A stretch of DNA of 64,000 nucleotides from a bacterium (lineage in GTDB: Bacteria > UBA8248): NCBI GenBank assembly GCA_965213625.1, contig CBDBZU010000004.1, forward strand, positions 832,001 to 896,000, given 5' to 3'. The position numbers and the translations under genes were made by a program. Every line of letters begins with the position of its first letter. Positions within the stretch are counted from its first letter, which is position 1. Shown one piece after another: positions 1 to 64,000 of the stretch. The notes under the pieces are model-generated. The model was not told the DNA's origin. It worked only from the letters and a program-made list of their open reading frames with translations, and did not search any database.

Positions 1-869
1 TCCAATTCGCCATAAACCTTCGAGTACGCGTACCCCGAATCCGCCGTCACCATCTCCGGCGCGCGGCCCGACAACTCGCTTACCGCCTCTATATGGGACG
101 CCATCATCTCACGCTCGTTCCGCGTCCCCTCCGTCACCGACACGTCGAGAACAACACCCCGCTCATCGTCCACCGCCGCGTGCTGCTTGTAGCTCGGCTC
201 GAACCCCGCCCGCGCGCTCTTGCGCGCAAGCCGCGCGTCCGGGTCCGTCCGGCTCACCCGACCCCCGCCACCGCGGCCTCCTCCCTTCTTCTCCCCCTCA
301 TCATCGACGGGATTCTCCCGAATCACCTTCTCCGCGTGGTGCGCCGCCAGACTCTCCCAGCTCACGTCCGCGCGTATCAACGAGGCGTCCACGTGCACCA
401 CTTCCCCCTTCGCCACATTCGCCTCCAGGCAAGCCTGCACCGTGCGACGGAATATCTCCTTGAACCGAGCCTCCCCCCACCGCTGACGAATCCGCGTCAG
501 GCTCGAATGATGCGGCAAATCCTCGTGCAGCCCGTACCCGATGAACCACCGGATCGCCAGGTGCGCACGCGCCTCGCGAAGCAGACGCCGGTCGTGTACG
601 TAGCCCAGCAACATACCCGCCAGCATCAGGCGCAACGCCACCTCCGGGTCGATCCCCGGTCGACCGTTATCCGCGCAATAGCAATCCGCCACCTCCGCGC
701 GAAGCCAACTCAAATCCAGTACGCGGTCCACGCGCATCAGGACGTGATCCTCGGGGATCAACCGTTCCAGCGAACCGGCCACGAACAAATCCATCTGCTC
801 GCGCCCCTTGCTGCCTATCATCTCGGGAACTCCCATCTCGGGCGAGATAGTGTCATTACACCCAATCAC
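1..869 (-). CDS. IS1182-family transposase, N-terminal part (runs off the window)
   Basis: Same frame and near-identical sequence to the 482-aa transposase at 22602-24050. Absent from the ORF track because its stop lies outside the window. Confidence 0.88.
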   Translation of the reverse strand, partial: MIGCNDTISPEMGVPEMIGSKGREQMDLFVAGSLERLIPEDHVLMRVDRVLDLSWLRAEVADCYCADNGRPGIDPEVALRLMLAGMLLGYVHDRRLLREARAHLAIRWFIGYGLHEDLPHHSSLTRIRQRWGEARFKEIFRRTVQACLEANVAKGEVVHVDASLIRADVSWESLAAHHAEKVIRENPVDDEGEKKGGGRGGGGRVSRTDPDARLARKSARAGFEPSYKQHAAVDDERGVVLDVSVTEGTRNEREMMASHIEAVSELSGRAPEMVTADSGYAYSKVYGEL

Positions 870-896
870 AATGCCGGGGGTTTTTCAACAGCCCCC
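1..896 (-). mobile_element. IS1182-family insertion sequence, copy 1 (truncated by window start; slightly diverged from copies 2 and 3)
   Basis: Collinear with 23182-24077 apart from scattered substitutions. Terminal IR TTTTTCAACAGCCCCC at 881-896 is followed by TCAA-GGGGGGAATG. Confidence 0.92.
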
Positions 897-1013
897 TCAA
901 GGGGGGAATGGACTTCAAATGCGCGCGCGAAACTCAAAGTCGCTTCCAGGGACTTTTCCACAGCCCAGAAGGCGCCGCATCACCAGTCTTGCGAGATCAC
1001 GCCCGGCCTAAAT

Positions 1014-1337
1014 TCAGCGCAGGCCTTTCACGTACCTCGCGACGTTATTGAGCGCCTCACCCTGGATATGGGGCAGGGCGGGCATTTTATTTTTGCCCCG
1101 CCTGATGACCTCTTTGATATAGGAGAGGGGAAGCGAGCGGCCGCGCAGGGGGTTTCCGAGTCCGCCTTTTCCTTCGCCCTGCGCGCCGTGACAGACAGCG
1201 CAGGCCTGCGTGTAGACCGCAGCGCCATCGCCCGTGGTGAGGAGCGTTTTTTCTTGCCTGGGGTTCTGGAAGATGAGCAGAAAGACGACGAACGCGCCGC
1301 CCAGGACGAGGAACGAGACGACGACCCACTTGCCCAA
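1014..1337 (-). CDS. Membrane-anchored monohaem c-type cytochrome
   Basis: N-terminal hydrophobic helix, CAVCH haem-binding motif, distal Met in KNKMP. Confidence 0.88.
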   Translation of the reverse strand: MGKWVVVSFLVLGGAFVVFLLIFQNPRQEKTLLTTGDGAAVYTQACAVCHGAQGEGKGGLGNPLRGRSLPLSYIKEVIRRGKNKMPALPHIQGEALNNVARYVKGLR

Positions 1338-1359
1338 GTCTGGAGGCGTCCCGAGCGCT

Positions 1360-2673
1360 TTATTCGTTTAGGGGGATCGGTCTATGGAGATAGGCCCGCG
1401 CATCGGCCCCCTCGTAATCCGAGACGAGGTGGCCGTTTCCCTCGAGTTGGTATTTATAGGTCACCAGGCCTTCGAGACCCACGGGGCCGCGCGCGTGAAT
1501 CTTGTCGGTGGCGATTCCCACCTCGGCGCCGAAACCGTAGCGGAAACCATCCGCCAGGCGCGTGGACGCGTTCCACATGACGCTGGCGGCGTCCACTCGG
1601 GAAAGAAACGTCCGCGCCGCCGACTCATCCGCCGTGACGATGGCGTCGGTGTGGCGCGAGCCGTAGCGGTTGATGTGATCGACGGCCTCTCCGAGTGATT
1701 CCACCACCCGCACGGAGAGGATCAAGTCCAGATACTCCGTCTCCCAGTCTTCCTCGGTTGCCGCACCCGCGCTCTCGAGAATGGCCCGCGTGGCGTCGCA
1801 GCCCCGGATGGCGACTCCCTTCTCCGCAAGCGCCTCGGCGGCCAGGGGGAGGAATACGCCCGCTTTTTTCTCGTGCACCAGGAGCGTCTCGATGGCGTTG
1901 CAGACGGCGGGGTACTGCGTCTTGGCGTCGAACGTAAGGCGCACGGCCATTTCGGTGTCCGCCGCCTCGTCGACGTAGAGGTGACAGATACCGTCCGCAT
2001 GGCCGAGCACCGGGATGTTCGAATGCTCCTTGATGTAGCGGACGAACTCGTTGCTTCCGCGCGGAATGAGCAGGTCGACCGCATCGTCGCGCGAGAGGAG
2101 CGCCTGTACGTCCTCGCGGGCCTCGACGAGTTGAAGCGCGTCGGCGGGCGCATCGCCGGAAGAAGCCGCCGCGTCTCTTAAAAGCCCGGACATCAGGCGG
2201 TTCGTGTGCGCAGCCTCACGGCCACCCTTCAATATGGCGGCGTTGCCGGATTTGAGACAAAGCGAGGCGATCTGCACGAGCGCGTCGGGCCTCGATTCAA
2301 ACACGGCGGCAATGACGCCCAAAGGACAGGTGACCCGCCTTAACGTCAGCTCCTCATCGAGCAGCGTCGCCATGCGCGCCACGCCCAGCGGATCAGGAAG
2401 CGCGGCCACGGCTCGCACGCCGTCCGCCATCTGCGCAATCTTGCGCTCGCTCAGTTCCAGGCGTCTCAGCAAAGGCTCGGACATCTCCCCGCTCGCAACG
2501 AGCGGTTCCGCAGCTTTCACGTCTTCGGCGTTCGCCTCGAGAATCCGCGCTACATTCTCGTCAATCGCGTCCGCCATCGCTGCCAAGGCGCGATTCCGGA
2601 CCTCATTCGAGAGTGGCGCCAGTGCGAGCGCAGCGCTCCTCGCCGCAAGGCATATGGCGTCGATATCGCTCAA
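1360..2673 (-). CDS. proA: Gamma-glutamyl phosphate reductase
   Basis: PLGVIAAVFESRP, LKGGREA, catalytic VCNAIETLLVH, NASTRLADGFRYGFGAEVGI, HARGPVGL. Confidence 0.97.
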   Translation of the reverse strand: MSDIDAICLAARSAALALAPLSNEVRNRALAAMADAIDENVARILEANAEDVKAAEPLVASGEMSEPLLRRLELSERKIAQMADGVRAVAALPDPLGVARMATLLDEELTLRRVTCPLGVIAAVFESRPDALVQIASLCLKSGNAAILKGGREAAHTNRLMSGLLRDAAASSGDAPADALQLVEAREDVQALLSRDDAVDLLIPRGSNEFVRYIKEHSNIPVLGHADGICHLYVDEAADTEMAVRLTFDAKTQYPAVCNAIETLLVHEKKAGVFLPLAAEALAEKGVAIRGCDATRAILESAGAATEEDWETEYLDLILSVRVVESLGEAVDHINRYGSRHTDAIVTADESAARTFLSRVDAASVMWNASTRLADGFRYGFGAEVGIATDKIHARGPVGLEGLVTYKYQLEGNGHLVSDYEGADARAYLHRPIPLNE

Positions 2674-2746
2674 GTCGAATCTCCCTCATCAGTTCTCGAA
2701 AACCAGCGGTGGATTATAGGCCGAGGCGGAAACACCGGCAAACGAT

Positions 2747-3643
2747 TCAGACTTTTCTCTTCTTCCATTCTTCAAAACGCCGCTCGACGTAGTCGATGAT
2801 GACGAGCGCCACCTCGGGTCCGCCTGCGCGCTCCACGCCCTCGAAGCCGGGTGCGGCGTTCACCTCCAGAACCAAGGGGCCTCTTTTTGTCTCGAGCAAA
2901 TCCACGCCTGCGATTTCGAGACCGCACAGCCTCACGGCGCTTTTGGCGAGTTCAGAGGCCCGCCGGGTGGGGGAGGCTTTTTTTACCGTACCGCCCCGAT
3001 GCAGGTTCGTGCGAAACTCACCCCGCGAGGCGCGCCTCCGCACGGCGGCAACCACTTCGCCGCCCACGACGATGATCCGCAAATCCCCCTTCCTGGCATC
3101 TTCGACGTATTCCTGAACGATGGCGTCGCGCTGCAAGTTCCACATCACCTCGGAGATGGCCTGCGCTTCTTCGACGTCGTGGGCGCGCATGACGCCCTTC
3201 CCCTGCGTGCCGCGCGGCAGCTTCATGACAACGGGCGCGCCGCCCACGCTCTCGAGAGCAGCGCGAAGATACGCCGGGTCGGGCGCGAACGCCGTCCTGG
3301 GCACAGGCAGTCCTTCTTGCGCGAGAAGCTGTAAGGTGCGGAGTTTGTCACGGGCCACTTCGATTGCGGCTGAGCCGTTGATAACCAATGCGCCGGAGGC
3401 TTCCAGGTGGCGGATTAAGGCGAGTGAATGCTCGGATATGTTCGCCCCCAGACGCGGCAGAAAAACGTCTGCCCCCGAAAATGGCTTGCCCCTGAAATTG
3501 AGTGTTATCTCCCCCTCGTCCAGTTTCAGCAGAAACCGGTACGGATCGAGCACGCGCACGCTGTGCTTCCTGCGCCTCGCGTTCTCTGAAATTCTACGCA
3601 CGCCGTGTAAGGTCGCATCGCGACACAGGATTCCGATTTTCAC
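2747..3643 (-). CDS. rimK: RimK-family ATP-grasp alpha-L-glutamate ligase
   Basis: ARDKLRTLQLL, GTQGKGV, DLRIIVVG, EFRTNLHRGG, LEVNAAPGFEG. Confidence 0.85.
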   Translation of the reverse strand: MKIGILCRDATLHGVRRISENARRRKHSVRVLDPYRFLLKLDEGEITLNFRGKPFSGADVFLPRLGANISEHSLALIRHLEASGALVINGSAAIEVARDKLRTLQLLAQEGLPVPRTAFAPDPAYLRAALESVGGAPVVMKLPRGTQGKGVMRAHDVEEAQAISEVMWNLQRDAIVQEYVEDARKGDLRIIVVGGEVVAAVRRRASRGEFRTNLHRGGTVKKASPTRRASELAKSAVRLCGLEIAGVDLLETKRGPLVLEVNAAPGFEGVERAGGPEVALVIIDYVERRFEEWKKRKV

Positions 3644-3825
3644 CTTTCACTCCTGACGCAAATAACGGATGAGGCGAGATTCTACCATCCGGGCGATTGC
3701 ATCGGAACGACTTTTGAGAGGTAAAGTGAGGATTCCCCTCCCGGTGGCCCCTTGCTGGATAGCGTGGGCCACCGAGGGGGAGGTATGTAGGGCGCGGCCC
3801 AATGGTTGGGCCACGGCAGGAATTT

Positions 3826-4296
3826 CTATGCGGCTCTTTGGAGAGCCTCTTGCTGTTTCGCCAGTCCCTGAACCAACAGGACGTGGGCTTTCACTTTCTT
3901 CGCGAGACGCGGGGCGATGTGCGACAGCCCGATGCGCCGCCTCAGCCATCCGCCATCTCCGGCGCCGAGCAGGATGAGGTCGGCGTCCAGTTCTTCCGCC
4001 GCCTGAACGATTTCATTCAGCGGAGCGCCGTTGGTCACGGAAACCTCGACGCGCAGACCCCGGTCTCTCAGCATCCGACGCAAGGGCTCGAGATACGCAT
4101 CGCCGAACCTGGCGCGCGCATCCTGAATCTGATCGGCGTACACCGTGTAGCCTTCCAGTTGCCTCGACTGCATGACGCCGCTTTCCACCAGTTGCAGATG
4201 AACGATTTGCGGGTTCATCGAGAGGTGAACCACCTCATGCACGGCGGCTTCCGCCTCTTCCGAACCGTCCAAGGGAATCAATATTCGCTCGTACAT
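3826..4296 (-). CDS. Universal stress protein (UspA family)
   Basis: MYERILIPLDGSEEA, G-x-P-x-x-EI, ADLILLG. RBS GGAGAG precedes the ATG at 4296. C-terminus is LQRAA. Confidence 0.9.
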   Translation of the reverse strand: MYERILIPLDGSEEAEAAVHEVVHLSMNPQIVHLQLVESGVMQSRQLEGYTVYADQIQDARARFGDAYLEPLRRMLRDRGLRVEVSVTNGAPLNEIVQAAEELDADLILLGAGDGGWLRRRIGLSHIAPRLAKKVKAHVLLVQGLAKQQEALQRAA

Positions 4297-4333
4297 TGTT
4301 TCTCTCCGTTTCCTGAATTCCTGAGCCACGTCT

Positions 4334-4534
4334 CTAGGCGGCTTTCCGCAATTCCGATTCCGGGTTGATGGCGTCCAACAGTTTCGTTTCGACCAGGGCT
4401 ATCCTGGCGTCATTCGTCTGCGCTGCTTTCGCCTGAGGCTGATGGATGATGCTGGAGGTCATAAACCACCAAATCGCGGCGAATACGAACAAAACCGGAA
4501 ACCCCGCCACTGCGTACATCTTGATAAATTCCAT
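4334..4534 (-). CDS. 66-aa single-TM microprotein, paralogue A
   Basis: AGGAGG RBS, MEFIKM..., hydrophobic FPVLFVFAAIWWF, ends LRKAA. Has a same-length paralogue at 4951-5151. Confidence 0.75.
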   Translation of the reverse strand: MEFIKMYAVAGFPVLFVFAAIWWFMTSSIIHQPQAKAAQTNDARIALVETKLLDAINPESELRKAA

Positions 4535-4591
4535 CTCGAGCCTCCTTTCCCTCATACTGCGGTACTCAGGAAACTACTTTCTCTATATATA

Positions 4592-4608
4592 AGCAATAAT
4601 CGTGCCAA
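4592..4608 (-). promoter_or_regulatory. sigma54 (-24/-12) promoter
   Basis: Minus strand reads TTGGCACG-ATTA-TTGCT, matching the RpoN consensus with correct GG-N10-GC spacing, about 60 bp upstream of microprotein A. Confidence 0.85.
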
Positions 4609-4950
4609 ATATGGATATTTTCAGAAACCAGCTAACTTACAAGGCTTTACAACGGAATATGGTTTGCGGGATGAATTAAATTATGGCCCAATAAATACGA
4701 TATGTCGTAATTTTACTGATTGTCGCTGACTTTTTGTCCGAAACGAGATGGCGAATCAAGCCTGGAGACTTTCCCGAAACAGAGAAGGTCCACCAAAGCT
4801 GACATGACAGGGCAAGAGGAGAACTGCGAGGGATCGTTCGTTCGGGCGGCAAGCCCAAAGCGGCTATTGCTTCTTGTGCGCCATCCAAGTCGGCTCCCCT
4901 AACGCCCGCAGGTTCTATCCAATCGTTACCTGAACGGGCAACCCATGTTT

Positions 4951-5151
4951 CTAGGCGGCTTTGCGCAAATTCGACTGCCGCACATCGGCGTTCGACCGCT
5001 TCGGTCCGGCTTGGTGCTTCTCGATATCATTGACGCGGGAGGCGCTCCTGATGGAACTCGCCAGAACGTAGATAGTCAAGAACCACCAAATCGCGACGAA
5101 TGCGATGAATACGGGAAGGGCCGGCATGAAATATGTGATAAGAAATTCCAT
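4951..5151 (-). CDS. 66-aa single-TM microprotein, paralogue B
   Basis: MEFLITYFMPALPVFIAFVAIWWFLT..., ends LRKAA. Purine-rich RBS. Confidence 0.72.
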   Translation of the reverse strand: MEFLITYFMPALPVFIAFVAIWWFLTIYVLASSIRSASRVNDIEKHQAGPKRSNADVRQSNLRKAA

Positions 5152-5208
5152 CTCTTCCCTCCTTTCCTTCATGCTGCGAAACCCAAGCGGCTCTTCCACT
5201 CTTTATGA

Positions 5209-5225
5209 AGCAAAATACGCGCCAA
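5209..5225 (-). promoter_or_regulatory. sigma54 (-24/-12) promoter
   Basis: Minus strand reads TTGGCGCG-TATT-TTGCT, at the same distance from the ATG as in cassette A. Confidence 0.8.
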
Positions 5226-5445
5226 ATGTGGAAAATCCACGAACCGACATGCTCTCAATAAGTTATGTAATTACCTACCTGAAAAGAACCTGGGGAATAA
5301 ACTTAGAAAAAACCATATATCGTGATTCGGCCGCTAATCACTGACTTTTTGGCGTGTTCATACACTGAACGACGAAGCTACGGAGAGAGAATTTTTTTGG
5401 AACTGAACCGTCAACCCCGGCAAATCCTCAAAACCATTCTTTACC

Positions 5446-5591
5446 GGGGGTGTTGAGAAAGCCCCCCTGAGGAGGGGCTGTTGCAAATGCCTCGCTTCGC
5501 TTGAGATTGACCTTCGCTTTTGCTCGTCATTCCGGCTTTCGCCGGAATGACGGTGGTTTTTCTGCATCGAGGGGCTTTTTCAAACAACCCC
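5446..5591. mobile_element. MITE-like remnant with IS1182-type ends enclosing a REP palindrome
   Basis: GGGGGTGTTGAGAAA and AGGGGCTGTTGCAAA on the left, TTTTTCAAACAACCCC on the right. Internal CGTCATTCCGGC-TTTC-GCCGGAATGACG at 5525-5552. Confidence 0.6.
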
Positions 5592-5614
5592 ATTCAGCGC
5601 CCGAACGCCTCGTC

Positions 5615-6271
5615 TCAACCCTTCAGACGGTTGAAGAAATAGCCCGCGCAAAGGCCCAGAACGACCCAGAAGGCGGCCGAAGCCACGAGCGCGGTGAGGA
5701 TGAACCTCTCGAGAAGCGCCCGGGGAACCATTCCGCCCCCCGATTCGGGGTGGGGAGCGCCGAGGAGGTGCGGCAAGACGATGAGGACGACGCCCAGCGC
5801 CTTGAAGGCTGCTCCCGGCTTGAAGGCCAACAGGGCGAGGCCCGCCGCCGTGGCCGCCACGGTGAGAATCCACCAAAACTGCCTGTGCGGCAGAGGGGCC
5901 GCGTCGACACCGGGGAGTTCGGGCGGCAAACCCACTACGGGTGCTAGAGAGAAGACGATGAATCCGCCCACGCCCCAGAGGAATCCCCGCCGCCAGTCCA
6001 CGTTTCCGTGAAGGGCGAAACAACCAACGAGCAAAAGCGCAAAGCCAATCGCCGATATGACGTTCGATACCAGGGTGAGCGCCAGACGCGAGAAGTCCCC
6101 TCCCTCATCCGCGTGGTCTTCGTGGGTTTGAGGGAGGGGGATGGGCTCTCGCTTCTCGTACTTTTCGGCTTCAACTATCAGGGGGATGACTTGAGTCGAC
6201 TGGACGGCGGTGGCGAAAAGCCCCGCTATCACGCCCGAGACGACGGCTGCGAAAAAGATTCTCTGGAACAT
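5615..6271 (-). CDS. cbtA: CbtA-family probable cobalt transporter subunit
   Basis: MFQRIFFAAVVSG..PLIVEAEKYE, GLPPELPG..APL..RQFWW, PHLLGAP; multiple TM helices. Confidence 0.88.
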   Translation of the reverse strand: MFQRIFFAAVVSGVIAGLFATAVQSTQVIPLIVEAEKYEKREPIPLPQTHEDHADEGGDFSRLALTLVSNVISAIGFALLLVGCFALHGNVDWRRGFLWGVGGFIVFSLAPVVGLPPELPGVDAAPLPHRQFWWILTVAATAAGLALLAFKPGAAFKALGVVLIVLPHLLGAPHPESGGGMVPRALLERFILTALVASAAFWVVLGLCAGYFFNRLKG

Positions 6272-6300
6272 GCCCGACCGCCCCCCGGCGCACCGCCTTT

Positions 6301-6684
6301 TTACTTCATCTCCATCATCTCGACGACGACGCCGTCGGGGCCTTCCACGTAGGCGAAATAGAGCTCATCCGCCTCTCCTTCGGCGACCACGTTCCCGCCG
6401 TTCGCGCGCACCTCGGCGACCGCATCGGCGAGCTTGCCTTCCACGCAATAGGCATAGTGATCGATGCTGTAGCGCGGCCAGCCGCCCGGCCCGGCTGCTA
6501 ATTCTTCGCCGTCGCGTTTGCCGCGAATGATGATGCTCGCGCCGTGCACGTCGAGATAGACCTGCGGCGCGCCGCCCCTGTCGATGCGGTTAGTCTCGGT
6601 CGCTCCGAAAACGTTCACGTAGAAGGCTACCGCCTCGTCCACGTCCGTGTGTACGCAATGAATGTGATCAAACGTCAGTTTCAT
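6301..6684 (-). CDS. VOC/glyoxalase-family protein
   Basis: FDHIH..DVDEAVAFY..VFG, IDHYAY, YVEGPDGVVVEM. Confidence 0.88.
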   Translation of the reverse strand: MKLTFDHIHCVHTDVDEAVAFYVNVFGATETNRIDRGGAPQVYLDVHGASIIIRGKRDGEELAAGPGGWPRYSIDHYAYCVEGKLADAVAEVRANGGNVVAEGEADELYFAYVEGPDGVVVEMMEMK

Positions 6685-6739
6685 CTTGTTTCATCTCCTG
6701 TCGGTTATGGATCGAAAAAGCCTGTGCGTTTCTTTTACC

Positions 6740-7180
6740 TCAAACCGCCGGGTCCACCCAGTTGAGTTCGAGCAGATTACCGTCGGGGTCCTTGAAAAAA
6801 ATCGTCTTCCGCTCGGGAACGCGGGACAGGATATCCGAGAGCAACTCCACGCCCGCGTCGCGCAGATGCGCCACGGCCGCCTCCATGTCCTTCACCCAGA
6901 AGGTGAGATAGCGAAACCCGGCCGCCGAATCAGCGAGCGCATCGCCCGGGCCGTCGGGACTTTCTGTAAATTCGAGCAGCTTGATCAGCACCTCGCCCGA
7001 TTTCAGCGCGTGGAGCTTCACGCCGTCCCCGGCGAAGCCCGCCGCGCGGACGAAATCGCCCGGCACGTCGACCACCGCCGCTTCCTCGAGCCCCAGCACT
7101 TCGGTGTAGAACTTTTTCATCGCGGCGATGTTTCTCGTGGTAAGCCCCACGTCCACGCCGCCGCGCGTCGTCTCGAACAT
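6740..7180 (-). CDS. VOC/glyoxalase-family protein
   Basis: KKFYTEVLG, GFRYLTFWV, FFKDPDGNLLEL. Start reassigned to MFETT on the basis of a GGAGGG RBS. Confidence 0.87.
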   Translation of the reverse strand: MFETTRGGVDVGLTTRNIAAMKKFYTEVLGLEEAAVVDVPGDFVRAAGFAGDGVKLHALKSGEVLIKLLEFTESPDGPGDALADSAAGFRYLTFWVKDMEAAVAHLRDAGVELLSDILSRVPERKTIFFKDPDGNLLELNWVDPAV

Positions 7181-7386
7181 TATTCCCTCCTTAAGGGCGC
7201 AAAGAGAATAAGGAGCCGACCCCCTCATCCCGATTGCGCGAAGCGAGCAATGAAGATACATTATTTCCCCATAAAGAGAAAATCTACCGGAAGGCGGGCG
7301 CCGCTCGAACGTGAACAATCCATGAGGGGCTGCTCGCAGCGCCGGGCGATTTTATCGCGTAGGGCGCGTAAAGAACGGGACCAGAT

Positions 7387-7863
7387 ATGCGCAAGGCCGA
7401 TCTGATAACGGGCGTCGCTTTTCTCGTGTTCACCGTCGTCGCTTTTGCGTATCTCATCCCTTACCAGATCGTCTCCTCCATTCCCATCGACGAGTCCACG
7501 CCCGCCGTGCTGCGGCCCGAGTTCTTCCCGCAGTTCACCATGGTGCTGTTCGCCATCACCTGCGTGCTGATGATGGGCGCCGCGCTCAAGAACTTATCGG
7601 GCGAGCGGTTGTGGGACGACGCGAAAGGCTCGCTCACCCGGGTCTGCGCCGTCCTCGCCCTGACATTCCTCTTCGTGCAGGCGCTCAAGCTGCTGGGCTT
7701 CGCCTACACGTCGCCGTTTTTCATGGCCGCCATCATCTACATGCTCGGCATCAGGGACTGGCGCCTGCTCGTATCGACCGCCATCCTGTTCCCGCTGTTC
7801 CTGACGTATTTCTTCTGGTACAGCTTCCAGGTCGTCCTGCCCGAGGGGAGCCTGTTCCCGTGA
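7387..7863 (+). CDS. tctB: Tripartite tricarboxylate transporter small permease
   Basis: 4-5 TM helices, PEFFP, C-terminal LPEG, directly upstream of tctA. Confidence 0.85.
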   Translation: MRKADLITGVAFLVFTVVAFAYLIPYQIVSSIPIDESTPAVLRPEFFPQFTMVLFAITCVLMMGAALKNLSGERLWDDAKGSLTRVCAVLALTFLFVQALKLLGFAYTSPFFMAAIIYMLGIRDWRLLVSTAILFPLFLTYFFWYSFQVVLPEGSLFP

Positions 7864-9356
7864 TCGAACAAATCCTCGAAGGCATATCGATCGCGTTCAC
7901 CTTCCAGGCGATTGGCATGGTGGCGATAGGCGTTTTCGCAGGGATAACCGTGGGCGCGATTCCCGGCTTGACCGGCGTGATGGCGACGGCGATCCTCGTG
8001 CCGTTTTCGTTCTTCATGGCGCCCACGCTGGGCATCCCATTCCTGTTGGGCGTGCACAAGGGCGCGCTCTTCGGCGGCTCGATTCCGGCGATCCTCGTCA
8101 ACACGCCCGGAACGCCGCCCGCGGCGGCCACCTGCCTCGACGGATACCCACTCGCCCAGAAGGGCGAGGCGAAAAGCGCGATCCAGATGGCGCTCTACTC
8201 CTCCACCCTGGGTGATACGTTCAGCGACATCGCGCTCATCGTCGCGGCCATCCCGCTCGCGGCGATGGCGCTCAAGTTCGGGCCGGCGGATTTCTTCGGC
8301 CTGCTCGTCATGGGACTCACCGTCATATCGAGCGTCACCGGCGCATCGGTCTCGAAGGGCATCCTCTCCGCCCTCATCGGGCTGATGTTCGGCCTGGTGG
8401 GGCTGGACGCCATCTCGGGGGCGGAGCGATTCACCTTCAGCCTGCCCACGCTCGAGGGCGGCATCGGCCTCGTGCCCCTGCTCATCGGCCTGTTCGCGGT
8501 GAGCGAGGTGCTCATCCAGGTGGAGAAGAAGGTATCCCAACTCGCCGAAAAGCCGCCGACCTCCCACTTAAGGGGCGGGCGCTCGCTCAAGATGGAGGAG
8601 TTCACCGCTTCGGGCCGGACGATCTTCCGCTCCTCCATCATCGGCACCATAGTCGGCGCGATTCCGGGGACGGGCTCTTCCATCGCCACCTTCATCGGCT
8701 ACGGCGCGGCGAAGCGGGCTTCTAAAAAACCCGAGGAATTCGGCCACGGCAGCTACGAGGGCGTGGCGGCGGCGGAGGCGGCCAACAGCGCCGTGGCGGG
8801 AGCGGACCTCATCCCCACCCTCACGCTGGGCATACCCGGCGGGGGGACGGCGGCCATCCTGATGGGGGCGTTCATCGCCCAGGGCTTAAGGCCAGGACCG
8901 TCCCTGTTCGAGGAAAACGCCACGACGATGTACGCCATCTTCGCCCTGTTGCTGATTGGAAACCCCATCATGCTCGTCCAGGGCTGGCTGCTCACGGGCA
9001 TTTTCGCCTGGGTGGTCACCATCCGGCAGTCGCTTCTGCTGCCGTGCATCATCATGTTCTGCGTGGTGGGAGGCTACATCTTCCAGAACAACCTGGGCGA
9101 CGTGGAACTCTCGCTCATCGCGGGCGTGTTCGGCTACCTTCTCCGGAAGATGAACTACCCGCTCGCGCCGCTTGTCATCGCCTACATCATCACGCCGATG
9201 GCGGAACGCTCCTTCAAGCAGGCTCTGCTGCTCTCGCAAGGCGATTACTCGGTGTTCTTCACGCGCCCGATATCGCTGTTCTTCATTCTCTTGGCCGCAC
9301 TGATTCTTTTCATGAGCATCTGGAAGCGGCCCTGGGCGACGCCCGGGGGCGAATAG
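7860..9356 (+). CDS. tctA: Tripartite tricarboxylate transporter large permease
   Basis: GAIPGLT, GGSIPAILVNTPGTP, EAANSA, PTLTLGIPG. GTG start overlaps the tctB stop. Confidence 0.93.
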   Translation: MIEQILEGISIAFTFQAIGMVAIGVFAGITVGAIPGLTGVMATAILVPFSFFMAPTLGIPFLLGVHKGALFGGSIPAILVNTPGTPPAAATCLDGYPLAQKGEAKSAIQMALYSSTLGDTFSDIALIVAAIPLAAMALKFGPADFFGLLVMGLTVISSVTGASVSKGILSALIGLMFGLVGLDAISGAERFTFSLPTLEGGIGLVPLLIGLFAVSEVLIQVEKKVSQLAEKPPTSHLRGGRSLKMEEFTASGRTIFRSSIIGTIVGAIPGTGSSIATFIGYGAAKRASKKPEEFGHGSYEGVAAAEAANSAVAGADLIPTLTLGIPGGGTAAILMGAFIAQGLRPGPSLFEENATTMYAIFALLLIGNPIMLVQGWLLTGIFAWVVTIRQSLLLPCIIMFCVVGGYIFQNNLGDVELSLIAGVFGYLLRKMNYPLAPLVIAYIITPMAERSFKQALLLSQGDYSVFFTRPISLFFILLAALILFMSIWKRPWATPGGE

Positions 9357-9382
9357 ATGCCTACCCAAAAAGGAGACCGGAC

Positions 9383-10372
9383 ATGAAAATCACGAAAATG
9401 CTACCGGCAGGACTCGCGCTTGCGCTCGCACTCGTTTTCCTCGCGAGCGTGTCGCCTGCCGACGCCGCCAGAAAGTTTCCGTGGAAGCCCATCCGCGTCA
9501 TCGTGGCCCTGGGCGCGGGCGGGTCGCACGACATGAACTCCCGCGCCGTGGCGAGCGTCGCCAACGACTACTTCGGCCAGCCGATGATCGTGCAGCTCAT
9601 GCCGGGCGGCGGCGGAAAAATCGGGATGACGGCGCTCAAGCGGGCGAAGCCCGACGGCCACACCATCATGCTGGCTTCCGCATCCCACCTCACCATCGGC
9701 CCGCACGTGCGCAACATGGGCTACCACCCGCTCAAGGACTTCGTGCCCATTTTCATGATCAACAAGGCGGACTACATGATGGTCTCTCCGGCCTCGAAGC
9801 CCTGGAAGAATTTTAAGGAATTCGCCGCGGCGGCCAAGAAGAACCCCGGAAAGGTGAGTTACGGCTCCTCGGGCGTTTACGGGACGGGGCATCTGATGAT
9901 CCTCAAGATTATGGCCGACACGGGCATCAAGCTGAACCACATTCCCTTCAAGGGCGGCGGCCCCGCCTTCCGCGCCATGCTCGGCGGCCACGTGGACAGC
10001 GCGGGCGCGCTTCCCGCCACTGGCGGCACGCTGGGACGCTACAAGCGCGGGCAGTTGAACATCCTGGGCGTCTGCTCGGAGAAGCGGGTGCCGCTGTTCC
10101 CCAAGGTTCCGACCATGAAGGAAAACGGGGTGGACTTCATACTGGCTTCGAAGCGCTTCTACATTGGGCCCAAGGGTCTCCCGCAGGATCGCGTCGACTT
10201 CCTCGTGGAGGGCTTCAAGAAGCTGCTGAAGAACAAGTCCTACCGCAGGCTCATCAGCAAAATGGGCGAAGTGCCCACGCCGCTCTACGGCGAGGCGCTC
10301 AAAAAAGACCTCGCGGATGAATATAATCGTTTCGGGAAGATTTTCGCCAGCATCGGCGTGAAGAAGAAATAG
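9383..10372 (+). CDS. tctC: Tripartite tricarboxylate transporter substrate-binding protein (Bug/TctC)
   Basis: Signal peptide, FPWKPIRVIV..GAGGSHD, PGGGGKIG, AKPDGHT, HIPFKGGG. AGGAG RBS. Confidence 0.93.
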   Translation: MKITKMLPAGLALALALVFLASVSPADAARKFPWKPIRVIVALGAGGSHDMNSRAVASVANDYFGQPMIVQLMPGGGGKIGMTALKRAKPDGHTIMLASASHLTIGPHVRNMGYHPLKDFVPIFMINKADYMMVSPASKPWKNFKEFAAAAKKNPGKVSYGSSGVYGTGHLMILKIMADTGIKLNHIPFKGGGPAFRAMLGGHVDSAGALPATGGTLGRYKRGQLNILGVCSEKRVPLFPKVPTMKENGVDFILASKRFYIGPKGLPQDRVDFLVEGFKKLLKNKSYRRLISKMGEVPTPLYGEALKKDLADEYNRFGKIFASIGVKKK

Positions 10373-10389
10373 GCCTCATCAAGAAAAAC

Positions 10390-10417
10390 CGCCGGGGCCT
10401 CGCGCGAGGCCCCGGCG
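10390..10417. terminator. GC-rich hairpin downstream of tctC
   Basis: CGCCGGGGCCTC-GCGC-GAGGCCCCGGCG inverted repeat, preceded by an A-run. Confidence 0.6.
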
Positions 10418-10491
10418 AACCTTCCCCCATCGGTCAGGTTCGACCTCCCTCATCCGGGCTGTTGAAAAACCCTCATCAGTCGGGTTTGGTC

Positions 10492-10521
10492 TGTAGGGGT
10501 CGCATATATGCGGCCCCTACA
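10492..10521. repeat. REP family C (GTAGGG...CCCTAC palindrome)
   Basis: TGTAGGGGTCGCAT-AT-ATGCGGCCCCTACA. Relatives at 16790-16861, 24291-24306 and 26411-26438. Confidence 0.75.
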
Positions 10522-10823
10522 CCAGGTTTACAACCAGAACGACGTGCGAGGTGAGGGCATGAAAGAGACGAAAAGGCAAAGTCAAAATGGATTACGTCGA
10601 ACCCTCATTCATCAATCGCGTTTGACCCGACCGAGGAGAGAGCAAGATTCACTCCCCCCTTGAGGGGGTCGGGCTTCCCGAGGGGAAAGCCCGACAGAAG
10701 CCGAGCGTTTTTTGCGAAGGCTGATGCGGTGGGGGGTGAATCGCGTTTTATCGCTACTCCGACTCATACCCCCCCACCGGCGCGACTTCGGGCTTCGCCC
10801 TCGTCTTGCCGACTCCCCCTCAA

Positions 10824-12345
10824 AGGGGCTGTTGAAAAAGCCCCGGCATTGTGATTGGGTGTAATGACACTATCTCGCCCGAGATGGGAGTTCCCTCGAT
10901 GATAGGCAGCAAGAGGCGCGAGCAGATGGATTTGTTCGTGGCCGGTTCGCTGGAACGGCTGATCCCCGAGGATCACGTCCTGATGCGCGTGGACCACGTA
11001 CTGGATTTGAGCTGGCTACGGGAGGAGGTGGCGGATTGCTATTGCGCGGATAACGGTCGTCCGGGGATCGACCCGGAGGTGGCGCTCCGCTTGATGCTGG
11101 CGGGTATGTTGCTGGGCTACGTTCACGACCGTCGCCTGCTTCGCGAGGCGCGTGCGCACCTGGCGATCCGGTGGTTCATCGGGTACGGGCTGCACGAGGA
11201 GTTGCCGCATCATTCGAGCCTGACGCGGATACGTCAGCGCTGGGGGGAGGCACGGTTCAAGGAGATATTCCGTCGCACGGTGCAGGCTTGCCTGGAGGCG
11301 AATGTGGCGAAGGGGGAAGTGGTGCACGTGGACGCCTCGTTGATACGCGCGGACGTGAGCTGGGAGAGCCTGGCGGCGCACCACGCGGAGAAGGTGATTC
11401 AGGAGAATCCCGTCGATGATGAGGTCGGGAAGAAGGGAGGAGGCCGCGGTGGCGGGGGTCCGGTGAGCCGGACGGACCCGGACGCGCGGCTTGCGCGCAA
11501 GAGCGCGCGGGCGGGGTTCGAGCCGAGCTACAAGCAGCACGCGGCGGTGGACGATGAGCGGGGTGTTGTTCTCGACGTGTCGGTGACGGAGGGGACGCGG
11601 AACGAGCGTGAGATGATGGCGTCCCATATAGAGGCGGTAAGCGAGTTGTCGGGCCGCACGCCGGAGATGGTGACGGCGGATTCGGGGTACGCGTACTCGA
11701 AGGTTTACGGCGAATTGGAGCGGCGGGGCGTGGAAGCGCTGATACCAGCGAAGAAGGAACCCAGCCAGAGCCGTGTTCCGCTGCAGTTGTTCCACTACGA
11801 CGCGCGCAACGAGGTGGTGAAGTGTCCGGGAGGCAAGACGCTGCGCCCCCGGCAGGCGACGGAGCGGGGGCGCTCCTATGTATCGAAGACGCGGGATTGC
11901 GCGGGCTGCGCGCTCAGGCCCGATTGTCTGTCGAAGTCGCGCACGAGCAGGACGGTGTTGATTCCGCACGCGTATCCGGCGCTGTTGCGCGCGCGTCGGC
12001 GGCATGCGCGCTGGGGGGAGGAGGAGAAGCGTCTCTATGGCCGCCACCGTTGGCGCTCGGAGGGCTACCACGGCGAGGCGAAGAGCCGGCACGGACTGGG
12101 GCGGGCGGTGCGCCGGGGCCTTGCGAACATGCGGATCCAGTCCTACCTGACGGCGATAGCGGTGAACCTCAAGCGGCTGGCCGCCGCTTTTGCGGCGCGT
12201 ATATTCGCCTTGTGGACGGCCTGTGCCGCCCGGAGACGCCGGCTGCGCGCACATGGCGCCCTCACGCGCCGATTGGGCTGCCTCCCCGCCGCCGCGTGAG
12301 CCGCCAAAACGCCCGCTTCCAACACCGGGTTTTTCAACAGACCCC
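10824..12345 (+). mobile_element. IS1182-family insertion sequence, copy 2 (complete, 1,522 bp, 4-bp TCAA target duplication)
   Basis: IRL AGGGGCTGTTGAAAAA and IRR TTTTTCAACAGACCCC. TCAA occurs at both 10820-10823 and 12346-12349. Confidence 0.95.
10851..12299 (+). CDS. IS1182-family DDE transposase (possible start at 10899)
   Basis: IPEDH..GRPGIDP, PHHSSLT, VDASLIRAD, SRTDPDA, ADSGY, C-x2-C-x4-C, R-x2-SE..GEAK..HGL, NLKRL. Confidence 0.95.
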   Translation: MIGCNDTISPEMGVPSMIGSKRREQMDLFVAGSLERLIPEDHVLMRVDHVLDLSWLREEVADCYCADNGRPGIDPEVALRLMLAGMLLGYVHDRRLLREARAHLAIRWFIGYGLHEELPHHSSLTRIRQRWGEARFKEIFRRTVQACLEANVAKGEVVHVDASLIRADVSWESLAAHHAEKVIQENPVDDEVGKKGGGRGGGGPVSRTDPDARLARKSARAGFEPSYKQHAAVDDERGVVLDVSVTEGTRNEREMMASHIEAVSELSGRTPEMVTADSGYAYSKVYGELERRGVEALIPAKKEPSQSRVPLQLFHYDARNEVVKCPGGKTLRPRQATERGRSYVSKTRDCAGCALRPDCLSKSRTSRTVLIPHAYPALLRARRRHARWGEEEKRLYGRHRWRSEGYHGEAKSRHGLGRAVRRGLANMRIQSYLTAIAVNLKRLAAAFAARIFALWTACAARRRRLRAHGALTRRLGCLPAAA

Positions 12346-12461
12346 TCAAGGGGGGAGTGATTTTCCTCTTTCGTTGATTGTGCCTTACCCTCAAGGGGCT
12401 GTTAAAAAACCCGGTTCTGGCAGCGAGCGCGTACCCCTCGTCATTTATGGCTACCGAAACG

Positions 12462-12605
12462 ACCTCACGCTGAGTAGCCGCCGTAGGCGGCGTATCGAAG
12501 GGCGAGGGGAGTCGAACGTCTCGCGCCGGGGCAAGAGGCAATTCCTCCTTCATTAGTCGGAATTGACCTTCGATACGTGGCTTCGCCGCTACTCAGGATG
12601 AGGGT
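12462..12605. repeat. REP doublet, family D (CTCAyvCTGAGTAG..CGTATCGAAGG / CCTTCGATACG..CTACTCAGGrTGAG)
   Basis: Long inverted arms. Second copy at 26145-26279. Confidence 0.75.
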
Positions 12606-12670
12606 TCGGAGCGCTTACTCGCGATGAGGGAAGTTCCAAGCTGCACAGGGCGAGGAAGGCGGTTGCGCCC

Positions 12671-13402
12671 TCAAGGCGAATCGACCGGTGGCCAGATGCG
12701 CTTCCCGGTGCTCGGCGAGCCGGGCGCGTGAACGAGGCTGCCCACCATCTCGCGCGACCAGTCCTCGCTCTCGAGTTCTTTCTGGAAATAATGCTCGACG
12801 GAAGTGTTCAGGTCGAACTCATAGAGCACGGCGTGCTTGGCCCACCCGCAGACAGAAACGAGCTTGCGCATTCCCACGCATCCATCGAGCGTCCGCATGC
12901 GCGGAAAGCGAAGCTGCACGTACCACGCACCCATGCCCTCTTCGTTCTCGAGCGCGTTGCTGTTGAAGCTGCCCATCTGGACCCTGGGCCCCGGCGTGAT
13001 GCCCGGTGCGCGCTGCGCGATCTCGGGACCGTCGATGCGGCCCGTCTCCACGAAGACGCATTCACGCACGCCTTCGCGCATCCCCAGCATCTCTCGCTCA
13101 TCCGGCCCCCATTTTTCGGCCAACTGAGCCGGAGAAGGATTCAGGAAGGTATGGACGCTCTCCGCGCCGAAAAGCATGAGATATCCGTTGCCGGTCGGCA
13201 CGGAAGGGTCGTCCGTATGCGTGAGGCGCCTGTTCACGTTTTCTCTGCGCTCCTCGCTCTTGTCGTTGTCCACGTGCGCCGCCCAGAGGTAGCCTGAGCG
13301 CTCCAGCATCTCGGGGAGATGCACCTCGTGCAGCCATTCGATGTATTCGTTCGCCCCATCGGCGGGCAGGTCGTACCATGTCGCCCAAATCGCCCTGTCC
13401 AT
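12671..13402 (-). CDS. Hypothetical protein with two EthD/DUF4286-like alpha+beta barrel repeats
   Basis: EWLHEVHLPEML..GY and AWYVQLRFPRM..DGC..AVLYEF half-repeats. AGGAG RBS. Confidence 0.65.
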   Translation of the reverse strand: MDRAIWATWYDLPADGANEYIEWLHEVHLPEMLERSGYLWAAHVDNDKSEERRENVNRRLTHTDDPSVPTGNGYLMLFGAESVHTFLNPSPAQLAEKWGPDEREMLGMREGVRECVFVETGRIDGPEIAQRAPGITPGPRVQMGSFNSNALENEEGMGAWYVQLRFPRMRTLDGCVGMRKLVSVCGWAKHAVLYEFDLNTSVEHYFQKELESEDWSREMVGSLVHAPGSPSTGKRIWPPVDSP

Positions 13403-13439
13403 CAAATTTCTCCTTGCGCCTCATGTCCCAAATAATGAA

Positions 13440-15002
<1,563 letters not shown>

Positions 15003-15096
15003 CTTTACTCCTCCCGGTCTCCAAAATGATGAAGAGGAAGGGTATCATATAAACGAGGATTTGGTGTTGATAAACTCATCGATAAAAGATCATGAT

Positions 15097-16260
15097 ATGA
15101 AACCGCTATCGCTCTACGTCCATATTCCCTTCTGCATCGCCAAGTGCGGGTATTGCGATTTCAACTCCTACGCCCTGGACACTTTGCTGGAAAAAGGCCA
15201 TGCCGCCGAGGGCTGGGCGCGCCGCTACGCGGATGCACTGATGGAGGAAACCAGAAGCCGCCTTGATGAATTCTCTTTGAAAGGCCGGGAGGTCGACACG
15301 ATATTCTTCGGCGGAGGCACGCCCTCGCTCTTTCCGGCGGAAGAGACGAGGCGAGTCCTGGACTTCATCGCCGCATCGTTCGACCTTGCGACGGATTGTG
15401 AGATCACGCTCGAGGCAAACCCGGGGGCGGCGGAGGCCGAGCGCTTCGCCGCGCTGCGCGAGGCGGGCATCAACCGCATCAGCATCGGCGTCCAGACGTT
15501 CGACGATGAAGCGCTGGGGAGGCTCGACCGGGTCCACACGGGCAATGACGCGCAAACCGCCTTTCGCTCCGCGCGCGAGGCGGGCTTCACCAACGTCTCG
15601 CTCGACCTGATGTTCGGCATCCCGTATCAGACGATAGATATGGCCGTGCGCGACATCGAGTGCGCTCTCGAGCTGGGGCCCGAGCACCTCTCCGCCTATG
15701 AGCTGACCATCGAGCCGGGCACGGCGTTTCATGCGCGACAGGCGCGGGGGGAACTAGGCGGCCTCCCCGATGAGGAGACGGCGCTTCGCATGTGGGAACT
15801 CAGGGATTCCGCTCTCAATTACGCAGGCTATGAGCGTTATGAGATCAGCAACTTCGCAAGGCCCGGCTTCGCGTGCAGGCACAACCTGAACTACTGGCGG
15901 CGGGGGGATTATCTCGGTTTGGGCGCGGGCGCGCATTCCCTCATTGAGGGGGAGCGCTTGTGGAACCACGCCAGGCCGGACGTATATACGAAGAACGCAA
16001 GCGACCCCGCAGTCGGCAAAGAGCGCGTGGATGAGCCCGAAAAAGCGCTCGGCGAGGCGTTGATGCTCGGCCTGCGGGTGAAGGAGGGCGTCTCGCTTGC
16101 GCGAATCGCACGAGAATGCGGCGCGGACCCAGAAGATTCGTTCGGGGCGTTGTTTGAAGAACTGGAGACTTCCGGTCTGGTGGCGAGAGAGAACGGCCAG
16201 CTTCGGCTTTCGGATAAGGGAACCCTTCTCGCCAATCAGGTGCTGGCGAAATTCTTATAA
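15097..16260 (+). CDS. hemW: Radical SAM haem chaperone
   Basis: LYVHIPFCIAKCGYCDFNS, FGGGTPS, YEISNFA, HNLNYW. Confidence 0.93.
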   Translation: MKPLSLYVHIPFCIAKCGYCDFNSYALDTLLEKGHAAEGWARRYADALMEETRSRLDEFSLKGREVDTIFFGGGTPSLFPAEETRRVLDFIAASFDLATDCEITLEANPGAAEAERFAALREAGINRISIGVQTFDDEALGRLDRVHTGNDAQTAFRSAREAGFTNVSLDLMFGIPYQTIDMAVRDIECALELGPEHLSAYELTIEPGTAFHARQARGELGGLPDEETALRMWELRDSALNYAGYERYEISNFARPGFACRHNLNYWRRGDYLGLGAGAHSLIEGERLWNHARPDVYTKNASDPAVGKERVDEPEKALGEALMLGLRVKEGVSLARIARECGADPEDSFGALFEELETSGLVARENGQLRLSDKGTLLANQVLAKFL

Positions 16261-16272
16261 AGGAGAACACGC

Positions 16273-16692
16273 ATGCCTCCCGTAGCGGTCATCGAAAAAA
16301 TACGCGCACAGGCCCAAGAGGTGTTCAGCTTCATCGGTCATGTGGAAACGCACCCGCAAATCGCGGATTTCAGCCAGAGCGTCAAAATTATCTCAGAGCA
16401 AAAAAGCGGGGTGGGTATGCGATTTCACCAGGTCTACACGAGCGGGGTGGAGCACGTCTCTGAGATCGTCACCTGGGAGCCGGGCCGGAAAATCGTCTGG
16501 CACAACTTCGAGGGCGACTCGACAACGCCCGTCATGATCATCAGCTACTACTTCGAGGAAGAAGGCCCCTTCACGCACATTCTCCACACAGTCGAGTGCG
16601 ACGAGTACGAGAACCAGGCCAAGCACCGCGACGGCACGCTCAGGAACATCCGTGAACTGGCGAATTTGAAGCGGATTCTGGAGGGGGAGTAG
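16273..16692 (+). CDS. SRPBCC/polyketide-cyclase-like protein
   Basis: I.A..QEVFSFI, GVGMRF, EIVTWEPGRKI, C-terminal LANLKRILEG helix. AGGAG RBS. Confidence 0.75.
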   Translation: MPPVAVIEKIRAQAQEVFSFIGHVETHPQIADFSQSVKIISEQKSGVGMRFHQVYTSGVEHVSEIVTWEPGRKIVWHNFEGDSTTPVMIISYYFEEEGPFTHILHTVECDEYENQAKHRDGTLRNIRELANLKRILEGE

Positions 16693-16789
16693 GGGGGAGA
16701 CTGAATGCGTGGGATTTTTTAGCTCGTCATCGGCTTCCTCGAAGGAGAGGCCCGACCTTCAAGATATGTAAACACCTGCCTACCTGTCT

Positions 16790-16861
16790 TGCAGGGGTCG
16801 CATACATGCGACCCGCAATATGTCGGCGAAAAAGCAGGGACGCATATATGCGTCCCCTACA
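16790..16861. repeat. Two tandem REP family C palindromes
   Basis: GCAGGGGTCGCATACATGCGACCCGCA and GCAGGGACGCATATATGCGTCCCCTACA, between convergent genes. Confidence 0.7.
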
Positions 16862-16920
16862 CTCTCTGGTCTCTACCGTGATGAGGGTGTCAATCGCTCC
16901 TTCATCAATCGCGATTGACA

Positions 16921-18696
16921 TCACAAAACCTCCTCCCACTCCGCGCTGAGCCGCTTCCCGACATCCGGGTCGACGAGGACCGTCTCGTGCTCCCCTATCA
17001 GCACCTGGCCGGGGCGCCGCCCCTTGGGCTTCCTCAAGCGCGAGAAGGGGAGGTAGGCGACGGTGAGCCTGGAATCCGTCCGGCCACGGCTGAAATAGGC
17101 AGCGAACGCCGCCGCCTGGGCGAGCGTTTCCGGGTCCGGCTCCACGGGCGGCCCATCGCCCATGCGGCGCAAGAGCACGTGGCTGCCCGGAACCCCGCGC
17201 GCGTGAAACCAGGTATCGCTCGCCCGGCCCACGCTCTTAAGTATCTCGTCGTTGCCCATCGCGTTCTTGCCGACGATTACCTCCCAACCCGCAGGAGAGA
17301 CGAACCGCCGGTGGGGCCTGGCGCGCGCCGCCGACCTGCCCTTCGGGCGCGGGTCTTTCTTCCGCCTCCCACCTCCGCGCCCCGCGTGGGCCGACCGCGC
17401 TAACGCTTCTTCCACGCTTGCAACATCCTCGACCGCATCCGCCGTTTCCAGATCGAACGCCAGCGCGCCGATGAACTTCTCTTCTTCCTCCATCTCCTGG
17501 AGACGCACCAGCCCGGTCGAGGCGCGGCGTTTGAGCTTCTTGTAGCGGCGGAAATACCTCTGCGCGTTCTCCGAGGGCGTGAACCTGGGGTCGAGCGCGA
17601 TTTCGATGTGCCCATCTTCCGCAGGAACGGAAACGACGCTCGCCTTCTCCTCCACCGCGTCCAGATGCGCGAGCAGAAGCTCGCCTTTTCTCAATACCGC
17701 ATCCGCCTCTTCGGCGGAGGCCAGATCCCTGCGCACTCCCTCAATGGAGGCGCGCACCCTATCCCCCGCGCGGCGGAGCATTCTGGCAACCACTTTTTTC
17801 CGCTCATCAAGCCGGAATTCTTTCGTGGACCGCCCATAAAACGCATCCGCCGCCTCGTTCATGGAGTCGAACGGGCGGTACTTGGCCGCATCGCCGCTCG
17901 CGATTTTCGCCGCGCTCAATCCCACGGGCTCACCGCTTTCTCCCAGAACCCAAGCGGGGGAGAATTCCTTTTTCCGGTAGCTCTCGACCGCCCCCATCAA
18001 CGCATCCGCAGCACCCGCCCAGCCACCTTCGGCATTTGAGGCGCTCGTTATCTCACGAGCGAGAGCTGGACTCACGCCCGCGACCGAGCGAACCAGCCAT
18101 TTTGAGAACTCCTTCTGATCGGCGGAGTCTATATCCTCCTCGCGAATCATCTCCAAGAGCGCTTCTTTCGTGAGCGCGCCCGGATTCTGCTTTTTCTGCT
18201 CGGGCGGCAGCTGATACCTCCCCCCCCTCTCGAGCGGTCGCGGGGTGTGGGGGCCGGGGGGCACGAATCTCTTGGCCTCCAGAATCTCGCCCGTCGCGCC
18301 TTGCAAGAGCACGAGGTTGCTCCAGCGGCCCATCACCTCCGCCATGAGCGCGAAGGAATCGCTATGTCCCGAGCCGCCGCCCCGCTCGAAGGAGAACTGG
18401 AGCACGCGCTCCCACTCTCCCGCCGCCACGCGGGTGAGGCGATGGCCGCTCAAGTGTTTTCTGAGCGCGCGGCAAAAGGTGGGCGCCTCGGGCAGGCTCG
18501 GAGGCGGGTCCGCCGTCAGGTGAACGCGCGGGTGCGCTGGATCCGTGCTTATCAGGAGGGCGCGTTTTTCTCTTCTCGCGCCCGAGATATAGAGGACGAT
18601 CGTGTGCGCGTCGGTCTGGGAGATTCTCTCCAGGCGCGCGCCCAGAAGGCTCCCGGTCAACTCCGCCGCAATCGCCTGAAGCACGAAAGTATCCAT
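16921..18696 (-). CDS. rqcH: NFACT/FbpA-family ribosome quality-control protein
   Basis: FCRALRKHL, EVMGRWSNLVL, ENAQRYFRRYKK, VGKNAMGND, WFHARGVPGSHV. Confidence 0.92.
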   Translation of the reverse strand: MDTFVLQAIAAELTGSLLGARLERISQTDAHTIVLYISGARREKRALLISTDPAHPRVHLTADPPPSLPEAPTFCRALRKHLSGHRLTRVAAGEWERVLQFSFERGGGSGHSDSFALMAEVMGRWSNLVLLQGATGEILEAKRFVPPGPHTPRPLERGGRYQLPPEQKKQNPGALTKEALLEMIREEDIDSADQKEFSKWLVRSVAGVSPALAREITSASNAEGGWAGAADALMGAVESYRKKEFSPAWVLGESGEPVGLSAAKIASGDAAKYRPFDSMNEAADAFYGRSTKEFRLDERKKVVARMLRRAGDRVRASIEGVRRDLASAEEADAVLRKGELLLAHLDAVEEKASVVSVPAEDGHIEIALDPRFTPSENAQRYFRRYKKLKRRASTGLVRLQEMEEEEKFIGALAFDLETADAVEDVASVEEALARSAHAGRGGGRRKKDPRPKGRSAARARPHRRFVSPAGWEVIVGKNAMGNDEILKSVGRASDTWFHARGVPGSHVLLRRMGDGPPVEPDPETLAQAAAFAAYFSRGRTDSRLTVAYLPFSRLRKPKGRRPGQVLIGEHETVLVDPDVGKRLSAEWEEVL

Positions 18697-18737
18697 AATT
18701 CACCCCAAACCGAGAACATCTTTTCGAAGCGCGCAAA

Positions 18738-18766
18738 TTGACACGCCCCGAGCGGAAAATTATTGT
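18738..18766 (+). promoter_or_regulatory. sigma70-type promoter for yicC-gmk-coaBC-udg
   Basis: TTGACA-N17-TATTGT. Confidence 0.6.
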
Positions 18767-18811
18767 AGACTCTTTCCGGTGGGCTGTTAACAACGCATGA
18801 CGGAGCGGAGC

Positions 18812-19684
18812 ATGATAGACAGCATGACGGGTTACGGCGCGGGGGAGAGGCCGCTGGGCGAGGCCGCCATCAGCGTGGAGGCGCGCTCGGTGAACCACCG
18901 CTACCTGGAGGTCTCCTGCCGGGGGCCGCGCTGGTCGCTCGCCCTGGAGAATGAGGTGCGCGAGGCGGTGAAAAAGCGCTTCTCCCGGGGGCGATTCGAC
19001 ATCTATATCCGCTCGGGCGAGGAGGGGAACCACACATCCCCCATCGACGCCGAAGCCGCGAAATCCCTGCTCGCCACCCTGAAATCACTGAAAAGCGAAC
19101 TGGGAATCGCGGGCGAGATTGACCTTTCGATACTCACCGGCTTCAGAGATCTGCTCAAGAGCGCCGAGCCCGAACCCGAGAAGGACGAGATTCGGGCCGT
19201 GCTGATGGCATCGCTCGGCGACGCGCTGGGCGCCCTGGGCCTCATGCGCGAGAAAGAGGGCGGCGCGCTATCGAAAGACATCTGCGAGCATCTCGACACC
19301 GTGAAAAAGGGTTGCGGCGAGATACGCGAACGCCTGCCCGAGGCGCGCAAGCTGCTCACCGAACGGATGCGTGAGCGGATTCTCGAAATCGCAGACGGCG
19401 TCGAGATGGACGAAGGGCGCCTGGAGCAGGAGATGATTTATGCCGCCGAGCGAGGCGACATCAGCGAGGAACTCAGCCGTCTCGACAGCCACGTCGTCCA
19501 GTTTCGCGAGATGCTGGAGGGCGAAGGCCCCATCGGCCGGAAACTCGATTTCCTCACCCAGGAGATGAACCGCGAGGCCAACACGATCTCGTCCAAATCC
19601 ATCGACCTCATCCTCACCCAGAGCGCGGTCGAAGTAAAAAGCGCCATCGAGAAAATCCGCGAACAAGTACAGAACGTGGAATGA
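18812..19684 (+). CDS. yicC: YicC/YloC-family endoribonuclease
   Basis: SMTGYG, RSVNHRYLE, DISEELSRL, GRKLDFLTQEMNREANT, REQVQNVE. Confidence 0.95.
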   Translation: MIDSMTGYGAGERPLGEAAISVEARSVNHRYLEVSCRGPRWSLALENEVREAVKKRFSRGRFDIYIRSGEEGNHTSPIDAEAAKSLLATLKSLKSELGIAGEIDLSILTGFRDLLKSAEPEPEKDEIRAVLMASLGDALGALGLMREKEGGALSKDICEHLDTVKKGCGEIRERLPEARKLLTERMRERILEIADGVEMDEGRLEQEMIYAAERGDISEELSRLDSHVVQFREMLEGEGPIGRKLDFLTQEMNREANTISSKSIDLILTQSAVEVKSAIEKIREQVQNVE

Positions 19685-20262
19685 TGCAAAGCCGGGGCCA
19701 CCTCTTCGTTCTCTCAGCGCCCTCGGGAGCGGGCAAATCCACACTCATCGACCGCTCGTGCCGGGAACTCCCCAACATCTGGCACTCGATAAGCGCGACG
19801 ACGCGGCCGAGACGCGAGTACGAGGAGGACGGGGTTCATTATTTTTTCATGGAACGCCCGCGGTTCGACGAGATGATCGCCAGAAACGAGTTTCTCGAAT
19901 GGGCGCATGTTTTCGAGGAATGCTACGGAACGCCCGCCGAGGCGGTGGACGCGCGTCTGGCCGGGGGAGACGACGTGATCATGGACCTGGACGTCCAGGG
20001 CGCCCTGCAGGTCAAGCGGAGACGAGCCGAGGCGAGCCTCGTATTCGTCATGCCGCCCTCGCTGGACGAGCTGTCCACGCGTCTCGAACAACGGGCGACT
20101 GAAACCGGCGAGGACGCCGAACTCCGGCTCTCGAGAGCCGAAGAGGAAATGGCGCAAAGCCACCAGTTCGACCACGTCATCATCAACGACGACCTGGAGG
20201 TCGCTTTTCAGGAACTAAAAAAAATTATTCTGAACCATCGCGGGGAGGTCGATTCCCCGTGA
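19681..20262 (+). CDS. gmk: Guanylate kinase
   Basis: SAPSGAGKSTL, SATTRPRR, FLEWAHV..YGTP, DVQGA. Confidence 0.96.
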   Translation: MMQSRGHLFVLSAPSGAGKSTLIDRSCRELPNIWHSISATTRPRREYEEDGVHYFFMERPRFDEMIARNEFLEWAHVFEECYGTPAEAVDARLAGGDDVIMDLDVQGALQVKRRRAEASLVFVMPPSLDELSTRLEQRATETGEDAELRLSRAEEEMAQSHQFDHVIINDDLEVAFQELKKIILNHRGEVDSP

Positions 20263-21497
20263 GCGAACAGGCGCAGGCCCCCCTTGCCGGGAAGAAAACC
20301 GTCCTCGGCGTGTCGGGCGGTATCGCTGCGTATAAATCGATCGATCTGGCGCGGCTGCTCACCCTCGACGGGGCCGAAGTTCAGACGGTCCTGACGCAAA
20401 GCGCCGCCTCGTTCGTTCAGCCGCTGCCCTTCGAGGTGCTCACGGGGGTGACGCCCATCCAGCGGATGTTCCCCATTGAGGGGGGCGGGTCCACGGGCGA
20501 TATGCCGCACATCTCCCTGACGGAAGGCGCAGACCTCATCATCATCGCTCCTGCCACGGCGAACATCATCGGAAAGTTCGCGCAAGGGATAGGGGATGAT
20601 TTTCTCTCCACGCTGCTGCTCTCCGCCAGGCCGCCCGTGCTCATCGCCCCCGCCATGAACCCGCGCATGTTGGCGTCCCCCGCCGTACAGAAAAACGTAT
20701 CCACCCTGCGCGAGAGGGGCCACGTCGTCATGAAGCCGGGCGTGGGGCGCATGGCCCGCGCGGAGGAGGGCGTTGGCCGGGGACGCATGCCCGAGCCGGG
20801 GGAGATTCTTCTCGCAGCGCGCCGGATTCTTCTGCCTGCTCCCGACCTCGCCGGCATGAAGCTGGTGGTCACGGCGGGACCCACGCGGGAGAGATGGGAC
20901 GCCGTGCGTTTTCTCTCGAACCGATCGAGCGGAAAGATGGGCTTCGCCCTGGCGGGTGAAGCCGCCCGCCGCGGCGCGGACGCCGTTCTCGTGAGCGGCC
21001 CCGCGGCTCTCCCCGACCCGCCGGGCACGCGCGTCGTGCGCGTGGAATCGGCCGCCGAGATGTATGAGGCGGTGAAGAACGAATGGGTGGACGCTAATGC
21101 CCTCGTAATGGCCGCCGCCGTAGCGGACTATCGCCCGGCCGACCCCTCGGCCCGAAAACACAAGAAAGGGGACGGGCCTCTCGCGGTCGAACTCGAACGG
21201 ACGACGGACATACTCGCCGAACTCTCAGGCGATAAGGGAGAGAGAATCCTGGTCGGCTTCGCCGCTGAAACCGAAGAGGTATTAGAGCGCGCGAAGGGCA
21301 AGCTCAAGCGTAAGGGGCTCGACTTCATTGTTGCGAACAGGGTCTCGGGGGATGAGGACGCGATGGGCGCGGACGCCTCTCGCGCCTGGATAATCGACGA
21401 AAACGAAACCGAAACGCTCCCCGTGCTCGAAAAAGGGGTTCTGGCGGGCCGCATCCTCGACCGCCTCGCCAAAATGTGGCAAAACATAAGCACCTGA
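20259..21497 (+). CDS. coaBC: Phosphopantothenoylcysteine decarboxylase/ligase
   Basis: GVSGGIAAYKS, APATAN, PAMN, TAGPTRE..DAVRFLSNRSSGKMG, VGFAAET. Confidence 0.96.
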   Translation: MSEQAQAPLAGKKTVLGVSGGIAAYKSIDLARLLTLDGAEVQTVLTQSAASFVQPLPFEVLTGVTPIQRMFPIEGGGSTGDMPHISLTEGADLIIIAPATANIIGKFAQGIGDDFLSTLLLSARPPVLIAPAMNPRMLASPAVQKNVSTLRERGHVVMKPGVGRMARAEEGVGRGRMPEPGEILLAARRILLPAPDLAGMKLVVTAGPTRERWDAVRFLSNRSSGKMGFALAGEAARRGADAVLVSGPAALPDPPGTRVVRVESAAEMYEAVKNEWVDANALVMAAAVADYRPADPSARKHKKGDGPLAVELERTTDILAELSGDKGERILVGFAAETEEVLERAKGKLKRKGLDFIVANRVSGDEDAMGADASRAWIIDENETETLPVLEKGVLAGRILDRLAKMWQNIST

Positions 21498-21531
21498 ATC
21501 CTTATTCCTAAGCGCCCGCCGGTCCAAGACG

Positions 21532-22401
21532 ATGAACCGCGCAGAACTGGCCAGAGAAATACTCGGACACCTGAGAAGCCAACGCGCCGCAGGGGTCGGT
21601 TACGTTTGCCTGGGGAGGCCCCGGGAAGCGATACCCGAGGCGGCGCACCCCGTGACGACTCCGGTCTCACAAGCGCCTGCCCCCGAATCCGCGCCCAAAC
21701 CAGAGCAACATGCGCTGATTCCCCAGGCTGCGCCTGCGCCCGAACCCACCCTGGCCCCCATGGCGAAGCGCAGAGACCCTGGCCCCGAGCCGCCGCCCTT
21801 GCCATTCGACCCCGAGGCCGAGATTACGCTCGAGGGTCTCGAAGCCGCCGTGGACGGCTGTCTGCGGTGCAAGCTGGGGGCGGGCCGGACGAACCTCGTG
21901 TTCGGCGTGGGGAACCCGGCGGCGAACCTCGTCATCGTCGGCGAAGCGCCGGGGGCGAACGAGGACGCGGAAGGGATTCCCTTCGTGGGCCGGGCGGGCC
22001 AGATGCTGACCAAGATGATCGAAAACGTCATCGAAGTCCCGCGCCAGGAGGTCTACATCTGCAACATCCTGAAGTGCCGCCCGCCGGGCAACCGCAACCC
22101 CGAGCCGGACGAAATCGATTGCTGCGAGCCTTACCTTCACAAACAACTCGGCATCATCCAGCCAAGACTCATTCTGGCTTTGGGGAAATTCGCCGCGCAG
22201 TGGCTGCTCCAGACGAAGACGCCCATCGGCAGGCTGCGGGGGAAGTTCGGGCGCTACCAGGGAATACCCTGCCTCTCGACGTATCACCCCGCGTATCTAT
22301 TGAGAAACCCGCGCGACAAGAAGCTGGTGCTCGACGACCTGCTCAAGGTGAAGGCCGTCTATCACGGAGAGACGGAGGCCGAGATAGAGCTGTTTCGCTA
22401 G
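21532..22401 (+). CDS. Family-4 uracil-DNA glycosylase with Pro/Ala-rich N-terminal linker
   Basis: C-x2-C, GEAPGANED, PFVGRAG, KCRPPGNR, YHPAYLLR. Confidence 0.94.
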   Translation: MNRAELAREILGHLRSQRAAGVGYVCLGRPREAIPEAAHPVTTPVSQAPAPESAPKPEQHALIPQAAPAPEPTLAPMAKRRDPGPEPPPLPFDPEAEITLEGLEAAVDGCLRCKLGAGRTNLVFGVGNPAANLVIVGEAPGANEDAEGIPFVGRAGQMLTKMIENVIEVPRQEVYICNILKCRPPGNRNPEPDEIDCCEPYLHKQLGIIQPRLILALGKFAAQWLLQTKTPIGRLRGKFGRYQGIPCLSTYHPAYLLRNPRDKKLVLDDLLKVKAVYHGETEAEIELFR

Positions 22402-22555
22402 TCGGGAGTTGTTGAAATGCTCCTATTTAGGGGGTAAAGGCGATACCCCTCGACGTGGGGGTGGAAGATAAGCCCCCCCTGACAGAGTCTGTTGAAAAAG
22501 TCCCATGGTGTGATTTTGGTTGCGGACACGATTTTCTAGTTCATTCCCCCCTTGA

Positions 22556-24077
22556 GGGGTCTGTTGAAAAACCCGGTGTTGGAAGCGGGCGTTTTGGCGG
22601 CTCACGCGGCGGCGGGGAGGCAGCCCAATCGGCGCGTGAGGGCGCCATGTGCGCGCAGCCGGCGTCTCCGGGCGGCACAGGCCGTCCACAAGGCGAATAT
22701 ACGCGCCGCAAAAGCGGCGGCCAGCCGCTTGAGGTTCACCGCTATCGCCGTCAGGTAGGACTGGATCCGCATGTTCGCAAGGCCCCGGCGCACCGCCCGC
22801 CCCAGTCCGTGCCGGCTCTTCGCCTCGCCGTGGTAGCCCTCCGAGCGCCAACGGTGGCGGCCATAGAGACGCTTCTCCTCCTCCCCCCAGCGCGCATGCC
22901 ACCGACGCGCGCGCAACAGCGCCGGATACGCGTGCGGAATCAACACCGTCCTGCTCGTGCGCGACTTCGACAGACAATCGGGCCTGAGCGCGCAGCCCGC
23001 GCAATCCCGCGTCTTCGATACATAGGAGCGCCCCCGCTCCGTCGCCTGCCGGGGGCGCAGCGTCTTGCCTCCCGGACACTTCACCACCTCGTTGCGCGCG
23101 TCGTAGTGGAACAACTGCAGCGGAACACGGCTCTGGCTGGGTTCCTTCTTCGCTGGTATCAGCGCTTCCACGCCCCGCCGCTCCAATTCGCCATAAACCT
23201 TCGAGTACGCGTACCCCGAATCCGCCGTCACCATCTCCGGCGTGCGGCCCGACAACTCGCTTACCGCCTCTATATGGGACGCCATCATCTCACGCTCGTT
23301 CCGCGTCCCCTCCGTCACCGACACGTCGAGAACAACACCCCGCTCATCGTCCACCGCCGCGTGCTGCTTGTAGCTCGGCTCGAACCCCGCCCGCGCGCTC
23401 TTGCGCGCAAGCCGCGCGTCCGGGTCCGTCCGGCTCACCGGACCCCCGCCACCGCGGCCTCCTCCCTTCTTCCCGACCTCATCATCGACGGGATTCTCCT
23501 GAATCACCTTCTCCGCGTGGTGCGCCGCCAGGCTCTCCCAGCTCACGTCCGCGCGTATCAACGAGGCGTCCACGTGCACCACTTCCCCCTTCGCCACATT
23601 CGCCTCCAGGCAAGCCTGCACCGTGCGACGGAATATCTCCTTGAACCGTGCCTCCCCCCAGCGCTGACGTATCCGCGTCAGGCTCGAATGATGCGGCAAC
23701 TCCTCGTGCAGCCCGTACCCGATGAACCACCGGATCGCCAGGTGCGCACGCGCCTCGCGAAGCAGGCGACGGTCGTGAACGTAGCCCAGCAACATACCCG
23801 CCAGCATCAAGCGGAGCGCCACCTCCGGGTCGATCCCCGGACGACCGTTATCCGCGCAATAGCAATCCGCCACCTCCTCCCGTAGCCAGCTCAAATCCAG
23901 TACGTGGTCCACGCGCATCAGGACGTGATCCTCGGGGATCAGCCGTTCCAGCGAACCGGCCACGAACAAATCCATCTGCTCGCGCCTCTTGCTGCCTATC
24001 ATCGAGGGAACTCCCATCTCGGGCGAGATAGTGTCATTACACCCAATCACAATGCCGGGGCTTTTTCAACAGCCCCT
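22556..24077 (-). mobile_element. IS1182-family insertion sequence, copy 3 (complete, 1,522 bp, TTGA/TCAA duplication)
   Basis: Reverse complement of copy 2 with very few SNPs. TTGA occurs at both 22552-22555 and 24078-24081. Confidence 0.95.
22602..24050 (-). CDS. IS1182-family DDE transposase
   Basis: 482 aa, identical to copy 2 except R to W in RARR(R/W)HARW. Confidence 0.95.
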   Translation of the reverse strand: MIGCNDTISPEMGVPSMIGSKRREQMDLFVAGSLERLIPEDHVLMRVDHVLDLSWLREEVADCYCADNGRPGIDPEVALRLMLAGMLLGYVHDRRLLREARAHLAIRWFIGYGLHEELPHHSSLTRIRQRWGEARFKEIFRRTVQACLEANVAKGEVVHVDASLIRADVSWESLAAHHAEKVIQENPVDDEVGKKGGGRGGGGPVSRTDPDARLARKSARAGFEPSYKQHAAVDDERGVVLDVSVTEGTRNEREMMASHIEAVSELSGRTPEMVTADSGYAYSKVYGELERRGVEALIPAKKEPSQSRVPLQLFHYDARNEVVKCPGGKTLRPRQATERGRSYVSKTRDCAGCALRPDCLSKSRTSRTVLIPHAYPALLRARRWHARWGEEEKRLYGRHRWRSEGYHGEAKSRHGLGRAVRRGLANMRIQSYLTAIAVNLKRLAAAFAARIFALWTACAARRRRLRAHGALTRRLGCLPAAA

Positions 24078-24342
24078 TTGAGGGGGAGTCGGCAAGACGA
24101 GGGCGAAGCCCGAAGTCGCGCCGGTGGGGGGGTATGAGTCGGAGTAGCGATAAAACGCGATTCACCCCCCACCGAGTCAGCCTTCACCTGTCGGTTCGGC
24201 TTCCTCGACTCCCCCTCAAGGGGGGAGTGATTTCTTTTCAACGAGGGTATTTTCAAGGCAGCTAATCTGTAGGATTTTTTCAACAACCCCGCATGCGACC
24301 CCTACAACAAGAACGGCTCTCTACGAGACGGTACGTTTTGTT

Positions 24343-24479
24343 CGTCATTCCGGCGAAAGCCGGAATCCATTTACAGGTGCGGGAGAATAAACGACGGCGT
24401 TTCAATCCCCACCGATGCGCGGGAACCCTGATATAAAGCAAAAGGCGTAAAATGGATTCCGGCTTTCGCCGGAATGACG
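24343..24479. repeat. REP doublet, family B (CGTCATTCCGGCGAAAGCCGGAATCCA / TGGATTCCGGCTTTCGCCGGAATGACG)
   Basis: Inverted arms. Single units at 5525-5552 and 26346-26373. Confidence 0.8.
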
Positions 24480-24533
24480 GTGGAACATTCTCAGCGGAGG
24501 GTAACAACCCTTTCAGGCGAGGATTGCGGAGAT

Positions 24534-25945
<1,412 letters not shown>

Positions 25946-26144
25946 TTTTTCATACAGCCAGACTTTTCAGGAAAATCCACTGCAACTGATCGGAAAACTT
26001 GTTCTAAATCACAATCCCTCCCTCATTGGGATTGTTGAAAAAGCCCATATGCGGTCCCTGCACCGAACCATGTCCTCTCTCATTAGTCATGTCCTCGCAT
26101 GGGAAAACGTGGTTTTCTCAAACACGCGCCGTGCAACCCCAAAC

Positions 26145-26279
26145 CCTCATCCTGAGTAGACGCGCAAGCGCCGTATCGAAGGATGGGAGACGCAATCGCT
26201 CGTTCATCAGTCGCGTTTGACCCCGGCAGGCGAGAACTTCGCCCTTCGATACGCGGCTTCGCCGCTACTCAGGGTGAGG
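26145..26279. repeat. REP doublet, family D
   Basis: CCTCATCCTGAGTAG..CGTATCGAAGG ... CCTTCGATACG..CTACTCAGGGTGAGG. Confidence 0.75.
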
Positions 26280-26620
26280 CGGAGTGGCGGGTAGCTCAGG
26301 AGGTCGGACGGACTGCGCGGGAAAAAGAGGGAAAGCGGTTTTGTTCGTCATTCCGGCGAAAGTCGGAATGACGGGGAGTAATATCGATTGAAGGGGAGGG
26401 AATTCCTCGTTAGGACAGGCACGGGGGCCTGTCCCTACGTTTAACAAACCCGAAGGATGTGATTCACTCCCCCTCAAGGAGGAGCTGTTACGTTACGCGT
26501 CTCAAGGGGAATATTGCTTACTGAGGATTGGAGAAAAGTAGACTCTATTCGTAGCGCGCGACCCGCCTAATCTGTGTTCCCGCCGCTTTCGCATGTCGAC
26601 TTATACGCGCCATTCCCTCC

Positions 26621-28102
26621 TCACTTATCCTTGCGCCTCGCCCTTCTGCCGGGCATGGCGGGGTCGGAGGGGCGGCGGTCGTCCATGGACTTCTCGTCCG
26701 GCACGTTCAGGCGTTCGCCGAGGCGCTCGTTCAGTTTCTCCTCGCGCATGGCCAGCCTCTTCTGGACCTCCGCCTCGAATCCCCGGGAGGTGGGATGGTA
26801 AAACCGCGTTCCCTGCAATCCCTCGGGCATGCCCTCCATCTCCACGACCGCGTCGTCAAACTCGTGTGCGTGCTTGTAGCCCTCGCCGTAGCCGAGATCT
26901 CGCATGAGGCCTGTGGGCGCGTTCCTCAGGTGATGGGGGACGGGCGCGGCGTCCTGCTCGCGCACGGCGCGCTCGGCGGCCCCGAAGCCCCGGTAGACTG
27001 CGTCGCTCTTTGGGGCCTGGGCGAGATAGATCACCGCCTGGGCGATGGCGAGCTTCCCCTCGGGCAGCCCGATGAAATGAAACGCGCCCTGGGCGGCAGT
27101 CGCCACGGCGAGCGCATTCGGGTCCGCCATGCCGACGTCTTCGGAGGCGAAGCGCACGAGACGCCGCAAGATGAACATGGGGTCTTCGCCCCCCTCGAGC
27201 ATGCGTGCGAGCCAGTAGAGGGCGGCGTCGGGATCGGAAGCCCGCAAAGTCTTGTGAAGAGCCGAGATGAGGTTGTAGTGCTCCTCGCCCGCCTTATCGT
27301 AGAGAAGCGTCTTGCGCTGGGCGGCCTCGCCCACGAGCCGGGCGTCGACCCGGCGGTTCTCACCGGCCAAAGCGGCGGCGGCTTCCAGGATGTTCAAGGC
27401 CGAGCGCGCGTCCCCGCTGCTCAAGACCGCGACGCGTCGAAGCGCGTCATCATCGGCGTCCAGTTTCAAGGCTCCCAAGCCCCGCTCGGCATCCTCCAGG
27501 GCGCGGCGGAGAAGCGCTACGACGTGCTCTTCCTTCAATCCTTCGAGCACGAACACGCGCGCGCGCGACAGCAGGGGCGCGATGACCTCGAAGGAGGGAT
27601 TTTCCGTGGTAGCGCCGATGAGGGTGAGCACGCCGTTTTCCACATGCGGGAGGAGGCCATCCTGCTGGGCCTTGTTGAAGCGGTGTATCTCGTCGATGAA
27701 CAGGATCGTGCGGACGCTCCTGCGCTGCATGCGCTTCGCCTCGTCCACGGCGGCGCGCAATTCCTTCACCCCGTGAAGCACCGCGCTCAGCGTGATGAAG
27801 TGCGCGTTCGTCTTGTTCGCGATGATGCGCGCGAGCGTCGTCTTCCCCGTGCCGGGCGGCCCCCAGAAAATGAGCGGGCGCAAGGAATCTTCTTCCACCG
27901 CGCGCCTCAATACGCGGCCCGGGCCGATCAGGTGATCCTGGCCCAGGACCTCATCGAGCGTGCGGGGCCGCATGCGCTCGGCCAAAGGCGCCCCCGGGTC
28001 GACCCGGGGTTCCCGCGCTCCGCCCGCGCCGCTTTCGTCGTCTCCGGTCGGGTCGAACAGGCTTCTCTCCAAGGCGCGCTCCTTTTTCAGAGATAGTCCC
28101 AT
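26621..28102 (-). CDS. rarA: Replication-associated recombination protein A (MgsA/RarA)
   Basis: PLAERMRP, WGPPGTGKTT, DEIHRFNKAQQD, GATTENPSF, ISALHK, ASEDVG. Confidence 0.96.
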   Translation of the reverse strand: MGLSLKKERALERSLFDPTGDDESGAGGAREPRVDPGAPLAERMRPRTLDEVLGQDHLIGPGRVLRRAVEEDSLRPLIFWGPPGTGKTTLARIIANKTNAHFITLSAVLHGVKELRAAVDEAKRMQRRSVRTILFIDEIHRFNKAQQDGLLPHVENGVLTLIGATTENPSFEVIAPLLSRARVFVLEGLKEEHVVALLRRALEDAERGLGALKLDADDDALRRVAVLSSGDARSALNILEAAAALAGENRRVDARLVGEAAQRKTLLYDKAGEEHYNLISALHKTLRASDPDAALYWLARMLEGGEDPMFILRRLVRFASEDVGMADPNALAVATAAQGAFHFIGLPEGKLAIAQAVIYLAQAPKSDAVYRGFGAAERAVREQDAAPVPHHLRNAPTGLMRDLGYGEGYKHAHEFDDAVVEMEGMPEGLQGTRFYHPTSRGFEAEVQKRLAMREEKLNERLGERLNVPDEKSMDDRRPSDPAMPGRRARRKDK

Positions 28103-28750
28103 TGTAGCACCCGTTTTTCACTTTCCTGAAACTTATTTTCGCTCGGGACGAAAAGAAGATGCGCCTTTCACGTGTTACTTGCCGAATCTGCGACGCAGGC
28201 GCGCCACCTCATCGCTCGGGAACCCCTTTTTCCAAACCGAGGAGCGGACGCGCATTTGCCCGCATTTTCCGTGCTCCATGAATTCATTGAGTCCGGTATG
28301 ATGCGCCACCCGAGGCATAGCGCAAATCCTCACTCTCCGGTCGGTAATCAGCTACTTCATCCGTTGCTTCAATCGCTCCCGCATCGGTCTCGTTTGAGCC
28401 GCGGAACCGCTGAATCGGGACGGGCCGGAATTTCTGAAAAATTCGATAAATATAGATAAATTCACGGGGTTTATCCGTAAATTTCAGGCAATTTATTTGT
28501 TGGGAAATGACGCCGACGGGTCGCAGCGCAGGGGAATTCTGCCATGGCCCGCGCATCTCAAGATAACGGCAAATGCGCGGAGTTGCGGGGGCGCAATCCC
28601 GGGCATTCGCCTCGGCGGCGAGGCGCAACAGTGAGCATTCCGGTGAGCGCGGCTCATGGGCGGTGGGCGAGACGGGGCCGACAGCCGGCCGCGGCACGCA
28701 GGGAGGTATCCCCGTAAGACGCTGATAACATTGGTGCTTTGGCGATGAAG

Positions 28751-29137
28751 CTATTCGGGCCGCAGGAGGCTCCTGGCGCGGTCGCCGTCTGGCGTCACGG
28801 CGAGCACCTCGAGGCTCGGCCGCGCCGGGCTCCTCGTGAGAAGGAGCTCAACGGCCTCGTCGAGCGCCATGATCTCGTGCACCTCGCCGGGGCGGAACTG
28901 CACCAGATCCCCAGGCGCAGCCTCAAAAACCTCTCCTTCTACGGCGATGCGCAGCCCGCCCTTCAGGAGATAGAGGAACTGCTCGTCATGGTGATAGTGC
29001 GGGTTGGAATGGCCCCCGGCCTCCATGCGGAAATAGCCGATGGTGGTGTGGTCGCCATCGACCCAGGCGGCGTCTGCGGTGACGTAGTCGGCGGCCTTCC
29101 CCTGGTTCTGCGCGGCGAGATTTCTGTAAATCGGCAT
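28751..29137 (-). CDS. Cupin-domain protein
   Basis: PHYHHDEQFLYLLKG, PGEVHEI. AGGAG RBS. Confidence 0.85.
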   Translation of the reverse strand: MPIYRNLAAQNQGKAADYVTADAAWVDGDHTTIGYFRMEAGGHSNPHYHHDEQFLYLLKGGLRIAVEGEVFEAAPGDLVQFRPGEVHEIMALDEAVELLLTRSPARPSLEVLAVTPDGDRARSLLRPE

Positions 29138-29288
29138 GGAATAAGCTCCTGTTAATAAGGTGTTTACGATAGTTGACGCTTCGGGGGTATTCTAACGGCA
29201 TAGACTCGCATTCTGTCCAGCGCCCATGTATATTTGTGCGGCAAAACAGGCGTATCCCTCACTTCAGAAAGTAGTTCGGAGGCATTTC

Positions 29289-30323
29289 GTGAGCGCATCT
29301 CCGGTGGATGAATTCGAGTATTTCTTCGATAAAGCCTGGTCGGACGGCCTGCCGGTCATCCCCCCGACGGAAGAGCGCATGGGCCTCATGCTGGCGGGGA
29401 CGGGCCGCGACCCGGATGAAGTCATCGGCGATGTGCCCCCATTGCTGGCGCAGGCTGACGTTCGGACCATCGCAGTTCATGCCGTCATGGCCGGATGCAA
29501 ACCGGCGTATATGCCCGTCCTCATCGGAGCCGTGGAAGCCATTCTGGAGGAAAAATTCAACGTGGGCGGCGTGCAGGCGACGCTCTCCTGCGCGGCTCCC
29601 CTGCTGATCGTGAACGGCCCTTACGCCAGGGATATCGGCCTGCACGGCGGGCTGGGCTGCTTCGGCCCCGGAAACAGGGCGAACGCGACGATTGGCCGCG
29701 CCATCAGGCTACTGCTCCTCAACATAGGCGGCGGAATTCCGGGCATCACCTCGATGAGCACGTTCTCGCAACCGGGCAGGTTCACGTATTGCATCGCCGA
29801 GAATGAAGCGGAAAGCCCCTGGGAGTCTCACGCTCAGACGAATGGTTTCGATGCGCAGGACAACGTCGTCACGGCCGTGCATGTGGAAGGCCCCGTCATG
29901 TCCTGGGATGACGTGAGCGACGACCCGGAATGCATGTTGCCCTCCATCGCGGACACCATGTCGCATCTGGGTTCGTGGAACTGCTGGGCCAGCACCGATT
30001 TGGTGGTGGCGATGAGCCCGCAGCAGGCCGCGATTTGCGCAAAGAGGGGGTATTCAAAGGCGGATGTCCATGGGCGTCTTTGCGAAATCGCAGGCCGTAC
30101 GGTGGGCGAACTCAAAACGGGCGGGCATTTCCGGGAAAATCGCATCAGGGATTTTCCGATCCCCGTCGATCTGGATGATGACGATGCGTTCGTTCCGACG
30201 ATTAAAGAGGCCCGGAGACTGCTCTTGATCGTGGCGGGCGGAATTCCGGGGCCGATGACGGCCGTGATGCATGGCTGGAACGGCAGTAGCCGCTCGGTTT
30301 CCCGCGCATTTCAATCGTCATGA
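29289..30323 (+). CDS. Uncharacterised ~340-aa protein, paralogue 1 of 4 (family usually seen beside UGSC selenoproteins)
   Basis: WSDGLPVIPPT, AVMAGC, NGPY, GCFGPG.RANATIGRA, AENEAESPW. GGAGG RBS before the GTG at 29289. Confidence 0.85.
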   Translation: MSASPVDEFEYFFDKAWSDGLPVIPPTEERMGLMLAGTGRDPDEVIGDVPPLLAQADVRTIAVHAVMAGCKPAYMPVLIGAVEAILEEKFNVGGVQATLSCAAPLLIVNGPYARDIGLHGGLGCFGPGNRANATIGRAIRLLLLNIGGGIPGITSMSTFSQPGRFTYCIAENEAESPWESHAQTNGFDAQDNVVTAVHVEGPVMSWDDVSDDPECMLPSIADTMSHLGSWNCWASTDLVVAMSPQQAAICAKRGYSKADVHGRLCEIAGRTVGELKTGGHFRENRIRDFPIPVDLDDDDAFVPTIKEARRLLLIVAGGIPGPMTAVMHGWNGSSRSVSRAFQSS

Positions 30324-30346
30324 TATCCACTTCTTTCAATGGGTGA

Positions 30347-31381
30347 ATGGCTTTGAGTGAACTTCAGGATGAATTCGAGTTTTTCCTCGAGAAACCCTGG
30401 TCGGACGGATTGCCCGTCGTCACCCCGACCGAAGAACGCATCGAGCGTATGCTCTCGGGCACGAAGAAAAGTCCGACTGAATTCATAGGCCTGGTACCTC
30501 CCGCCATGGGTGAGGCAACGGTCCATAACGTGGCGGTTCATGCGGTTATGGCCGGCTGTAAACCCGAGTACCTGCCGGTCGTTCTCGGCGCCACTTCGCT
30601 TATGCTTCGCGATGAATTCAACACGAACGGCGTGCAGGGCACGATGCACGGCGTGGCGCCCCTCATGATTGTAAACGGCCCCTATTCCGAGCAAATCGGG
30701 GTTCACGGAGGAAATGGCTGCTTTGGCCCCGGATTCAGGTCCAACGCTTCCATTGGCCGTGCCATTCGCCTGATTTTAATGAACCTCGGCGGGGGTATTC
30801 CGGGTGTTTCTTCGATGACGATTTTCGGCACGCCGCTGCGCTATACCGCGTGCGTAACGGAGAACCTTCAGTTTCATCCCTGGGAGACGCTCGCTGAATC
30901 CAGAGGATACGGATCGGATGAAAATGTAATCACCATGGCCATGGTGGAAAGCCCGCGCCTGACCTTCGATGACGTCAGCGAGGAGCCCGAGCGCCTGCTC
31001 CGGGGAATCGCCGATGCGATGACGGGCCTGGGCTCCTGGAACATGCACGCTCCCAGGACCGATATGGTTGTCGCCATGAATCCCCAGCATGCGAAAATTT
31101 GCTCCGAGGGCGGCCTCACGCGGGCGGACGTGCATCGGCGATTGTGTGAGCTGGCCGGCCACAAAGTGAAGGAGTTGAAAGGAGGCGGCAACTGGCGTCG
31201 CGAGCGCGCGCTGGATATGTATATTCATGTGGACCCCGATGATGATGAGTTTTTTGTTCCCGTCATCAAGGACCCCCGTGATCTGCATTTGATTGTCGCG
31301 GGCGGCTGGGGTTCGGGCAGCGCGGTATGCCATGGGTGGAGCGGCGGCAGCCGGGCCGTTCATGGGGCCTATGAGGTTTAG
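30347..31381 (+). CDS. Uncharacterised ~340-aa protein, paralogue 2 of 4
   Basis: Same motifs as paralogue 1. Confidence 0.85.
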   Translation: MALSELQDEFEFFLEKPWSDGLPVVTPTEERIERMLSGTKKSPTEFIGLVPPAMGEATVHNVAVHAVMAGCKPEYLPVVLGATSLMLRDEFNTNGVQGTMHGVAPLMIVNGPYSEQIGVHGGNGCFGPGFRSNASIGRAIRLILMNLGGGIPGVSSMTIFGTPLRYTACVTENLQFHPWETLAESRGYGSDENVITMAMVESPRLTFDDVSEEPERLLRGIADAMTGLGSWNMHAPRTDMVVAMNPQHAKICSEGGLTRADVHRRLCELAGHKVKELKGGGNWRRERALDMYIHVDPDDDEFFVPVIKDPRDLHLIVAGGWGSGSAVCHGWSGGSRAVHGAYEV

Positions 31382-31422
31382 CGCCGGAATCTCCACGACA
31401 GTCAGAGTGGTAACAGATCCCT

Positions 31423-32439
31423 ATGGATGAATTTGAATTTTTCTTTCAAAAATCCTGGTCGGATGGTCTGCCGGTAATCCCCCCAACCCAGGAACGGATG
31501 GCCACCATGCTCTCGGGCACCAGACTCGGGGCTTCGGAGGTCATTGGATTGGTGCCGCCCCTCATGGGAGAGGCCAGCGTTGAAGCTGTTGCCGCGCACG
31601 CCGTGATGGCGGGCTGTGAACCATCGTATTTGCCTGTCGTTCTTGCAGGACTCAGAGCGCTCCTTGCACCGAAACTCAACTTGAACGGCGTGCAGGGCAC
31701 CATGCACAGTGCAGCCCCTTTGATCATCGTGAATGGTCCATATGCGAAAATAATCGGTCTGCACGGCGGAACGGGGTGCTTTGGTCCGGGTTTTCGGGCG
31801 AATGCGACGATTGGCCGCGCCATCCGGCTTATGCTCATGAACCTGGGCGGCGGTGTGCCGGTTTCCGCCTCGATGAGCACGTTCGGCTCTCCTGCCAGAT
31901 ATACGTTTTGCATTGCCGAAAATGAAGCGGAAAGCCCTTGGGAGCCATTGTCCGTCACGAGAGGATTTCATCAGGATGACGATGTTGTAACCGCCGTGAT
32001 GACGGAGGCGCCTCAAGGATATATCGATGATTATTCAAAAGAGCCGGAATCTTTTTTTGTGGGTTTGGCGGATAAAATATCCACCCTGGGTTCACTGAAT
32101 ATCTGGCTGAAGACCCAGGTTGCTGTTGCTTTGGGTCCCGATCATGCGCACATGTGCGCGGATGCGGGTCTGGATAAAAAAGACGTACATCGCCGAATTA
32201 TGAAGCTTGCACGCAGGCCCTTGGGAGAGTTGAAAAAATCTGGTTATTGGCGTGAGGAGATGATTGCCAAGTGGACATTTGATCTCGACCTGCAGGATGA
32301 TTCTTTTATGGTACCGGCGATTAAGGATGAGGACGATCTGGTACTTCTCGTCGCAGGGGGTACGCCCGGGCCGGTGACGGCCGTCATGCCCGGTTGGGTG
32401 GATGGCAGCGAGGCGGTTTCAATTGATTATGAACCTTAA
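31423..32439 (+). CDS. Uncharacterised ~340-aa protein, paralogue 3 of 4
   Basis: Same motifs as paralogue 1. Confidence 0.85.
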   Translation: MDEFEFFFQKSWSDGLPVIPPTQERMATMLSGTRLGASEVIGLVPPLMGEASVEAVAAHAVMAGCEPSYLPVVLAGLRALLAPKLNLNGVQGTMHSAAPLIIVNGPYAKIIGLHGGTGCFGPGFRANATIGRAIRLMLMNLGGGVPVSASMSTFGSPARYTFCIAENEAESPWEPLSVTRGFHQDDDVVTAVMTEAPQGYIDDYSKEPESFFVGLADKISTLGSLNIWLKTQVAVALGPDHAHMCADAGLDKKDVHRRIMKLARRPLGELKKSGYWREEMIAKWTFDLDLQDDSFMVPAIKDEDDLVLLVAGGTPGPVTAVMPGWVDGSEAVSIDYEP

Positions 32440-32474
32440 GCCTTTCTTTTAGGCTTGGTTTTGAGGATTAGCGA

Positions 32475-33494
32475 ATGGATGAGTTTGAGTTTTTCTTTGA
32501 TAAAGAATGGTCGGATGGCCTACCCGTCGTGACCCCGACAGAAGAGCGAATCGGTTTGATGCTCTCGGGTACGACAAAAGAGCCGGGCGAAGTACTCGGC
32601 TGCGTGGCTCCGGCGGGCGCGGAACTCAGCGTACAAGGAGTGGCGGCCCACGCTGTTATGGCGGGCTGTAAGCCCGGGTATATGCCGGTGCTGATTGCCG
32701 GGCTGGAAGCGCTTTTAGATGAACGTTTTAACGTAAATCTGATTCAGGCTACGACGAGCGCGGGCGCTCCATTTCTTTTGGTCAATGGCCCCTATGCCAA
32801 AGAGGTCGGGCTGCATGGCGGTGTGGGCTGCATGGGTCCCGGCTTTCGCGCGAACCTGACCATTGGCCGCGCTGTGCGGCTCGTCATGATGAATGTGGGA
32901 GGCGGCATTCCCGGAATCACATGTCTCGGCGGTTTTGGAGGTCCCTGGCGAAGCACTTTTTGCATCATGGAGAACGAGGAGGAATCCCCTTGGGAGTCGT
33001 ATGCGGAATCCAAAGGATTTTCACAGAGCGATAACGTGGTGACCATGATTCCCCTCGAAGGGCCGGTGCAGGTATGGGACGATGCGAGTCTGACTCCTGA
33101 ACGGCTCCTGACGACGGTTGCCGACATGATGTCCGCATTGGGCGGTCCCAATATGTATCGACAAGCGGATATGGCGGTTGTCCTGGGTGCGCAACATGCG
33201 CATATTTGCGCTGACGCCGGGCTGACTCGCAGTGATGTCCATAAAAAATTACTGGAAACGGGTGGGCGCACAATAGGGGAGATAAAGCGCGGCGGCATCT
33301 GGCGAGGCGAGAAAGGCGCGGTTCGATGGCCATTTCCCGTGGACGTGAATGATGATGATTTTTTTGTGCCTGCGGTAGGAGATCCCGACGATCTTCATTT
33401 GATTGTCGCAGGTAGCAGGGGCTCACCTTCCAGCATGGTCATGCACGGAATTACCGTGGCGTGTCGTGCTGTGTCAAAAAGATTTGATGTGTGA
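32475..33494 (+). CDS. Uncharacterised ~340-aa protein, paralogue 4 of 4
   Basis: Same motifs as paralogue 1; most divergent in the variable loops. Confidence 0.85.
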   Translation: MDEFEFFFDKEWSDGLPVVTPTEERIGLMLSGTTKEPGEVLGCVAPAGAELSVQGVAAHAVMAGCKPGYMPVLIAGLEALLDERFNVNLIQATTSAGAPFLLVNGPYAKEVGLHGGVGCMGPGFRANLTIGRAVRLVMMNVGGGIPGITCLGGFGGPWRSTFCIMENEEESPWESYAESKGFSQSDNVVTMIPLEGPVQVWDDASLTPERLLTTVADMMSALGGPNMYRQADMAVVLGAQHAHICADAGLTRSDVHKKLLETGGRTIGEIKRGGIWRGEKGAVRWPFPVDVNDDDFFVPAVGDPDDLHLIVAGSRGSPSSMVMHGITVACRAVSKRFDV

Positions 33495-33619
33495 AAGGTT
33501 TTGTTTCCAAAAGATGGTGGACATAAGGCTGTAATTTCAGCAACATATATCTAAATTTCTAAAGACTCCAATCGGTCAGCTTTTTGTAATCCCAGATATG
33601 TAGTGTGCGTCCTTCAGAT

Positions 33620-33651
33620 AAGAGCCCCGACAAAATTGCCGGGGCTCTTTT
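33620..33651. terminator. Bidirectional rho-independent terminator
   Basis: AAGAGCCCCG-ACAAAATTGC-CGGGGCTCTTTT between convergent genes. Confidence 0.75.
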
Positions 33652-33665
33652 GTGATTAACGTTTG

Positions 33666-35927
33666 TTAATGGCCGTTGCTATTGCCGTTTTTCTTTATGA
33701 CCGCCCGGCAGACACGCTCGGGCGTGATGGGAAGGTCGTAGACTTCCGTGCCTATCGCATCATTGATGGCGAGGGCGACGGCTGCCGGCGCGTTATTGCA
33801 TGGGGGTTCTCCGACGCCGCGTGCGCCATATGGGCCTGCGCCCTCTCCACATTCAAGAACAACAGACTCAAACTCACCGATATCCGAGGAAGTGGGAATC
33901 AGATACTCGTGAAAGCTTTGTGATCGGCAGTCTCCTTCCACCATGGTGATTTCTTCATGCAGCGCATAGCCAATCCCCATCACCGCGCCGCCTTCGAATT
34001 GCCCTTCCACGCTTTGAGGATTCAGCGCTCGCCCGACATCATGGGAGGCGATGTGCTTCAAGAGATTCACTTCGCCGGTTTCGATATCGACCTCCACTTC
34101 GCTCGCATGAACGCCAAATGTGTAGTCCGACCATCCGCCCATACCGTTCATGTATCGCTGCGGGTTCTCGTATTCATGTCCCGGCATGTTGTAGCCATGG
34201 GTGCAATGCAGGGCTTCACCCATTTTTTTGGCTTCCCCAGCCGCAGCACCGATGCCAACCCTTCTCTCGGGAGCGGAGGCCACCCATGCCTCCCCACTTC
34301 CAACACGGATGTCCTCTTCAGAAGCTTCGAGCAACGAGGCGGCGCCTTTGGTCACGGCTTTCCGAACCTCGTCTGCGGCAAGTTGAACGGCATGCCCCGC
34401 CATGAGTGTCTGGCGAGAACCTGCAGTAATGCCTGAGAGTGGTGTAGTAGCGGAATCGGACAAACGGGTGGAAACCTGATCGAGCCTGAGCCCGAGGGTT
34501 TCAGCCGTTATGCTTTGAAGCGTAGCGCCCTGGCCGGCGCCTATGTCAGGCGCGCTTACACGTACTACGGCGCTGCCATCCGGCTCAAGGTGAACCGCCG
34601 CATTCGCATCGTCATTCGGCCTTCCGTAGCCGGTGATGTTCGCGGCCGCCGCCCGGCCGATACGTTTGCCCGGACCTGGTTCTGTGGGTTCACCCAGGGC
34701 CTGTAGCGCGCTGTCGAGGCATCCTTCCAGGTTCGGTTCGTAAGGTATCTTCTGTCCGGTCGGCAGTTCCTGTCCTTTCTGGATGAAATTTTTCCGCCTG
34801 AATTCGTACTTGTCCAACCCTAGGGCATCTGCAACCAGGTTCATTTGGGTCTCATATGCGAAGCAGACCTGGTTTGATCCGACACCGCGCATCGCGTTGG
34901 TGATGGGATTGTTCGTGAGGTAGCCGTGCGCACGAATTTTTGCGTTAGGGACATCGTAAGGGCCGGCGGCGATGCACATTGCGCCTAGGAGGAACAAGTT
35001 GGATTTATACGGATAGGCGCCAGCGTCTCCTACGATGTCCGCCTGTACGGCCAGGATTTTCCCGTCCTTGGTCGCTCCTGTTTTGTATTTCATATAGAAA
35101 GGGTGCTTTTTCGAGGTGTTTCGGATGCCGTGTTCGCGGCCCAACACCATAACGGCGGGCCTTTGCGTATGCCAGGTGAGCAGCGCCAGATAAGGTTCTA
35201 CGGTCAGCATGCCCTTGGCGCCGAACCCGCCGCCGACGTAAGTGCCGAGATGGCGGACGCGGCTATGCGAGATTCCTAAAATCGCTGCAATGGCGCGGTA
35301 GTATTCGATAAGCTGTGTGCCGACGCGGATGGTGATGACGCCGTCTTCTTCCATCCAGGAAGTACCGGAGGCCGGTTCCAGGAAGGCGTGTTCGGCGAGT
35401 TGCGTAGTGTATGTTTTCTCAATCACCACGTCGGCTTCGTCAAACGCTGTCTTCAAGTCTCCGCGGGTAACCTCAAAATCACACGCTTGTCGTTTTTCAG
35501 CGCTTGTTTCATCGTGACGCGTTGTCCACACGCCCTCTTCCGCCTCGATTTCCACTTCAATGGCCGCTATCGCGGCATCAAGCGCTTCTCTGTTTTCGGC
35601 TCCTACGATGGCGAGAGCGTCTCCCGTGAATTCAATTTTATCTTCCACCAGAACAGGCTGATGGGGCAGACCCGGCGTGCCGGAGCCGAATCGCGCGTTT
35701 GTGCCCGGAATATCCTTTGCAGTCAGAATGGCGGCAACGCCCGGGATTTTTTCGGCTTTTGAAGTGTCGAGTTTTTTCAGGCGGCCGACCGGGATGGGTG
35801 TAAACAATACGCCGCACTGCAGAGCCCCTGCAGGAACTGCATCTTCTCCGTAGGGCATAGAGCCATCCGCTTTCGGAATCGCGTCGTATCGAACATTCGA
35901 CTTGCCGATGATATCGTAATCGGCCAT
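33666..35927 (-). CDS. Xanthine-dehydrogenase-family molybdopterin-binding large subunit
   Basis: HAFLEP, YVGGGFGAK, AMRGVG, DIGAGQG, AGSR, DVGRALNP..VEGQFEGG, ARGVGEP. AAGGAG RBS before MADYD. Confidence 0.93.
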   Translation of the reverse strand: MADYDIIGKSNVRYDAIPKADGSMPYGEDAVPAGALQCGVLFTPIPVGRLKKLDTSKAEKIPGVAAILTAKDIPGTNARFGSGTPGLPHQPVLVEDKIEFTGDALAIVGAENREALDAAIAAIEVEIEAEEGVWTTRHDETSAEKRQACDFEVTRGDLKTAFDEADVVIEKTYTTQLAEHAFLEPASGTSWMEEDGVITIRVGTQLIEYYRAIAAILGISHSRVRHLGTYVGGGFGAKGMLTVEPYLALLTWHTQRPAVMVLGREHGIRNTSKKHPFYMKYKTGATKDGKILAVQADIVGDAGAYPYKSNLFLLGAMCIAAGPYDVPNAKIRAHGYLTNNPITNAMRGVGSNQVCFAYETQMNLVADALGLDKYEFRRKNFIQKGQELPTGQKIPYEPNLEGCLDSALQALGEPTEPGPGKRIGRAAAANITGYGRPNDDANAAVHLEPDGSAVVRVSAPDIGAGQGATLQSITAETLGLRLDQVSTRLSDSATTPLSGITAGSRQTLMAGHAVQLAADEVRKAVTKGAASLLEASEEDIRVGSGEAWVASAPERRVGIGAAAGEAKKMGEALHCTHGYNMPGHEYENPQRYMNGMGGWSDYTFGVHASEVEVDIETGEVNLLKHIASHDVGRALNPQSVEGQFEGGAVMGIGYALHEEITMVEGDCRSQSFHEYLIPTSSDIGEFESVVLECGEGAGPYGARGVGEPPCNNAPAAVALAINDAIGTEVYDLPITPERVCRAVIKKNGNSNGH

Positions 35928-36120
35928 ATGTCTGCTCCTTAAGGTAAGAGGATATCCGTGAATTAGACTTGATTCTGCCAAATTTCGGCGCAACTGAGAA
36001 GCGGACAATTCATCATTTGTTTTTTCATCTAAAATTGATTGTGTTGATATCGTAGACAAGGAATAAATTGCGGGATATGATTTGGCCACGGTTGAATTCA
36101 CATATCAATTGGAGAAAACC

Positions 36121-36651
36121 ATGGCGAACGGAATGGGATTCATTGATCCGACGGCGGGAGGGTCGGCCGCGCGAATCGAACTTGCGCAAAGGCCCGGCGA
36201 TCTTTCGGGTAAGGTGGTGGGGCTCCTCGACAACACCAAAGAACAAGCGGATATCATTTTGGAAACCTTGGGGAATGCCCTCCGTGAGCAATACGACGTG
36301 GCCAGAGTCATTTCGATGCGAAAAGAGCATTACTCGAAGCCTGCCACTGATGAAATGATCGAAGAAATGGCCCAGGAGGTGGATGTGGCGATAGCCGCAT
36401 TGGGAGGCTGAGGCTCCTGCACGTTGTGCAGTGTGCACGACACGGTTGAATTTGAAAAACGGGGCATTCCTTCAACGACCATTATTACCGAGGCGTTCAA
36501 GAACGCGGCGGACTTTCAATTCCGTGGCAAGGGCATGGAAGGGCATCCTTATATTCAGTTGCCTCATCCGGTCAGTAATTTACAGCCTGATGAAATGAGA
36601 GACACGACGCTGAAGTTTGTCGAAGAAGTAGCCGGCCACCTGAAAAGCTGA
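36121..36651 (+). CDS. UGSC-family selenoprotein, 176 aa, Sec97 (TGA at 36409-36411)
   Basis: ORFs 36082-36411 and 36424-36651 are in one frame and read ALGG-TGA-GSCTLCSVHD..EKRGIP..LPHP. A hairpin follows the TGA. Confidence 0.88.
36423..36441 (+). promoter_or_regulatory. Candidate bacterial SECIS element
   Basis: GTTGTGCA-GTG-TGCACGAC 8-bp stem beginning 11 nt after the UGA, with a G-initiated loop. Confidence 0.6.
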
Positions 36652-36692
36652 TCCAAATTATAGAGAAAAGTATTTTCCAGGAGGAAAGGTAC

Positions 36693-37475
36693 GTGCGCGA
36701 ATTTGAAACAATTTCCTATACGGAAGAAGATGGATTGGCGGTAGTGAAGTTCAACCGCCCGGAGAGTCTGAACGCGATAAGTTTCAAGATGGCGGAAGAA
36801 TTCGTGGAACTGGCGCGAACCTTGGCCGACGCGCAGAATGTGCGTGTGGTCATTCTTACTGGAGAGGGACGTGGTTTCAGTACGGGGCGCGATCTGAAAG
36901 AAAGCACCACGCATACGAAGGAGATGGCCGATCAATACCAGCGCTATGTGATGACGGCGACGTCTCTATGGGCACGCTTGCCAATGCCTACCATCGCCGC
37001 GATCAACGGCCATACGTTCGGCTGGGGCGTCGAAATTACCTTGGTATGCGATATCAGGCTTGCAGCAGTTGAAGCCACTCTTTGTTTTCCGGAGTGCAGC
37101 CTTGGTATTTTCCCGGGGGCCGGCGGCGTGGTCTGGCTTCAAAGAGTCATGCCGGCCGGACAGGCGAAGGAATTGGTTTACACAAGCAAGAGGATCGATG
37201 GAAAAGAAGCCGAGCGTATCGGCTTGGTGAATAAGGCGCATCCGCTGGACGTGCTGATGGATGAAGCGACAGCCATCGCTGAGAAGATAAGGGACAATGG
37301 CCCCTTGGGTGTTCGTGGCGCGAAAAAAGCAATTGACCAGACGCTCGATATGCCGCTTTCTCAGGCTATCGAATTTTCAAATGCCCTCAGGTTGCCGTTG
37401 AATCACACCAAGGATTTCGCCGAGGCGCTGCAGGCGTTCAAAGAGAAGAGGAAACCAGTATTTACCGGAGAATAA
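36693..37475 (+). CDS. Enoyl-CoA hydratase/isomerase family protein
   Basis: NRPESLNA, FSTGRDL, GWGVE, FPECSLGIFPGAGG; both catalytic Glu positions present. Confidence 0.93.
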   Translation: MREFETISYTEEDGLAVVKFNRPESLNAISFKMAEEFVELARTLADAQNVRVVILTGEGRGFSTGRDLKESTTHTKEMADQYQRYVMTATSLWARLPMPTIAAINGHTFGWGVEITLVCDIRLAAVEATLCFPECSLGIFPGAGGVVWLQRVMPAGQAKELVYTSKRIDGKEAERIGLVNKAHPLDVLMDEATAIAEKIRDNGPLGVRGAKKAIDQTLDMPLSQAIEFSNALRLPLNHTKDFAEALQAFKEKRKPVFTGE

Positions 37476-37502
37476 AGAAGTTGGAATTTCCATGAAACAT
37501 AG

Positions 37503-37532
37503 AGCCTGTCCCATTTAGAGGACGGGCTTTTT
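37503..37532 (+). terminator. Rho-independent terminator
   Basis: AGCCTGTCC-CATTTAGA-GGACGGGCT-TTTT. Confidence 0.65.
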
Positions 37533-37549
37533 GTTCATTGTGGCGGGAT

Positions 37550-38251
37550 ATGAATAGAAACCTCCTCATCACACATAATGAATCCCAAGTCGCGAGCATT
37601 ACCGTGAATCGGCCGGAAGCGCGAAATGCTTTCAACACGGCATTGATGGAAGCCATGTGTAAGGAAATGGAGGATATTAAAAAGACGCCGGACATTAAAG
37701 TCCTTATCGTGACGGGCGCGGGAAGCTCTTTTTCTTCGGGACGCGATCTCAAGGAAAGCGCCACCCATACGAAAGAACAAGTGAAGCGATTCATGATTTT
37801 GGGCGAGCGGTGGAGCACGGCTCTTCGTGAACTACCCATTCCGACAATAGCAGCGGTGAATGGACCCGCTTTCGGATGGGGGATGGTGTTGATGCTCTCT
37901 TGCGATATTCGTGTTGCAGTGGACGCCGCCGTTTTGGGTTATCCGGAAACTGCGTTGGGAGTATTTCCGGGAGGAGACGCCACAGTTCGTCTGACGCGTC
38001 AGATTTTTGTTCCATTCGTGAAAGATTTAGTGCTCACCGGCAGAAGATTTGATGCGCGAGAGGGATATCGCTTAGGATTGGTGAATCGCATCACATCGCA
38101 AAGAGACCTGATGAAGGAAACTCGCGCTCTGGCGAATAAAATTGCGCAACATCCGCCGGAGAGATTAAGAGAGTTGAAATCAAAGTTTTTGAAAATCGAA
38201 GCGATGCCGCGTTTTGGCCATTTGTCGGTAGCCGAGAAATTCGATCGATGA
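37550..38251 (+). CDS. Enoyl-CoA hydratase/isomerase family protein (second, degenerate paralogue)
   Basis: NRPEARNA, FSSGRDLKES, GWGMV (first Glu absent), YPETALG. Confidence 0.88.
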   Translation: MNRNLLITHNESQVASITVNRPEARNAFNTALMEAMCKEMEDIKKTPDIKVLIVTGAGSSFSSGRDLKESATHTKEQVKRFMILGERWSTALRELPIPTIAAVNGPAFGWGMVLMLSCDIRVAVDAAVLGYPETALGVFPGGDATVRLTRQIFVPFVKDLVLTGRRFDAREGYRLGLVNRITSQRDLMKETRALANKIAQHPPERLRELKSKFLKIEAMPRFGHLSVAEKFDR

Positions 38252-38631
38252 AAGTCAGGGAGTGCTTTTTGCAGGCTGTAGCGATCGTTGGAGTGGAGGA
38301 AGACGCCAGAGAAACCTGGGCGGCAATGAATAGGATAAACGCGCCTTGGGCGGCGGTTTTTGATGGTATGCACCTGATTGGCGTTGTAAGCAAAATAGAC
38401 CTCGATGCGTTTCTTCGTGTGCCCGAGGTATTTCAAGAAGTGGGAGAGATTGCCAAAACGGATATGCCTTCGAGGAGAGGGATATCGCTGTCCCCGAACA
38501 CGGATTTGAACGAGGCTGTTATTCGGCTTGAGCTCGCGGGAGCGGATGCCGCTTTTGTCGAAGGCGTCGGCAGGCCGCATGGCGTCATGGCGATGGAAGC
38601 AGCCAATCACGCATTGTCTCGTTCTTCTTGA
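38248..38631 (+). CDS. CBS-domain-like protein
   Basis: MKVRE..; V-x-D-x3-LIGVVSKIDL; LSPNTDLNEAV..GRPHGVM resembles a CBS pair. Confidence 0.55.
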   Translation: MKVRECFLQAVAIVGVEEDARETWAAMNRINAPWAAVFDGMHLIGVVSKIDLDAFLRVPEVFQEVGEIAKTDMPSRRGISLSPNTDLNEAVIRLELAGADAAFVEGVGRPHGVMAMEAANHALSRSS

Positions 38632-38706
38632 TGCGCATTTGTTTTCCCTTAGGGTAGCCGAATCATTCGCCTCTCTTTCAGGGGGTGATTGGCGGGAGGA
38701 GCGTCC

Positions 38707-39903
38707 ATGGAATTCACTTTGAATGATGAGCAAAAACGGATTCAGGGAATAGCCAGGAAATTTTCCTATGAAGAACTTGCCCCGGTGGCTCCCGAGCGTG
38801 ATCGGATTCAGAACTGGGAAGAACGCATGCCGTGGGATCTGACCGAAAAAGCGAGCGCTTTGGGCTTAAGGCAACTTCCATACCCTAAAGAATATGGCGG
38901 AATGGGTGCCGATGTGCTTTCGTGTTGTTTGGCAGGCGAGGAACTTGCCGCGGGTGATCTGGGTTTTGCGGTGAACCTTGACCAGACCTGGAAGCTGTCC
39001 CATATCCTGGAAAAAGTAGAGCCTGAAGTCAGAGATCCCTGGATTAAACGCTTGTGCGAAGAACCGAGGTTCCTGGCTGCGATTTCCATGACGGAAGAAG
39101 GAGCAGGGACAGACCATCAGGGCTATTACGATGATCCCTCCATCGCGCTTTATGCGCATGCGGAGAAAGAAGGTGGAAAATGGATCATCAATGGCAAGAA
39201 ACGCTATGTCAGCAATGGTCCTATAGCATCGTTGTACGTATTGGCGGCGAGAACCGACCTCAGTAAAAACTTGAGGGAAGGTTTAACCGGCTTTCTGGTT
39301 CCAAGAGAGACCCCCGGCATATCGATAGGCGAGGTGCATGAAAAAATTGGCCAGCGTCTTTCTATGAATTCAGAAATTTTCTATGAAGACATCGAGATCC
39401 CCGAAAACCATATTATCTTAGGTGAAGGAAACATGTTCGAAATCAGGGGGAATCTCCTATCGATGGGGAAACCGGAAGCAGCCGCTACAGCCTTGGGCGT
39501 TGGACGCGCCGCGTTCGAGAAAGCGCTGGCTTACAGCCGCGAACGTGTCCAGGGCGGCAAGCCCATCGGCCAGCACCAGGCGATAGAATCCATACTCGCT
39601 GATATGGCGATGAATCTGGACATTGCGCGCACATATATCTGGCGCACCGCCTGGGCTGTGGACCATCAAAAGCCTTATGATTTCACGCAAGGATGGAAAT
39701 GCAAAATTTTCGCTTCAGAGGTCGCCTTTGATTGCGCGCGTCTGGGCATGGAGGTATTCGGCGGCGCAGGCATCATGCACGACGCTCCCATGGAGAAATA
39801 CCTTCGCGATGCCAGTACGTTCTTGCATTCAGACGGCACGAATCAAATCTTGCGGTTGAGAACCGGGCAAGCCTATGTGAAAGGAGTGGCTACGGCGTTT
39901 TAG
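38707..39903 (+). CDS. Acyl-CoA dehydrogenase family protein
   Basis: MEFTLNDEQ, PKEYGG, MTEEGAGTD, INGKKRYVSNG, ERVQGGKPI, FGGAG, DGTNQI. Confidence 0.93.
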   Translation: MEFTLNDEQKRIQGIARKFSYEELAPVAPERDRIQNWEERMPWDLTEKASALGLRQLPYPKEYGGMGADVLSCCLAGEELAAGDLGFAVNLDQTWKLSHILEKVEPEVRDPWIKRLCEEPRFLAAISMTEEGAGTDHQGYYDDPSIALYAHAEKEGGKWIINGKKRYVSNGPIASLYVLAARTDLSKNLREGLTGFLVPRETPGISIGEVHEKIGQRLSMNSEIFYEDIEIPENHIILGEGNMFEIRGNLLSMGKPEAAATALGVGRAAFEKALAYSRERVQGGKPIGQHQAIESILADMAMNLDIARTYIWRTAWAVDHQKPYDFTQGWKCKIFASEVAFDCARLGMEVFGGAGIMHDAPMEKYLRDASTFLHSDGTNQILRLRTGQAYVKGVATAF

Positions 39904-39926
39904 CGGTATAAAAGGGGGAATTTTTT

Positions 39927-40478
39927 ATGACGCGCCGGGTGGATAAATGGCGGCAGGGTGAATTGTTCCAGAAAGACGGTGAATCTCTGGAAAATCATGT
40001 TGCCGAATGGCTCCAGAAAGTGCGTGCGGAATTCTCCGTGTTTGTATCGGATAAAGGTATTGTGGAAATTAGAATGTTGAATGGCGTGGAAAAGCCTCTC
40101 GTGGCGGATCATGCGAGTGAGCAATCAACGCCGTTGAGTCGTCGAGCCTCAAAAGAGATAAAAGAGTATCTGGAGGGAACGCGAAAAAGTTTCGATTTGA
40201 AGACAGACCTCTCCTCCCTCACGCCTTTCATGATCAAAGTATTAATTGAGACGGAAAATATTCCTTATGGCGAGACGCGTTCTTACGGCTGGGTGGCGAA
40301 TCAAATTGGAAACCCGAAAGCTTCGCGTGCCGTAGGCCAGGCGTTACATAGAAATCCCGTTCCTCTTGTAATACCATGACACCGCGTTATCGCGAGCTCG
40401 GGCGAGCTCGGTGGGTTCGCAAGCAGCGTTTCTTTGAAGGTGGCGCTCTTGGCTCATGAGATGTATCACAAAAATTAG
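39927..40478 (+). CDS. ogt: Methylated-DNA--protein-cysteine methyltransferase with catalytic selenocysteine (Sec151, TGA at 40377-40379), 183 aa
   Basis: IPYGETRSY, RAVGQAL, NPVPLVIP-TGA-HRVIASSGELGGF..K..LLAHE. The TGA sits exactly at the Cys of the PCHR motif. Confidence 0.88.
40393..40410 (+). promoter_or_regulatory. Candidate bacterial SECIS element
   Basis: CGAGCTC-GGGC-GAGCTCG hairpin beginning 13 nt after the UGA. Confidence 0.6.
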
Positions 40479-40529
40479 GGTATGCGGATTTTGCTTGGGC
40501 GCATCCTAAAAAAACTTGGGGGATGAAAG

Positions 40530-41105
40530 ATGTCAATAATGATGAATGATTTTATCGACCAAGTACGCGAAATTGTAAATACAGGAGGTACCGAAGAAGA
40601 AGTTACTGCTCGCGTAGCGGTGGTCCTTGAATCGATTTTGGATGAGCCGAACCTGTTGAGTGCCGACCAACTGTTAGTGAAAAAAGAAGGTTTTACGCTC
40701 AACCGGATTCACATAGAGCCGGATGAGAGCTTCTCTATAGGCGCCGGTATATGGGATGTGGGCCAGACCACCCCGATTCATGATCATGGTACCTGGGGAG
40801 TGATAGGCATTTACCGAGGAATGGAAAACGAAGAGAGTTTTTTGCGAGAAGGTCCGCGCGAAGAGGGCGCTCGCGTAAATCTTACGCCGCAGGGGAAACG
40901 CCTGGCAGGGCCTGGGGATGTTTTCGTCTGCTGTACGAAGGACCAAGATGTGCACCGCGTAAGCTGTGCTTCGCCTGAGCCTGTTGTGGGTATTCATGTC
41001 TATGGCGATGATCTCGCCAAGTTGACGCGCTATAAATATGAGGAATCAACCGGCGAGGTGAACTTGTTTGTCACAGGATGGGATTATGCGAAAATCTCCG
41101 ATTGA
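40530..41105 (+). CDS. Cysteine/3-mercaptopropionate dioxygenase-like cupin
   Basis: W-x-x-GQTTPIHDHGTWG, DVHRV, GIHVYG (3-His site plus Tyr). Confidence 0.8.
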   Translation: MSIMMNDFIDQVREIVNTGGTEEEVTARVAVVLESILDEPNLLSADQLLVKKEGFTLNRIHIEPDESFSIGAGIWDVGQTTPIHDHGTWGVIGIYRGMENEESFLREGPREEGARVNLTPQGKRLAGPGDVFVCCTKDQDVHRVSCASPEPVVGIHVYGDDLAKLTRYKYEESTGEVNLFVTGWDYAKISD

Positions 41106-41219
41106 TCTCTAAAAACCGAAGAAGTGGATATCTGACATCACTAAATCGTTTTCTCTGTAGAGGCCACCTCTGAACATCTGGTTGGGAACTACCGCGTCGA
41201 GATGAAATAATCACGTCTT

Positions 41220-41924
41220 TTACCAAGGCATGGGTTTTCTGTCCTGGAAATACCCCCCGGTAGGCCCTTCCTTTGGCAATAAAGCGAGCCATACGGGCGT
41301 ATCCGCTCCTTCGTCAATTGATTTTGAGGCGCCCCGGCCACCCATGTCGGTTCTCACCCAACCAGGATGGCAACAATTCACCAACACGCCGGTTCCCTGG
41401 AATTCGCTTGCGAGAACTTTCGTCATCGCATTCAGTGCGGTTTTTGTGATTCTGTATGCGGGAGAGCCTCCGCCCATGCTGGCGAGAGAGCCCATGCCGC
41501 TTGAGACGTTCACGATTCTACCGGCTGGACTTTTTTTCAAGAGAGGAGCCAGTGTTTGGCACAGCATGAGAGGACCGTAGAGGTTGGTTTCCATCATTTC
41601 CCGGACGATTTCGATGGGAACGTCCAAACCCTTCATACCGACATCTTTCCTGATGGCCGCGTTGTTGATCAAGATATCCAGATGCCCGAATTCATTGGTC
41701 AAAAAGCTGGCTATCAAATCAATGCTACTCTGATCGGTGACATCCAGGGGATGGAATATGATATCCAGTCCCTCTTGTTTCAGCTGCTTCTTAGCGGTTT
41801 CACCCTTGGAAACGTCTCGCGACGTGAGGATGGTTCGTATTCCTTGTTTTGTAAGCGAACGGCATATACCAAAGCCAATGCCTTTGTTGCCGCCCGTTAC
41901 GACGGCGATTTTCTTATCCGGCAA
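41220..41924 (-). CDS. Short-chain dehydrogenase/reductase (carbonyl-reductase-like)
   Basis: TGGNKGIG, LINNA, YRITK, HPGWVRTDMG. Confidence 0.93.
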   Translation of the reverse strand: MPDKKIAVVTGGNKGIGFGICRSLTKQGIRTILTSRDVSKGETAKKQLKQEGLDIIFHPLDVTDQSSIDLIASFLTNEFGHLDILINNAAIRKDVGMKGLDVPIEIVREMMETNLYGPLMLCQTLAPLLKKSPAGRIVNVSSGMGSLASMGGGSPAYRITKTALNAMTKVLASEFQGTGVLVNCCHPGWVRTDMGGRGASKSIDEGADTPVWLALLPKEGPTGGYFQDRKPMPW

Positions 41925-42016
41925 CTTTCATCTCCCTTGTCAGTATGGATCGCTGGTTCATTTCCACTGCGTGTTATAACATATAGGTAAGTAGTCTCAC
42001 CCGGACATATCCAAGA

Positions 42017-42742
42017 ATGCGTGTTGGAAAGAAACCGTTGAATTCAATTCACCTGATCCTGTTCGACGTAGATGGCACCTTGCTTCTAAGCGGAGGCGCA
42101 GGGGCAGGAGCGTTGAATATCGCTTTCGAGCGCATATACGGGATTCCAAACGCTATGCGTCATGTTCACCCGCATGGAAAAACAGATGAGCTCATCGTGC
42201 AAGAGATGTTTACCTCTCACTTGGAACGTTGCGGGAGCGAGTCTGAGGTGAAGGCTCTCTTAGATAAATATGTGGCAATCCTGCCCACCACAGTTAGGGA
42301 TTCTAAAAATTTTCATCTGATGCCGGGAATTCCAGGATTGCTTTCGTATCTCAAGGGCCGGAATGACGTGTTCATGGGATTAGGCACGGGCAATATCGAA
42401 GAAGGTGCGCGAATCAAACTCTCGCGTGGCGGGTTAAACAGATTCTTTTCGTTCGGGGGTTTTGGCTCTGATTCTGGAGACAGGACGGAGTTGCTGGAAG
42501 CAGGATTTCTGAGGGGCGAGCAAATCATTCAAAAGGAATTTCCGCGCAAGTCCACTTCTCGTTGGGTGGTAGGTGATACATGGCGAGACGTCGCGGCGGG
42601 TCGCGCATGCGGCGCGAAGACGATGGCCGTGGCCACGGGCGGCGATTCACTTTACGAGTTGGCGAGTGCTTCTCCGGATTATCTATTTGCCACACTGGAG
42701 GACACGGAGAGATTTTATGAAATCCTGGACTCGGATGCTTAA
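42017..42742 (+). CDS. HAD-family hydrolase
   Basis: FDVDGTLL, GKTD, TGN, GGFGSD, VGDT..D. Confidence 0.9.
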   Translation: MRVGKKPLNSIHLILFDVDGTLLLSGGAGAGALNIAFERIYGIPNAMRHVHPHGKTDELIVQEMFTSHLERCGSESEVKALLDKYVAILPTTVRDSKNFHLMPGIPGLLSYLKGRNDVFMGLGTGNIEEGARIKLSRGGLNRFFSFGGFGSDSGDRTELLEAGFLRGEQIIQKEFPRKSTSRWVVGDTWRDVAAGRACGAKTMAVATGGDSLYELASASPDYLFATLEDTERFYEILDSDA

Positions 42743-42745
42743 GGG

Positions 42746-43429
42746 ATGAGTGAAACCTTATATCCGGTTACGCCAAGTGAAATTGCCCATGTCTACCGGC
42801 AAATCCCTGAGTGGACCATGGGGGAACTCGCTGAACTGCCCGAGGCGCAATTGGATAGAACGGGGACGGAAGTATGGGCGCGTTGGTCCCCAAGAAGACA
42901 GCTTAGCCATATGGCCTACATTACGACACGGTGGTTCATGGTTCTTTATGGCGCCACTCGCCTGCCATGGCCGGTTGTGGACATGAGTCAGTTCAGCACG
43001 TTTATCAATACACGGGATAATGATCGTCGTTTTTCCTCTGAGCGATATGGGGATATCGAGTGGCTGCATTTGCGTTTATCCGAAGTCTGTGAGGCAGCGG
43101 CGATCCAAGTTGAACAGCCGGATATAAAGCCTTCGGCTGACAAATCGCTTTTGTTTGTTTTCACGGACTCATCGGTCGTGGGCGTGAGCGAGGAGCGTTC
43201 CGTTGATTTGTGGAATCGTTGCATGAATTGCCACCCGGATGGATTTACGGTTGACCCTGAACACGAACACGGGTTTCGAATTGCACCTTTAGCGACTCTG
43301 CGTCATGTGCTTTGGGATGATTTGATTCACTTGCGCTCCATCAGGCTCCATCGTGAAGCCTTGGGTTTGTCTCCCGTCTATCCTGATGCACCCGTGGGCG
43401 GCTACGCTTCCGCCTATCCGGTTTCTTGA
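42746..43429 (+). CDS. DinB-like protein, paralogue 1
   Basis: WS.R.QLSH and RHVLW...IH His pattern. Homologous to 44980-45651. Confidence 0.6.
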   Translation: MSETLYPVTPSEIAHVYRQIPEWTMGELAELPEAQLDRTGTEVWARWSPRRQLSHMAYITTRWFMVLYGATRLPWPVVDMSQFSTFINTRDNDRRFSSERYGDIEWLHLRLSEVCEAAAIQVEQPDIKPSADKSLLFVFTDSSVVGVSEERSVDLWNRCMNCHPDGFTVDPEHEHGFRIAPLATLRHVLWDDLIHLRSIRLHREALGLSPVYPDAPVGGYASAYPVS

Positions 43430-43932
43430 TGAGTTTCCCGCTCCCATCTCGAGCGAATTTCCTTTTTTGGGTTTTTTTTATCTCATTTGCTTCTTTGGCA
43501 GGAGCGCTATTGTTTTTCTCGAAACCTCTATTTCTTGATAAAACAGGTGTTAAAGCATCCTTGGCGGCAGAAGCAAAGAAGTTAAGAGGAATGCCTCCAG
43601 AGGCCATCGCTAAAAACGTAGGCCAAATACTCAAGAAATACCTGGACGCTTCAAAGCACACCAGCCGTGCGGATATTCAGGTTTCCGAGATAACACCTGA
43701 AAGGTTGTCTGTTGACATTTTGTTGCCATGGGCGGAAGTGAGCGCAAAAAAAAGAAGACAAAGAGCGGAATTAGTTTGTCGGCTCGGAAGCGATATGCTG
43801 GAAAATGCGGGAGCAAAGGACACCATTTTCTTGGTGAATCTTTTACGCATGAGGAGAGACTCGACGGCTAGCGAGCCCGTGGGTGCGATGATGTATTCTT
43901 CCAAAGACGAAAAATGCACGTGGAAAGAATAG
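43426..43932 (+). CDS. Hypothetical membrane-anchored protein
   Basis: N-terminal TM helix; overlaps the upstream stop codon. Confidence 0.6.
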   Translation: MMSFPLPSRANFLFWVFFISFASLAGALLFFSKPLFLDKTGVKASLAAEAKKLRGMPPEAIAKNVGQILKKYLDASKHTSRADIQVSEITPERLSVDILLPWAEVSAKKRRQRAELVCRLGSDMLENAGAKDTIFLVNLLRMRRDSTASEPVGAMMYSSKDEKCTWKE

Positions 43933-44062
43933 CTTTTTCAGATAGCAGGACTTACAAGAAGCCAAATCCATCAAATGCCGACGCCTTTTCTATGCAGAAC
44001 TCCATTTCTGCTAGACTGGGTGAATATAGTTTCTTTCCGAAGTTAAGCTTAGGGAGGTGGTT

Positions 44063-44962
44063 ATGGCCCTGAAAACCGTTGCCATCATCAGCCCGGGAGA
44101 TATGGGACATGCGGTTGGGCGAATGCTGGGTTCGCATGGGTATGAAGTGATAACTTGTCTCGCAAACAGAAGCGAAAGAACGAAGCGCTTGGCCGCTGAA
44201 GGAAGAATCCGGGACTATCCGATAATGGCCGAAATGCTGGAGCGTGCGGATATTGTTTTATCCATCGTGCCTCCGGGGTTAGCCACCCAGGCGGCGGACG
44301 AAGTGGCGGAAGCTATGTCGGCTTCCGGGTATTTCCCTCCATACGCTGATTGCAACGCCGTGTCGCCGGAAACGGCAAAAGCAATCGCAAAGCGAATTTC
44401 AGATGTCGGAGCGGATTTCATCGATGGTGGGATATTAGGCCCCCCTCCGAGCGAGACGAGGAGCAACACCAGATTTTACTTCAGCGGCGAGCGGGCGGAG
44501 TTGCTAGCGGAGTTGGATGGCAAGGGATTCGTGGTTCGTTTGCTCGGGAAAGAGGTAGGCCGCGCTTCTGGAATCAAGATGTGTTACGCAGCCCTTACGA
44601 AGGGAACCCATGCTCTTCAAACGGCCGTTATCACTCTGGCCGAAGCGCTTGGTCTATCCGAAGAGGTGAATCATGAGTTTCAAACAAGCCAGGAGGCATC
44701 TTATAAACAGATTGCCTCAAGCGCCCCTCGTCTTCCAGTTGTGGCGTGGCGGTATATCGACGAGATGAAACAAATTGCGCAGACTTTTGAATCAGCCGGC
44801 GTCACGCCGAAGTTTCACCAAGGAGCGGCGGCCATATATTCACATCTCTCGACGACGCCCTTAGCGGAACAATCCGTAGAGACAATGGACAAGGGTTTAT
44901 CTCCACAGCAAGCGGCGGCGGTGTACGCAAAACACTTGCCGATGAAAAGGGACGACAATTAA
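44063..44962 (+). CDS. NAD(P)-dependent oxidoreductase (6PGD/beta-hydroxyacid dehydrogenase-like, DUF1932 type)
   Basis: SPGDMG, DCNAVSP, DGGILGPPP, ASGIKMCYA..TKG, WRYIDEM. Confidence 0.85.
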   Translation: MALKTVAIISPGDMGHAVGRMLGSHGYEVITCLANRSERTKRLAAEGRIRDYPIMAEMLERADIVLSIVPPGLATQAADEVAEAMSASGYFPPYADCNAVSPETAKAIAKRISDVGADFIDGGILGPPPSETRSNTRFYFSGERAELLAELDGKGFVVRLLGKEVGRASGIKMCYAALTKGTHALQTAVITLAEALGLSEEVNHEFQTSQEASYKQIASSAPRLPVVAWRYIDEMKQIAQTFESAGVTPKFHQGAAAIYSHLSTTPLAEQSVETMDKGLSPQQAAAVYAKHLPMKRDDN

Positions 44963-44979
44963 TGTCTTGAGGGAGCGAT

Positions 44980-45651
44980 ATGCCAGAAGACTTATCCACA
45001 CAAGGACTGGATGTTTTTCCGGAATACAAAAATTTGGCGGATTTATTTCGAGAAGAAACCGACGGACTTCCGCAGGAATTATGGGAATGGAAGCTGCCAG
45101 AGATGAGTTGGGGAGCCTGGTCGATTAAAGAACAAATCAGTCACACGGCATGGATCCCATATCTTTTTTTCCTGGAATTCTGGCCCCCCGTTTTGTATCC
45201 GGATTCCTTGCCGCGAGATAAATCTCTGGCGGATCAAGGAGGAGCGGACAGAATGCTCGATCCCGTCCGGTTTCCTGGTGCGTCCGATGTTCTGGCAGCG
45301 CTTGATGATGCGTGCGCCTTGTGTCGGGAGGTTTTATCAAGCGAAACGCTTGCCACGCTAAGAAAGAAGGAATTGCCCAGAAAGTATTCGCCGGACAGAA
45401 CGTGGGCGAACGGTGAGCGAGTGATAGATTATTTTCAAAATCTCGTTTTGCCTGCTCATGAGACGGGCTTTCGCAAAGACGAAAACGATCCTTATTTGTA
45501 TTACCAGACGCTTGAGTGCTCTTTCCGCCACATATTGTGGGAATCCTATGTGCACCTAATCACCATTCAGGAGTTCAAGCGAATCAAAGGTTTGTCAATT
45601 CATTCGACCGTTCCTAGAAACGGGTATGCCGCAATGCTCACCTGGGAATAA
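44980..45651 (+). CDS. DinB-like protein, paralogue 2
   Basis: WSIKEQISH, RHILWE..VH. Confidence 0.6.
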   Translation: MPEDLSTQGLDVFPEYKNLADLFREETDGLPQELWEWKLPEMSWGAWSIKEQISHTAWIPYLFFLEFWPPVLYPDSLPRDKSLADQGGADRMLDPVRFPGASDVLAALDDACALCREVLSSETLATLRKKELPRKYSPDRTWANGERVIDYFQNLVLPAHETGFRKDENDPYLYYQTLECSFRHILWESYVHLITIQEFKRIKGLSIHSTVPRNGYAAMLTWE

Positions 45652-45728
45652 ATGCGCTCATCCATTGGGATTTTTTCGTTTGTAATTTTGATTCCTGAAT
45701 CTCCCTATATCTACAAAGGAGGGCAATC

Positions 45729-47594
45729 ATGACAACCCCTCGTCGGGGTATAGGTGCGCTGCGTGAGTATTTATATGGTGAAGATATTGGGCAGGCAAAG
45801 ATAGAGCCTGAAGGCCCGATCATAGTGGGCAGATTGGGGAAGTGGCGCATTATCTTCAATGTTGGGCCGCGCGGAATCTATAAAGGAGGGGGTCTTCGCT
45901 TCACACCGCCGAATGGGTTCACTACGCCCCAATTCAATGAAATGACAGATCCGGGATTTTGCAAATTCCGATGTTCGAATGAAGATGTTGTTTTAGTTCC
46001 TTCATTGGTTGAACCTGTGCTCGGTTATACTTTCCTTCCGGCCAGCCTGGAGTTGAAGGTTCAGGATTCCTCTTTGGTGGAAGGTGATTTCATTGAAATC
46101 GAATATGGCTGGACGCCATCCGGAATCCCCGGCGCGCAGGCGCAAGCCCTGGCCATGCCCGTGGAATTCACTTTATCCATTGATTCGACCGGAGGGGGAG
46201 ACTGGGAGCTTCTTCCGGAGCCCCCAACCTTTGATGTGCTTCCCGAAGGGCCATGTTTTCTTTGGGTTACTGCGCCGGCGCAAGTAGTCACTGGCCAGGG
46301 CTTTTCTGTACGGGCTGTGACGCGAGATTGCTTTCATAACGTAGCGACATCAGAGACATCTGTACCGAAGCTATTTTTGCCTGATGAGAACTCGGTTTCT
46401 TTCCGTCAGGAATCGCCCGGAGTTTTTGTATGTGAAAATGTGGTTTTGCAAACCAAGGGCATTCATCGGCTGAAGGTCTTGGCGGATGGATTGCCGGCCG
46501 CTCATACACCACCGATCAAGGTGTTGGATGAAACCCCGGAGCGCATGCTTCTTTTTGGCGACCCGCATTGCATGAGCGGGTTGTGCGTGGGGGAGTACCC
46601 GAGACCATCAACCGCGCGTGAAATCGTGGAGTATGTCCACGCCTATGCGCGGGATTGCGCGGGTGTGGATTTCGCCGCCTGCACCTCTTTGGCCATGCGA
46701 ATGGATGAAGCGCAATGGAAAGAAGTCACTGATGCGGCGAATCGTTTTACTGAAGCGGGTAGATATGTTGCTCTCCCCGCTTATGAATGGTTTGGCATGC
46801 TCGAACAAGACGGGAACAAAAACGTCTATTTCCTGGATGATCAGGATATCCCGAAGCTGGACTCCCGCAGTTCCGACTCCGATCATCCGGAAAAGCTCTG
46901 GAGGCAACTCGATAAATTCGAGGGCCGAGTGATGACGATTCCCCATCATTCGGTAAGTGCTGTGATTGGCACCCGCTGGCGCTGGCACGATCCGAGGTTT
47001 CAGCGCCTCGTCGAAATATACTCTTGTTGGGGCAACTCAGAAGCCAATGGATGTGAAAGGCCTTTGGTCAACCCGGCGCGCTATGAAGGACAAAGCGTGC
47101 AGGATGCGCTTGAGAAAGGATATCGTTTGGGCATCATCGCCGGCTCGGATACGCATACGTCTCAGCCTGGGTTCTCGAATCGATTGCGGCTCAAGAATGC
47201 CTGGAGAGGTGGATTGACTTGTGTATGGGCGGAGACCTTTGATCGGGAAGGGATATTTAGGGCCCTTTGGGATCGGCGTTGCTACGGCACGACGGGAGCG
47301 CGCATTATTCTTGAAATTTTCTTGAACGACGCCCCCATGGGCTCAGAGATTACATTGGAAAAATCGTCTGCGAGGAAACTGAAGATCCGGGCTGAAGCCT
47401 GCTCCCCGGTTCATAAGGTCGTAATCATCAAAAATACGAAAGAAATTCATATAGATGAACCGGGACGGGAGTCGGTCTCTATTGAGTGGGTTGATTCGAA
47501 TGGTAAGGAACGGGAGGCGGATTATTATTATGTGCGCCTGATACAGGACGATGGGGAAATGGCTTGGTCGAGTCCAATCTGGGTGGATGCCTAG
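45729..47594 (+). CDS. DUF3604/PHP-like metallohydrolase
   Basis: FGDPH, AYEW, IPHH, VEIYS.WG, GSDTH, R.CYGTTGARI, YYYVR..Q.DG..AWSSPIW. Confidence 0.8.
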   Translation: MTTPRRGIGALREYLYGEDIGQAKIEPEGPIIVGRLGKWRIIFNVGPRGIYKGGGLRFTPPNGFTTPQFNEMTDPGFCKFRCSNEDVVLVPSLVEPVLGYTFLPASLELKVQDSSLVEGDFIEIEYGWTPSGIPGAQAQALAMPVEFTLSIDSTGGGDWELLPEPPTFDVLPEGPCFLWVTAPAQVVTGQGFSVRAVTRDCFHNVATSETSVPKLFLPDENSVSFRQESPGVFVCENVVLQTKGIHRLKVLADGLPAAHTPPIKVLDETPERMLLFGDPHCMSGLCVGEYPRPSTAREIVEYVHAYARDCAGVDFAACTSLAMRMDEAQWKEVTDAANRFTEAGRYVALPAYEWFGMLEQDGNKNVYFLDDQDIPKLDSRSSDSDHPEKLWRQLDKFEGRVMTIPHHSVSAVIGTRWRWHDPRFQRLVEIYSCWGNSEANGCERPLVNPARYEGQSVQDALEKGYRLGIIAGSDTHTSQPGFSNRLRLKNAWRGGLTCVWAETFDREGIFRALWDRRCYGTTGARIILEIFLNDAPMGSEITLEKSSARKLKIRAEACSPVHKVVIIKNTKEIHIDEPGRESVSIEWVDSNGKEREADYYYVRLIQDDGEMAWSSPIWVDA

Positions 47595-47606
47595 GAAGGA
47601 GCGGTT

Positions 47607-48789
47607 GTGGCGCAAGAAACGGCGGATGCCGTCGTCATTGGTGGTGGTGTGATGGGATGTTCCATCGCCTATCAGTTGGCGAAACGAGGTTTTGGAAAAA
47701 TTATCCTTTGTGAACGCGATGGCATCGCATCTGGTTCCACGGGCGGGTCTTCGGCGCTTTTTCGCATGCACTATTCAAATACAAGCACCATTCAGATGGC
47801 TTGGCGGTCTCTGTTGGCGTTTGAGGGGTTCGAGGAATATTCCGAGGGCAGACAAGCTGGATTCATGCAAACCGGATATTTGGTGCTGGCGAATGATTCT
47901 CTTCGTAATGGCGTGAAAAAAATGTAGAACTTGCACAATCCCTCGGAGTAGAAACGTACTGGATTAAAAAAGAGGAAATTTCTCGACACACGCCCCATGG
48001 GCCCAACTGGAAGATTTAGTGGGTGCGGCTTACGAACCGAGAAGCGGGTATGCTGATCCACATGGAGTGACATCTGGATTTGCGGAAGGTGCGAAAAAAT
48101 ATGGTGCGCAAATACGACAGAATTGTTCTGTGATTGGGGTCAAATTCGATAGCTCAGGTTTGGTATGCGTTGAGACCTTTCGGGATGTTATCGATACTCC
48201 GGTTGTCGTGAACGCTTCCGGGGCTTGGGTGAATAAGGTGGCCGCTTTCAGCGGACACCAATTTCCGGCGGAGGCCATCCGAGAACAAGATACGGTTTTT
48301 TATGCCGTGGGCAGAGATGGCGAGAGGGTTGAATTTGTCGTCTATGATGGTCCGACGCGTTTGTACTACCGCCCGGAGGGGCGAGATTTACTCCTCATAG
48401 GTCGCGACAATATAGAACCCGAGTATGTCGACCCGGATGATTTCAACAAAAAAGGAGACATGGATTTCGTGCTCGATGTTCTGGAGAGGATGCAAAAGCG
48501 TTGGCCCTACTTTGAAAATGCGAAACTATTCCGTGGCTGGGGTTGCTTGTACTGCATTACGCCGGATTGGATGCCCATTCTTGATCGTTACCCCGAAGTG
48601 CCGGGTTACTACATTTGCACAGGGATGAGCGGCCATGGCTTCAAGTTGGCGCCCGCTGTGGGAGAGATGATGGCGGAGTTGATCATGACCGGAAGTTGTG
48701 AGGAGCCGGATATCAGCGACTATCGCCTGGCTCGTTTTGATGAAGGCGATTTGATGCAAAGTGTTTTCGGAACAGGGTTTCAGGGCTGA
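47607..48789 (+). pseudogene. FAD-dependent oxidoreductase (DAO/sarcosine oxidase beta-like), interrupted by two frameshifts
   Basis: GGGVMG dinucleotide-binding N-terminus (47607-47927) and C-terminal YEP..GYADP, TPD..PI, GMSGHGFK (48019-48789) lie in different frames. They are bridged by a third frame at 47924-47990. Confidence 0.8.
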
Positions 48790-48792
48790 AAA

Positions 48793-49572
48793 CTATGGCT
48801 TGGGTCTGGGGTATACTTCGATAAGAGGAAATATTTTTTCAGTATTTTCTTTTAAGCCAAAGAAGACAGGTCCATTGGCTTTTTCACCATTCGCGAGCTT
48901 CTGAAGGTCGAGAGAGCGGCCATCCGGATGATATGCGCCTCCCCCCACTTCTTGTAATACGGCGAGGGGACCTAAGATATCCCAGATTTGGGGTCTATCT
49001 ACCAAGGCGGCGATGGCGCCTCCTGTAGCTGCATATGCTACATGTGCGGAAGCGCTTCCATATGCGACAGATTTTCCTGGATAATCTATTTTGTAAAAAC
49101 GTTTTCGAGAAGAAGGTCCTAGCATCACGGTTTGATTGGTTATTTCCATATCTTTTAGTTTTGGAAGTATCTTCCCGTTTCTTGTGGCGCCCTCTCCTTC
49201 GTGCGCAAGGAACATTTCATCCACAACGGGCATGTAGAATCCTCCGGCGAGTGGCTTTCCGTTTTCCATAACGCCGATGGATACGCCCCAAGTGGGCAGA
49301 CCGTTTAGAAATGGGTTGGTGCCATCAATGGGGTCAACCGCCCAAAGACGGGGGTGCTTCTTATCTTGTATTTCTCCGCCCCCGAGTTCTTCTCCAATAA
49401 CGTCGTCGTTCGGGAACGAAATCTTTAAGCAGGATAGAATGAATTTTTCTACTTCGAAATCGGCTTCGCTCACCAAGCTCCTGTCTTGTTTTTGAATGCC
49501 TATGGCATTGTTCATGAATGACAAAGCCAGTTTGCCCGCATCTTTGAGGGTTTTTTCGATGAATTTAATCAT
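48793..49572 (-). CDS. Inositol monophosphatase family protein
   Basis: VSEAD, IGEE, VDPIDGT, IWD..EVGG. Confidence 0.92.
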   Translation of the reverse strand: MIKFIEKTLKDAGKLALSFMNNAIGIQKQDRSLVSEADFEVEKFILSCLKISFPNDDVIGEELGGGEIQDKKHPRLWAVDPIDGTNPFLNGLPTWGVSIGVMENGKPLAGGFYMPVVDEMFLAHEGEGATRNGKILPKLKDMEITNQTVMLGPSSRKRFYKIDYPGKSVAYGSASAHVAYAATGGAIAALVDRPQIWDILGPLAVLQEVGGGAYHPDGRSLDLQKLANGEKANGPVFFGLKENTEKIFPLIEVYPRPKP

Positions 49573-49726
49573 GGGAGTACTGGTTACCCCGGTTGCATTG
49601 TACGTGAATCCATCACTTGGGGGTCAACCTATCTTGTGGAGTGAAAACTTTCCAGCTCTTCGGGAAAATCTACTCAATATGTATACACAGCACCCGTTTT
49701 AATTTTGATTAGGATAGGATTTGCGC

Positions 49727-51148
49727 ATGGTTCGCTTGCAAACGGAAACAAAACGATATGATTACACCAAAAGTCCAATCGGGCGAGGCTTGGTGGTTCT
49801 GTCCCTACCGATTTTCGCAGAACTGATTTCTTGGAACATCGATACGATCGCTGAAATTTACTGGGTAGGTCGGTTGGGCTCAGACGCACTCGGAGCGATG
49901 TCGTTGGGATATATGATTCCCATGATGGTGAGGGCGATGGGAATGGGAATTCGAGTAGCGGGGCAAGCGCTGGTTGCGCAAAGAATTGGCGCGAATGATG
50001 AGGCAGGCGCTGCTCTTATAGCGGGCCAATGCATTTTGCTTCAAACGTTCTTCTTCATTCCCTTGTGTAGCGCGGGATATCTGTTCTCGCCTTATTTGAT
50101 GGGATTGATGACATCTGATCCGAGGCTTTTGTACTTGTCGACAATTTATCTCCAAGCCGGGTTTCTCGTGCTTTTGTTCGTTGACGGAATATTCACCCTT
50201 GCAAATATATTTCGTGGCGCCGGTGAGCCGAAATATTCGCTTTGGGGGATGATGATCAATTCAGGCGTCACATTCATCGCAATGCCCGCTTTCATCTTTG
50301 GTTTCGGATTGATTCCCCCGTTCCACTTGGCCGGCGCGTATTACGGATTAGGCATTGGCAGGCTGGCAGGTTGTGTCGTGATGCTAATCATTCTTTTCAA
50401 GGGGAATGCCAGAGTAAGGCTGAAATTACACCATCTGATTCCGCGATCCTCTGAAATGAAGCGCATCCTGGGATTGGGTTGGCCCGCCTGGGGGCAAATG
50501 TTTTTTGAGAGAGGCGCTAACTTGGTATTGGTCTGGATGCTTGCCCCTTTTGGCGCGCTGGCACTTGCGGCATGGGGTCTTGGCAGTCGTGTCAACAATA
50601 TGGGAAGAATGCCCGGATTTTCACTTCAAGGGGCAGTTCGCACGATGGTGGGCCAAAACATCGGTGCGAGAAAGCCTGAGCGGGCCATTCGCAGCGCTTG
50701 GGTGACGGTGGGGGCCGTTGTTTCCATCATGGTTGTCGTCGTCGCAGGCTTAGTTGTCTGGAGCAAAGAAGTCGTTACTTTTTTCGGGGTGAAAGGCGCC
50801 GCCTTGCCCCATGCGGTGATTTGTCTGCAAATCTTATGTGTAGGTCTCGGGTTCGAGGCTACGAGGCGAGTAGTAGCTGGGATTTTTGAAGGAGCTTCAT
50901 CCACCCGGCCTCCGATGATCGTTGAAGCAATCGTTCGCTGGGTCGTGCAGTTGCCGGGCGCCTATATGCTGGCAGTTTGGATGGGATATCGGGAGTTTGG
51001 AATTTGGTGGGCTGTGGCGGCGAGTCAACTCATCGGCGGTTTGGCGCTGTTCTTGTGGTTTGCGTTCGGCTGGCGACGGCGAATAGAAAGTTTGGCACCA
51101 AAGGTCGAGTCATCCGCACCATCAAAGCTTGAGTCTCATGCCTCATGA
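49727..51148 (+). CDS. MATE-family efflux transporter, paralogue 1
   Basis: About 12 TM helices, VGRLGS.ALGA, VAQRIGA, VGQNIGA. Confidence 0.92.
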   Translation: MVRLQTETKRYDYTKSPIGRGLVVLSLPIFAELISWNIDTIAEIYWVGRLGSDALGAMSLGYMIPMMVRAMGMGIRVAGQALVAQRIGANDEAGAALIAGQCILLQTFFFIPLCSAGYLFSPYLMGLMTSDPRLLYLSTIYLQAGFLVLLFVDGIFTLANIFRGAGEPKYSLWGMMINSGVTFIAMPAFIFGFGLIPPFHLAGAYYGLGIGRLAGCVVMLIILFKGNARVRLKLHHLIPRSSEMKRILGLGWPAWGQMFFERGANLVLVWMLAPFGALALAAWGLGSRVNNMGRMPGFSLQGAVRTMVGQNIGARKPERAIRSAWVTVGAVVSIMVVVVAGLVVWSKEVVTFFGVKGAALPHAVICLQILCVGLGFEATRRVVAGIFEGASSTRPPMIVEAIVRWVVQLPGAYMLAVWMGYREFGIWWAVAASQLIGGLALFLWFAFGWRRRIESLAPKVESSAPSKLESHAS

Positions 51149-52521
51149 CATCCCCAAGGCGCTATGACTACACAAAAGGCCCCATCGGTTTCGGGCTGTT
51201 TCGCCTGGCCGTACCCTCATGCCTGGAGCCGATAGCCTGGAACGCCGACATACTGGTCGAAATCTTCTGGGTGGGGCGTTTGGGGCCCGAATATCTGGCT
51301 GCGGTGTCGTTGAGCTTTATGATCATCTTCTTTTTTCGTGCGATTGGTTTCGGCATCAGAATCGCGGGCAGCGCTTTGGTGGCTCAGAGAATCGGAGCGA
51401 AAGAACCTGAACACGCAAGTCACGCAGCTGGCCAGGCGTTTTTGCTGGCGAGCATCTATTACGTCGCCATCAGCATTCTAGGGTATTTGCTGTCAACGTC
51501 TTTGCTAGGTCTTTTAACTTCTGACGCTAAAGTGTTGCGAGTAGGTGTCGGGTATTTACAGGCATCTTTTCTCACCATCGCGTTCGTAGATGGCATTTTT
51601 ACGGTTTCGCATAAATTGAAATCGGCCGGAGAACCTGGAAAGTCCTTGATTGGGCTTGGAATTTCGACGCTCATGTCCATAACGTTCATTCCTCTACTGA
51701 TTTTTGGTCTGGGGCCGTTCACGGGATTCGGACTTCCGGGCTCAGCAATCGGCATCGGAATGGGACGTATTATAGGAATTGCTGTCGTTCTGTGGATTTT
51801 GACATCAGGACGTTCTCGCCTCCGTATCCGGTGGATTCATCTCAAGCCCCATGCGCAAACCATGCGCCGCATCATTTCTTTGGGTTGGCCCGCTGCGGCG
51901 CAAAATTTGCTTGAGCGCGGCGCCCTTCTCATTTTGCTGAAGATTCTGGCGTTGTTTGGGCCGGTGGTGTTAGCTGCATGGGCGATTGGGAATCGGCTCG
52001 GGACGTTTTCGCGATTACCCGGTTTTGGGATTCAGTCTGCCGTCCGGACGATGGTGGGTCAAAACATAGGCGCCGACCGACCGGATCGGGCGCTAAAAAG
52101 CGTCTATCTCGCTACGGCCGGCTTGTTTGTCTTGATGTGTGGCGTGACTATTCTTTTGTATTTTTATGCAAGGGAAATTGTCTTGATCTTTGGTATGAAA
52201 AACGAAGGAATCGACGTTGGCGTCATTTGTGTTCGCATTCTCACAATCGGCACATTGTTTGAAGCTATCCGGCGAATGTTGGCGGGCGCCTTTCAGGGGG
52301 CTGCAAACACGAAACCGCCGATGGTTGTCGAAGCATTTGTCCGGTGGGGTTTTCAGATTCCACTTGCGTATTTTGCCGCTATGCCGTTGGGGTTCGAAGC
52401 TGCCGGTGTATGGGGGGCTATGACGATAAGCCATTTAATGGGTTGCGCATGCCTTTTGGTTTGGTTCTTGGTTTGGAGCAGACGAAGAGGAATAGGCTCA
52501 CATGCGGAAGCAAGATATTGA
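51145..52521 (+). CDS. MATE-family efflux transporter, paralogue 2
   Basis: Same motifs as paralogue 1; ATGA overlap with it. Confidence 0.92.
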   Translation: MTSPRRYDYTKGPIGFGLFRLAVPSCLEPIAWNADILVEIFWVGRLGPEYLAAVSLSFMIIFFFRAIGFGIRIAGSALVAQRIGAKEPEHASHAAGQAFLLASIYYVAISILGYLLSTSLLGLLTSDAKVLRVGVGYLQASFLTIAFVDGIFTVSHKLKSAGEPGKSLIGLGISTLMSITFIPLLIFGLGPFTGFGLPGSAIGIGMGRIIGIAVVLWILTSGRSRLRIRWIHLKPHAQTMRRIISLGWPAAAQNLLERGALLILLKILALFGPVVLAAWAIGNRLGTFSRLPGFGIQSAVRTMVGQNIGADRPDRALKSVYLATAGLFVLMCGVTILLYFYAREIVLIFGMKNEGIDVGVICVRILTIGTLFEAIRRMLAGAFQGAANTKPPMVVEAFVRWGFQIPLAYFAAMPLGFEAAGVWGAMTISHLMGCACLLVWFLVWSRRRGIGSHAEARY

Positions 52522-52718
52522 TGATATTTAAAACGACCATTGCGTGGAGTGCCGCGCACAACGAAAAGCGAGGGTGGATGAGACGATGGCTATAGCGAGT
52601 CACGTTCGCCTGGGGCGGAAAACCAGTAGTATATGTATATTGAGTGAGACGGTTTGATATTGAACTTATTTTCACTTTGAGGCCAGCCGGCGAAGAGCAC
52701 GTTGAAAGCGAGAGAATC

Positions 52719-55082
52719 ATGAGCCGCAAAATAGGTTGTCTTTATTTCATTTTGTTGATTTCGCTTGTTCTCTCCACCCTAGCATATACGGCGGATGTTG
52801 CCTCAAGCGAAACGACAGAAACAAAAGACTGGTCGATCGTGTTGCAAGATGCGACCCGATATCTTCAAGGTGAGGGAAAGACCCCGGCCCTTACTCAAGG
52901 ATATTTGTCCTTGGTGCGGCAAATCCGCTCACGAGCGGATGATGTAAAATCAGGACTTCAACAAGAACTCCAGCAATCTGAAAAGTTACTCGAAGCTATT
53001 GGTCCTTTGCCAGCAAAGGACAGCCCGCCAGAAGCAAGAGAGATCGCCGATAAAAGAGAACGATACAATCGTCAAATCACTGCAGCCCGAGCGCGCATCG
53101 CTGAGGCTGACCTGGCCATTGTTCGTGCTGCGGATTTGGAAGAATCCTTCTCCCGGGAGAGGTACGAGCGACTTTTTGGGGAGATTTACCGTCGTACGCC
53201 GATACCCATCTCTCCCAGCGTAGTGGCAAAGGGTGTTCCAGAAATTGCAGTTGAATTTCGACGTATTCTTCTTTCTCCATGGGATTGGCTCGAAAAACGG
53301 TCGCTTGGTGTTAGTACTGTTTTATTGCCGGGAATGTTGATTTTAATTCTAGGCGCGGGCTTGGGGTGGGGAATACGGCGGAGCGTTTTGAACCTGCTTG
53401 GCCGCGCTCCCGGAATTTTGGAACCCTCATTTGTGCGTCGGTTTGGCGCCGCCGCCGTAGAAGGTTTTGGCAACAGTATTTTGACGGGAGCGGTTTTAGC
53501 CGCTTTTTATTTATGGGTGACCCGACCGGGCGCTTTGGTAAGTGGTCTCTTTGGAGAAGCGCTCACGTCTTTCCTTTTATCCATGTTGTTCTTTTGTTTG
53601 GTTGTTGCGTTTGCGAGGTCTTTTATCTCTCCGAATCGGCCGACATGGCGACTCACGGGGCAATCTTCAGAAAATGCGCAAAGCGCTTATCGTTTGATTT
53701 TTTTGCTGGCGGCTGTTTTTTCTGCCGACATGTTTTTCTCGTACCTCGAGGGTGAAGTGGTGAGGTCGGCAGAGACAATGGCCATCTACGCTGCGGTGTT
53801 CGGGACTTTGGAGGGTTGTTTTTTCGTCAAGCTCGGCCGGGCGGAACTCTGGCGAGCCGAAGCGGCTCAAGATGGCGAAATCCAGCAGGATGGACAGGCG
53901 TGGAGATTGATTCGTCACACGGCAAGAGTGCTTGCTGTAATCGGTATTGCAGCATTGTTTGTTGGATATGGCGCATTAGGCAAGCGCCTTCTCACCAACC
54001 TTATTTGGACGGGCCTTCTACTCTGGATAGTGGTCCTATTGCGTGGATTGATGCGCGAACTTGTATCCTGGTCGACAAAATCCGAGTCTGTCCAAGACAA
54101 ACTCCACATTCCATCGCGCGTGATCGAGAGGTTTGGTACCTGGGGACGAGTTGTTGTCGATCCTGTCGTTTTCCTTTGCGGCATCCTCATTATTGTGCCT
54201 GTTTGGGGAGTGCCGCCGGATGATCTGATTCGCTGGACGCTACGAGCCCTGTCCGGGTTCCAGGTGGGCAGCATTCGTATCTCTATCATCGATATTTTTA
54301 TGGCCATTGCCGTGTTCTTCCTCGCCATGGCCGGAGCAAGGTTCCTGCAAAGGCAGTTGTCAGAGCGTTTGCTGGAGCAGACGAATTTACCTACGGGCAT
54401 TCGCCATTCCCTGAACGCAGGGTTCGGTTATGCGGGTGTAATCGTTGCGGCGTTATTGAGTATTTCGGTGACGGGAATCGATCTATCGAACCTTGCGCTG
54501 GTTGTCAGTGCCCTCTCGGTGGGGATCGGTTTTGGACTGCAAAATGTGGTGAACAACTTTATTTCGGGATTGATACTTTTAGTTGAAAGGCCTATCAAAG
54601 TTGGCGATTGGGTGCGCGTAGGCAGTGATGAGGGAATTGTAAAGAGAATACAGTTTCGCGCGACTGAACTCGAAACCTGGCAGCGTGCTTCGGTGATTAT
54701 TCCAAACGCGGAGATTATTTCGACATCAGTTACCAACCTGACGCATCGAGATCAGTATGGTCGAGTAGAAGTCAGGGTTGGTGTGGCGTATGGCTCTGAT
54801 GTGTCGAAAGTTCGAGAGATTTTGTTGGATGTCGCCGAGAAGAATGAACAGGTAAGTCGACAGCCCGCACCTGCCGTCGTCTTTCGTGATTTTGGCGACA
54901 GCAGCCTGGATTTCGAGTTGCGGTGCTTTACTTCGAATGTGATGAGCCGACTGGGGGTCGCGAGTGATTTGAGGTTTGAGATTGAACGTCGGCTTCGAGA
55001 AGAGGGTATCGAAATACCCTTCCCGCAAAGAGTCGTTCACCTCATGAACCCACATTCAAGCGAACGTGAAAAAGAATCCTAA
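52719..55082 (+). CDS. Large MscS-family mechanosensitive channel with periplasmic N-terminal domain
   Basis: ALSVGIGFGLQNVVNNFISGLILLVERPIKVGDW, IPN, GVAYGSD, IEIPFPQR. Confidence 0.93.
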   Translation: MSRKIGCLYFILLISLVLSTLAYTADVASSETTETKDWSIVLQDATRYLQGEGKTPALTQGYLSLVRQIRSRADDVKSGLQQELQQSEKLLEAIGPLPAKDSPPEAREIADKRERYNRQITAARARIAEADLAIVRAADLEESFSRERYERLFGEIYRRTPIPISPSVVAKGVPEIAVEFRRILLSPWDWLEKRSLGVSTVLLPGMLILILGAGLGWGIRRSVLNLLGRAPGILEPSFVRRFGAAAVEGFGNSILTGAVLAAFYLWVTRPGALVSGLFGEALTSFLLSMLFFCLVVAFARSFISPNRPTWRLTGQSSENAQSAYRLIFLLAAVFSADMFFSYLEGEVVRSAETMAIYAAVFGTLEGCFFVKLGRAELWRAEAAQDGEIQQDGQAWRLIRHTARVLAVIGIAALFVGYGALGKRLLTNLIWTGLLLWIVVLLRGLMRELVSWSTKSESVQDKLHIPSRVIERFGTWGRVVVDPVVFLCGILIIVPVWGVPPDDLIRWTLRALSGFQVGSIRISIIDIFMAIAVFFLAMAGARFLQRQLSERLLEQTNLPTGIRHSLNAGFGYAGVIVAALLSISVTGIDLSNLALVVSALSVGIGFGLQNVVNNFISGLILLVERPIKVGDWVRVGSDEGIVKRIQFRATELETWQRASVIIPNAEIISTSVTNLTHRDQYGRVEVRVGVAYGSDVSKVREILLDVAEKNEQVSRQPAPAVVFRDFGDSSLDFELRCFTSNVMSRLGVASDLRFEIERRLREEGIEIPFPQRVVHLMNPHSSEREKES

Positions 55083-55084
55083 GG

Positions 55085-56101
55085 TTACTTGTACGTGTAG
55101 GGTTTGGGCTCCGGCTTCTGGCCGATCTTGTTTCTCATGACGCCCAGCGGCCCCATGTCAATTTCCACGATATCCCCTGGCTGAATCCAACGGTCAATTT
55201 CCATACCGCACCCCCCAGGAACAGTGCCGGACCCCATCAGATCTCCCGTGAGGAGATTCTCGTCCCTCGCGGTGTAGGCGATTATTTGAGAGAAAGTCCA
55301 GTACATCTCTCCAGGAGTGGTTTCCACCCACGTTTCTCCATTGACTCTCGCGGCCATGGGAATGTTTTTGGGATCGCCGACCTCATCGGGTGTAGCTATC
55401 CAGGGACCAAAACTCCAGCACCAGTCCTTGCTTTTGTAGGGACCGGTTCCCATTGCCATTTCGCCCCCTTGCGCGTCCCGGGCGCTCCAGTCGTTTAATA
55501 TCGCGTAACCAAAGATATGTTCATGTGCATCACCTTCTGAAATATCCCGTCCCGGAACACCGACCACACAGCAGAATTCAAGCTCGAAATCCATTTTTTC
55601 CGTAAAGCTGGGCCAGGGGACTTCCTCCTCAGGTCCGGCCATGTGAGCGCAACTCGCTTTGAAGGCGAGGGGACGCTCGTACCAGGTTTTGGGGATTTCA
55701 AGGTTCATCACCTCAAATGTTTTCTTGAGATGACGCTCGAACCCGGCAAAACCTCGAATTAGCGGGGGTTGTTTGATGGGTGCGAGTAGCTGGGCTTCAC
55801 TTGGGGAATATAGGATTTGCTCCCCGCGAGGACCGGTGGCGTCTTCGTTCTCGATGGCATATTCGAGAGCTTCTTCCGCGGCTTCGATGCCACCTTTGCC
55901 AGATGCCGCGATGGCCAGCATGTCGGATGGAATGAGAGCGTCCGCCATGGCTTGGGGTCTTGAGGAGCCACGCTGTTTGAACTCTGCCGCTGCAGCGAAA
56001 TTAAGATCGACATATCGGAGGTCATCACCTTCGGTTACAGCGGCGCCCAAACGCTCAAATGGGCCAACAGGTGTTCGCACTTCAAAGGTGCAAAATTTCA
56101 T
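55085..56101 (-). CDS. Fumarylacetoacetate hydrolase family protein
   Basis: FERH, DFELE, NDWSARD.Q, KSKD, GSGT..GCG.E. Confidence 0.92.
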   Translation of the reverse strand: MKFCTFEVRTPVGPFERLGAAVTEGDDLRYVDLNFAAAAEFKQRGSSRPQAMADALIPSDMLAIAASGKGGIEAAEEALEYAIENEDATGPRGEQILYSPSEAQLLAPIKQPPLIRGFAGFERHLKKTFEVMNLEIPKTWYERPLAFKASCAHMAGPEEEVPWPSFTEKMDFELEFCCVVGVPGRDISEGDAHEHIFGYAILNDWSARDAQGGEMAMGTGPYKSKDWCWSFGPWIATPDEVGDPKNIPMAARVNGETWVETTPGEMYWTFSQIIAYTARDENLLTGDLMGSGTVPGGCGMEIDRWIQPGDIVEIDMGPLGVMRNKIGQKPEPKPYTYK

Positions 56102-56148
56102 GGCTTCTCTCCGGGATGGCTAATGGATGGTGTCCTTATCTTTTTTCT

Positions 56149-56673
56149 TTATTTTAAATCAACTTTGTCCCGCTCGTCCGTCTCAGGGAAAGGACCTTCC
56201 TTGATTTCGATTACCTTTGAATCATCTTCCAAGAATTCAACTTCATGCCCTTCATACATCAGTATGAGATCGTCGCGATGCAAAATCGCATCGCCCAAGC
56301 TTTCCCCCTCTTTGGTAAACACGCCGACTCGAACCTTTCCGCGCTGGCACAGAAGAATCTGGTGCCGCGTGATATTCGTAGTTCTCTCTTCCACCACATG
56401 ATAATGCGCTTTGGTTATAGCGCCTTTGGGTCTGTTCAATACAATGATTTGCAGGGGTATTTCGTCATCTGTCATGTGAGCTTTGGTGTTGCGTTCCGCT
56501 TCGATGTCCTGGCCGGCATATGCAGTTCGGATGTGTTCTTTCGCTTTATCGGAATCCAGATAAGGAGGAAACTTGGCGTAATCGTTAAAATCTCCTTTGA
56601 TGTGGATGGCAATGATGCGCCCATCAGAAGCTTTGTAGTAATCCACGCTTTTGGAATCGACTTCTAAAGACAT
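56149..56673 (-). CDS. Hypothetical cupin-fold protein
   Basis: AHYH, GHEVEFLED..VIEIKEGP. Confidence 0.65.
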   Translation of the reverse strand: MSLEVDSKSVDYYKASDGRIIAIHIKGDFNDYAKFPPYLDSDKAKEHIRTAYAGQDIEAERNTKAHMTDDEIPLQIIVLNRPKGAITKAHYHVVEERTTNITRHQILLCQRGKVRVGVFTKEGESLGDAILHRDDLILMYEGHEVEFLEDDSKVIEIKEGPFPETDERDKVDLK

Positions 56674-56748
56674 AATTCTCCTCGGGAGTAATTACTATCA
56701 AAGAAACAGCATTCCAGCACTTATTGGTGAAAATGGTTTTCAAGAATA

Positions 56749-57633
56749 TCACAATTCCACTTTTGTGATCTTCATGTGAAAGTCAAGCGGAGGGGCGGAT
56801 CGGACGAGCGAGCTCGTGGAGATATAATCCACCCCGGTCTCTGCGATGCCCCTGATGTCGACTCCTGAGATGCCGGAGGCCTCTAGCTCAAAGGTTTTTT
56901 GCGTTTTTAATGCAATGCCGACTTTCCGGGTACGGGCAACGGCTTTTTGGAGTGTTTCGATGTCCATGTTATCGAGCAGAATCATATGTACTCTTCCGTC
57001 TTCGATGACTTCTTCCAGTTGGGCCAGGTTCTGCACTTCGATTTGAGTATCCGTCATGTATCGGATGCCGAATTGTCTGTCGATGGCGGTGGTGATAGAG
57101 CCGGCGGCAACGATGTCGTTGTCCTTTATCATCTCCCCATCAAAAAAACCGAGGCGGTGATTCTGCCCACCTCCTGCGCGAACTGCGTATTTTTCAAAAT
57201 AACGCAAGCCTGGCCGGTTCTTCCTCGTATCAATGATGCCCTTGAGGGTTTCTGGAAAGTGCCCGAAACGAGCCAATGTATTTGCCGTGTGCGTGGCGAT
57301 TTCAGAAATATGCGAAAGAAGATTGAGCGCAGTGCGTTCCGCCTTCAAAATGGTCTGGGTATGGCCGGAAACGTGCGCCAAAAGTTCGCCCTTGCAAATT
57401 CCGGCACCTTCGTCTTTTTGCCAGTTGATTTCGGGTGGACTGCTGTTCCCGAGAGCCAAAAGATTTTGAGTTTCCTCCAGGATGAGCAGGAAAAAAGGAG
57501 AACCAGCGAGAATGGCATCGCTTTTTGTGCGCAACTCCGCCCCGCACAAGGGGTCTTTTTCAGCGTTGTACTGGAGGGGAGCGCCCCCAAAATCCTCTAG
57601 GAGCCAATCGCGGATTATAGAGCGGATATCCAT
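56749..57633 (-). CDS. nadC: Nicotinate-nucleotide diphosphorylase (quinolinate phosphoribosyltransferase)
   Basis: ERTALNLL, DTRK, EKYAV..GGG.NHR, IKDN, LLDNM, EASG. Confidence 0.93.
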   Translation of the reverse strand: MDIRSIIRDWLLEDFGGAPLQYNAEKDPLCGAELRTKSDAILAGSPFFLLILEETQNLLALGNSSPPEINWQKDEGAGICKGELLAHVSGHTQTILKAERTALNLLSHISEIATHTANTLARFGHFPETLKGIIDTRKNRPGLRYFEKYAVRAGGGQNHRLGFFDGEMIKDNDIVAAGSITTAIDRQFGIRYMTDTQIEVQNLAQLEEVIEDGRVHMILLDNMDIETLQKAVARTRKVGIALKTQKTFELEASGISGVDIRGIAETGVDYISTSSLVRSAPPLDFHMKITKVEL

Positions 57634-57651
57634 ATCGAGTGATAATTAGAG

Positions 57652-58764
57652 CTACACGATTTCGAGCATACGTTCGATGGGTATTCGTGCGCGTCGCGCC
57701 AGTTCCGGGTCCACGGTAATTTCATGCTTTAGATCGCGCAGGCATTCGTACAGGTTTTGCAGCGTGTTTTGTTTCATGTAGGCGCAAAGGGCTTCACGAC
57801 TTGCAGGAATCAAGGTTTTGTCTGGAACCGCCTTGGACATTGGGTGGAGGTTCCCGACCTCGGTGGCCACGATGACTTCCGAGTGCGGGACTTCCTCTAC
57901 CAACTTGATCATGCCCTGAGTAGATCGGAATTGGAGCATGTCCTCAGGCACGATGCCGTCGTTTACTTGCCGCATACAGGCGCTGGTGCATCCGCACTCG
58001 GGATGAACCACTGTGATGGCCTCGGGGTGAAGTTGTTGCTGCTCCATGACATGGTGCGGGCGAATTCTCTCATGAACATGACACGCACCCATCATGAGAT
58101 GGAGTCGGTCCAAAGAATGTCCTTTACTCTCCAGGAGTTTAGCAGCGTAGAAGCCCAGGAAGACGTCTGGCAGGAACAGAATGGGCTGCTCGGGCCTTGA
58201 GTTTTCTAGAATGTGGAGGGTGACCTTGCCCGCGTTGGCGGAGGCACAACAGTAATCGCTCTCGGCTTTTACTTCGAGATATGTGTTTACATAACTGATG
58301 ACGATCCCGTCTGGATGCTCTTTTTTCCAATCTCGAATTTTATCGACATCAGCATGAGCGGCCAGAGAACAGAGCGCCTTCAGGCTGGGGGCCAAAACTG
58401 TTTGGTGGGGTTTTTTGAGAGCTGCCAAAATTTGATTCATGAACAAGACGGATGGCTCGACAAGATAATCTGCATCCGAGGCCGCGCCTTGTTGGGCCAA
58501 GTACAATGAATCTCCGATGACATCGCATACGTCCTGTATATCTTTGGGCACATAATTATGCGCCAGGACAAGAGCGTTTCTTTCTTTCTTAAGACGCCGG
58601 ATCTCACCTTGCAGGAATTCTCTTTCCTCTTCCGTAATGTTTTCGGGATGAGCGCCTTCTGGGATTTCGGGAACATCAATAGAAGGTCCGAGGTCTGCTT
58701 GATCCATCAAAGCGATGGCATCTTTTGCAGGAAGGATGTCACCGGCTTCAATATCTATAATCAT
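57652..58764 (-). CDS. nadA: Quinolinate synthase
   Basis: LAHNY, GDS, CSLA, YVNT, CHVH, HPEC, C.YMK. Confidence 0.94.
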   Translation of the reverse strand: MIIDIEAGDILPAKDAIALMDQADLGPSIDVPEIPEGAHPENITEEEREFLQGEIRRLKKERNALVLAHNYVPKDIQDVCDVIGDSLYLAQQGAASDADYLVEPSVLFMNQILAALKKPHQTVLAPSLKALCSLAAHADVDKIRDWKKEHPDGIVISYVNTYLEVKAESDYCCASANAGKVTLHILENSRPEQPILFLPDVFLGFYAAKLLESKGHSLDRLHLMMGACHVHERIRPHHVMEQQQLHPEAITVVHPECGCTSACMRQVNDGIVPEDMLQFRSTQGMIKLVEEVPHSEVIVATEVGNLHPMSKAVPDKTLIPASREALCAYMKQNTLQNLYECLRDLKHEITVDPELARRARIPIERMLEIV

Positions 58765-59227
58765 TTGATACTCCACTTATTTGAACGTCGTAAAGAAACG
58801 CTATTTGTAATCAGAAAAGTTGCCTTCTTTGCTTGCGCAATAAATCACAAGAGGAGGTAAAAAATAATAAGCCCCATTAAAGCAACAGTTTCTCTCCTGA
58901 CGAATCTAATATGGTATGGGACATGGAATCTCTTACCCCCTTCTTCTCTAATTATTCCAGTCTTACGGATATAAGTAAAATGGAAATATAGAAAAAAATG
59001 ATTTTTCCTTGCCGACGAGTATAGTTTTTGTTAGGTTTTGTTATTGTGATTTCTGTTTTGGGTCATTGAAGATGCAGGGGAAGAGGATCGTCACCCTGTA
59101 AAATGGTTCGAATCGCGGGTCGCCGAGCGAGACGACTCGTTTTTTATTTGTTTGAGCCTAAATTCAACGTACCCCCATCAACTGTTTTCGTTATTACTCG
59201 AGAAGCTGGGGGTTTGGGGAATCCATC

Positions 59228-59425
59228 ATGACCCGTGGTGTGGTTTGGTTGTTGGGCACATTATTTTTGTCAGGACTTTTTATTTTTGCGCTTTATGGGA
59301 TTTGTTCGAATTCGTTGATTTTTCCAAAATTAACTGGATATTTTTGTCCGAAACCCCGGATGAAATTGATAACTGTTCCACAGAACCCCGCATCCAAAGG
59401 TGTGGAGCAGAAAAAAACTAAATGA
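59228..59425 (+). CDS. Possible small membrane protein (65 aa)
   Basis: Hydrophobic N-terminus with a basic tail; ends just upstream of the MmgE/PrpD gene. Confidence 0.35.
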   Translation: MTRGVVWLLGTLFLSGLFIFALYGICSNSLIFPKLTGYFCPKPRMKLITVPQNPASKGVEQKKTK

Positions 59426-59455
59426 TTGTCAAAGATTTTACAGAAAGGTGAGGTT

Positions 59456-60862
59456 ATGAACGATTCAGATTCTCTCATCACAGATGCTATCGTCGAATTT
59501 GTCTTGGAGACGGAATACGAAGCCATTCCTGAAGATGTACGAGTAATCATGCGTCGCTGTTTCGTGGATGGAATCGGTCTGATGGTTGCAGGTTCCACGG
59601 AAGAAAGTGGCCATATCATCCAAAACTACCTTAAGGAAATCGGAGGAGAGCCCGAGGCGCGGGTAATCGGGACCAGTATGATGGCGCCGGCCCACCTCGC
59701 CGCCTTAGCCAATGGCATCGCAGGCCATGCAATGGATTATGACGATACGCAGTTGAGCAGCTATCCGGATCGCGTGTATGGCTTGTTGACTCACCCCACG
59801 TGTCCAGTGATGCCCGCTGCTCTAGCTCTTGCCGAGGCGCTGGGTGCAACGGGACAAGAATTACTCACCGCATTCGCCTTGGGTTTCGAAGTGGAATGCA
59901 AGGTGGCGGAGGCGATTCGGCCGGATCATTACGTAAAAGGATTTCATTCCACAGGAACGATCGGCGCCATTGGGGCGGCGACTGCAGCGGCAAAATTGAT
60001 GGGATTGAATGAACAACAATTGCGCATGTGTTTCGGAATCGTTTGCTCGGAAAGCGCCGGTCTGCGTGCGAATTTTGGAACGATGACGAAGCCGTACCAC
60101 TGCGGTCGCGCGGCGGAGAATGGCGTCGTAGCGGCGAGACTGGCGTCGGGTGGATACACTTCGGACCCCACGGTTTTTGACGGGCAGTGGGGATTTTTCC
60201 AGATCATGGGTGGCGGCTGCGATAGGGATTATATTGTCGGGAAACTCGGTAACGCCTGGTCGGCAGTGGACCCGGGCGTTTCGATTAAACCCTACCCTTG
60301 CGGTTCCCTTGCGCACCCCGCCATGGATGCGGCCAGGGACCTGATTTTAGAAAACGACATCAAACCCGACCAAGTGAAAGAGTTGCGTTTTGGCACCACC
60401 TCGCGCGTACTGGAGCCATTGCGCTACAAGGAACCACAGAACGAACTGGAGGCGAAATTCTCTTTACAGTTTGGTTTCGGCATCTTGCTGCTTGAGCGCG
60501 CGGCCGGAATCGCTCAATACAAAGACGAAGTCGTAAAACGCCCCGATGTCGTAGAGATGATGAAAAAGATCAATCCTTTCATGGACGATGAAATCGAGGC
60601 TCAGGGTTATGCGCTCATTCGCGGTAAGGTGGCGATAGAACTTGAAGATGGGAAAGTGTACGAGAAAATGTCGGAAATCTCGCGTGGCACCCCTCAACGC
60701 CCCATGGACCGAGAGGAGCTTTACGAAAAATTCACGGAATGCACCAGCTTAGTGTTCGAGAGCGATCAGATCGCCTTGATTGAGGCGATGCTCTATAAAA
60801 TTGATACGCTTGAAAATATCCATGGTCTTATCGATCTCTTGGGCGAGAAAGTAGAAGTCTAA
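59456..60862 (+). CDS. MmgE/PrpD-family protein
   Basis: NG.AGHAMDYDD, HPT, GFHSTG, FGTMTKPYH.G, KPYPC..HP, AKFS. Confidence 0.93.
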   Translation: MNDSDSLITDAIVEFVLETEYEAIPEDVRVIMRRCFVDGIGLMVAGSTEESGHIIQNYLKEIGGEPEARVIGTSMMAPAHLAALANGIAGHAMDYDDTQLSSYPDRVYGLLTHPTCPVMPAALALAEALGATGQELLTAFALGFEVECKVAEAIRPDHYVKGFHSTGTIGAIGAATAAAKLMGLNEQQLRMCFGIVCSESAGLRANFGTMTKPYHCGRAAENGVVAARLASGGYTSDPTVFDGQWGFFQIMGGGCDRDYIVGKLGNAWSAVDPGVSIKPYPCGSLAHPAMDAARDLILENDIKPDQVKELRFGTTSRVLEPLRYKEPQNELEAKFSLQFGFGILLLERAAGIAQYKDEVVKRPDVVEMMKKINPFMDDEIEAQGYALIRGKVAIELEDGKVYEKMSEISRGTPQRPMDREELYEKFTECTSLVFESDQIALIEAMLYKIDTLENIHGLIDLLGEKVEV

Positions 60863-60924
60863 CGATTTTCCCTCACTGGTTGTGAATTTGATATCCAGGG
60901 GACTGACAGACAAGGGACGAGAAA

Positions 60925-61320
60925 GTGGGTTTTCACCGCTGGGCAGAAATTCCAGAAACTCAAAATCTTCGGAAGGGAACCATGCGCCGAGCAGCTGCGT
61001 TGGATGGGTTGACGATGCAGCGTGGCGAAATAGCTCCCGACACGCTATTCGATGAGAGCACGATTCATCGCCACACCGAAGATCAGTTTATCGTTGTTCT
61101 GGAGGGTAAACTAAAAATGCACATCGATGGGGTTGAGGAGTGGATCGAGACTGGTGGTTTCGCCTCCATCCCGGGCGGTGTGTTCCATAGCGCAACTGGC
61201 GTGGGGCCAGAGGGCGCGAAATACATTGAAGTATTGTCCTCGGGACGCATCGACTACTTACCCGGTTATCTAGGTAAGCCGAAAAACGAATTCTTGCATG
61301 GGAAGAAAGACAGCTCATGA
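60925..61320 (+). CDS. Cupin-domain protein
   Basis: HRHTEDQ..VLEG, IPGGVFHS. Confidence 0.82.
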   Translation: MGFHRWAEIPETQNLRKGTMRRAAALDGLTMQRGEIAPDTLFDESTIHRHTEDQFIVVLEGKLKMHIDGVEEWIETGGFASIPGGVFHSATGVGPEGAKYIEVLSSGRIDYLPGYLGKPKNEFLHGKKDSS

Positions 61321-61721
61321 TGACAAAAGAGGCGAAAAGAATCTTTGTCGTTTGCTCTGATTTGATGTTCTCCGCCGGCATAAGGGAAGCGGGAAAATCC
61401 CAGGGAGTCGCATTGGAGTTTATCGATTCAGTGGAGAAATTTGACGAGGCTCTCGAAAGTTCTTGCGCCGCACTTTTTTTGTCCGATTTGCATCACCATA
61501 AACTAGGTGGCGAAAGAGCGGGTAAGCTCGTCAAAAAGCTTAAAGCCAGTCAAAAAAACAAAGACGCGTTCACAATCGCTTGGGGCAAGCATACCGAGCC
61601 GGAACTACTCAAATCGGCGATGCGAGCGGGTTTTGACAAGGTGGTGCCCCGATCTTTGTTTGTGAAAGAAATGCCAGAAATCATTCGACAAGCGGCAAGT
61701 CGAATTCAAATGAGCGAATGA
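61317..61721 (+). CDS. Atypical receiver-like (CheY-fold) protein
   Basis: DLMFS, LSDL, AWG.H, A.RAGFDKVVPRS.F. Confidence 0.55.
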   Translation: MMTKEAKRIFVVCSDLMFSAGIREAGKSQGVALEFIDSVEKFDEALESSCAALFLSDLHHHKLGGERAGKLVKKLKASQKNKDAFTIAWGKHTEPELLKSAMRAGFDKVVPRSLFVKEMPEIIRQAASRIQMSE

Positions 61722-62041
61722 CCTCCCTTCGGAAAGATAAGAGACTCAACCCCGAATCATACGATGGTTCCCTCATCTGGTGGTTGCATGTGCCAACGTC
61801 ACGGCAAAATTACTTGCAAGCGATATTGGAAGGTTATGACGATTTAGGCTACTACCAAACTTTTCATGCTTGCGCCGAGAAAAACGAACATGGTGAACCC
61901 ATGTCTCTCGCACGGCTGACTTCAACCATAGACGCGGAAGTCGAGACAAAGATGCTTCTCGGGGCACTCTCTCATGAAATCAATCTCAAAATCCTGGATT
62001 GTGCGCCTTCGTTCAAACCTTCAGAACAACCTAGAGTATAA
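61718..62041 (+). CDS. Hypothetical protein (DUF4911-like)
   Basis: YLQAILEGYDDLG..T motif; translationally coupled to the upstream gene. Confidence 0.5.
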   Translation: MTSLRKDKRLNPESYDGSLIWWLHVPTSRQNYLQAILEGYDDLGYYQTFHACAEKNEHGEPMSLARLTSTIDAEVETKMLLGALSHEINLKILDCAPSFKPSEQPRV

Positions 62042-62051
62042 AGGCATCCCG

Positions 62052-62879
62052 ATGACGCGGTGTTTGCTCTCGCGGTTATTCCTGTTTGTGTTATTCGTTT
62101 TGGGATTTTGGACCCACTCTCCTGCTCTGGATCGCCTGAAACTTGCGACTACGACGAGTACAGAGAATTCTGGTTTACTCAAGCAATTACACCCGGTATT
62201 TGAACAAAGATATGGTGTTTCCGTACACACCATATCTGTAGGTACGGGGAAGGCGTTACGCTTGGGGCAAAATGGCGATGTGGACATTGTGCTCGTCCAT
62301 GCGAAAAAATCGGAAGATTTGTTCATGGCAAGGGGCTACGGTGCTCATAGAAGAGCCGTCATGTATAACGATTTTGTAATTGTAGGCCCGGCATCGGATC
62401 CAGCCGGGGTATTCATGACATTCAATGTGTCCACGGCATTGCTCCAGATAAAGAATTCGAAAAGCCTTTGGTTCAGTAGGGGAGATGATTCCGGAACACA
62501 CAAGAAGGAAATGGAACTCTGGAGAGGCGCCGGTGTCGGCGTGTTTGGTTCCTGGTATCGCGCTTTGGGCCAAGGGATGGGCAGAACGCTGATGGCTGCG
62601 GATGAGAAAAGCGGATACACGCTTACGGACAGAGGCACATATATCGCTCTCGTTGCGAACGGAAAGGTTTCTCTCAAGATTCAAGGGCCGAGAGGAGAAC
62701 GATTGCATAATCCTTATAGCGTGATTGCCGTGAACCCAAAACGTCATCCGCACGTGAAATTCGATTTGGCGGTGAAATATATCGATTATCTAACTTCCAG
62801 CGAAGGGCAAGGCATCATCCGTGATTTTCGGCTCTTGGGAAAGCAGCTCTTTTATCCAAACGCGAAAAATCCCCGTTGA
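62052..62879 (+). CDS. tupA: Tungstate ABC transporter substrate-binding protein
   Basis: ATTTSTENSGLL, VGTGKAL, MYNDF, SRGDDSGTH, NPYS. Confidence 0.92.
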   Translation: MTRCLLSRLFLFVLFVLGFWTHSPALDRLKLATTTSTENSGLLKQLHPVFEQRYGVSVHTISVGTGKALRLGQNGDVDIVLVHAKKSEDLFMARGYGAHRRAVMYNDFVIVGPASDPAGVFMTFNVSTALLQIKNSKSLWFSRGDDSGTHKKEMELWRGAGVGVFGSWYRALGQGMGRTLMAADEKSGYTLTDRGTYIALVANGKVSLKIQGPRGERLHNPYSVIAVNPKRHPHVKFDLAVKYIDYLTSSEGQGIIRDFRLLGKQLFYPNAKNPR

Positions 62880-62900
62880 TGGGTTTGGAGGACAAGCGTA

Positions 62901-63587
62901 TTGGAATATTTGCTAGATGGGTTTGCCGATGGACTGATGCGTATACTTCGGGCGGATCCCCAAGTCATGCTCGCCGCTTGGGTGACTATTAAGGTAGGTA
63001 TTTGGGCTACGATACTAGCGTCTCTCATTGGCTTGCCGGTTGGGTTTTTGCTGGCGATGGGCCGCTTTAGAGGACGCGGGTTCGCTATCACACTGCTCCA
63101 GACATCGCTGGGCTTGCCGACCGTCGTTATCGGGCTGCTCGCATATGGTTTTCTCTCCAGGCGAGGTCCTTTGGGATTCGCCGACTTGTTGTTTACCCCC
63201 TCGGCCATAGTTGTTGGATTGGTTGTCCTGGCGGTTCCACTCGTGGCGGTATTCTCTATGACGTCTGTCGCATCTGTGGATGAAAGGGTACGGGAAACAG
63301 CGCTTACATTGGGAGCGTCGAATGGGCTTGCGGCATGGACGGTGCTGCGTGAAGCCCGCTTCGGGATGATGGCGGCGGTGTTGGCGGCATTCGGCCGTGT
63401 ATCTTCGGAAGTGGGAATCGCTATGATGCTCGGAGGGAATATAGAAGGATATACACGAACCTTGACCACAGCCATTGCGCTTGAAAGCATGAAAGGAGAA
63501 TTTGGTTTCGGGATCGCATTGGGCGCTGTACTCTTGGCGATCATTTTCGTGACGAATTTACTTTCTCGCTACATTCAAAGGTCCTGA
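62901..63587 (+). CDS. tupB: Tungstate ABC transporter permease
   Basis: GLPTVVIGL, GPLG, FGR..SEVG..MMLGGNI...TRTLTTAI. Confidence 0.92.
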   Translation: MEYLLDGFADGLMRILRADPQVMLAAWVTIKVGIWATILASLIGLPVGFLLAMGRFRGRGFAITLLQTSLGLPTVVIGLLAYGFLSRRGPLGFADLLFTPSAIVVGLVVLAVPLVAVFSMTSVASVDERVRETALTLGASNGLAAWTVLREARFGMMAAVLAAFGRVSSEVGIAMMLGGNIEGYTRTLTTAIALESMKGEFGFGIALGAVLLAIIFVTNLLSRYIQRS

Positions 63588-63588
63588 T

Positions 63589-64000
63589 ATGGAAGTTTTT
63601 TTTCTGGAAAATGTAAAATTTCGCTTTGAGACCGATTTGGTCCTGGACATCGAGAAGGTAACGGTCTCGTCCGGTGAAGTGGTGTTGCTTACCGGAGCGA
63701 ATGGTTCCGGGAAAACAACGCTTTTGCGCGTAATGGCGGGATTGCTTACTCCTGAGGATGGCATCATCCAATATAAAAGTGAACCCATTATTTTCGGCAA
63801 GGCAGGACTAGAGCACAGGAGAAGGGTCACACTTCTTGCACAGGAGCCATATCTTTTTCGTGGAAACGTGCTGTTGAACGTTTCTTATGGTCCCCGTGCG
63901 CGTGGGATGAGCACATCGCAAGCGAAGAAAAATGCTGAAGAAGCCATTCTCAAAACACGATGCAATGATTTAATTCATCGAGATGCTGCAAAACTCTCGG
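63589..64000 (+). CDS. tupC: Tungstate ABC transporter ATP-binding protein (truncated by window end)
   Basis: MEVFFLENV..GANGSGKTTLLR..QEPYLF..LS, downstream of tupB. Confidence 0.85.
   Translation, partial: MEVFFLENVKFRFETDLVLDIEKVTVSSGEVVLLTGANGSGKTTLLRVMAGLLTPEDGIIQYKSEPIIFGKAGLEHRRRVTLLAQEPYLFRGNVLLNVSYGPRARGMSTSQAKKNAEEAILKTRCNDLIHRDAAKLS

Follow-up and report, generated by a model that had tools for sequence, protein, structure and literature searches.

A selenocysteine-containing UGSC protein and its ~340-residue partner family: a widespread module and candidate thiol/selenol-dependent reductase

The UGSC selenoprotein and a family of ~340-residue proteins, here called P340, are the only widely conserved part of a 12-kb gene stretch within the 64,000-nucleotide window (the whole stretch of bacterial DNA analyzed). 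The window contains one more locus of a widespread UGSC-partner module, here with four partner copies. We lean, with modest confidence, toward reading the pair as a two-part thiol/selenol-dependent reductase, and the rest of the 12 kb as a lineage-specific neighborhood. An earlier note, made from the DNA letters, had proposed a selenium-dependent catabolic system; the features it described are all present where it placed them, and are as follows.

29226..30323, + strand: P340 paralogue a (longest ORF, from ATG 29226; 56% identical to paralogue b)
30347..31381, + strand: P340 paralogue b, 344 aa (reference for paralogue identities)
31423..32439, + strand: P340 paralogue c, 338 aa (55% identical to b)
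32475..33494, + strand: P340 paralogue d, 339 aa (53% identical to b)
33666..36101, − strand: stand-alone XDH-family molybdopterin-binding large subunit (MoCoBD_1 224.9 bits, MoCoBD_2 215.8 bits)
36053..36081, + strand: promoter-like site upstream of UGSC (10/12 consensus positions; the region has as many such sites as chance predicts)
36121..36651, + strand: UGSC-family selenoprotein, 176 aa, Sec97 in U-G-S-C (PF24696 and NF041046)
36409..36411, + strand: UGSC TGA, selenocysteine 97 (motif G-G-U-G-S-C)
36423..36441, + strand: UGSC SECIS-like hairpin, 8 bp, loop GUG, beginning 14 nt past the UGA
36693..37475, + strand: crotonase 1 (ECH1), enoyl-CoA hydratase/isomerase (ECH_1 205.6 bits)
37501..37530, + strand: terminator-like hairpin of 11 pairs, then a T-run
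37538..38251, + strand: crotonase 2 (ECH2), 237 aa (ECH_1 162.2 bits, covering only positions 3–205 of the 251-position profile)
38248..38631, + strand: small 127-aa protein with a weak CBS-domain match (17.8 bits vs a cut-off of 24)
38689..39903, + strand: ACAD, generic acyl-CoA dehydrogenase family (Pfam/NCBIfam profiles, solved relatives)
39927..40478, + strand: Ogt/MGMT-type alkyltransferase, by sequence, with Sec151 replacing the acceptor cysteine (P-U-H-R-V)
40377..40379, + strand: Ogt TGA, selenocysteine 151 (kept in 8/8 related genes)
40394..40420, + strand: two overlapping candidate SECIS hairpins past the Ogt UGA (hairpin search, comparison of 8 sequences)
40530..41105, + strand: cupin akin to 3-mercaptopropionate/cysteine dioxygenases (solved-structure matches)

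The association of UGSC with P340 is recurrent. A search with the P340 alignment gave 80 loci in other genomes; in 67 of them, UGSC and P340 are encoded on one strand no more than 1.5 kb apart, P340 leading in 40 and UGSC in 27. The 13 remaining loci comprise L025, whose UGSC is 3.9 kb off, four at contig ends, and eight that lack UGSC, with flanks of 1.4 kb or more (10 kb for five of the eight). The genome studied here carries eight UGSC genes, all with TGA, and 15 P340 genes. All eight UGSC genes are no more than 3 kb from P340, and seven directly adjoin it or are fused to it, the window's own being 2.7 kb away. Three of the 15 P340 genes stand alone and therefore, together with the eight loci elsewhere, indicate that UGSC is not always required. 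The usual ratio is one UGSC to one P340, which speaks against the earlier suggestion that one Sec subunit serves several ~340-aa subunits; the broader idea that the two proteins work together is supported by their adjacency, by fusions, and by a complex prediction.

P340 is also fused to thiol-disulfide redox modules. Among the 63 P340 representatives longer than 400 aa, 34 are fused to UGSC, two to AhpC/Redoxin, one to a thioredoxin-reductase-like domain, and one to the ferredoxin-thioredoxin-reductase domain FeThRed_B, and 25 have no Pfam family in them. The 70 P340 proteins longer than 602 aa include 47 with UGSC, six with thioredoxin-reductase-type domains, and one with AhpC/TSA. In the fusion sequences examined, the redoxin domain reads C-A-T-C and the reductase domain C-A-V-C.

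The four tandem copies do belong to one family, as had been noted, and the family alignment starts in paralogue a near the GTG at 29289 from which the earlier note began. None of the four matched a Pfam or NCBIfam family. Their motif, A-V-M-A-G-C-x-P-E-Y-x-P-V, is that of the ‘Unknown_1’ domain drawn fused to UGSC in supplementary Figure S1 of Zhang and Gladyshev (2008; PMC2398784), and by this motif P340 can be equated with Unknown_1 as displayed in that figure. C71 and C169 (paralogue b numbering) are at least 90% conserved in a 66-sequence P340 alignment. N133 and R138 are invariant and E172 near-invariant in alignment A1, and all three are unchanged in 88 of 88 copies from the loci. C169 is absent from 9 of 72 UGSC-adjacent copies; C71 is present in the locus set by construction, since the set was retrieved with the pattern A-V-M-A-G-C. 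The structure model of paralogue b is confident (pLDDT 95.0), and its comparison with solved structures gave no fold match.

The complex was modeled with the two domains of P0237, a natural Cys-form fusion from another organism, cut apart and run without alignments. The complex score was 0.83, which passes the mark set for this test and is to be read for two domains of one chain, where contact is expected; the best of three controls scored 0.00. Of 78 solved complexes, 51 attain the mark, as do 2 of 108 mismatched pairs. Between the three runs, no fewer than 91% of contacts are shared, with a partner pLDDT of at least 85. On this model, UGSC and P340 are predicted to bind. Specifically, confident contacts run from UGSC residues 12–24 to two places in the partner, the W...P-P-T motif and the stretch right before A-V-M-A-G-C. 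The earlier note had looked to such a model for Sec97 inserting into a partner pocket: the N-terminal tail of UGSC sits confidently on the partner, but the Sec/Cys position is not among the confident contacts. A proline in this tail (P10) is invariant across the family. The model of UGSC alone has a pLDDT of 94.4 overall, low in the tail, and shows a generic flavodoxin/Rossmann-like fold, not that of thioredoxin.

In the reductase that we propose, the four P340 proteins would be diverged catalytic, substrate-binding subunits. Turnover would leave the near-invariant C71 oxidized or carrying an adduct, with C169 usually acting alongside. The conserved N-terminal tail would dock UGSC next to C71, Sec97/Cys100 (U-x-x-C) would resolve the oxidized state with formation of a selenenylsulfide, and a thioredoxin-type system would then re-reduce UGSC. 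What C71 and C169 do, which way the electrons flow, and that a reduction takes place are inferred; cleavage of C–S or C–N bonds, as had been suggested, would be a guess.

It is conceivable, though rather unlikely, that UGSC is instead a miniature ‘selenoprotein B’, likened to the glycine, sarcosine, betaine, and D-proline reductases. Its selenol would attack a P340-held substrate, reductively cleaving a C–N, C–S, or C–O bond beside a carboxyl, with P340 in the GrdE/PrdA role and the thioredoxin-type modules merely re-reducing the U-x-x-C selenenylsulfide. When 73 UGSC proteins were scanned singly, 30 weakly matched GrdB (TIGR01917, best E 5.9e-6), 14 GrdF, 10 TIGR01918, 7 GrdH, and 2 PrdB, and residues 76–168 of the window's UGSC align with GrdB positions 325–414, around the GrdB Sec. 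These weak matches fit a catalytic role of UGSC as well as a mere reductant role, but all are far under the cut-offs (19 bits vs 602). The U-x-x-C motif is the same as that listed for PrdB and GrdB (Table 2 of PMC2398784; table of PMC9312934), the many P340 paralogues per genome are as expected of substrate-specific subunits, and the neighbors are often carboxylate/acyl-CoA enzymes and TctC carboxylate-binding proteins. Against such a role of P340, however, none of 66 P340 proteins meaningfully matches GrdE, PrdA, or any other NCBIfam model, a profile search by sequence against solved chains returned nothing, and P340 has no known pyruvoyl-forming cleavage site. Furthermore, according to the 2008 paper (PMC2398784), UGSC is common in oxic surface waters. 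In this it differs from the Stickland reductases.

The XDH-like subunit, crotonases, ACAD, cupin, and Sec-Ogt form a lineage-specific neighborhood whose order is kept only among congeners and, in part, by one other relative. The best solved relatives of the XDH-like subunit are nicotinate dehydrogenase (3.5e-79) and the alpha subunit of 4-hydroxybenzoyl-CoA reductase (1.9e-72). It reaches no NCBIfam equivalog and has no Fe-S or FAD subunit gene beside it, the four PF01799 genes of the genome being more than 1 Mb away. The ACAD has medium-chain acyl-CoA dehydrogenases as its best solved relatives, and it falls far short of the 3-sulfinopropanoyl-CoA desulfinase model (163 bits vs a cut-off of 600). 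The likeness of the cupin to thiol dioxygenases holds up against solved 3-mercaptopropionate/cysteine dioxygenases (E 1.6e-20 and 1.1e-18), with Pfam CDO_I at 16 bits, under its cut-off of 23. The 127-aa CBS-like protein recurs in five of seven examined loci of relatives. The second TGA gene, left unnamed earlier, reads V-I-P-U-H-R-V at the P-C-H-R motif; this motif and its profile matches (PF01035 104.1 bits, TIGR00589 102.3 bits) identify it as O6-alkylguanine-DNA alkyltransferase in Sec form, a family that already appears among published selenoproteins. Its role is most likely in DNA repair, apart from the UGSC–P340 module.

The earlier reading made the whole 12 kb one selenium-dependent organosulfur/thioether pathway, in which P340 and UGSC cleave and the crotonases, ACAD, and cupin consume the thiol and acyl-CoA products; we regard this as improbable. 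The gene order, from the P340 array through XDH-like (− strand), UGSC, ECH1, ECH2, CBS-like, ACAD, and Sec-Ogt to the cupin, is kept with small losses in six of six fetched congeners, the XDH-like orthologue is found throughout the genus (18 of 18 genomes), and L025 has a reduced version that lacks ECH2 and ACAD. Descent alone, however, would lead one to expect such synteny among congeners, and the neighborhood comparison that upheld the UGSC–P340 pair did not extend to the other families: across the 80 loci elsewhere, the XDH-like gene, Ogt, and cupin accompany P340/UGSC only in L025, crotonase matches occur in 14 and ACAD matches in six, and in the tally of neighbor families, none recurs in more than nine. 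Intergenic gaps of at most 57 nt from ECH2 to the cupin, and the cupin's resemblance to 3-mercaptopropionate dioxygenases, favor one pathway, but the ACAD is generic and a DNA-repair-type gene stands between it and the cupin. The terminator-like site after ECH1 also counts against; it has the longest stem among 15 such sites (15.7 ± 4.8 expected by chance), and one RNA-library contig of a relative runs across it (37371–37599). Contigs from a close relative's RNA library cover UGSC, both crotonases, ACAD, Ogt, and cupin. Elsewhere in the genome, UGSC loci adjoin CoA-transferase III (two loci) and ACAD (one locus), yet the seven other loci have quite different neighbors. Because the neighbor order is confined to the genus and, partly, L025, and the second TGA gene is an Ogt/MGMT, a single organosulfur pathway is not supported. 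Most improbable of all would be that P340/UGSC are no enzyme themselves and help to mature or repair molybdenum hydroxylases in a selenium-dependent way, for instance by passing labile Se/S to the orphan XDH-like subunit. Three of the genome's four XDH-like large subunits have a UGSC locus less than 15 kb away (at 41 bp, 7.5 kb, and 12.2 kb), with no 2Fe-2S subunit gene near any of these subunits, and the distances of the two YqeC genes to UGSC loci are 5 and 16 kb. The closest solved relative of the XDH-like subunit is the nicotinate dehydrogenase of PDB entry 3hrd, which we take to be selenium-dependent. However, L025 is the only one of the 80 loci elsewhere with an XDH-like gene alongside P340, unrelated housekeeping or transport genes separate the XDH-like genes from the other two UGSC loci, and the domains fused to the family are of the thiol-disulfide redox kind rather than Moco-maturation proteins.

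Both in-frame TGA codons reported earlier are real selenocysteine sites. UGSC, in which selenocysteine is encoded, exceeds the cut-offs of both family profiles, with 173.2 bits against 25 for PF24696 and 148.9 bits against 125 for NF041046; its motif TGA is present in 66 of 69 near-full-length genes from other genomes, and 97 of the 120 listed database relatives end at residue 96, just before Sec97. The Ogt TGA is shared by the genes of the window, six congeners, and L025. As for the hairpin described after each TGA, an 8-bp stem is present in both, but taken one at a time neither folds better than shuffled sequence (z −0.56 and −0.94; 43 and 34 of 200 shuffles equally stable). Comparison of 73 distinct genes shows that the UGSC hairpin is conserved and covaries: pairing is kept in 89.2% of cells vs 81.9 ± 0.8 in shuffles, and 35 cells are changed on both sides vs 12.8 ± 2.4 (0/500 shuffles reach either), and one pair is CG in 44 sequences and GC in 28. 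The Ogt hairpins have a single compensatory double change (C-G to U-A), in one of eight sequences. The Sec machinery on which the earlier proposal depended is found in the genome, with selB (388 bits), selA (564), selD (333), and tRNA-Sec (75.9) all exceeding their cut-offs, and selD itself carries a TGA.

The region that the earlier note had read as a candidate selenium-dependent catabolic system of 12 kb (29289..41105) contains the following genes, placed by ORF listing and family scans.

29226/29289-30323, + strand, tandem P340 paralogue (P340 being the ~340-aa partner family of UGSC)
30347-31381, + strand, tandem P340 paralogue
31423-32439, + strand, tandem P340 paralogue
32475-33494, + strand, tandem P340 paralogue
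33666-36101, - strand, XDH-family molybdenum-binding large subunit
36121-36651, + strand, UGSC, a small selenoprotein
36693-37475, + strand, crotonase ECH1
37538-38251, + strand, crotonase ECH2
38248-38631, + strand, 127-aa protein with a weak CBS match
38689-39903, + strand, acyl-CoA dehydrogenase (ACAD)
39927-40478, + strand, Ogt/MGMT homologue with an in-frame TGA (Sec-Ogt)
40530-41105, + strand, cupin

Because the ORF listing and family scans place every gene, the features observed in the earlier note are right in all items; the second TGA gene, which it left unnamed, is a DNA alkyltransferase. The four P340 paralogues share 53–56% mutual identity, and no Pfam or NCBIfam model matches any of them. 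A scan of the whole window found no Rfam family at gathering score.

Judged from their sequences, both TGA genes are members of selenoprotein families already in print. Table 2 of PMC2398784 includes 'UGSC-containing' and 'Methylated-DNA-protein-cysteine methyltransferase' selenoproteins, and tables in PMC9312934 and PMC13188914 also list both. The TGA of the UGSC gene (36409–36411) specifies Sec97 in G-G-U-G-S-C-T, the family position, and the protein is a full family member, scoring 173.2 bits with PF24696 (cut-off 25) and 148.9 bits with NF041046 (cut-off 125). Across 73 UGSC sequences the Sec column and the following Gly are invariant, and S99 and C100 are near-invariant. Among 69 near-full-length UGSC genes from other genomes, a count that excludes four partial matches, 66 carry TGA at the motif, two carry Cys, and one lacks the motif. 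Database relatives end at the Sec: 97 of the 120 matches listed are exactly 96 aa long, and none of these 120 covers more than 66% of the query. One UGSC copy elsewhere in the genome reads U-G-S-S, so that its second cysteine is absent. The selenocysteine genes on which the earlier reading depends are all present in the genome and above their cut-offs, namely selA (564 bits), selB (388 bits), selD (333 bits), and tRNA-Sec (75.9 bits). The selD gene (G000:C4:1518852-1519814, on the same contig as the window) has one in-frame TGA of its own.

Folded as single sequences, the hairpins 3' of both TGAs were no better than shuffles. When the 60 nt starting at the TGA were aligned without gaps for 74 UGSC genes (73 distinct), a conserved 8-bp SECIS stem emerged at alignment positions 15–22/26–33. 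The stem is paired in 89.2% of cells versus 81.9 ± 0.8% after shuffling, and 35 cells are changed on both sides versus 12.8 ± 2.4; neither value was reached by any of 500 shuffles. In a control with the 3' partners shifted by 1–3 columns, just 11.6–54.8% of cells were paired. Columns 21 and 27 pair as CG in 44 sequences and as GC in 28. At the position of window nucleotides 36427–36435 (columns 19–27 of alignment A3), the codon TGC (Cys) pairs with GTG (Val), and TGG (Trp) with ATC (Ile), and the protein reads T-S-C-S-V-H-D or T-S-W-S-I-H-D, an amino-acid covariation forced by the SECIS stem.

UGSC-P340 is a recognised association without assigned function. Supplementary Figure S1A of PMC2398784 (Zhang and Gladyshev, 2008) depicts a 'UGSC/Unknown_1' fusion, and the four window paralogues carry the motif of its Unknown_1 block, A-V-N-G-V-M-A-G-C-R-P-E-Y-M-P; a connection of the two families has thus already been published as a fusion, though without a function. 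In the window, by contrast with that fusion, the genes are separate, one UGSC stands with four partners, and the XDH-like gene lies between them. The passages on UGSC in PMC2398784, PMC9312934, and PMC13188914 give it no function. The first offers a guess at a thioredoxin-like fold, and the last, a 2026 review, places UGSC in families with biological functions largely uncharacterized. In aquatic metagenomes UGSC ranks with the most abundant selenoprotein families, at 255 sequences in 37 GOS samples (PMC2398784 Table 2).

P340 is a very large family. HMMER searches of 1.84 billion representatives, each standing for a cluster at 50% identity, returned 4705 P340 clusters at E ≤ 1e-3, 3125 at 1e-10, and 1031 at 1e-30, and a word-based search found 6381 P340 proteins among 8000 scored. 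Among the 120 matches listed, no P340 relative carries a Pfam family, and the names read 'hypothetical protein' or are automatic tags; a protein atlas search yielded unannotated clusters only. The window's genome has 15 P340 genes and eight UGSC genes, each of the latter with one TGA, in loci at positions 447625, 615901, 723695, 764256, 868142, 1635364, 2489553, and 3987809 of G000:C4. Seven of the eight are directly adjacent or fused to P340; the eighth, that of the window, stands 2.7 kb off the array with the XDH-like gene in between, and three P340 genes stand alone. At the locus 615901-618522, a further P340 gene comes after a UGSC-P340 fusion. With this many copies of both partners, the genome and its genus lend themselves to asking what the pair does.

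The association extends well beyond this lineage. A scan with a P340 alignment, using one genome per species, gave 571 confirmed places, from which 80 loci were kept. A same-strand UGSC gene lies within 1.5 kb of P340 in 67 of the 80; P340 leads in 40 of these and UGSC in 27. The remaining 13 comprise a locus from outside the genus that is syntenic with the window (L025), four at contig ends or on short contigs, and eight from which UGSC is absent despite at least 1.4 kb of flank per side (10 kb in five). By record titles, the P340 loci span many bacterial phyla and two archaeal lineages; P340-UGSC pairs occur in L029 and L055, whose titles name a haloarchaeon and a Nitrosocosmicus MAG. P340, a near-obligate partner of UGSC, is covered by neither a Pfam nor an NCBIfam model, and no solved structure was found to share its fold.

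Fusions join further domains to P340. Among 63 P340 representatives longer than 400 aa, 34 are fused to UGSC, two to AhpC/Redoxin, one to a thioredoxin-reductase-like domain, and one to a ferredoxin-thioredoxin reductase catalytic chain, and 25 have no recognisable extra domain, including tandem P340-P340 forms. Many of the UGSC fusions start or stop at the Sec position, as would be expected of gene callers that end a gene at TGA. The 70 P340 proteins longer than 602 aa carry UGSC in 47, thioredoxin-reductase-type domains in six, AhpC/TSA, glyoxalase, and methyltransferase in one each, and none in 14. The redox domains fused to P340 contain C-x-x-C motifs among the examples listed.

The predicted P340 structure is of high confidence (pLDDT 95.0, pTM 0.93). 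A Foldseek search of the PDB returned no match at E ≤ 1e-3, the best being class I fumarate hydratase (1.3e-3, TM 0.28), and with VIA-align none of 48,161 chains reached a Z of 8 (best 5.5), which we take as no match and not as a claim of a novel fold. Sequence searches of solved structures were equally negative: the P340 profile reached E 0.24 at best, the UGSC sequence by itself 0.93, and the UGSC profile 0.14. The UGSC model (pLDDT 94.4) adopts a generic three-layer α/β fold of the flavodoxin/Rossmann kind, with Sec97 at the start of a helix. Its fold matches are flavodoxin-, CheY-, and SDR-like (316 chains with Z ≥ 8), the best being to a designed protein (Z 11.7), and the thioredoxin fold suggested in 2008 is not among the matches listed.

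Two cysteines stand out in P340 (residue numbers of paralogue b, one of the four in the window): in an unbiased alignment of 66 sequences, conservation is 90% or more both for C71, in A-V-M-A-G-C, and for C169, and N133, R138, and E172 are invariant in all 88 P340 locus copies. In an alignment-based count, 63 of 72 UGSC-adjacent copies and all 16 non-adjacent ones have Cys at position 169. We predicted the complex between the two halves of P0237, a natural Cys-form fusion, which scored 0.83, with 0.00 for the best of three controls. Of 78 solved complexes, 51 reach the mark for this score, as do two of 108 mismatched pairs. The runs have at least 91% of contacts in common, and the partner pLDDT is at least 85. 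The confident contacts connect the tail of the UGSC domain (residues 12–24) with W227, P235–P238, 262–277, and 351–364 of the P340 domain, where the stretch 262–277 ends three residues short of an invariant Cys. In the window UGSC the corresponding N-terminal tail includes P10, an invariant residue, and shows little order in the monomer model. The earlier note had proposed modelling the pair as a multimer, with Sec97 inserting into a paralogue pocket: on the P0237 fusion, contact between the domains is predicted, as is expected for domains of one chain, and the Sec/Cys position is absent from the confident contacts and so not confidently placed. Its broader proposal, that the Sec protein works with the 340-aa proteins, is borne out by gene adjacency, by the fusions, and by the score of the predicted complex.

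Joint action of UGSC and P340 thus has good support; which way electrons flow, and in what kind of reaction, is what we infer. We read P340 as probably a catalytic protein reliant on thiol/selenol-disulfide exchange, with UGSC as its dedicated partner. Thioredoxin-dependent thiol reductases, such as methionine sulfoxide reductases, peroxiredoxins, and arsenate reductase, work with a catalytic and a resolving cysteine. P340 resembles them in its two conserved cysteines, its fusions to redoxin, thioredoxin-reductase-like, and FTR-B domains, and its small dedicated redox partner, but it has no sequence or fold relation to them, and the partner is a selenoprotein, probably of non-thioredoxin fold. 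A different role for the selenium would follow if UGSC were distantly related to the region of selenoprotein B that carries the Sec, in which case it may be the catalytic nucleophile and not a mere reductant. Searched singly, 30 of 73 UGSC proteins match the GrdB model (best E 5.9e-6), and others match GrdF (14), TIGR01918 (10), GrdH (7), and PrdB (2), always around the Sec, hence the suggestion of a remote relationship to that region. UGSC shares the U-x-x-C motif with GrdB, GrdF, GrdH, and PrdB, and selenoprotein B also works with a separate substrate-specific subunit. However, all these matches fall far under the cut-offs (19.1 bits against 602.2 for the window UGSC), models of the GrdE/PrdA type match none of 66 P340 proteins, and UGSC is ~170 aa long versus ~430 aa for selenoprotein B; no Grd or Prd genes were seen in the stretch.

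For P340 as a thiol-dependent catalyst served by UGSC, a far more specific scenario can be drawn, to which we attach little probability. P340 would be a new enzyme fold and would form with UGSC new selenium-dependent reductive lyases or reductases whose paralogues differ in their small organic substrate; in this lineage the tandem array would be coupled to β-oxidation enzymes and a dioxygenase of the 3-mercaptopropionate type, with at least one paralogue freeing a thiol from a thioether or disulfide, in line with the proposal of the earlier note. The pair and its fused redox modules turn 'function unknown' into questions for the bench, concerning the disulfide or selenenylsulfide, the reductant, and the substrates of the paralogues.

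The neighbouring genes vary from locus to locus. Searching six-frame translations of the 80 loci with the window proteins (phmmer), we found the XDH-like protein, Ogt, and cupin in one locus each, always L025, crotonase in 14, and ACAD in six. Clustering of the 662 ORFs within 6 kb of the pair at these loci gave no family in more than nine: TctC 9, SDR 9, CoA-transferase III 8, Zn-ADH-like 8, ACAD 7, ECH 5, Amidohydrolase 5, MmgE/PrpD 4, Luciferase-like 4, and TauD 4. The genome's seven other UGSC loci likewise have differing neighbours, with CoA-transferase III twice, ACAD once, and luciferase-like monooxygenases, TctABC, ABC transporters, and aminotransferases. These counts thus describe a loose theme of carboxylate/acyl-CoA catabolism, made of families common in such genomes, and no fixed third partner.

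Inside the genus the region is syntenic. The XDH-like orthologue is present in 18 of 18 genomes at 88–98% identity (47–48% at best outside), and the order P340 array, XDH-like, UGSC, ECH1, ECH2, CBS-like, ACAD, Sec-Ogt, cupin is kept in all six congeners fetched, except that L107 has no ECH2 match and L106 no CBS match. L025 has a shortened order in which ECH2 and ACAD are missing. Genus-level synteny is what common descent gives and is therefore weak evidence of shared function.

In Pfam and NCBIfam scans the ECH and ACAD matches are generic and family-level only; the closest solved relatives of ACAD are medium-chain acyl-CoA dehydrogenases, and it scores 163 bits against a cut-off of 600 for 3-sulfinopropanoyl-CoA desulfinase (NF042439). 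The cupin resembles 3-mercaptopropionate/cysteine dioxygenases (6xb9, 3uss/4tlf, 4wvz), aligning over residues 5–189 with the T-P-x-H-D-H metal motif included (E 1.6e-20 and 1.1e-18, and 1.6e-20 to 6e-17 over the solved MDO/CDO chains), but it misses the Pfam CDO_I cut-off (16 bits against 23), and its tie to P340/UGSC is confined to the window lineage. With the XDH-like protein, Ogt, and cupin found beside P340 in one of 80 loci and a generic ACAD, the single organosulfur pathway of the earlier note is unsupported.

RNA contigs from three libraries of one study are 90–99% alike to the window; their source is a relative, with possible carry-over of DNA, and they are silent on transcript abundance and boundaries. 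Covered are the UGSC ORF in full, its UGA included (36089–36669, 13 differences), parts of the XDH-like gene, both crotonases, ACAD, Ogt, and cupin. The two P340 genes at 31400–33494 have no cover, which has no bearing on their expression. The terminator-like hairpin at 37501–37530, which by the earlier note may separate UGSC and ECH1 from the later genes, is a genuine pattern, but such patterns are as frequent in the region as chance would give; one contig of the relative (37371–37599) crosses it.

The second selenoprotein gene belongs to the Ogt/MGMT family. Sec-Ogt scores 104.1 bits with PF01035 (cut-off 27) and 102.3 bits with TIGR00589 (cut-off 46.4), and its TGA specifies Sec151 in V-I-P-U-H-R-V, where Sec replaces the acceptor Cys of P-C-H-R-V. 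In these profiles and in the acceptor Sec it is like the methyltransferase selenoprotein of PMC2398784 (Table 2), PMC9312934, and PMC13188914. The Sec form is rare, with one Sec sequence versus 2,879 Cys homologues in the GOS table (PMC2398784), whereas the TGA of the window gene is kept in eight of eight related genes (the window, six congeners, and L025), always adjoining the cupin. The candidate SECIS hairpin is also kept in the eight relatives, with a compensatory change in one of them only. This conservation makes Sec-Ogt a clean natural case for the role of selenium in a single-turnover alkyl acceptor. A second Ogt/Ada-type domain is encoded at G000:C4:2789848-2790087, a Cys copy uninterrupted by a stop, within an open frame of 359 aa; the genome thus has an alkyltransferase besides Sec-Ogt.

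The XDH-like subunit contains MoCoBD_1, MoCoBD_2, and Ald_Xan_dh_C domains and reaches none of the NCBIfam equivalog cut-offs. Beside its gene there is no 2Fe-2S subunit gene, the neighbours being P340 and UGSC, and the genome's four PF01799 genes are more than 1 Mb away, at 1.91, 2.45, 2.99, and 3.73 Mb. Three of four XDH-like large subunits are encoded within 15 kb of a UGSC locus (G000:C4:606081-608441, 865669-868101, and 3972186-3974423), none with a 2Fe-2S subunit gene close by. YqeC is a marker of selenium-dependent molybdenum hydroxylases, and both YqeC genes (599594 and 2482830) lie near a UGSC locus, at distances of 5 and 16 kb.

A low-GC island extends from ~31 kb to the window end (GC 0.49–0.53, against a genome mean of 0.591 and s.d. 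of 0.030 in 20-kb bins); GC drops from one gene to the next, from 0.607 in the first P340 copy to 0.497 in the cupin, and the two contig bins at 860–900 kb are within the lowest 5% of the genome. A chimeric assembly as the source of the island was set aside, the gene order being the same in six congeners. Farther along, a DAO-family FAD oxidoreductase is split between ORFs 47607–47927 and 48019–48789, which match profile positions 1–96 and 136–353. A third selenoprotein was rejected here because the two pieces are in different frames; by its sequence the split looks like a frameshift or pseudogene and not a Sec codon. On the other side of the array, two DUF772/DDE transposase genes of 482 aa each, in opposite orientation (10851–12299, + strand; 22602–24050, - strand), flank ~10 kb of housekeeping genes, for a HemN-like radical SAM protein, NFACT, YicC, guanylate kinase, CoaBC, and UDG.

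Follow-up and report, generated by a model that had tools for sequence, protein, structure and literature searches.

The gene at positions 36121 to 36651 of the analyzed DNA (referred to here as the window, i.e., the whole 64-kb stretch) is, judged by its sequence, a genuine member of the known and curated UGSC selenoprotein family, and the UGA at codon 97, which falls in the conserved Sec/Cys column of this family, is predicted to be read as selenocysteine (Sec). The product quite probably represents the selenol module of an enzyme made of two parts, with the protein family designated 'Unknown_1' providing the second. Because its family is already known and curated, the gene as originally presented is an ordinary finding. 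The gene call is routine; any pipeline using the NCBIfam model NF041046 would name it. What remains of interest is what this abundant selenoprotein does, and its link to a large family that has neither a Pfam domain nor a solved relative. The fusion or adjacency of the two genes, the flavodoxin-like fold, the loss of the second Cys from most fusions, and a confident model of an interface that includes the Sec position could make the function of UGSC testable.

The UGSC gene, its TGA codon, and the downstream hairpin

Two open reading frames (ORFs) on the forward strand, 36082..36411 and 36424..36651, lie in one common frame. From the ATG at 36121, this frame comprises 176 codons with a sole internal TGA at codon 97 (36409-36411; context VDVAIAALGG-U-GSCTLCSVHDTVEFEKRGIPST...LPHP), and the translation from this ATG agrees with the preliminary description, which had joined the two short ORFs into one TGA-interrupted frame. 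The UGSC frame itself ends with a TGA (36649-36651), and TGA is thus an ordinary stop codon of the host too. The following features were assigned to the gene.

36111..36114, forward strand: Shine-Dalgarno-like GGAG, 6 nt 5' of the ATG at 36121
36121..36651, forward strand: UGSC-family selenoprotein gene, scoring above the cut-offs of NF041046 and PF24696 and modeled as one compact domain
36409..36411, forward strand: predicted Sec codon UGA, residue 97, in the motif G-G-U-G-S-C, based on the TGA/Cys conservation of the column
36423..36441, forward strand: candidate bacterial SECIS hairpin, with arms at 36423-36430 and 36434-36441 and the loop GUG at 36431-36433

The window protein scored 148.9 bits against NF041046 ("UGSC family (seleno)protein"; cut-off, 125 bits; profile positions 2 to 146 of 147) and 173.2 bits against Pfam PF24696 ("UGSC"; cut-off, 25 bits; profile positions 3 to 170 of 172). 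Residues U97-G98-S99-C100 correspond to the UGSC family motif at the conserved column, and the gene has both the Sec/Cys pair and the TGA-bearing orthologs in other genomes by which the family is recognized. There was no defining difference from the UGSC family (NF041046/PF24696; Zhang and Gladyshev, PMC1976440, PMC2398784), with which the window gene has in common U-G-S-C at the Sec/Cys column, a Sec-rich and Cys-poor pattern, and the 'Unknown_1' fusion partner. The word "hidden," by which the preliminary description had presented the gene as new, does not apply to a curated family that has been in print since 2007-2008. A passage of PMC1976440 (2007) introduces the UGSC protein as "a selenoprotein of unknown function," and in the ocean metagenome (GOS) data of PMC2398784 (2008), UGSC ranks within the top three to five selenoprotein families by abundance, with 255 Sec forms versus 21 Cys forms in 37 GOS samples. 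In two reviews (PMC9312934 and PMC13188914), the protein is still listed without a function, and according to the relevant passage of PMC13188914, a biochemical function is known for neither UGSC nor its partner family. Our literature search found no characterized function of UGSC, and the family names and accessions led only to a 2026 review.

A word-indexed protein search yielded 1040 UGSC relatives, and most of the best 120 of these were exactly 96 aa long, covering 55% of the query. These predictions are cut at codon 97, which fits a start at the ATG at 36121; the practical lesson is that public predictions of the UGSC gene mostly end at 96 aa. An exhaustive HMMER search of cluster representatives yielded 1277 relatives, and 114 homologs of 150-300 aa from the best 150 of these were aligned to characterize the Cys forms. 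The column of U97 was occupied by Cys in 109 of these full-length homologs, by Ser in 2, and by Gly in 1 (gap in 2), and the remainder of the motif was retained at G98 in 110, at S99 in 86, and at C100 in 105. A scan of one genome per species for TGA-bearing forms yielded 79 loci with 81 gene copies, all 81 of which have TGA at the codon-97 column. These loci belong to the Nitrospinota, Chloroflexota/SAR202, Tectomicrobia, Betaproteobacteria/Burkholderiales, and a few other groups, and those closest to the window (up to 99% identity) are from the Nitrospinota, which assigns the window to this lineage. The preliminary description had proposed examining homologs for Cys or TGA at this column; the two surveys returned mainly these states, and together with the covariation of the hairpin (see below), they bear out its claim of a single selenoprotein gene. 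The 64-kb window contains none of selA, selB, selC, and selD, and ARAGORN detected no tRNA, including tRNA-Sec, within it.

The hairpin GUUGUGCA-GUG-UGCACGAC (36423-36441) has an 8-bp stem and begins exactly 11 nt past the UGA, where it had been placed in the preliminary description; 11 nt is also the spacing of the minimal SECIS of Escherichia coli fdhF. Folded alone, the hairpin reached -8.8 kcal/mol, which was equaled by 1 of 200 shuffles. In longer contexts, the fold energy was not significant (z of 0.31 for 66 nt and -0.17 for 37 nt), and the energy of the hairpin alone is thus weak evidence. Comparative evidence for the putative element goes far beyond chance. When 82 sequences (57 distinct) were aligned, pairing of the 8-bp stem was seen in 456 of 456 cells, compensatory changes were found at two stem pairs (G-C to A-U in three rows and C-G to G-C in one row), and the covariation score was reached by 0 of 500 shuffles. 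Third-codon positions within the stem are nearly fixed (77 to 82 of 82 sequences), including the fourfold-degenerate sites of Thr101 and Val105, and those just outside the stem vary freely (major allele in 25 to 70 of 82).

The bacterial SECIS criteria cited in PMC13188914 comprise a loop of 3-9 nt with a G in its first two positions, an upper stem of 4-16 bp, a UGA-to-loop distance of 16-37 nt, and a minimum free energy of ≤-7.5 kcal/mol. The window hairpin agrees with all four of these published criteria (3-nt loop starting with G and then U, 8 bp, 19 nt, and -8.8 kcal/mol). Compared with the bacterial SECIS consensus (bSECISearch model), it has no bulged U in the stem, and searches of Rfam gave no RNA family for the region at an E value of ≤10 or for the whole window at gathering scores. 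The conserved hairpin fits the SECIS model, and the earlier comparison of it with a SECIS is upheld by the published criteria and by the stem covariation. It represents a candidate element for the recruitment of SelB and Sec-tRNA, upon which the ribosome would read through UGA-97 and continue to the TGA at 36649.

Predicted fold and the 'Unknown_1' partner family

AlphaFold2, run with 108 aligned sequences, predicted one compact UGSC domain (pLDDT, 96.8; pTM, 0.89) with five parallel strands alternating with helices, in which residue 97 follows strand 89-95 and precedes helix 98-113. In this model, the segments encoded before and after the TGA contribute strands to one sheet, which excludes the reading of the locus as two independent genes. 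Only flavodoxin-like proteins (i.e., MdaB, flavodoxins, and receiver domains) were listed by Foldseek against the PDB, with MdaB 2amj among the best matches (E = 9e-5; TM of about 0.5), and neither a thioredoxin nor a GrdB/PrdB chain was among the listed matches. The UGSC model has the parallel beta-alpha sandwich in common with MdaB (2amj/2b3d), flavodoxins, and receiver domains, but with TM values of only 0.4-0.5 and identities of 9-18%, the likeness is at the fold level only, and the UGSC sequence matched no flavin-binding family. PDB sequences searched with the protein or with a profile of either family yielded no match below an E value of 0.1, and a search of the ESM Atlas with a natural Cys homolog of UGSC gave no usable match. 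The UGSC product is predicted to be a single flavodoxin-like alpha/beta domain with Sec located where strand 3 ends and helix 3 begins. A passage of PMC2398784 offers a 'likely Trx-like fold' as a guess for UGSC; the thioredoxin fold was rejected here, given the flavodoxin-like model and the absence of thioredoxins from the listed PDB matches.

Upstream of the UGSC gene, at 29226-33494, the window carries four tandem paralogs (338-365 aa) of the partner family.

29226..30323, forward strand: partner paralog 1, 365 aa, a homolog of the C-terminal domain found in UGSC fusions (E of about 1e-43 to 1e-71)
30347..31381, forward strand: partner paralog 2, 344 aa, with homology to the C-terminal domain of the fusions
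31423..32439, forward strand: partner paralog 3, 338 aa, the modeled copy, sharing 37% identity with the C-terminal domain of P0392, a UGSC fusion
32475..33494, forward strand: partner paralog 4, 339 aa, the copy nearest to the UGSC gene, 2.6 kb upstream of it

None of the four paralogs matched a Pfam family at an E value of ≤1 or an NCBIfam model at ≤0.01. The link to UGSC is provided by natural fusions: among the best 150 of the 1277 relatives, eight of the nine long UGSC homologs (345-657 aa) carry the partner domain at their C terminus (seven full fusions and one partial fusion; E = 1e-39 to 1e-72; identity, 31-47%), and a search for longer UGSC proteins identified 113 of them (485-576 aa), which are annotated with PF24696 alone. 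The partner motif AxNAVMAGCxPEYxPV...ATTH...VNGP matches 'Unknown_1' of the UGSC/Unknown_1 fusion depicted in Fig. S1A of PMC2398784, and the fusion of UGSC with this partner is thus already in print. GDCGTSTS is the motif in 104 of these 113 proteins: the Sec-equivalent Cys is invariant, but the second Cys has been lost, which argues for residue 97 as the working residue and for C100 as an accessory in the split forms.

The two genes are also neighbors where they are not fused. Using tblastn, at least one partner gene was found within 6 kb in 68 of the 79 UGSC loci, and 41 of the 79 have it immediately next to UGSC in the same orientation (upstream in records from Betaproteobacteria and downstream in those from Chloroflexota). 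Among the Nitrospinota, about 2.6 kb separate UGSC from the nearest upstream partner gene, with an opposite-strand gene for an XDH-family Mo subunit in between; in the window, likewise, the partner genes are 2.6 kb off and are neither adjacent nor fused. No partner was found by tblastn in 11 of the 79 loci, including 2 with full 6-kb flanks (L017 and L020) and 9 on short or cut contigs, 3 of which have a partner fragment at the edge. With a conserved partner fused or nearby, and with four copies of it in the window, the "stand-alone" character given to the protein in the preliminary description is not borne out. The partner family (at least 7934 matches, none with a Pfam domain) is far larger than the UGSC family (1040), and most partner genes probably occur without UGSC.

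The AlphaFold2 model of partner paralog 3 (pLDDT, 92.4; pTM, 0.92) had no convincing solved relative among PDB folds. The highest-ranking fold hit, a class-I fumarate hydratase subunit (7xky_A), was dismissed as no real match (TM, 0.30-0.33; rmsd, 11.8). Among 128 members of the partner family, nothing recurred in NCBIfam save UGSC in seven fusions, and the ESM Atlas returned only unannotated clusters for the partner, the nearest named cluster having PF24696 in 16% of its members.

To model the complex, the natural fusion P0392, the domains of which are 32% (UGSC) and 37% (partner) identical to the window proteins, was cut into residues 190-527 and 1-172 and modeled with a purpose-built alignment of 117 fusions. 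The complex scored 0.69, versus 0.00 for the best of three controls; 116 of 157 solved complexes reached the mark applied to this score, as did 2 of 215 mismatched pairs. The runs agreed in at least 94% of contacts, with a partner pLDDT of at least 91. UGSC contributes to the interface P0392 residues 93-95 (U97-S99 of the window protein) and 97-99 (T101-C103), together with its conserved N-terminal tail and positions close to N38, K68, and F126, which are conserved in the family. The partner contributes P0392 W203, 211-217, 246-253, and 277-285 (W12, 20-26, 55-62, and 86-94 of paralog 3), and the near-invariant Cys of the partner (AGC) is not among the named interface residues. In this confident model, the Sec-equivalent Cys sits in the predicted domain interface. 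As the two halves of P0392 are covalently joined, the model shows domain packing and not the binding of separate chains. No similar complex was found among solved structures.

Possible mechanism and competing explanations

The proposed role of UGSC as one module of a two-part enzyme may be envisaged as follows. The UGSC domain would not be free-standing but would contribute a selenol, as a redox or nucleophile module, to an enzyme whose other part would be the Pfam-less 'Unknown_1' protein of about 340 aa, represented by the four paralogs in the window. UGSC would dock, through its Sec loop and its conserved N-terminal tail, on a conserved partner surface marked by WSDGLPVxPPT, AxxAVMAGC, and GVQxT, and the selenol would serve as a nucleophile or reductant for the active site of Unknown_1. 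In the split forms, Cys100 may then resolve the Se-S bond. We infer a mechanism analogous to that of PrdB with PrdA in D-proline reductase or of GrdB with GrdE in glycine reductase; selenoprotein B also occurs in the sarcosine and betaine reductases. The analogy derives from the mechanism of these two systems, in which the Sec subunit (GrdB/PrdB) works with a separate catalytic subunit (PrdA/GrdE). The UGSC partner family matches no NCBIfam or Pfam model, including those of the pyruvoyl subunits.

A different use of the GrdB/PrdB likeness, in which UGSC is a self-sufficient minimal GrdB/PrdB catalytic domain performing reductive cleavage without grd/prd partners, is very unlikely in our assessment. 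The likeness itself, on which the preliminary description had laid weight, does recur: residues 76-168 of the window protein matched the GrdB model TIGR01917 (E = 4.8e-4; profile positions 325-414), and among 108 family members, selenoprotein-B models were matched over the Sec region at an E value of ≤0.01 (TIGR01917 in 30 members, GrdF in 14, TIGR01918 in 13, PrdB in 9, and GrdH in 5), with no other family recurring at this threshold. Both groups have a Cys three residues past Sec, and the motif of the selenoprotein B of GrdB/PrdB, U-x-x-C-x-x-C, is present in the window protein and in the Sec clade. The window, as had been pointed out, is devoid of grd/prd genes, in that no grdA/C/D/E, prdA, or thioredoxin-system gene was detected by Pfam among the 62 window ORFs scanned. 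However, the scores are far below the cut-offs (19.1 versus 602.2 bits for TIGR01917, 12.9 versus 65.45 bits for a further selenoprotein-B model, and 11.9 versus 300 bits for PrdB [TIGR04483]), and Pfam GRDB (PF07355) was matched by 0 of the 108 members at an E value of ≤0.1. The third Cys of the earlier-described site (C103) occurs in just 29 of the 114 homologs and is missing in 104 of 113 fusions, and the complete motif is thus a property of the window protein and its Sec clade and not of the family. The UGSC protein is also small (176 aa, versus profiles of 431 positions for GrdB and 238 for PrdB), has no evident substrate-activating group in its flavodoxin-like domain, and is fused or adjacent to a specific partner family, which speaks against autonomy. 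The hosts are different as well: UGSC was found in records of Nitrospinota, SAR202, and Betaproteobacteria, whereas GrdB/PrdB hosts are amino-acid-fermenting clostridia. The likeness, which is real but thin, points to a distant relatedness of the Sec-bearing segment and not to membership in the GrdB/PrdB families.

Two further explanations dispense with a dedicated enzyme partner or with Sec altogether. UGSC could be a general thiol/selenol-disulfide oxidoreductase with a thioredoxin-like function and many clients, with the partner being one client or a mere neighbor; this we consider unlikely. The U-x-x-C at the N terminus of a helix in the model would suit such an enzyme, as would the Trx-like fold guessed in PMC2398784 and the imbalance in gene numbers (one UGSC gene versus four partner paralogs in the window, with a much larger partner family overall). 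Against it stand the flavodoxin-like predicted fold with no thioredoxin among the listed PDB matches, the loss in 104 of 113 fusions of the second Cys that a general CxxC reductase needs, and the location of family-conserved residues in the predicted partner interface. That the locus encodes no selenoprotein, being a nonsense-mutated pseudogene, two small, independent genes, or a gene whose TGC/TGT was turned into TGA by faulty assembly, is almost certainly incorrect. Gene callers do give ORFs of 96 and 75 aa, and a GGAGG is located 16 nt upstream of the TTG at 36424, but the nucleotide sequence GGNGG shows no conservation (A in 16, G in 19, C in 28, and T in 19 sequences at position -4), and the TGA, found in all 81 copies, is always in frame, with both halves under purifying selection. 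Moreover, the two halves build one beta-sheet domain, and the Cys-form homologs are continuous. A split gene and a sequencing error were among the outcomes that the preliminary description had named as refuting its proposal; on the lack of GGNGG conservation and the invariance of the TGA, the Sec reading is supported.

Genomic neighborhood and a second selenoprotein gene

The neighbors of the UGSC gene in the window include genes for two enoyl-CoA hydratases, an acyl-CoA dehydrogenase, and the XDH-family Mo subunit. Clustering of ORFs revealed TctC solute receptors directly downstream of UGSC in 19 betaproteobacterial loci, and the neighbors at other UGSC loci include amidase, MmgE/PrpD, and malate synthase genes. 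TctA also counts among the UGSC neighbors. These neighbors suggest organic-acid or acyl-CoA catabolism or substrates. A broader proposal, possible but on balance doubtful, is that UGSC and Unknown_1 constitute a widespread two-component selenoenzyme, a cousin in logic of PrdA/PrdB and GrdE/GrdB, which would act on imported organic acids in non-fermenting Nitrospinota, SAR202, Tectomicrobia, and Betaproteobacteria and in which a flavodoxin-like module would insert its Sec loop into the active site of a catalytic domain without a solved relative.

The window contains a second known selenoprotein gene, which encodes MGMT (methylated-DNA-protein-cysteine methyltransferase; 39927-40478). Its TGA is located exactly at the catalytic Cys (IP-U-HRV), and read-through extends the Pfam coverage from positions 1-51 to positions 1-79 of 81. 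This second gene with a TGA at a catalytic Cys lends independent support to the Sec reading. Across the loci, the MGMT copies have TGA in 25 of 26 cases and TGC in the remaining one.

A second selenoprotein gene

Besides UGSC, the window holds another selenoprotein gene, which encodes a methylated-DNA-protein-cysteine methyltransferase. The relevant features are as follows.

39927-40478 (+): methylated-DNA-protein-cysteine methyltransferase gene, with UGA at the catalytic Cys
40377-40379 (+): in-frame TGA of this gene, in the motif IP-U-HRV
40402-40420: hairpin 3' of the TGA (8 bp, GGU loop, -9.5 kcal/mol)

Once the TGA is read through, the PF01035 match extends from profile positions 1-51 to positions 1-79 of 81. 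Among the 26 homologous copies found in the loci that carry UGSC (the selenoprotein gene at 36121-36651), the Sec column is TGA in 25 and TGC in 1. According to PMC13188914 and PMC1976440, this methyltransferase family is already known as a selenoprotein family.

Neighbors and second copies of UGSC

Two features lie upstream of UGSC.

29226-33494 (+): tandem array of four paralogues of 'Unknown_1'
33666-35929 (-): molybdopterin-binding subunit gene of the xanthine dehydrogenase (XDH)/aldehyde oxidase family

The four paralogues, with pairwise identities of 53 to 56%, represent the 'Unknown_1' domain, which occurs elsewhere in fusion with UGSC. They belong to a large family that is matched by neither Pfam nor NCBIfam models, and comparison of the predicted structure with solved structures revealed no convincing relative. 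Near-invariant Cys residues of the family lie within the motifs AGC and C-x-x-E-N-E. The molybdopterin-binding subunit gene and UGSC are divergently transcribed from either side of a 191-nt spacer, and this pair is kept in 22 loci, the majority of which are the window's nearest Nitrospinota records. No gene for an Fe-S or FAD subunit is found beside the molybdopterin-binding subunit gene, and its best NCBIfam matches (i.e., pucD, 4-hydroxybenzoyl-CoA reductase alpha, and selenium-dependent XDH) are all under the cut-off.

Some betaproteobacterial loci contain two UGSC genes, the second copies being located at 8310-8354 in locus L051 and at 2952-2996 in locus L036. In L051, the divergent copy has the sequence GD-U-GSCSSWSV, in which Sec stands in the context of the Cys form. 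Its hairpin is preserved despite changes in three pairs, including one compensatory swap (C-G to G-C) and two one-sided changes that retain pairing.

Insertion sequences and irregular reading frames

10716-12360 and 22541-24185 (inverted orientation): insertion sequence encoding a DDE transposase (DUF772/DDE_Tnp_1), present in two copies of 1645 nt each

These copies are 100% identical, and the 10.2 kb between them contains radical-SAM/HemN, NFACT, YicC, guanylate kinase, CoaBC, and UDG-family genes.

A gene for an FAD-dependent oxidoreductase (Pfam DAO; 47607-48789, +) is split over three reading frames, with frame shifts adjoining an A7 run (approximately 47913-47919) and an A6 run (approximately 47967-47972); either the gene is a pseudogene or the assembly is in error at a homopolymer. 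The second enoyl-CoA hydratase open reading frame (ORF) (region 37538-38631, +) covers only positions 3-205 of 251 of the ECH_1 profile and is possibly frameshifted or a genuine short form. It is followed by an overlapping 127-amino-acid ORF in a different frame, which has homologs in 13 loci.
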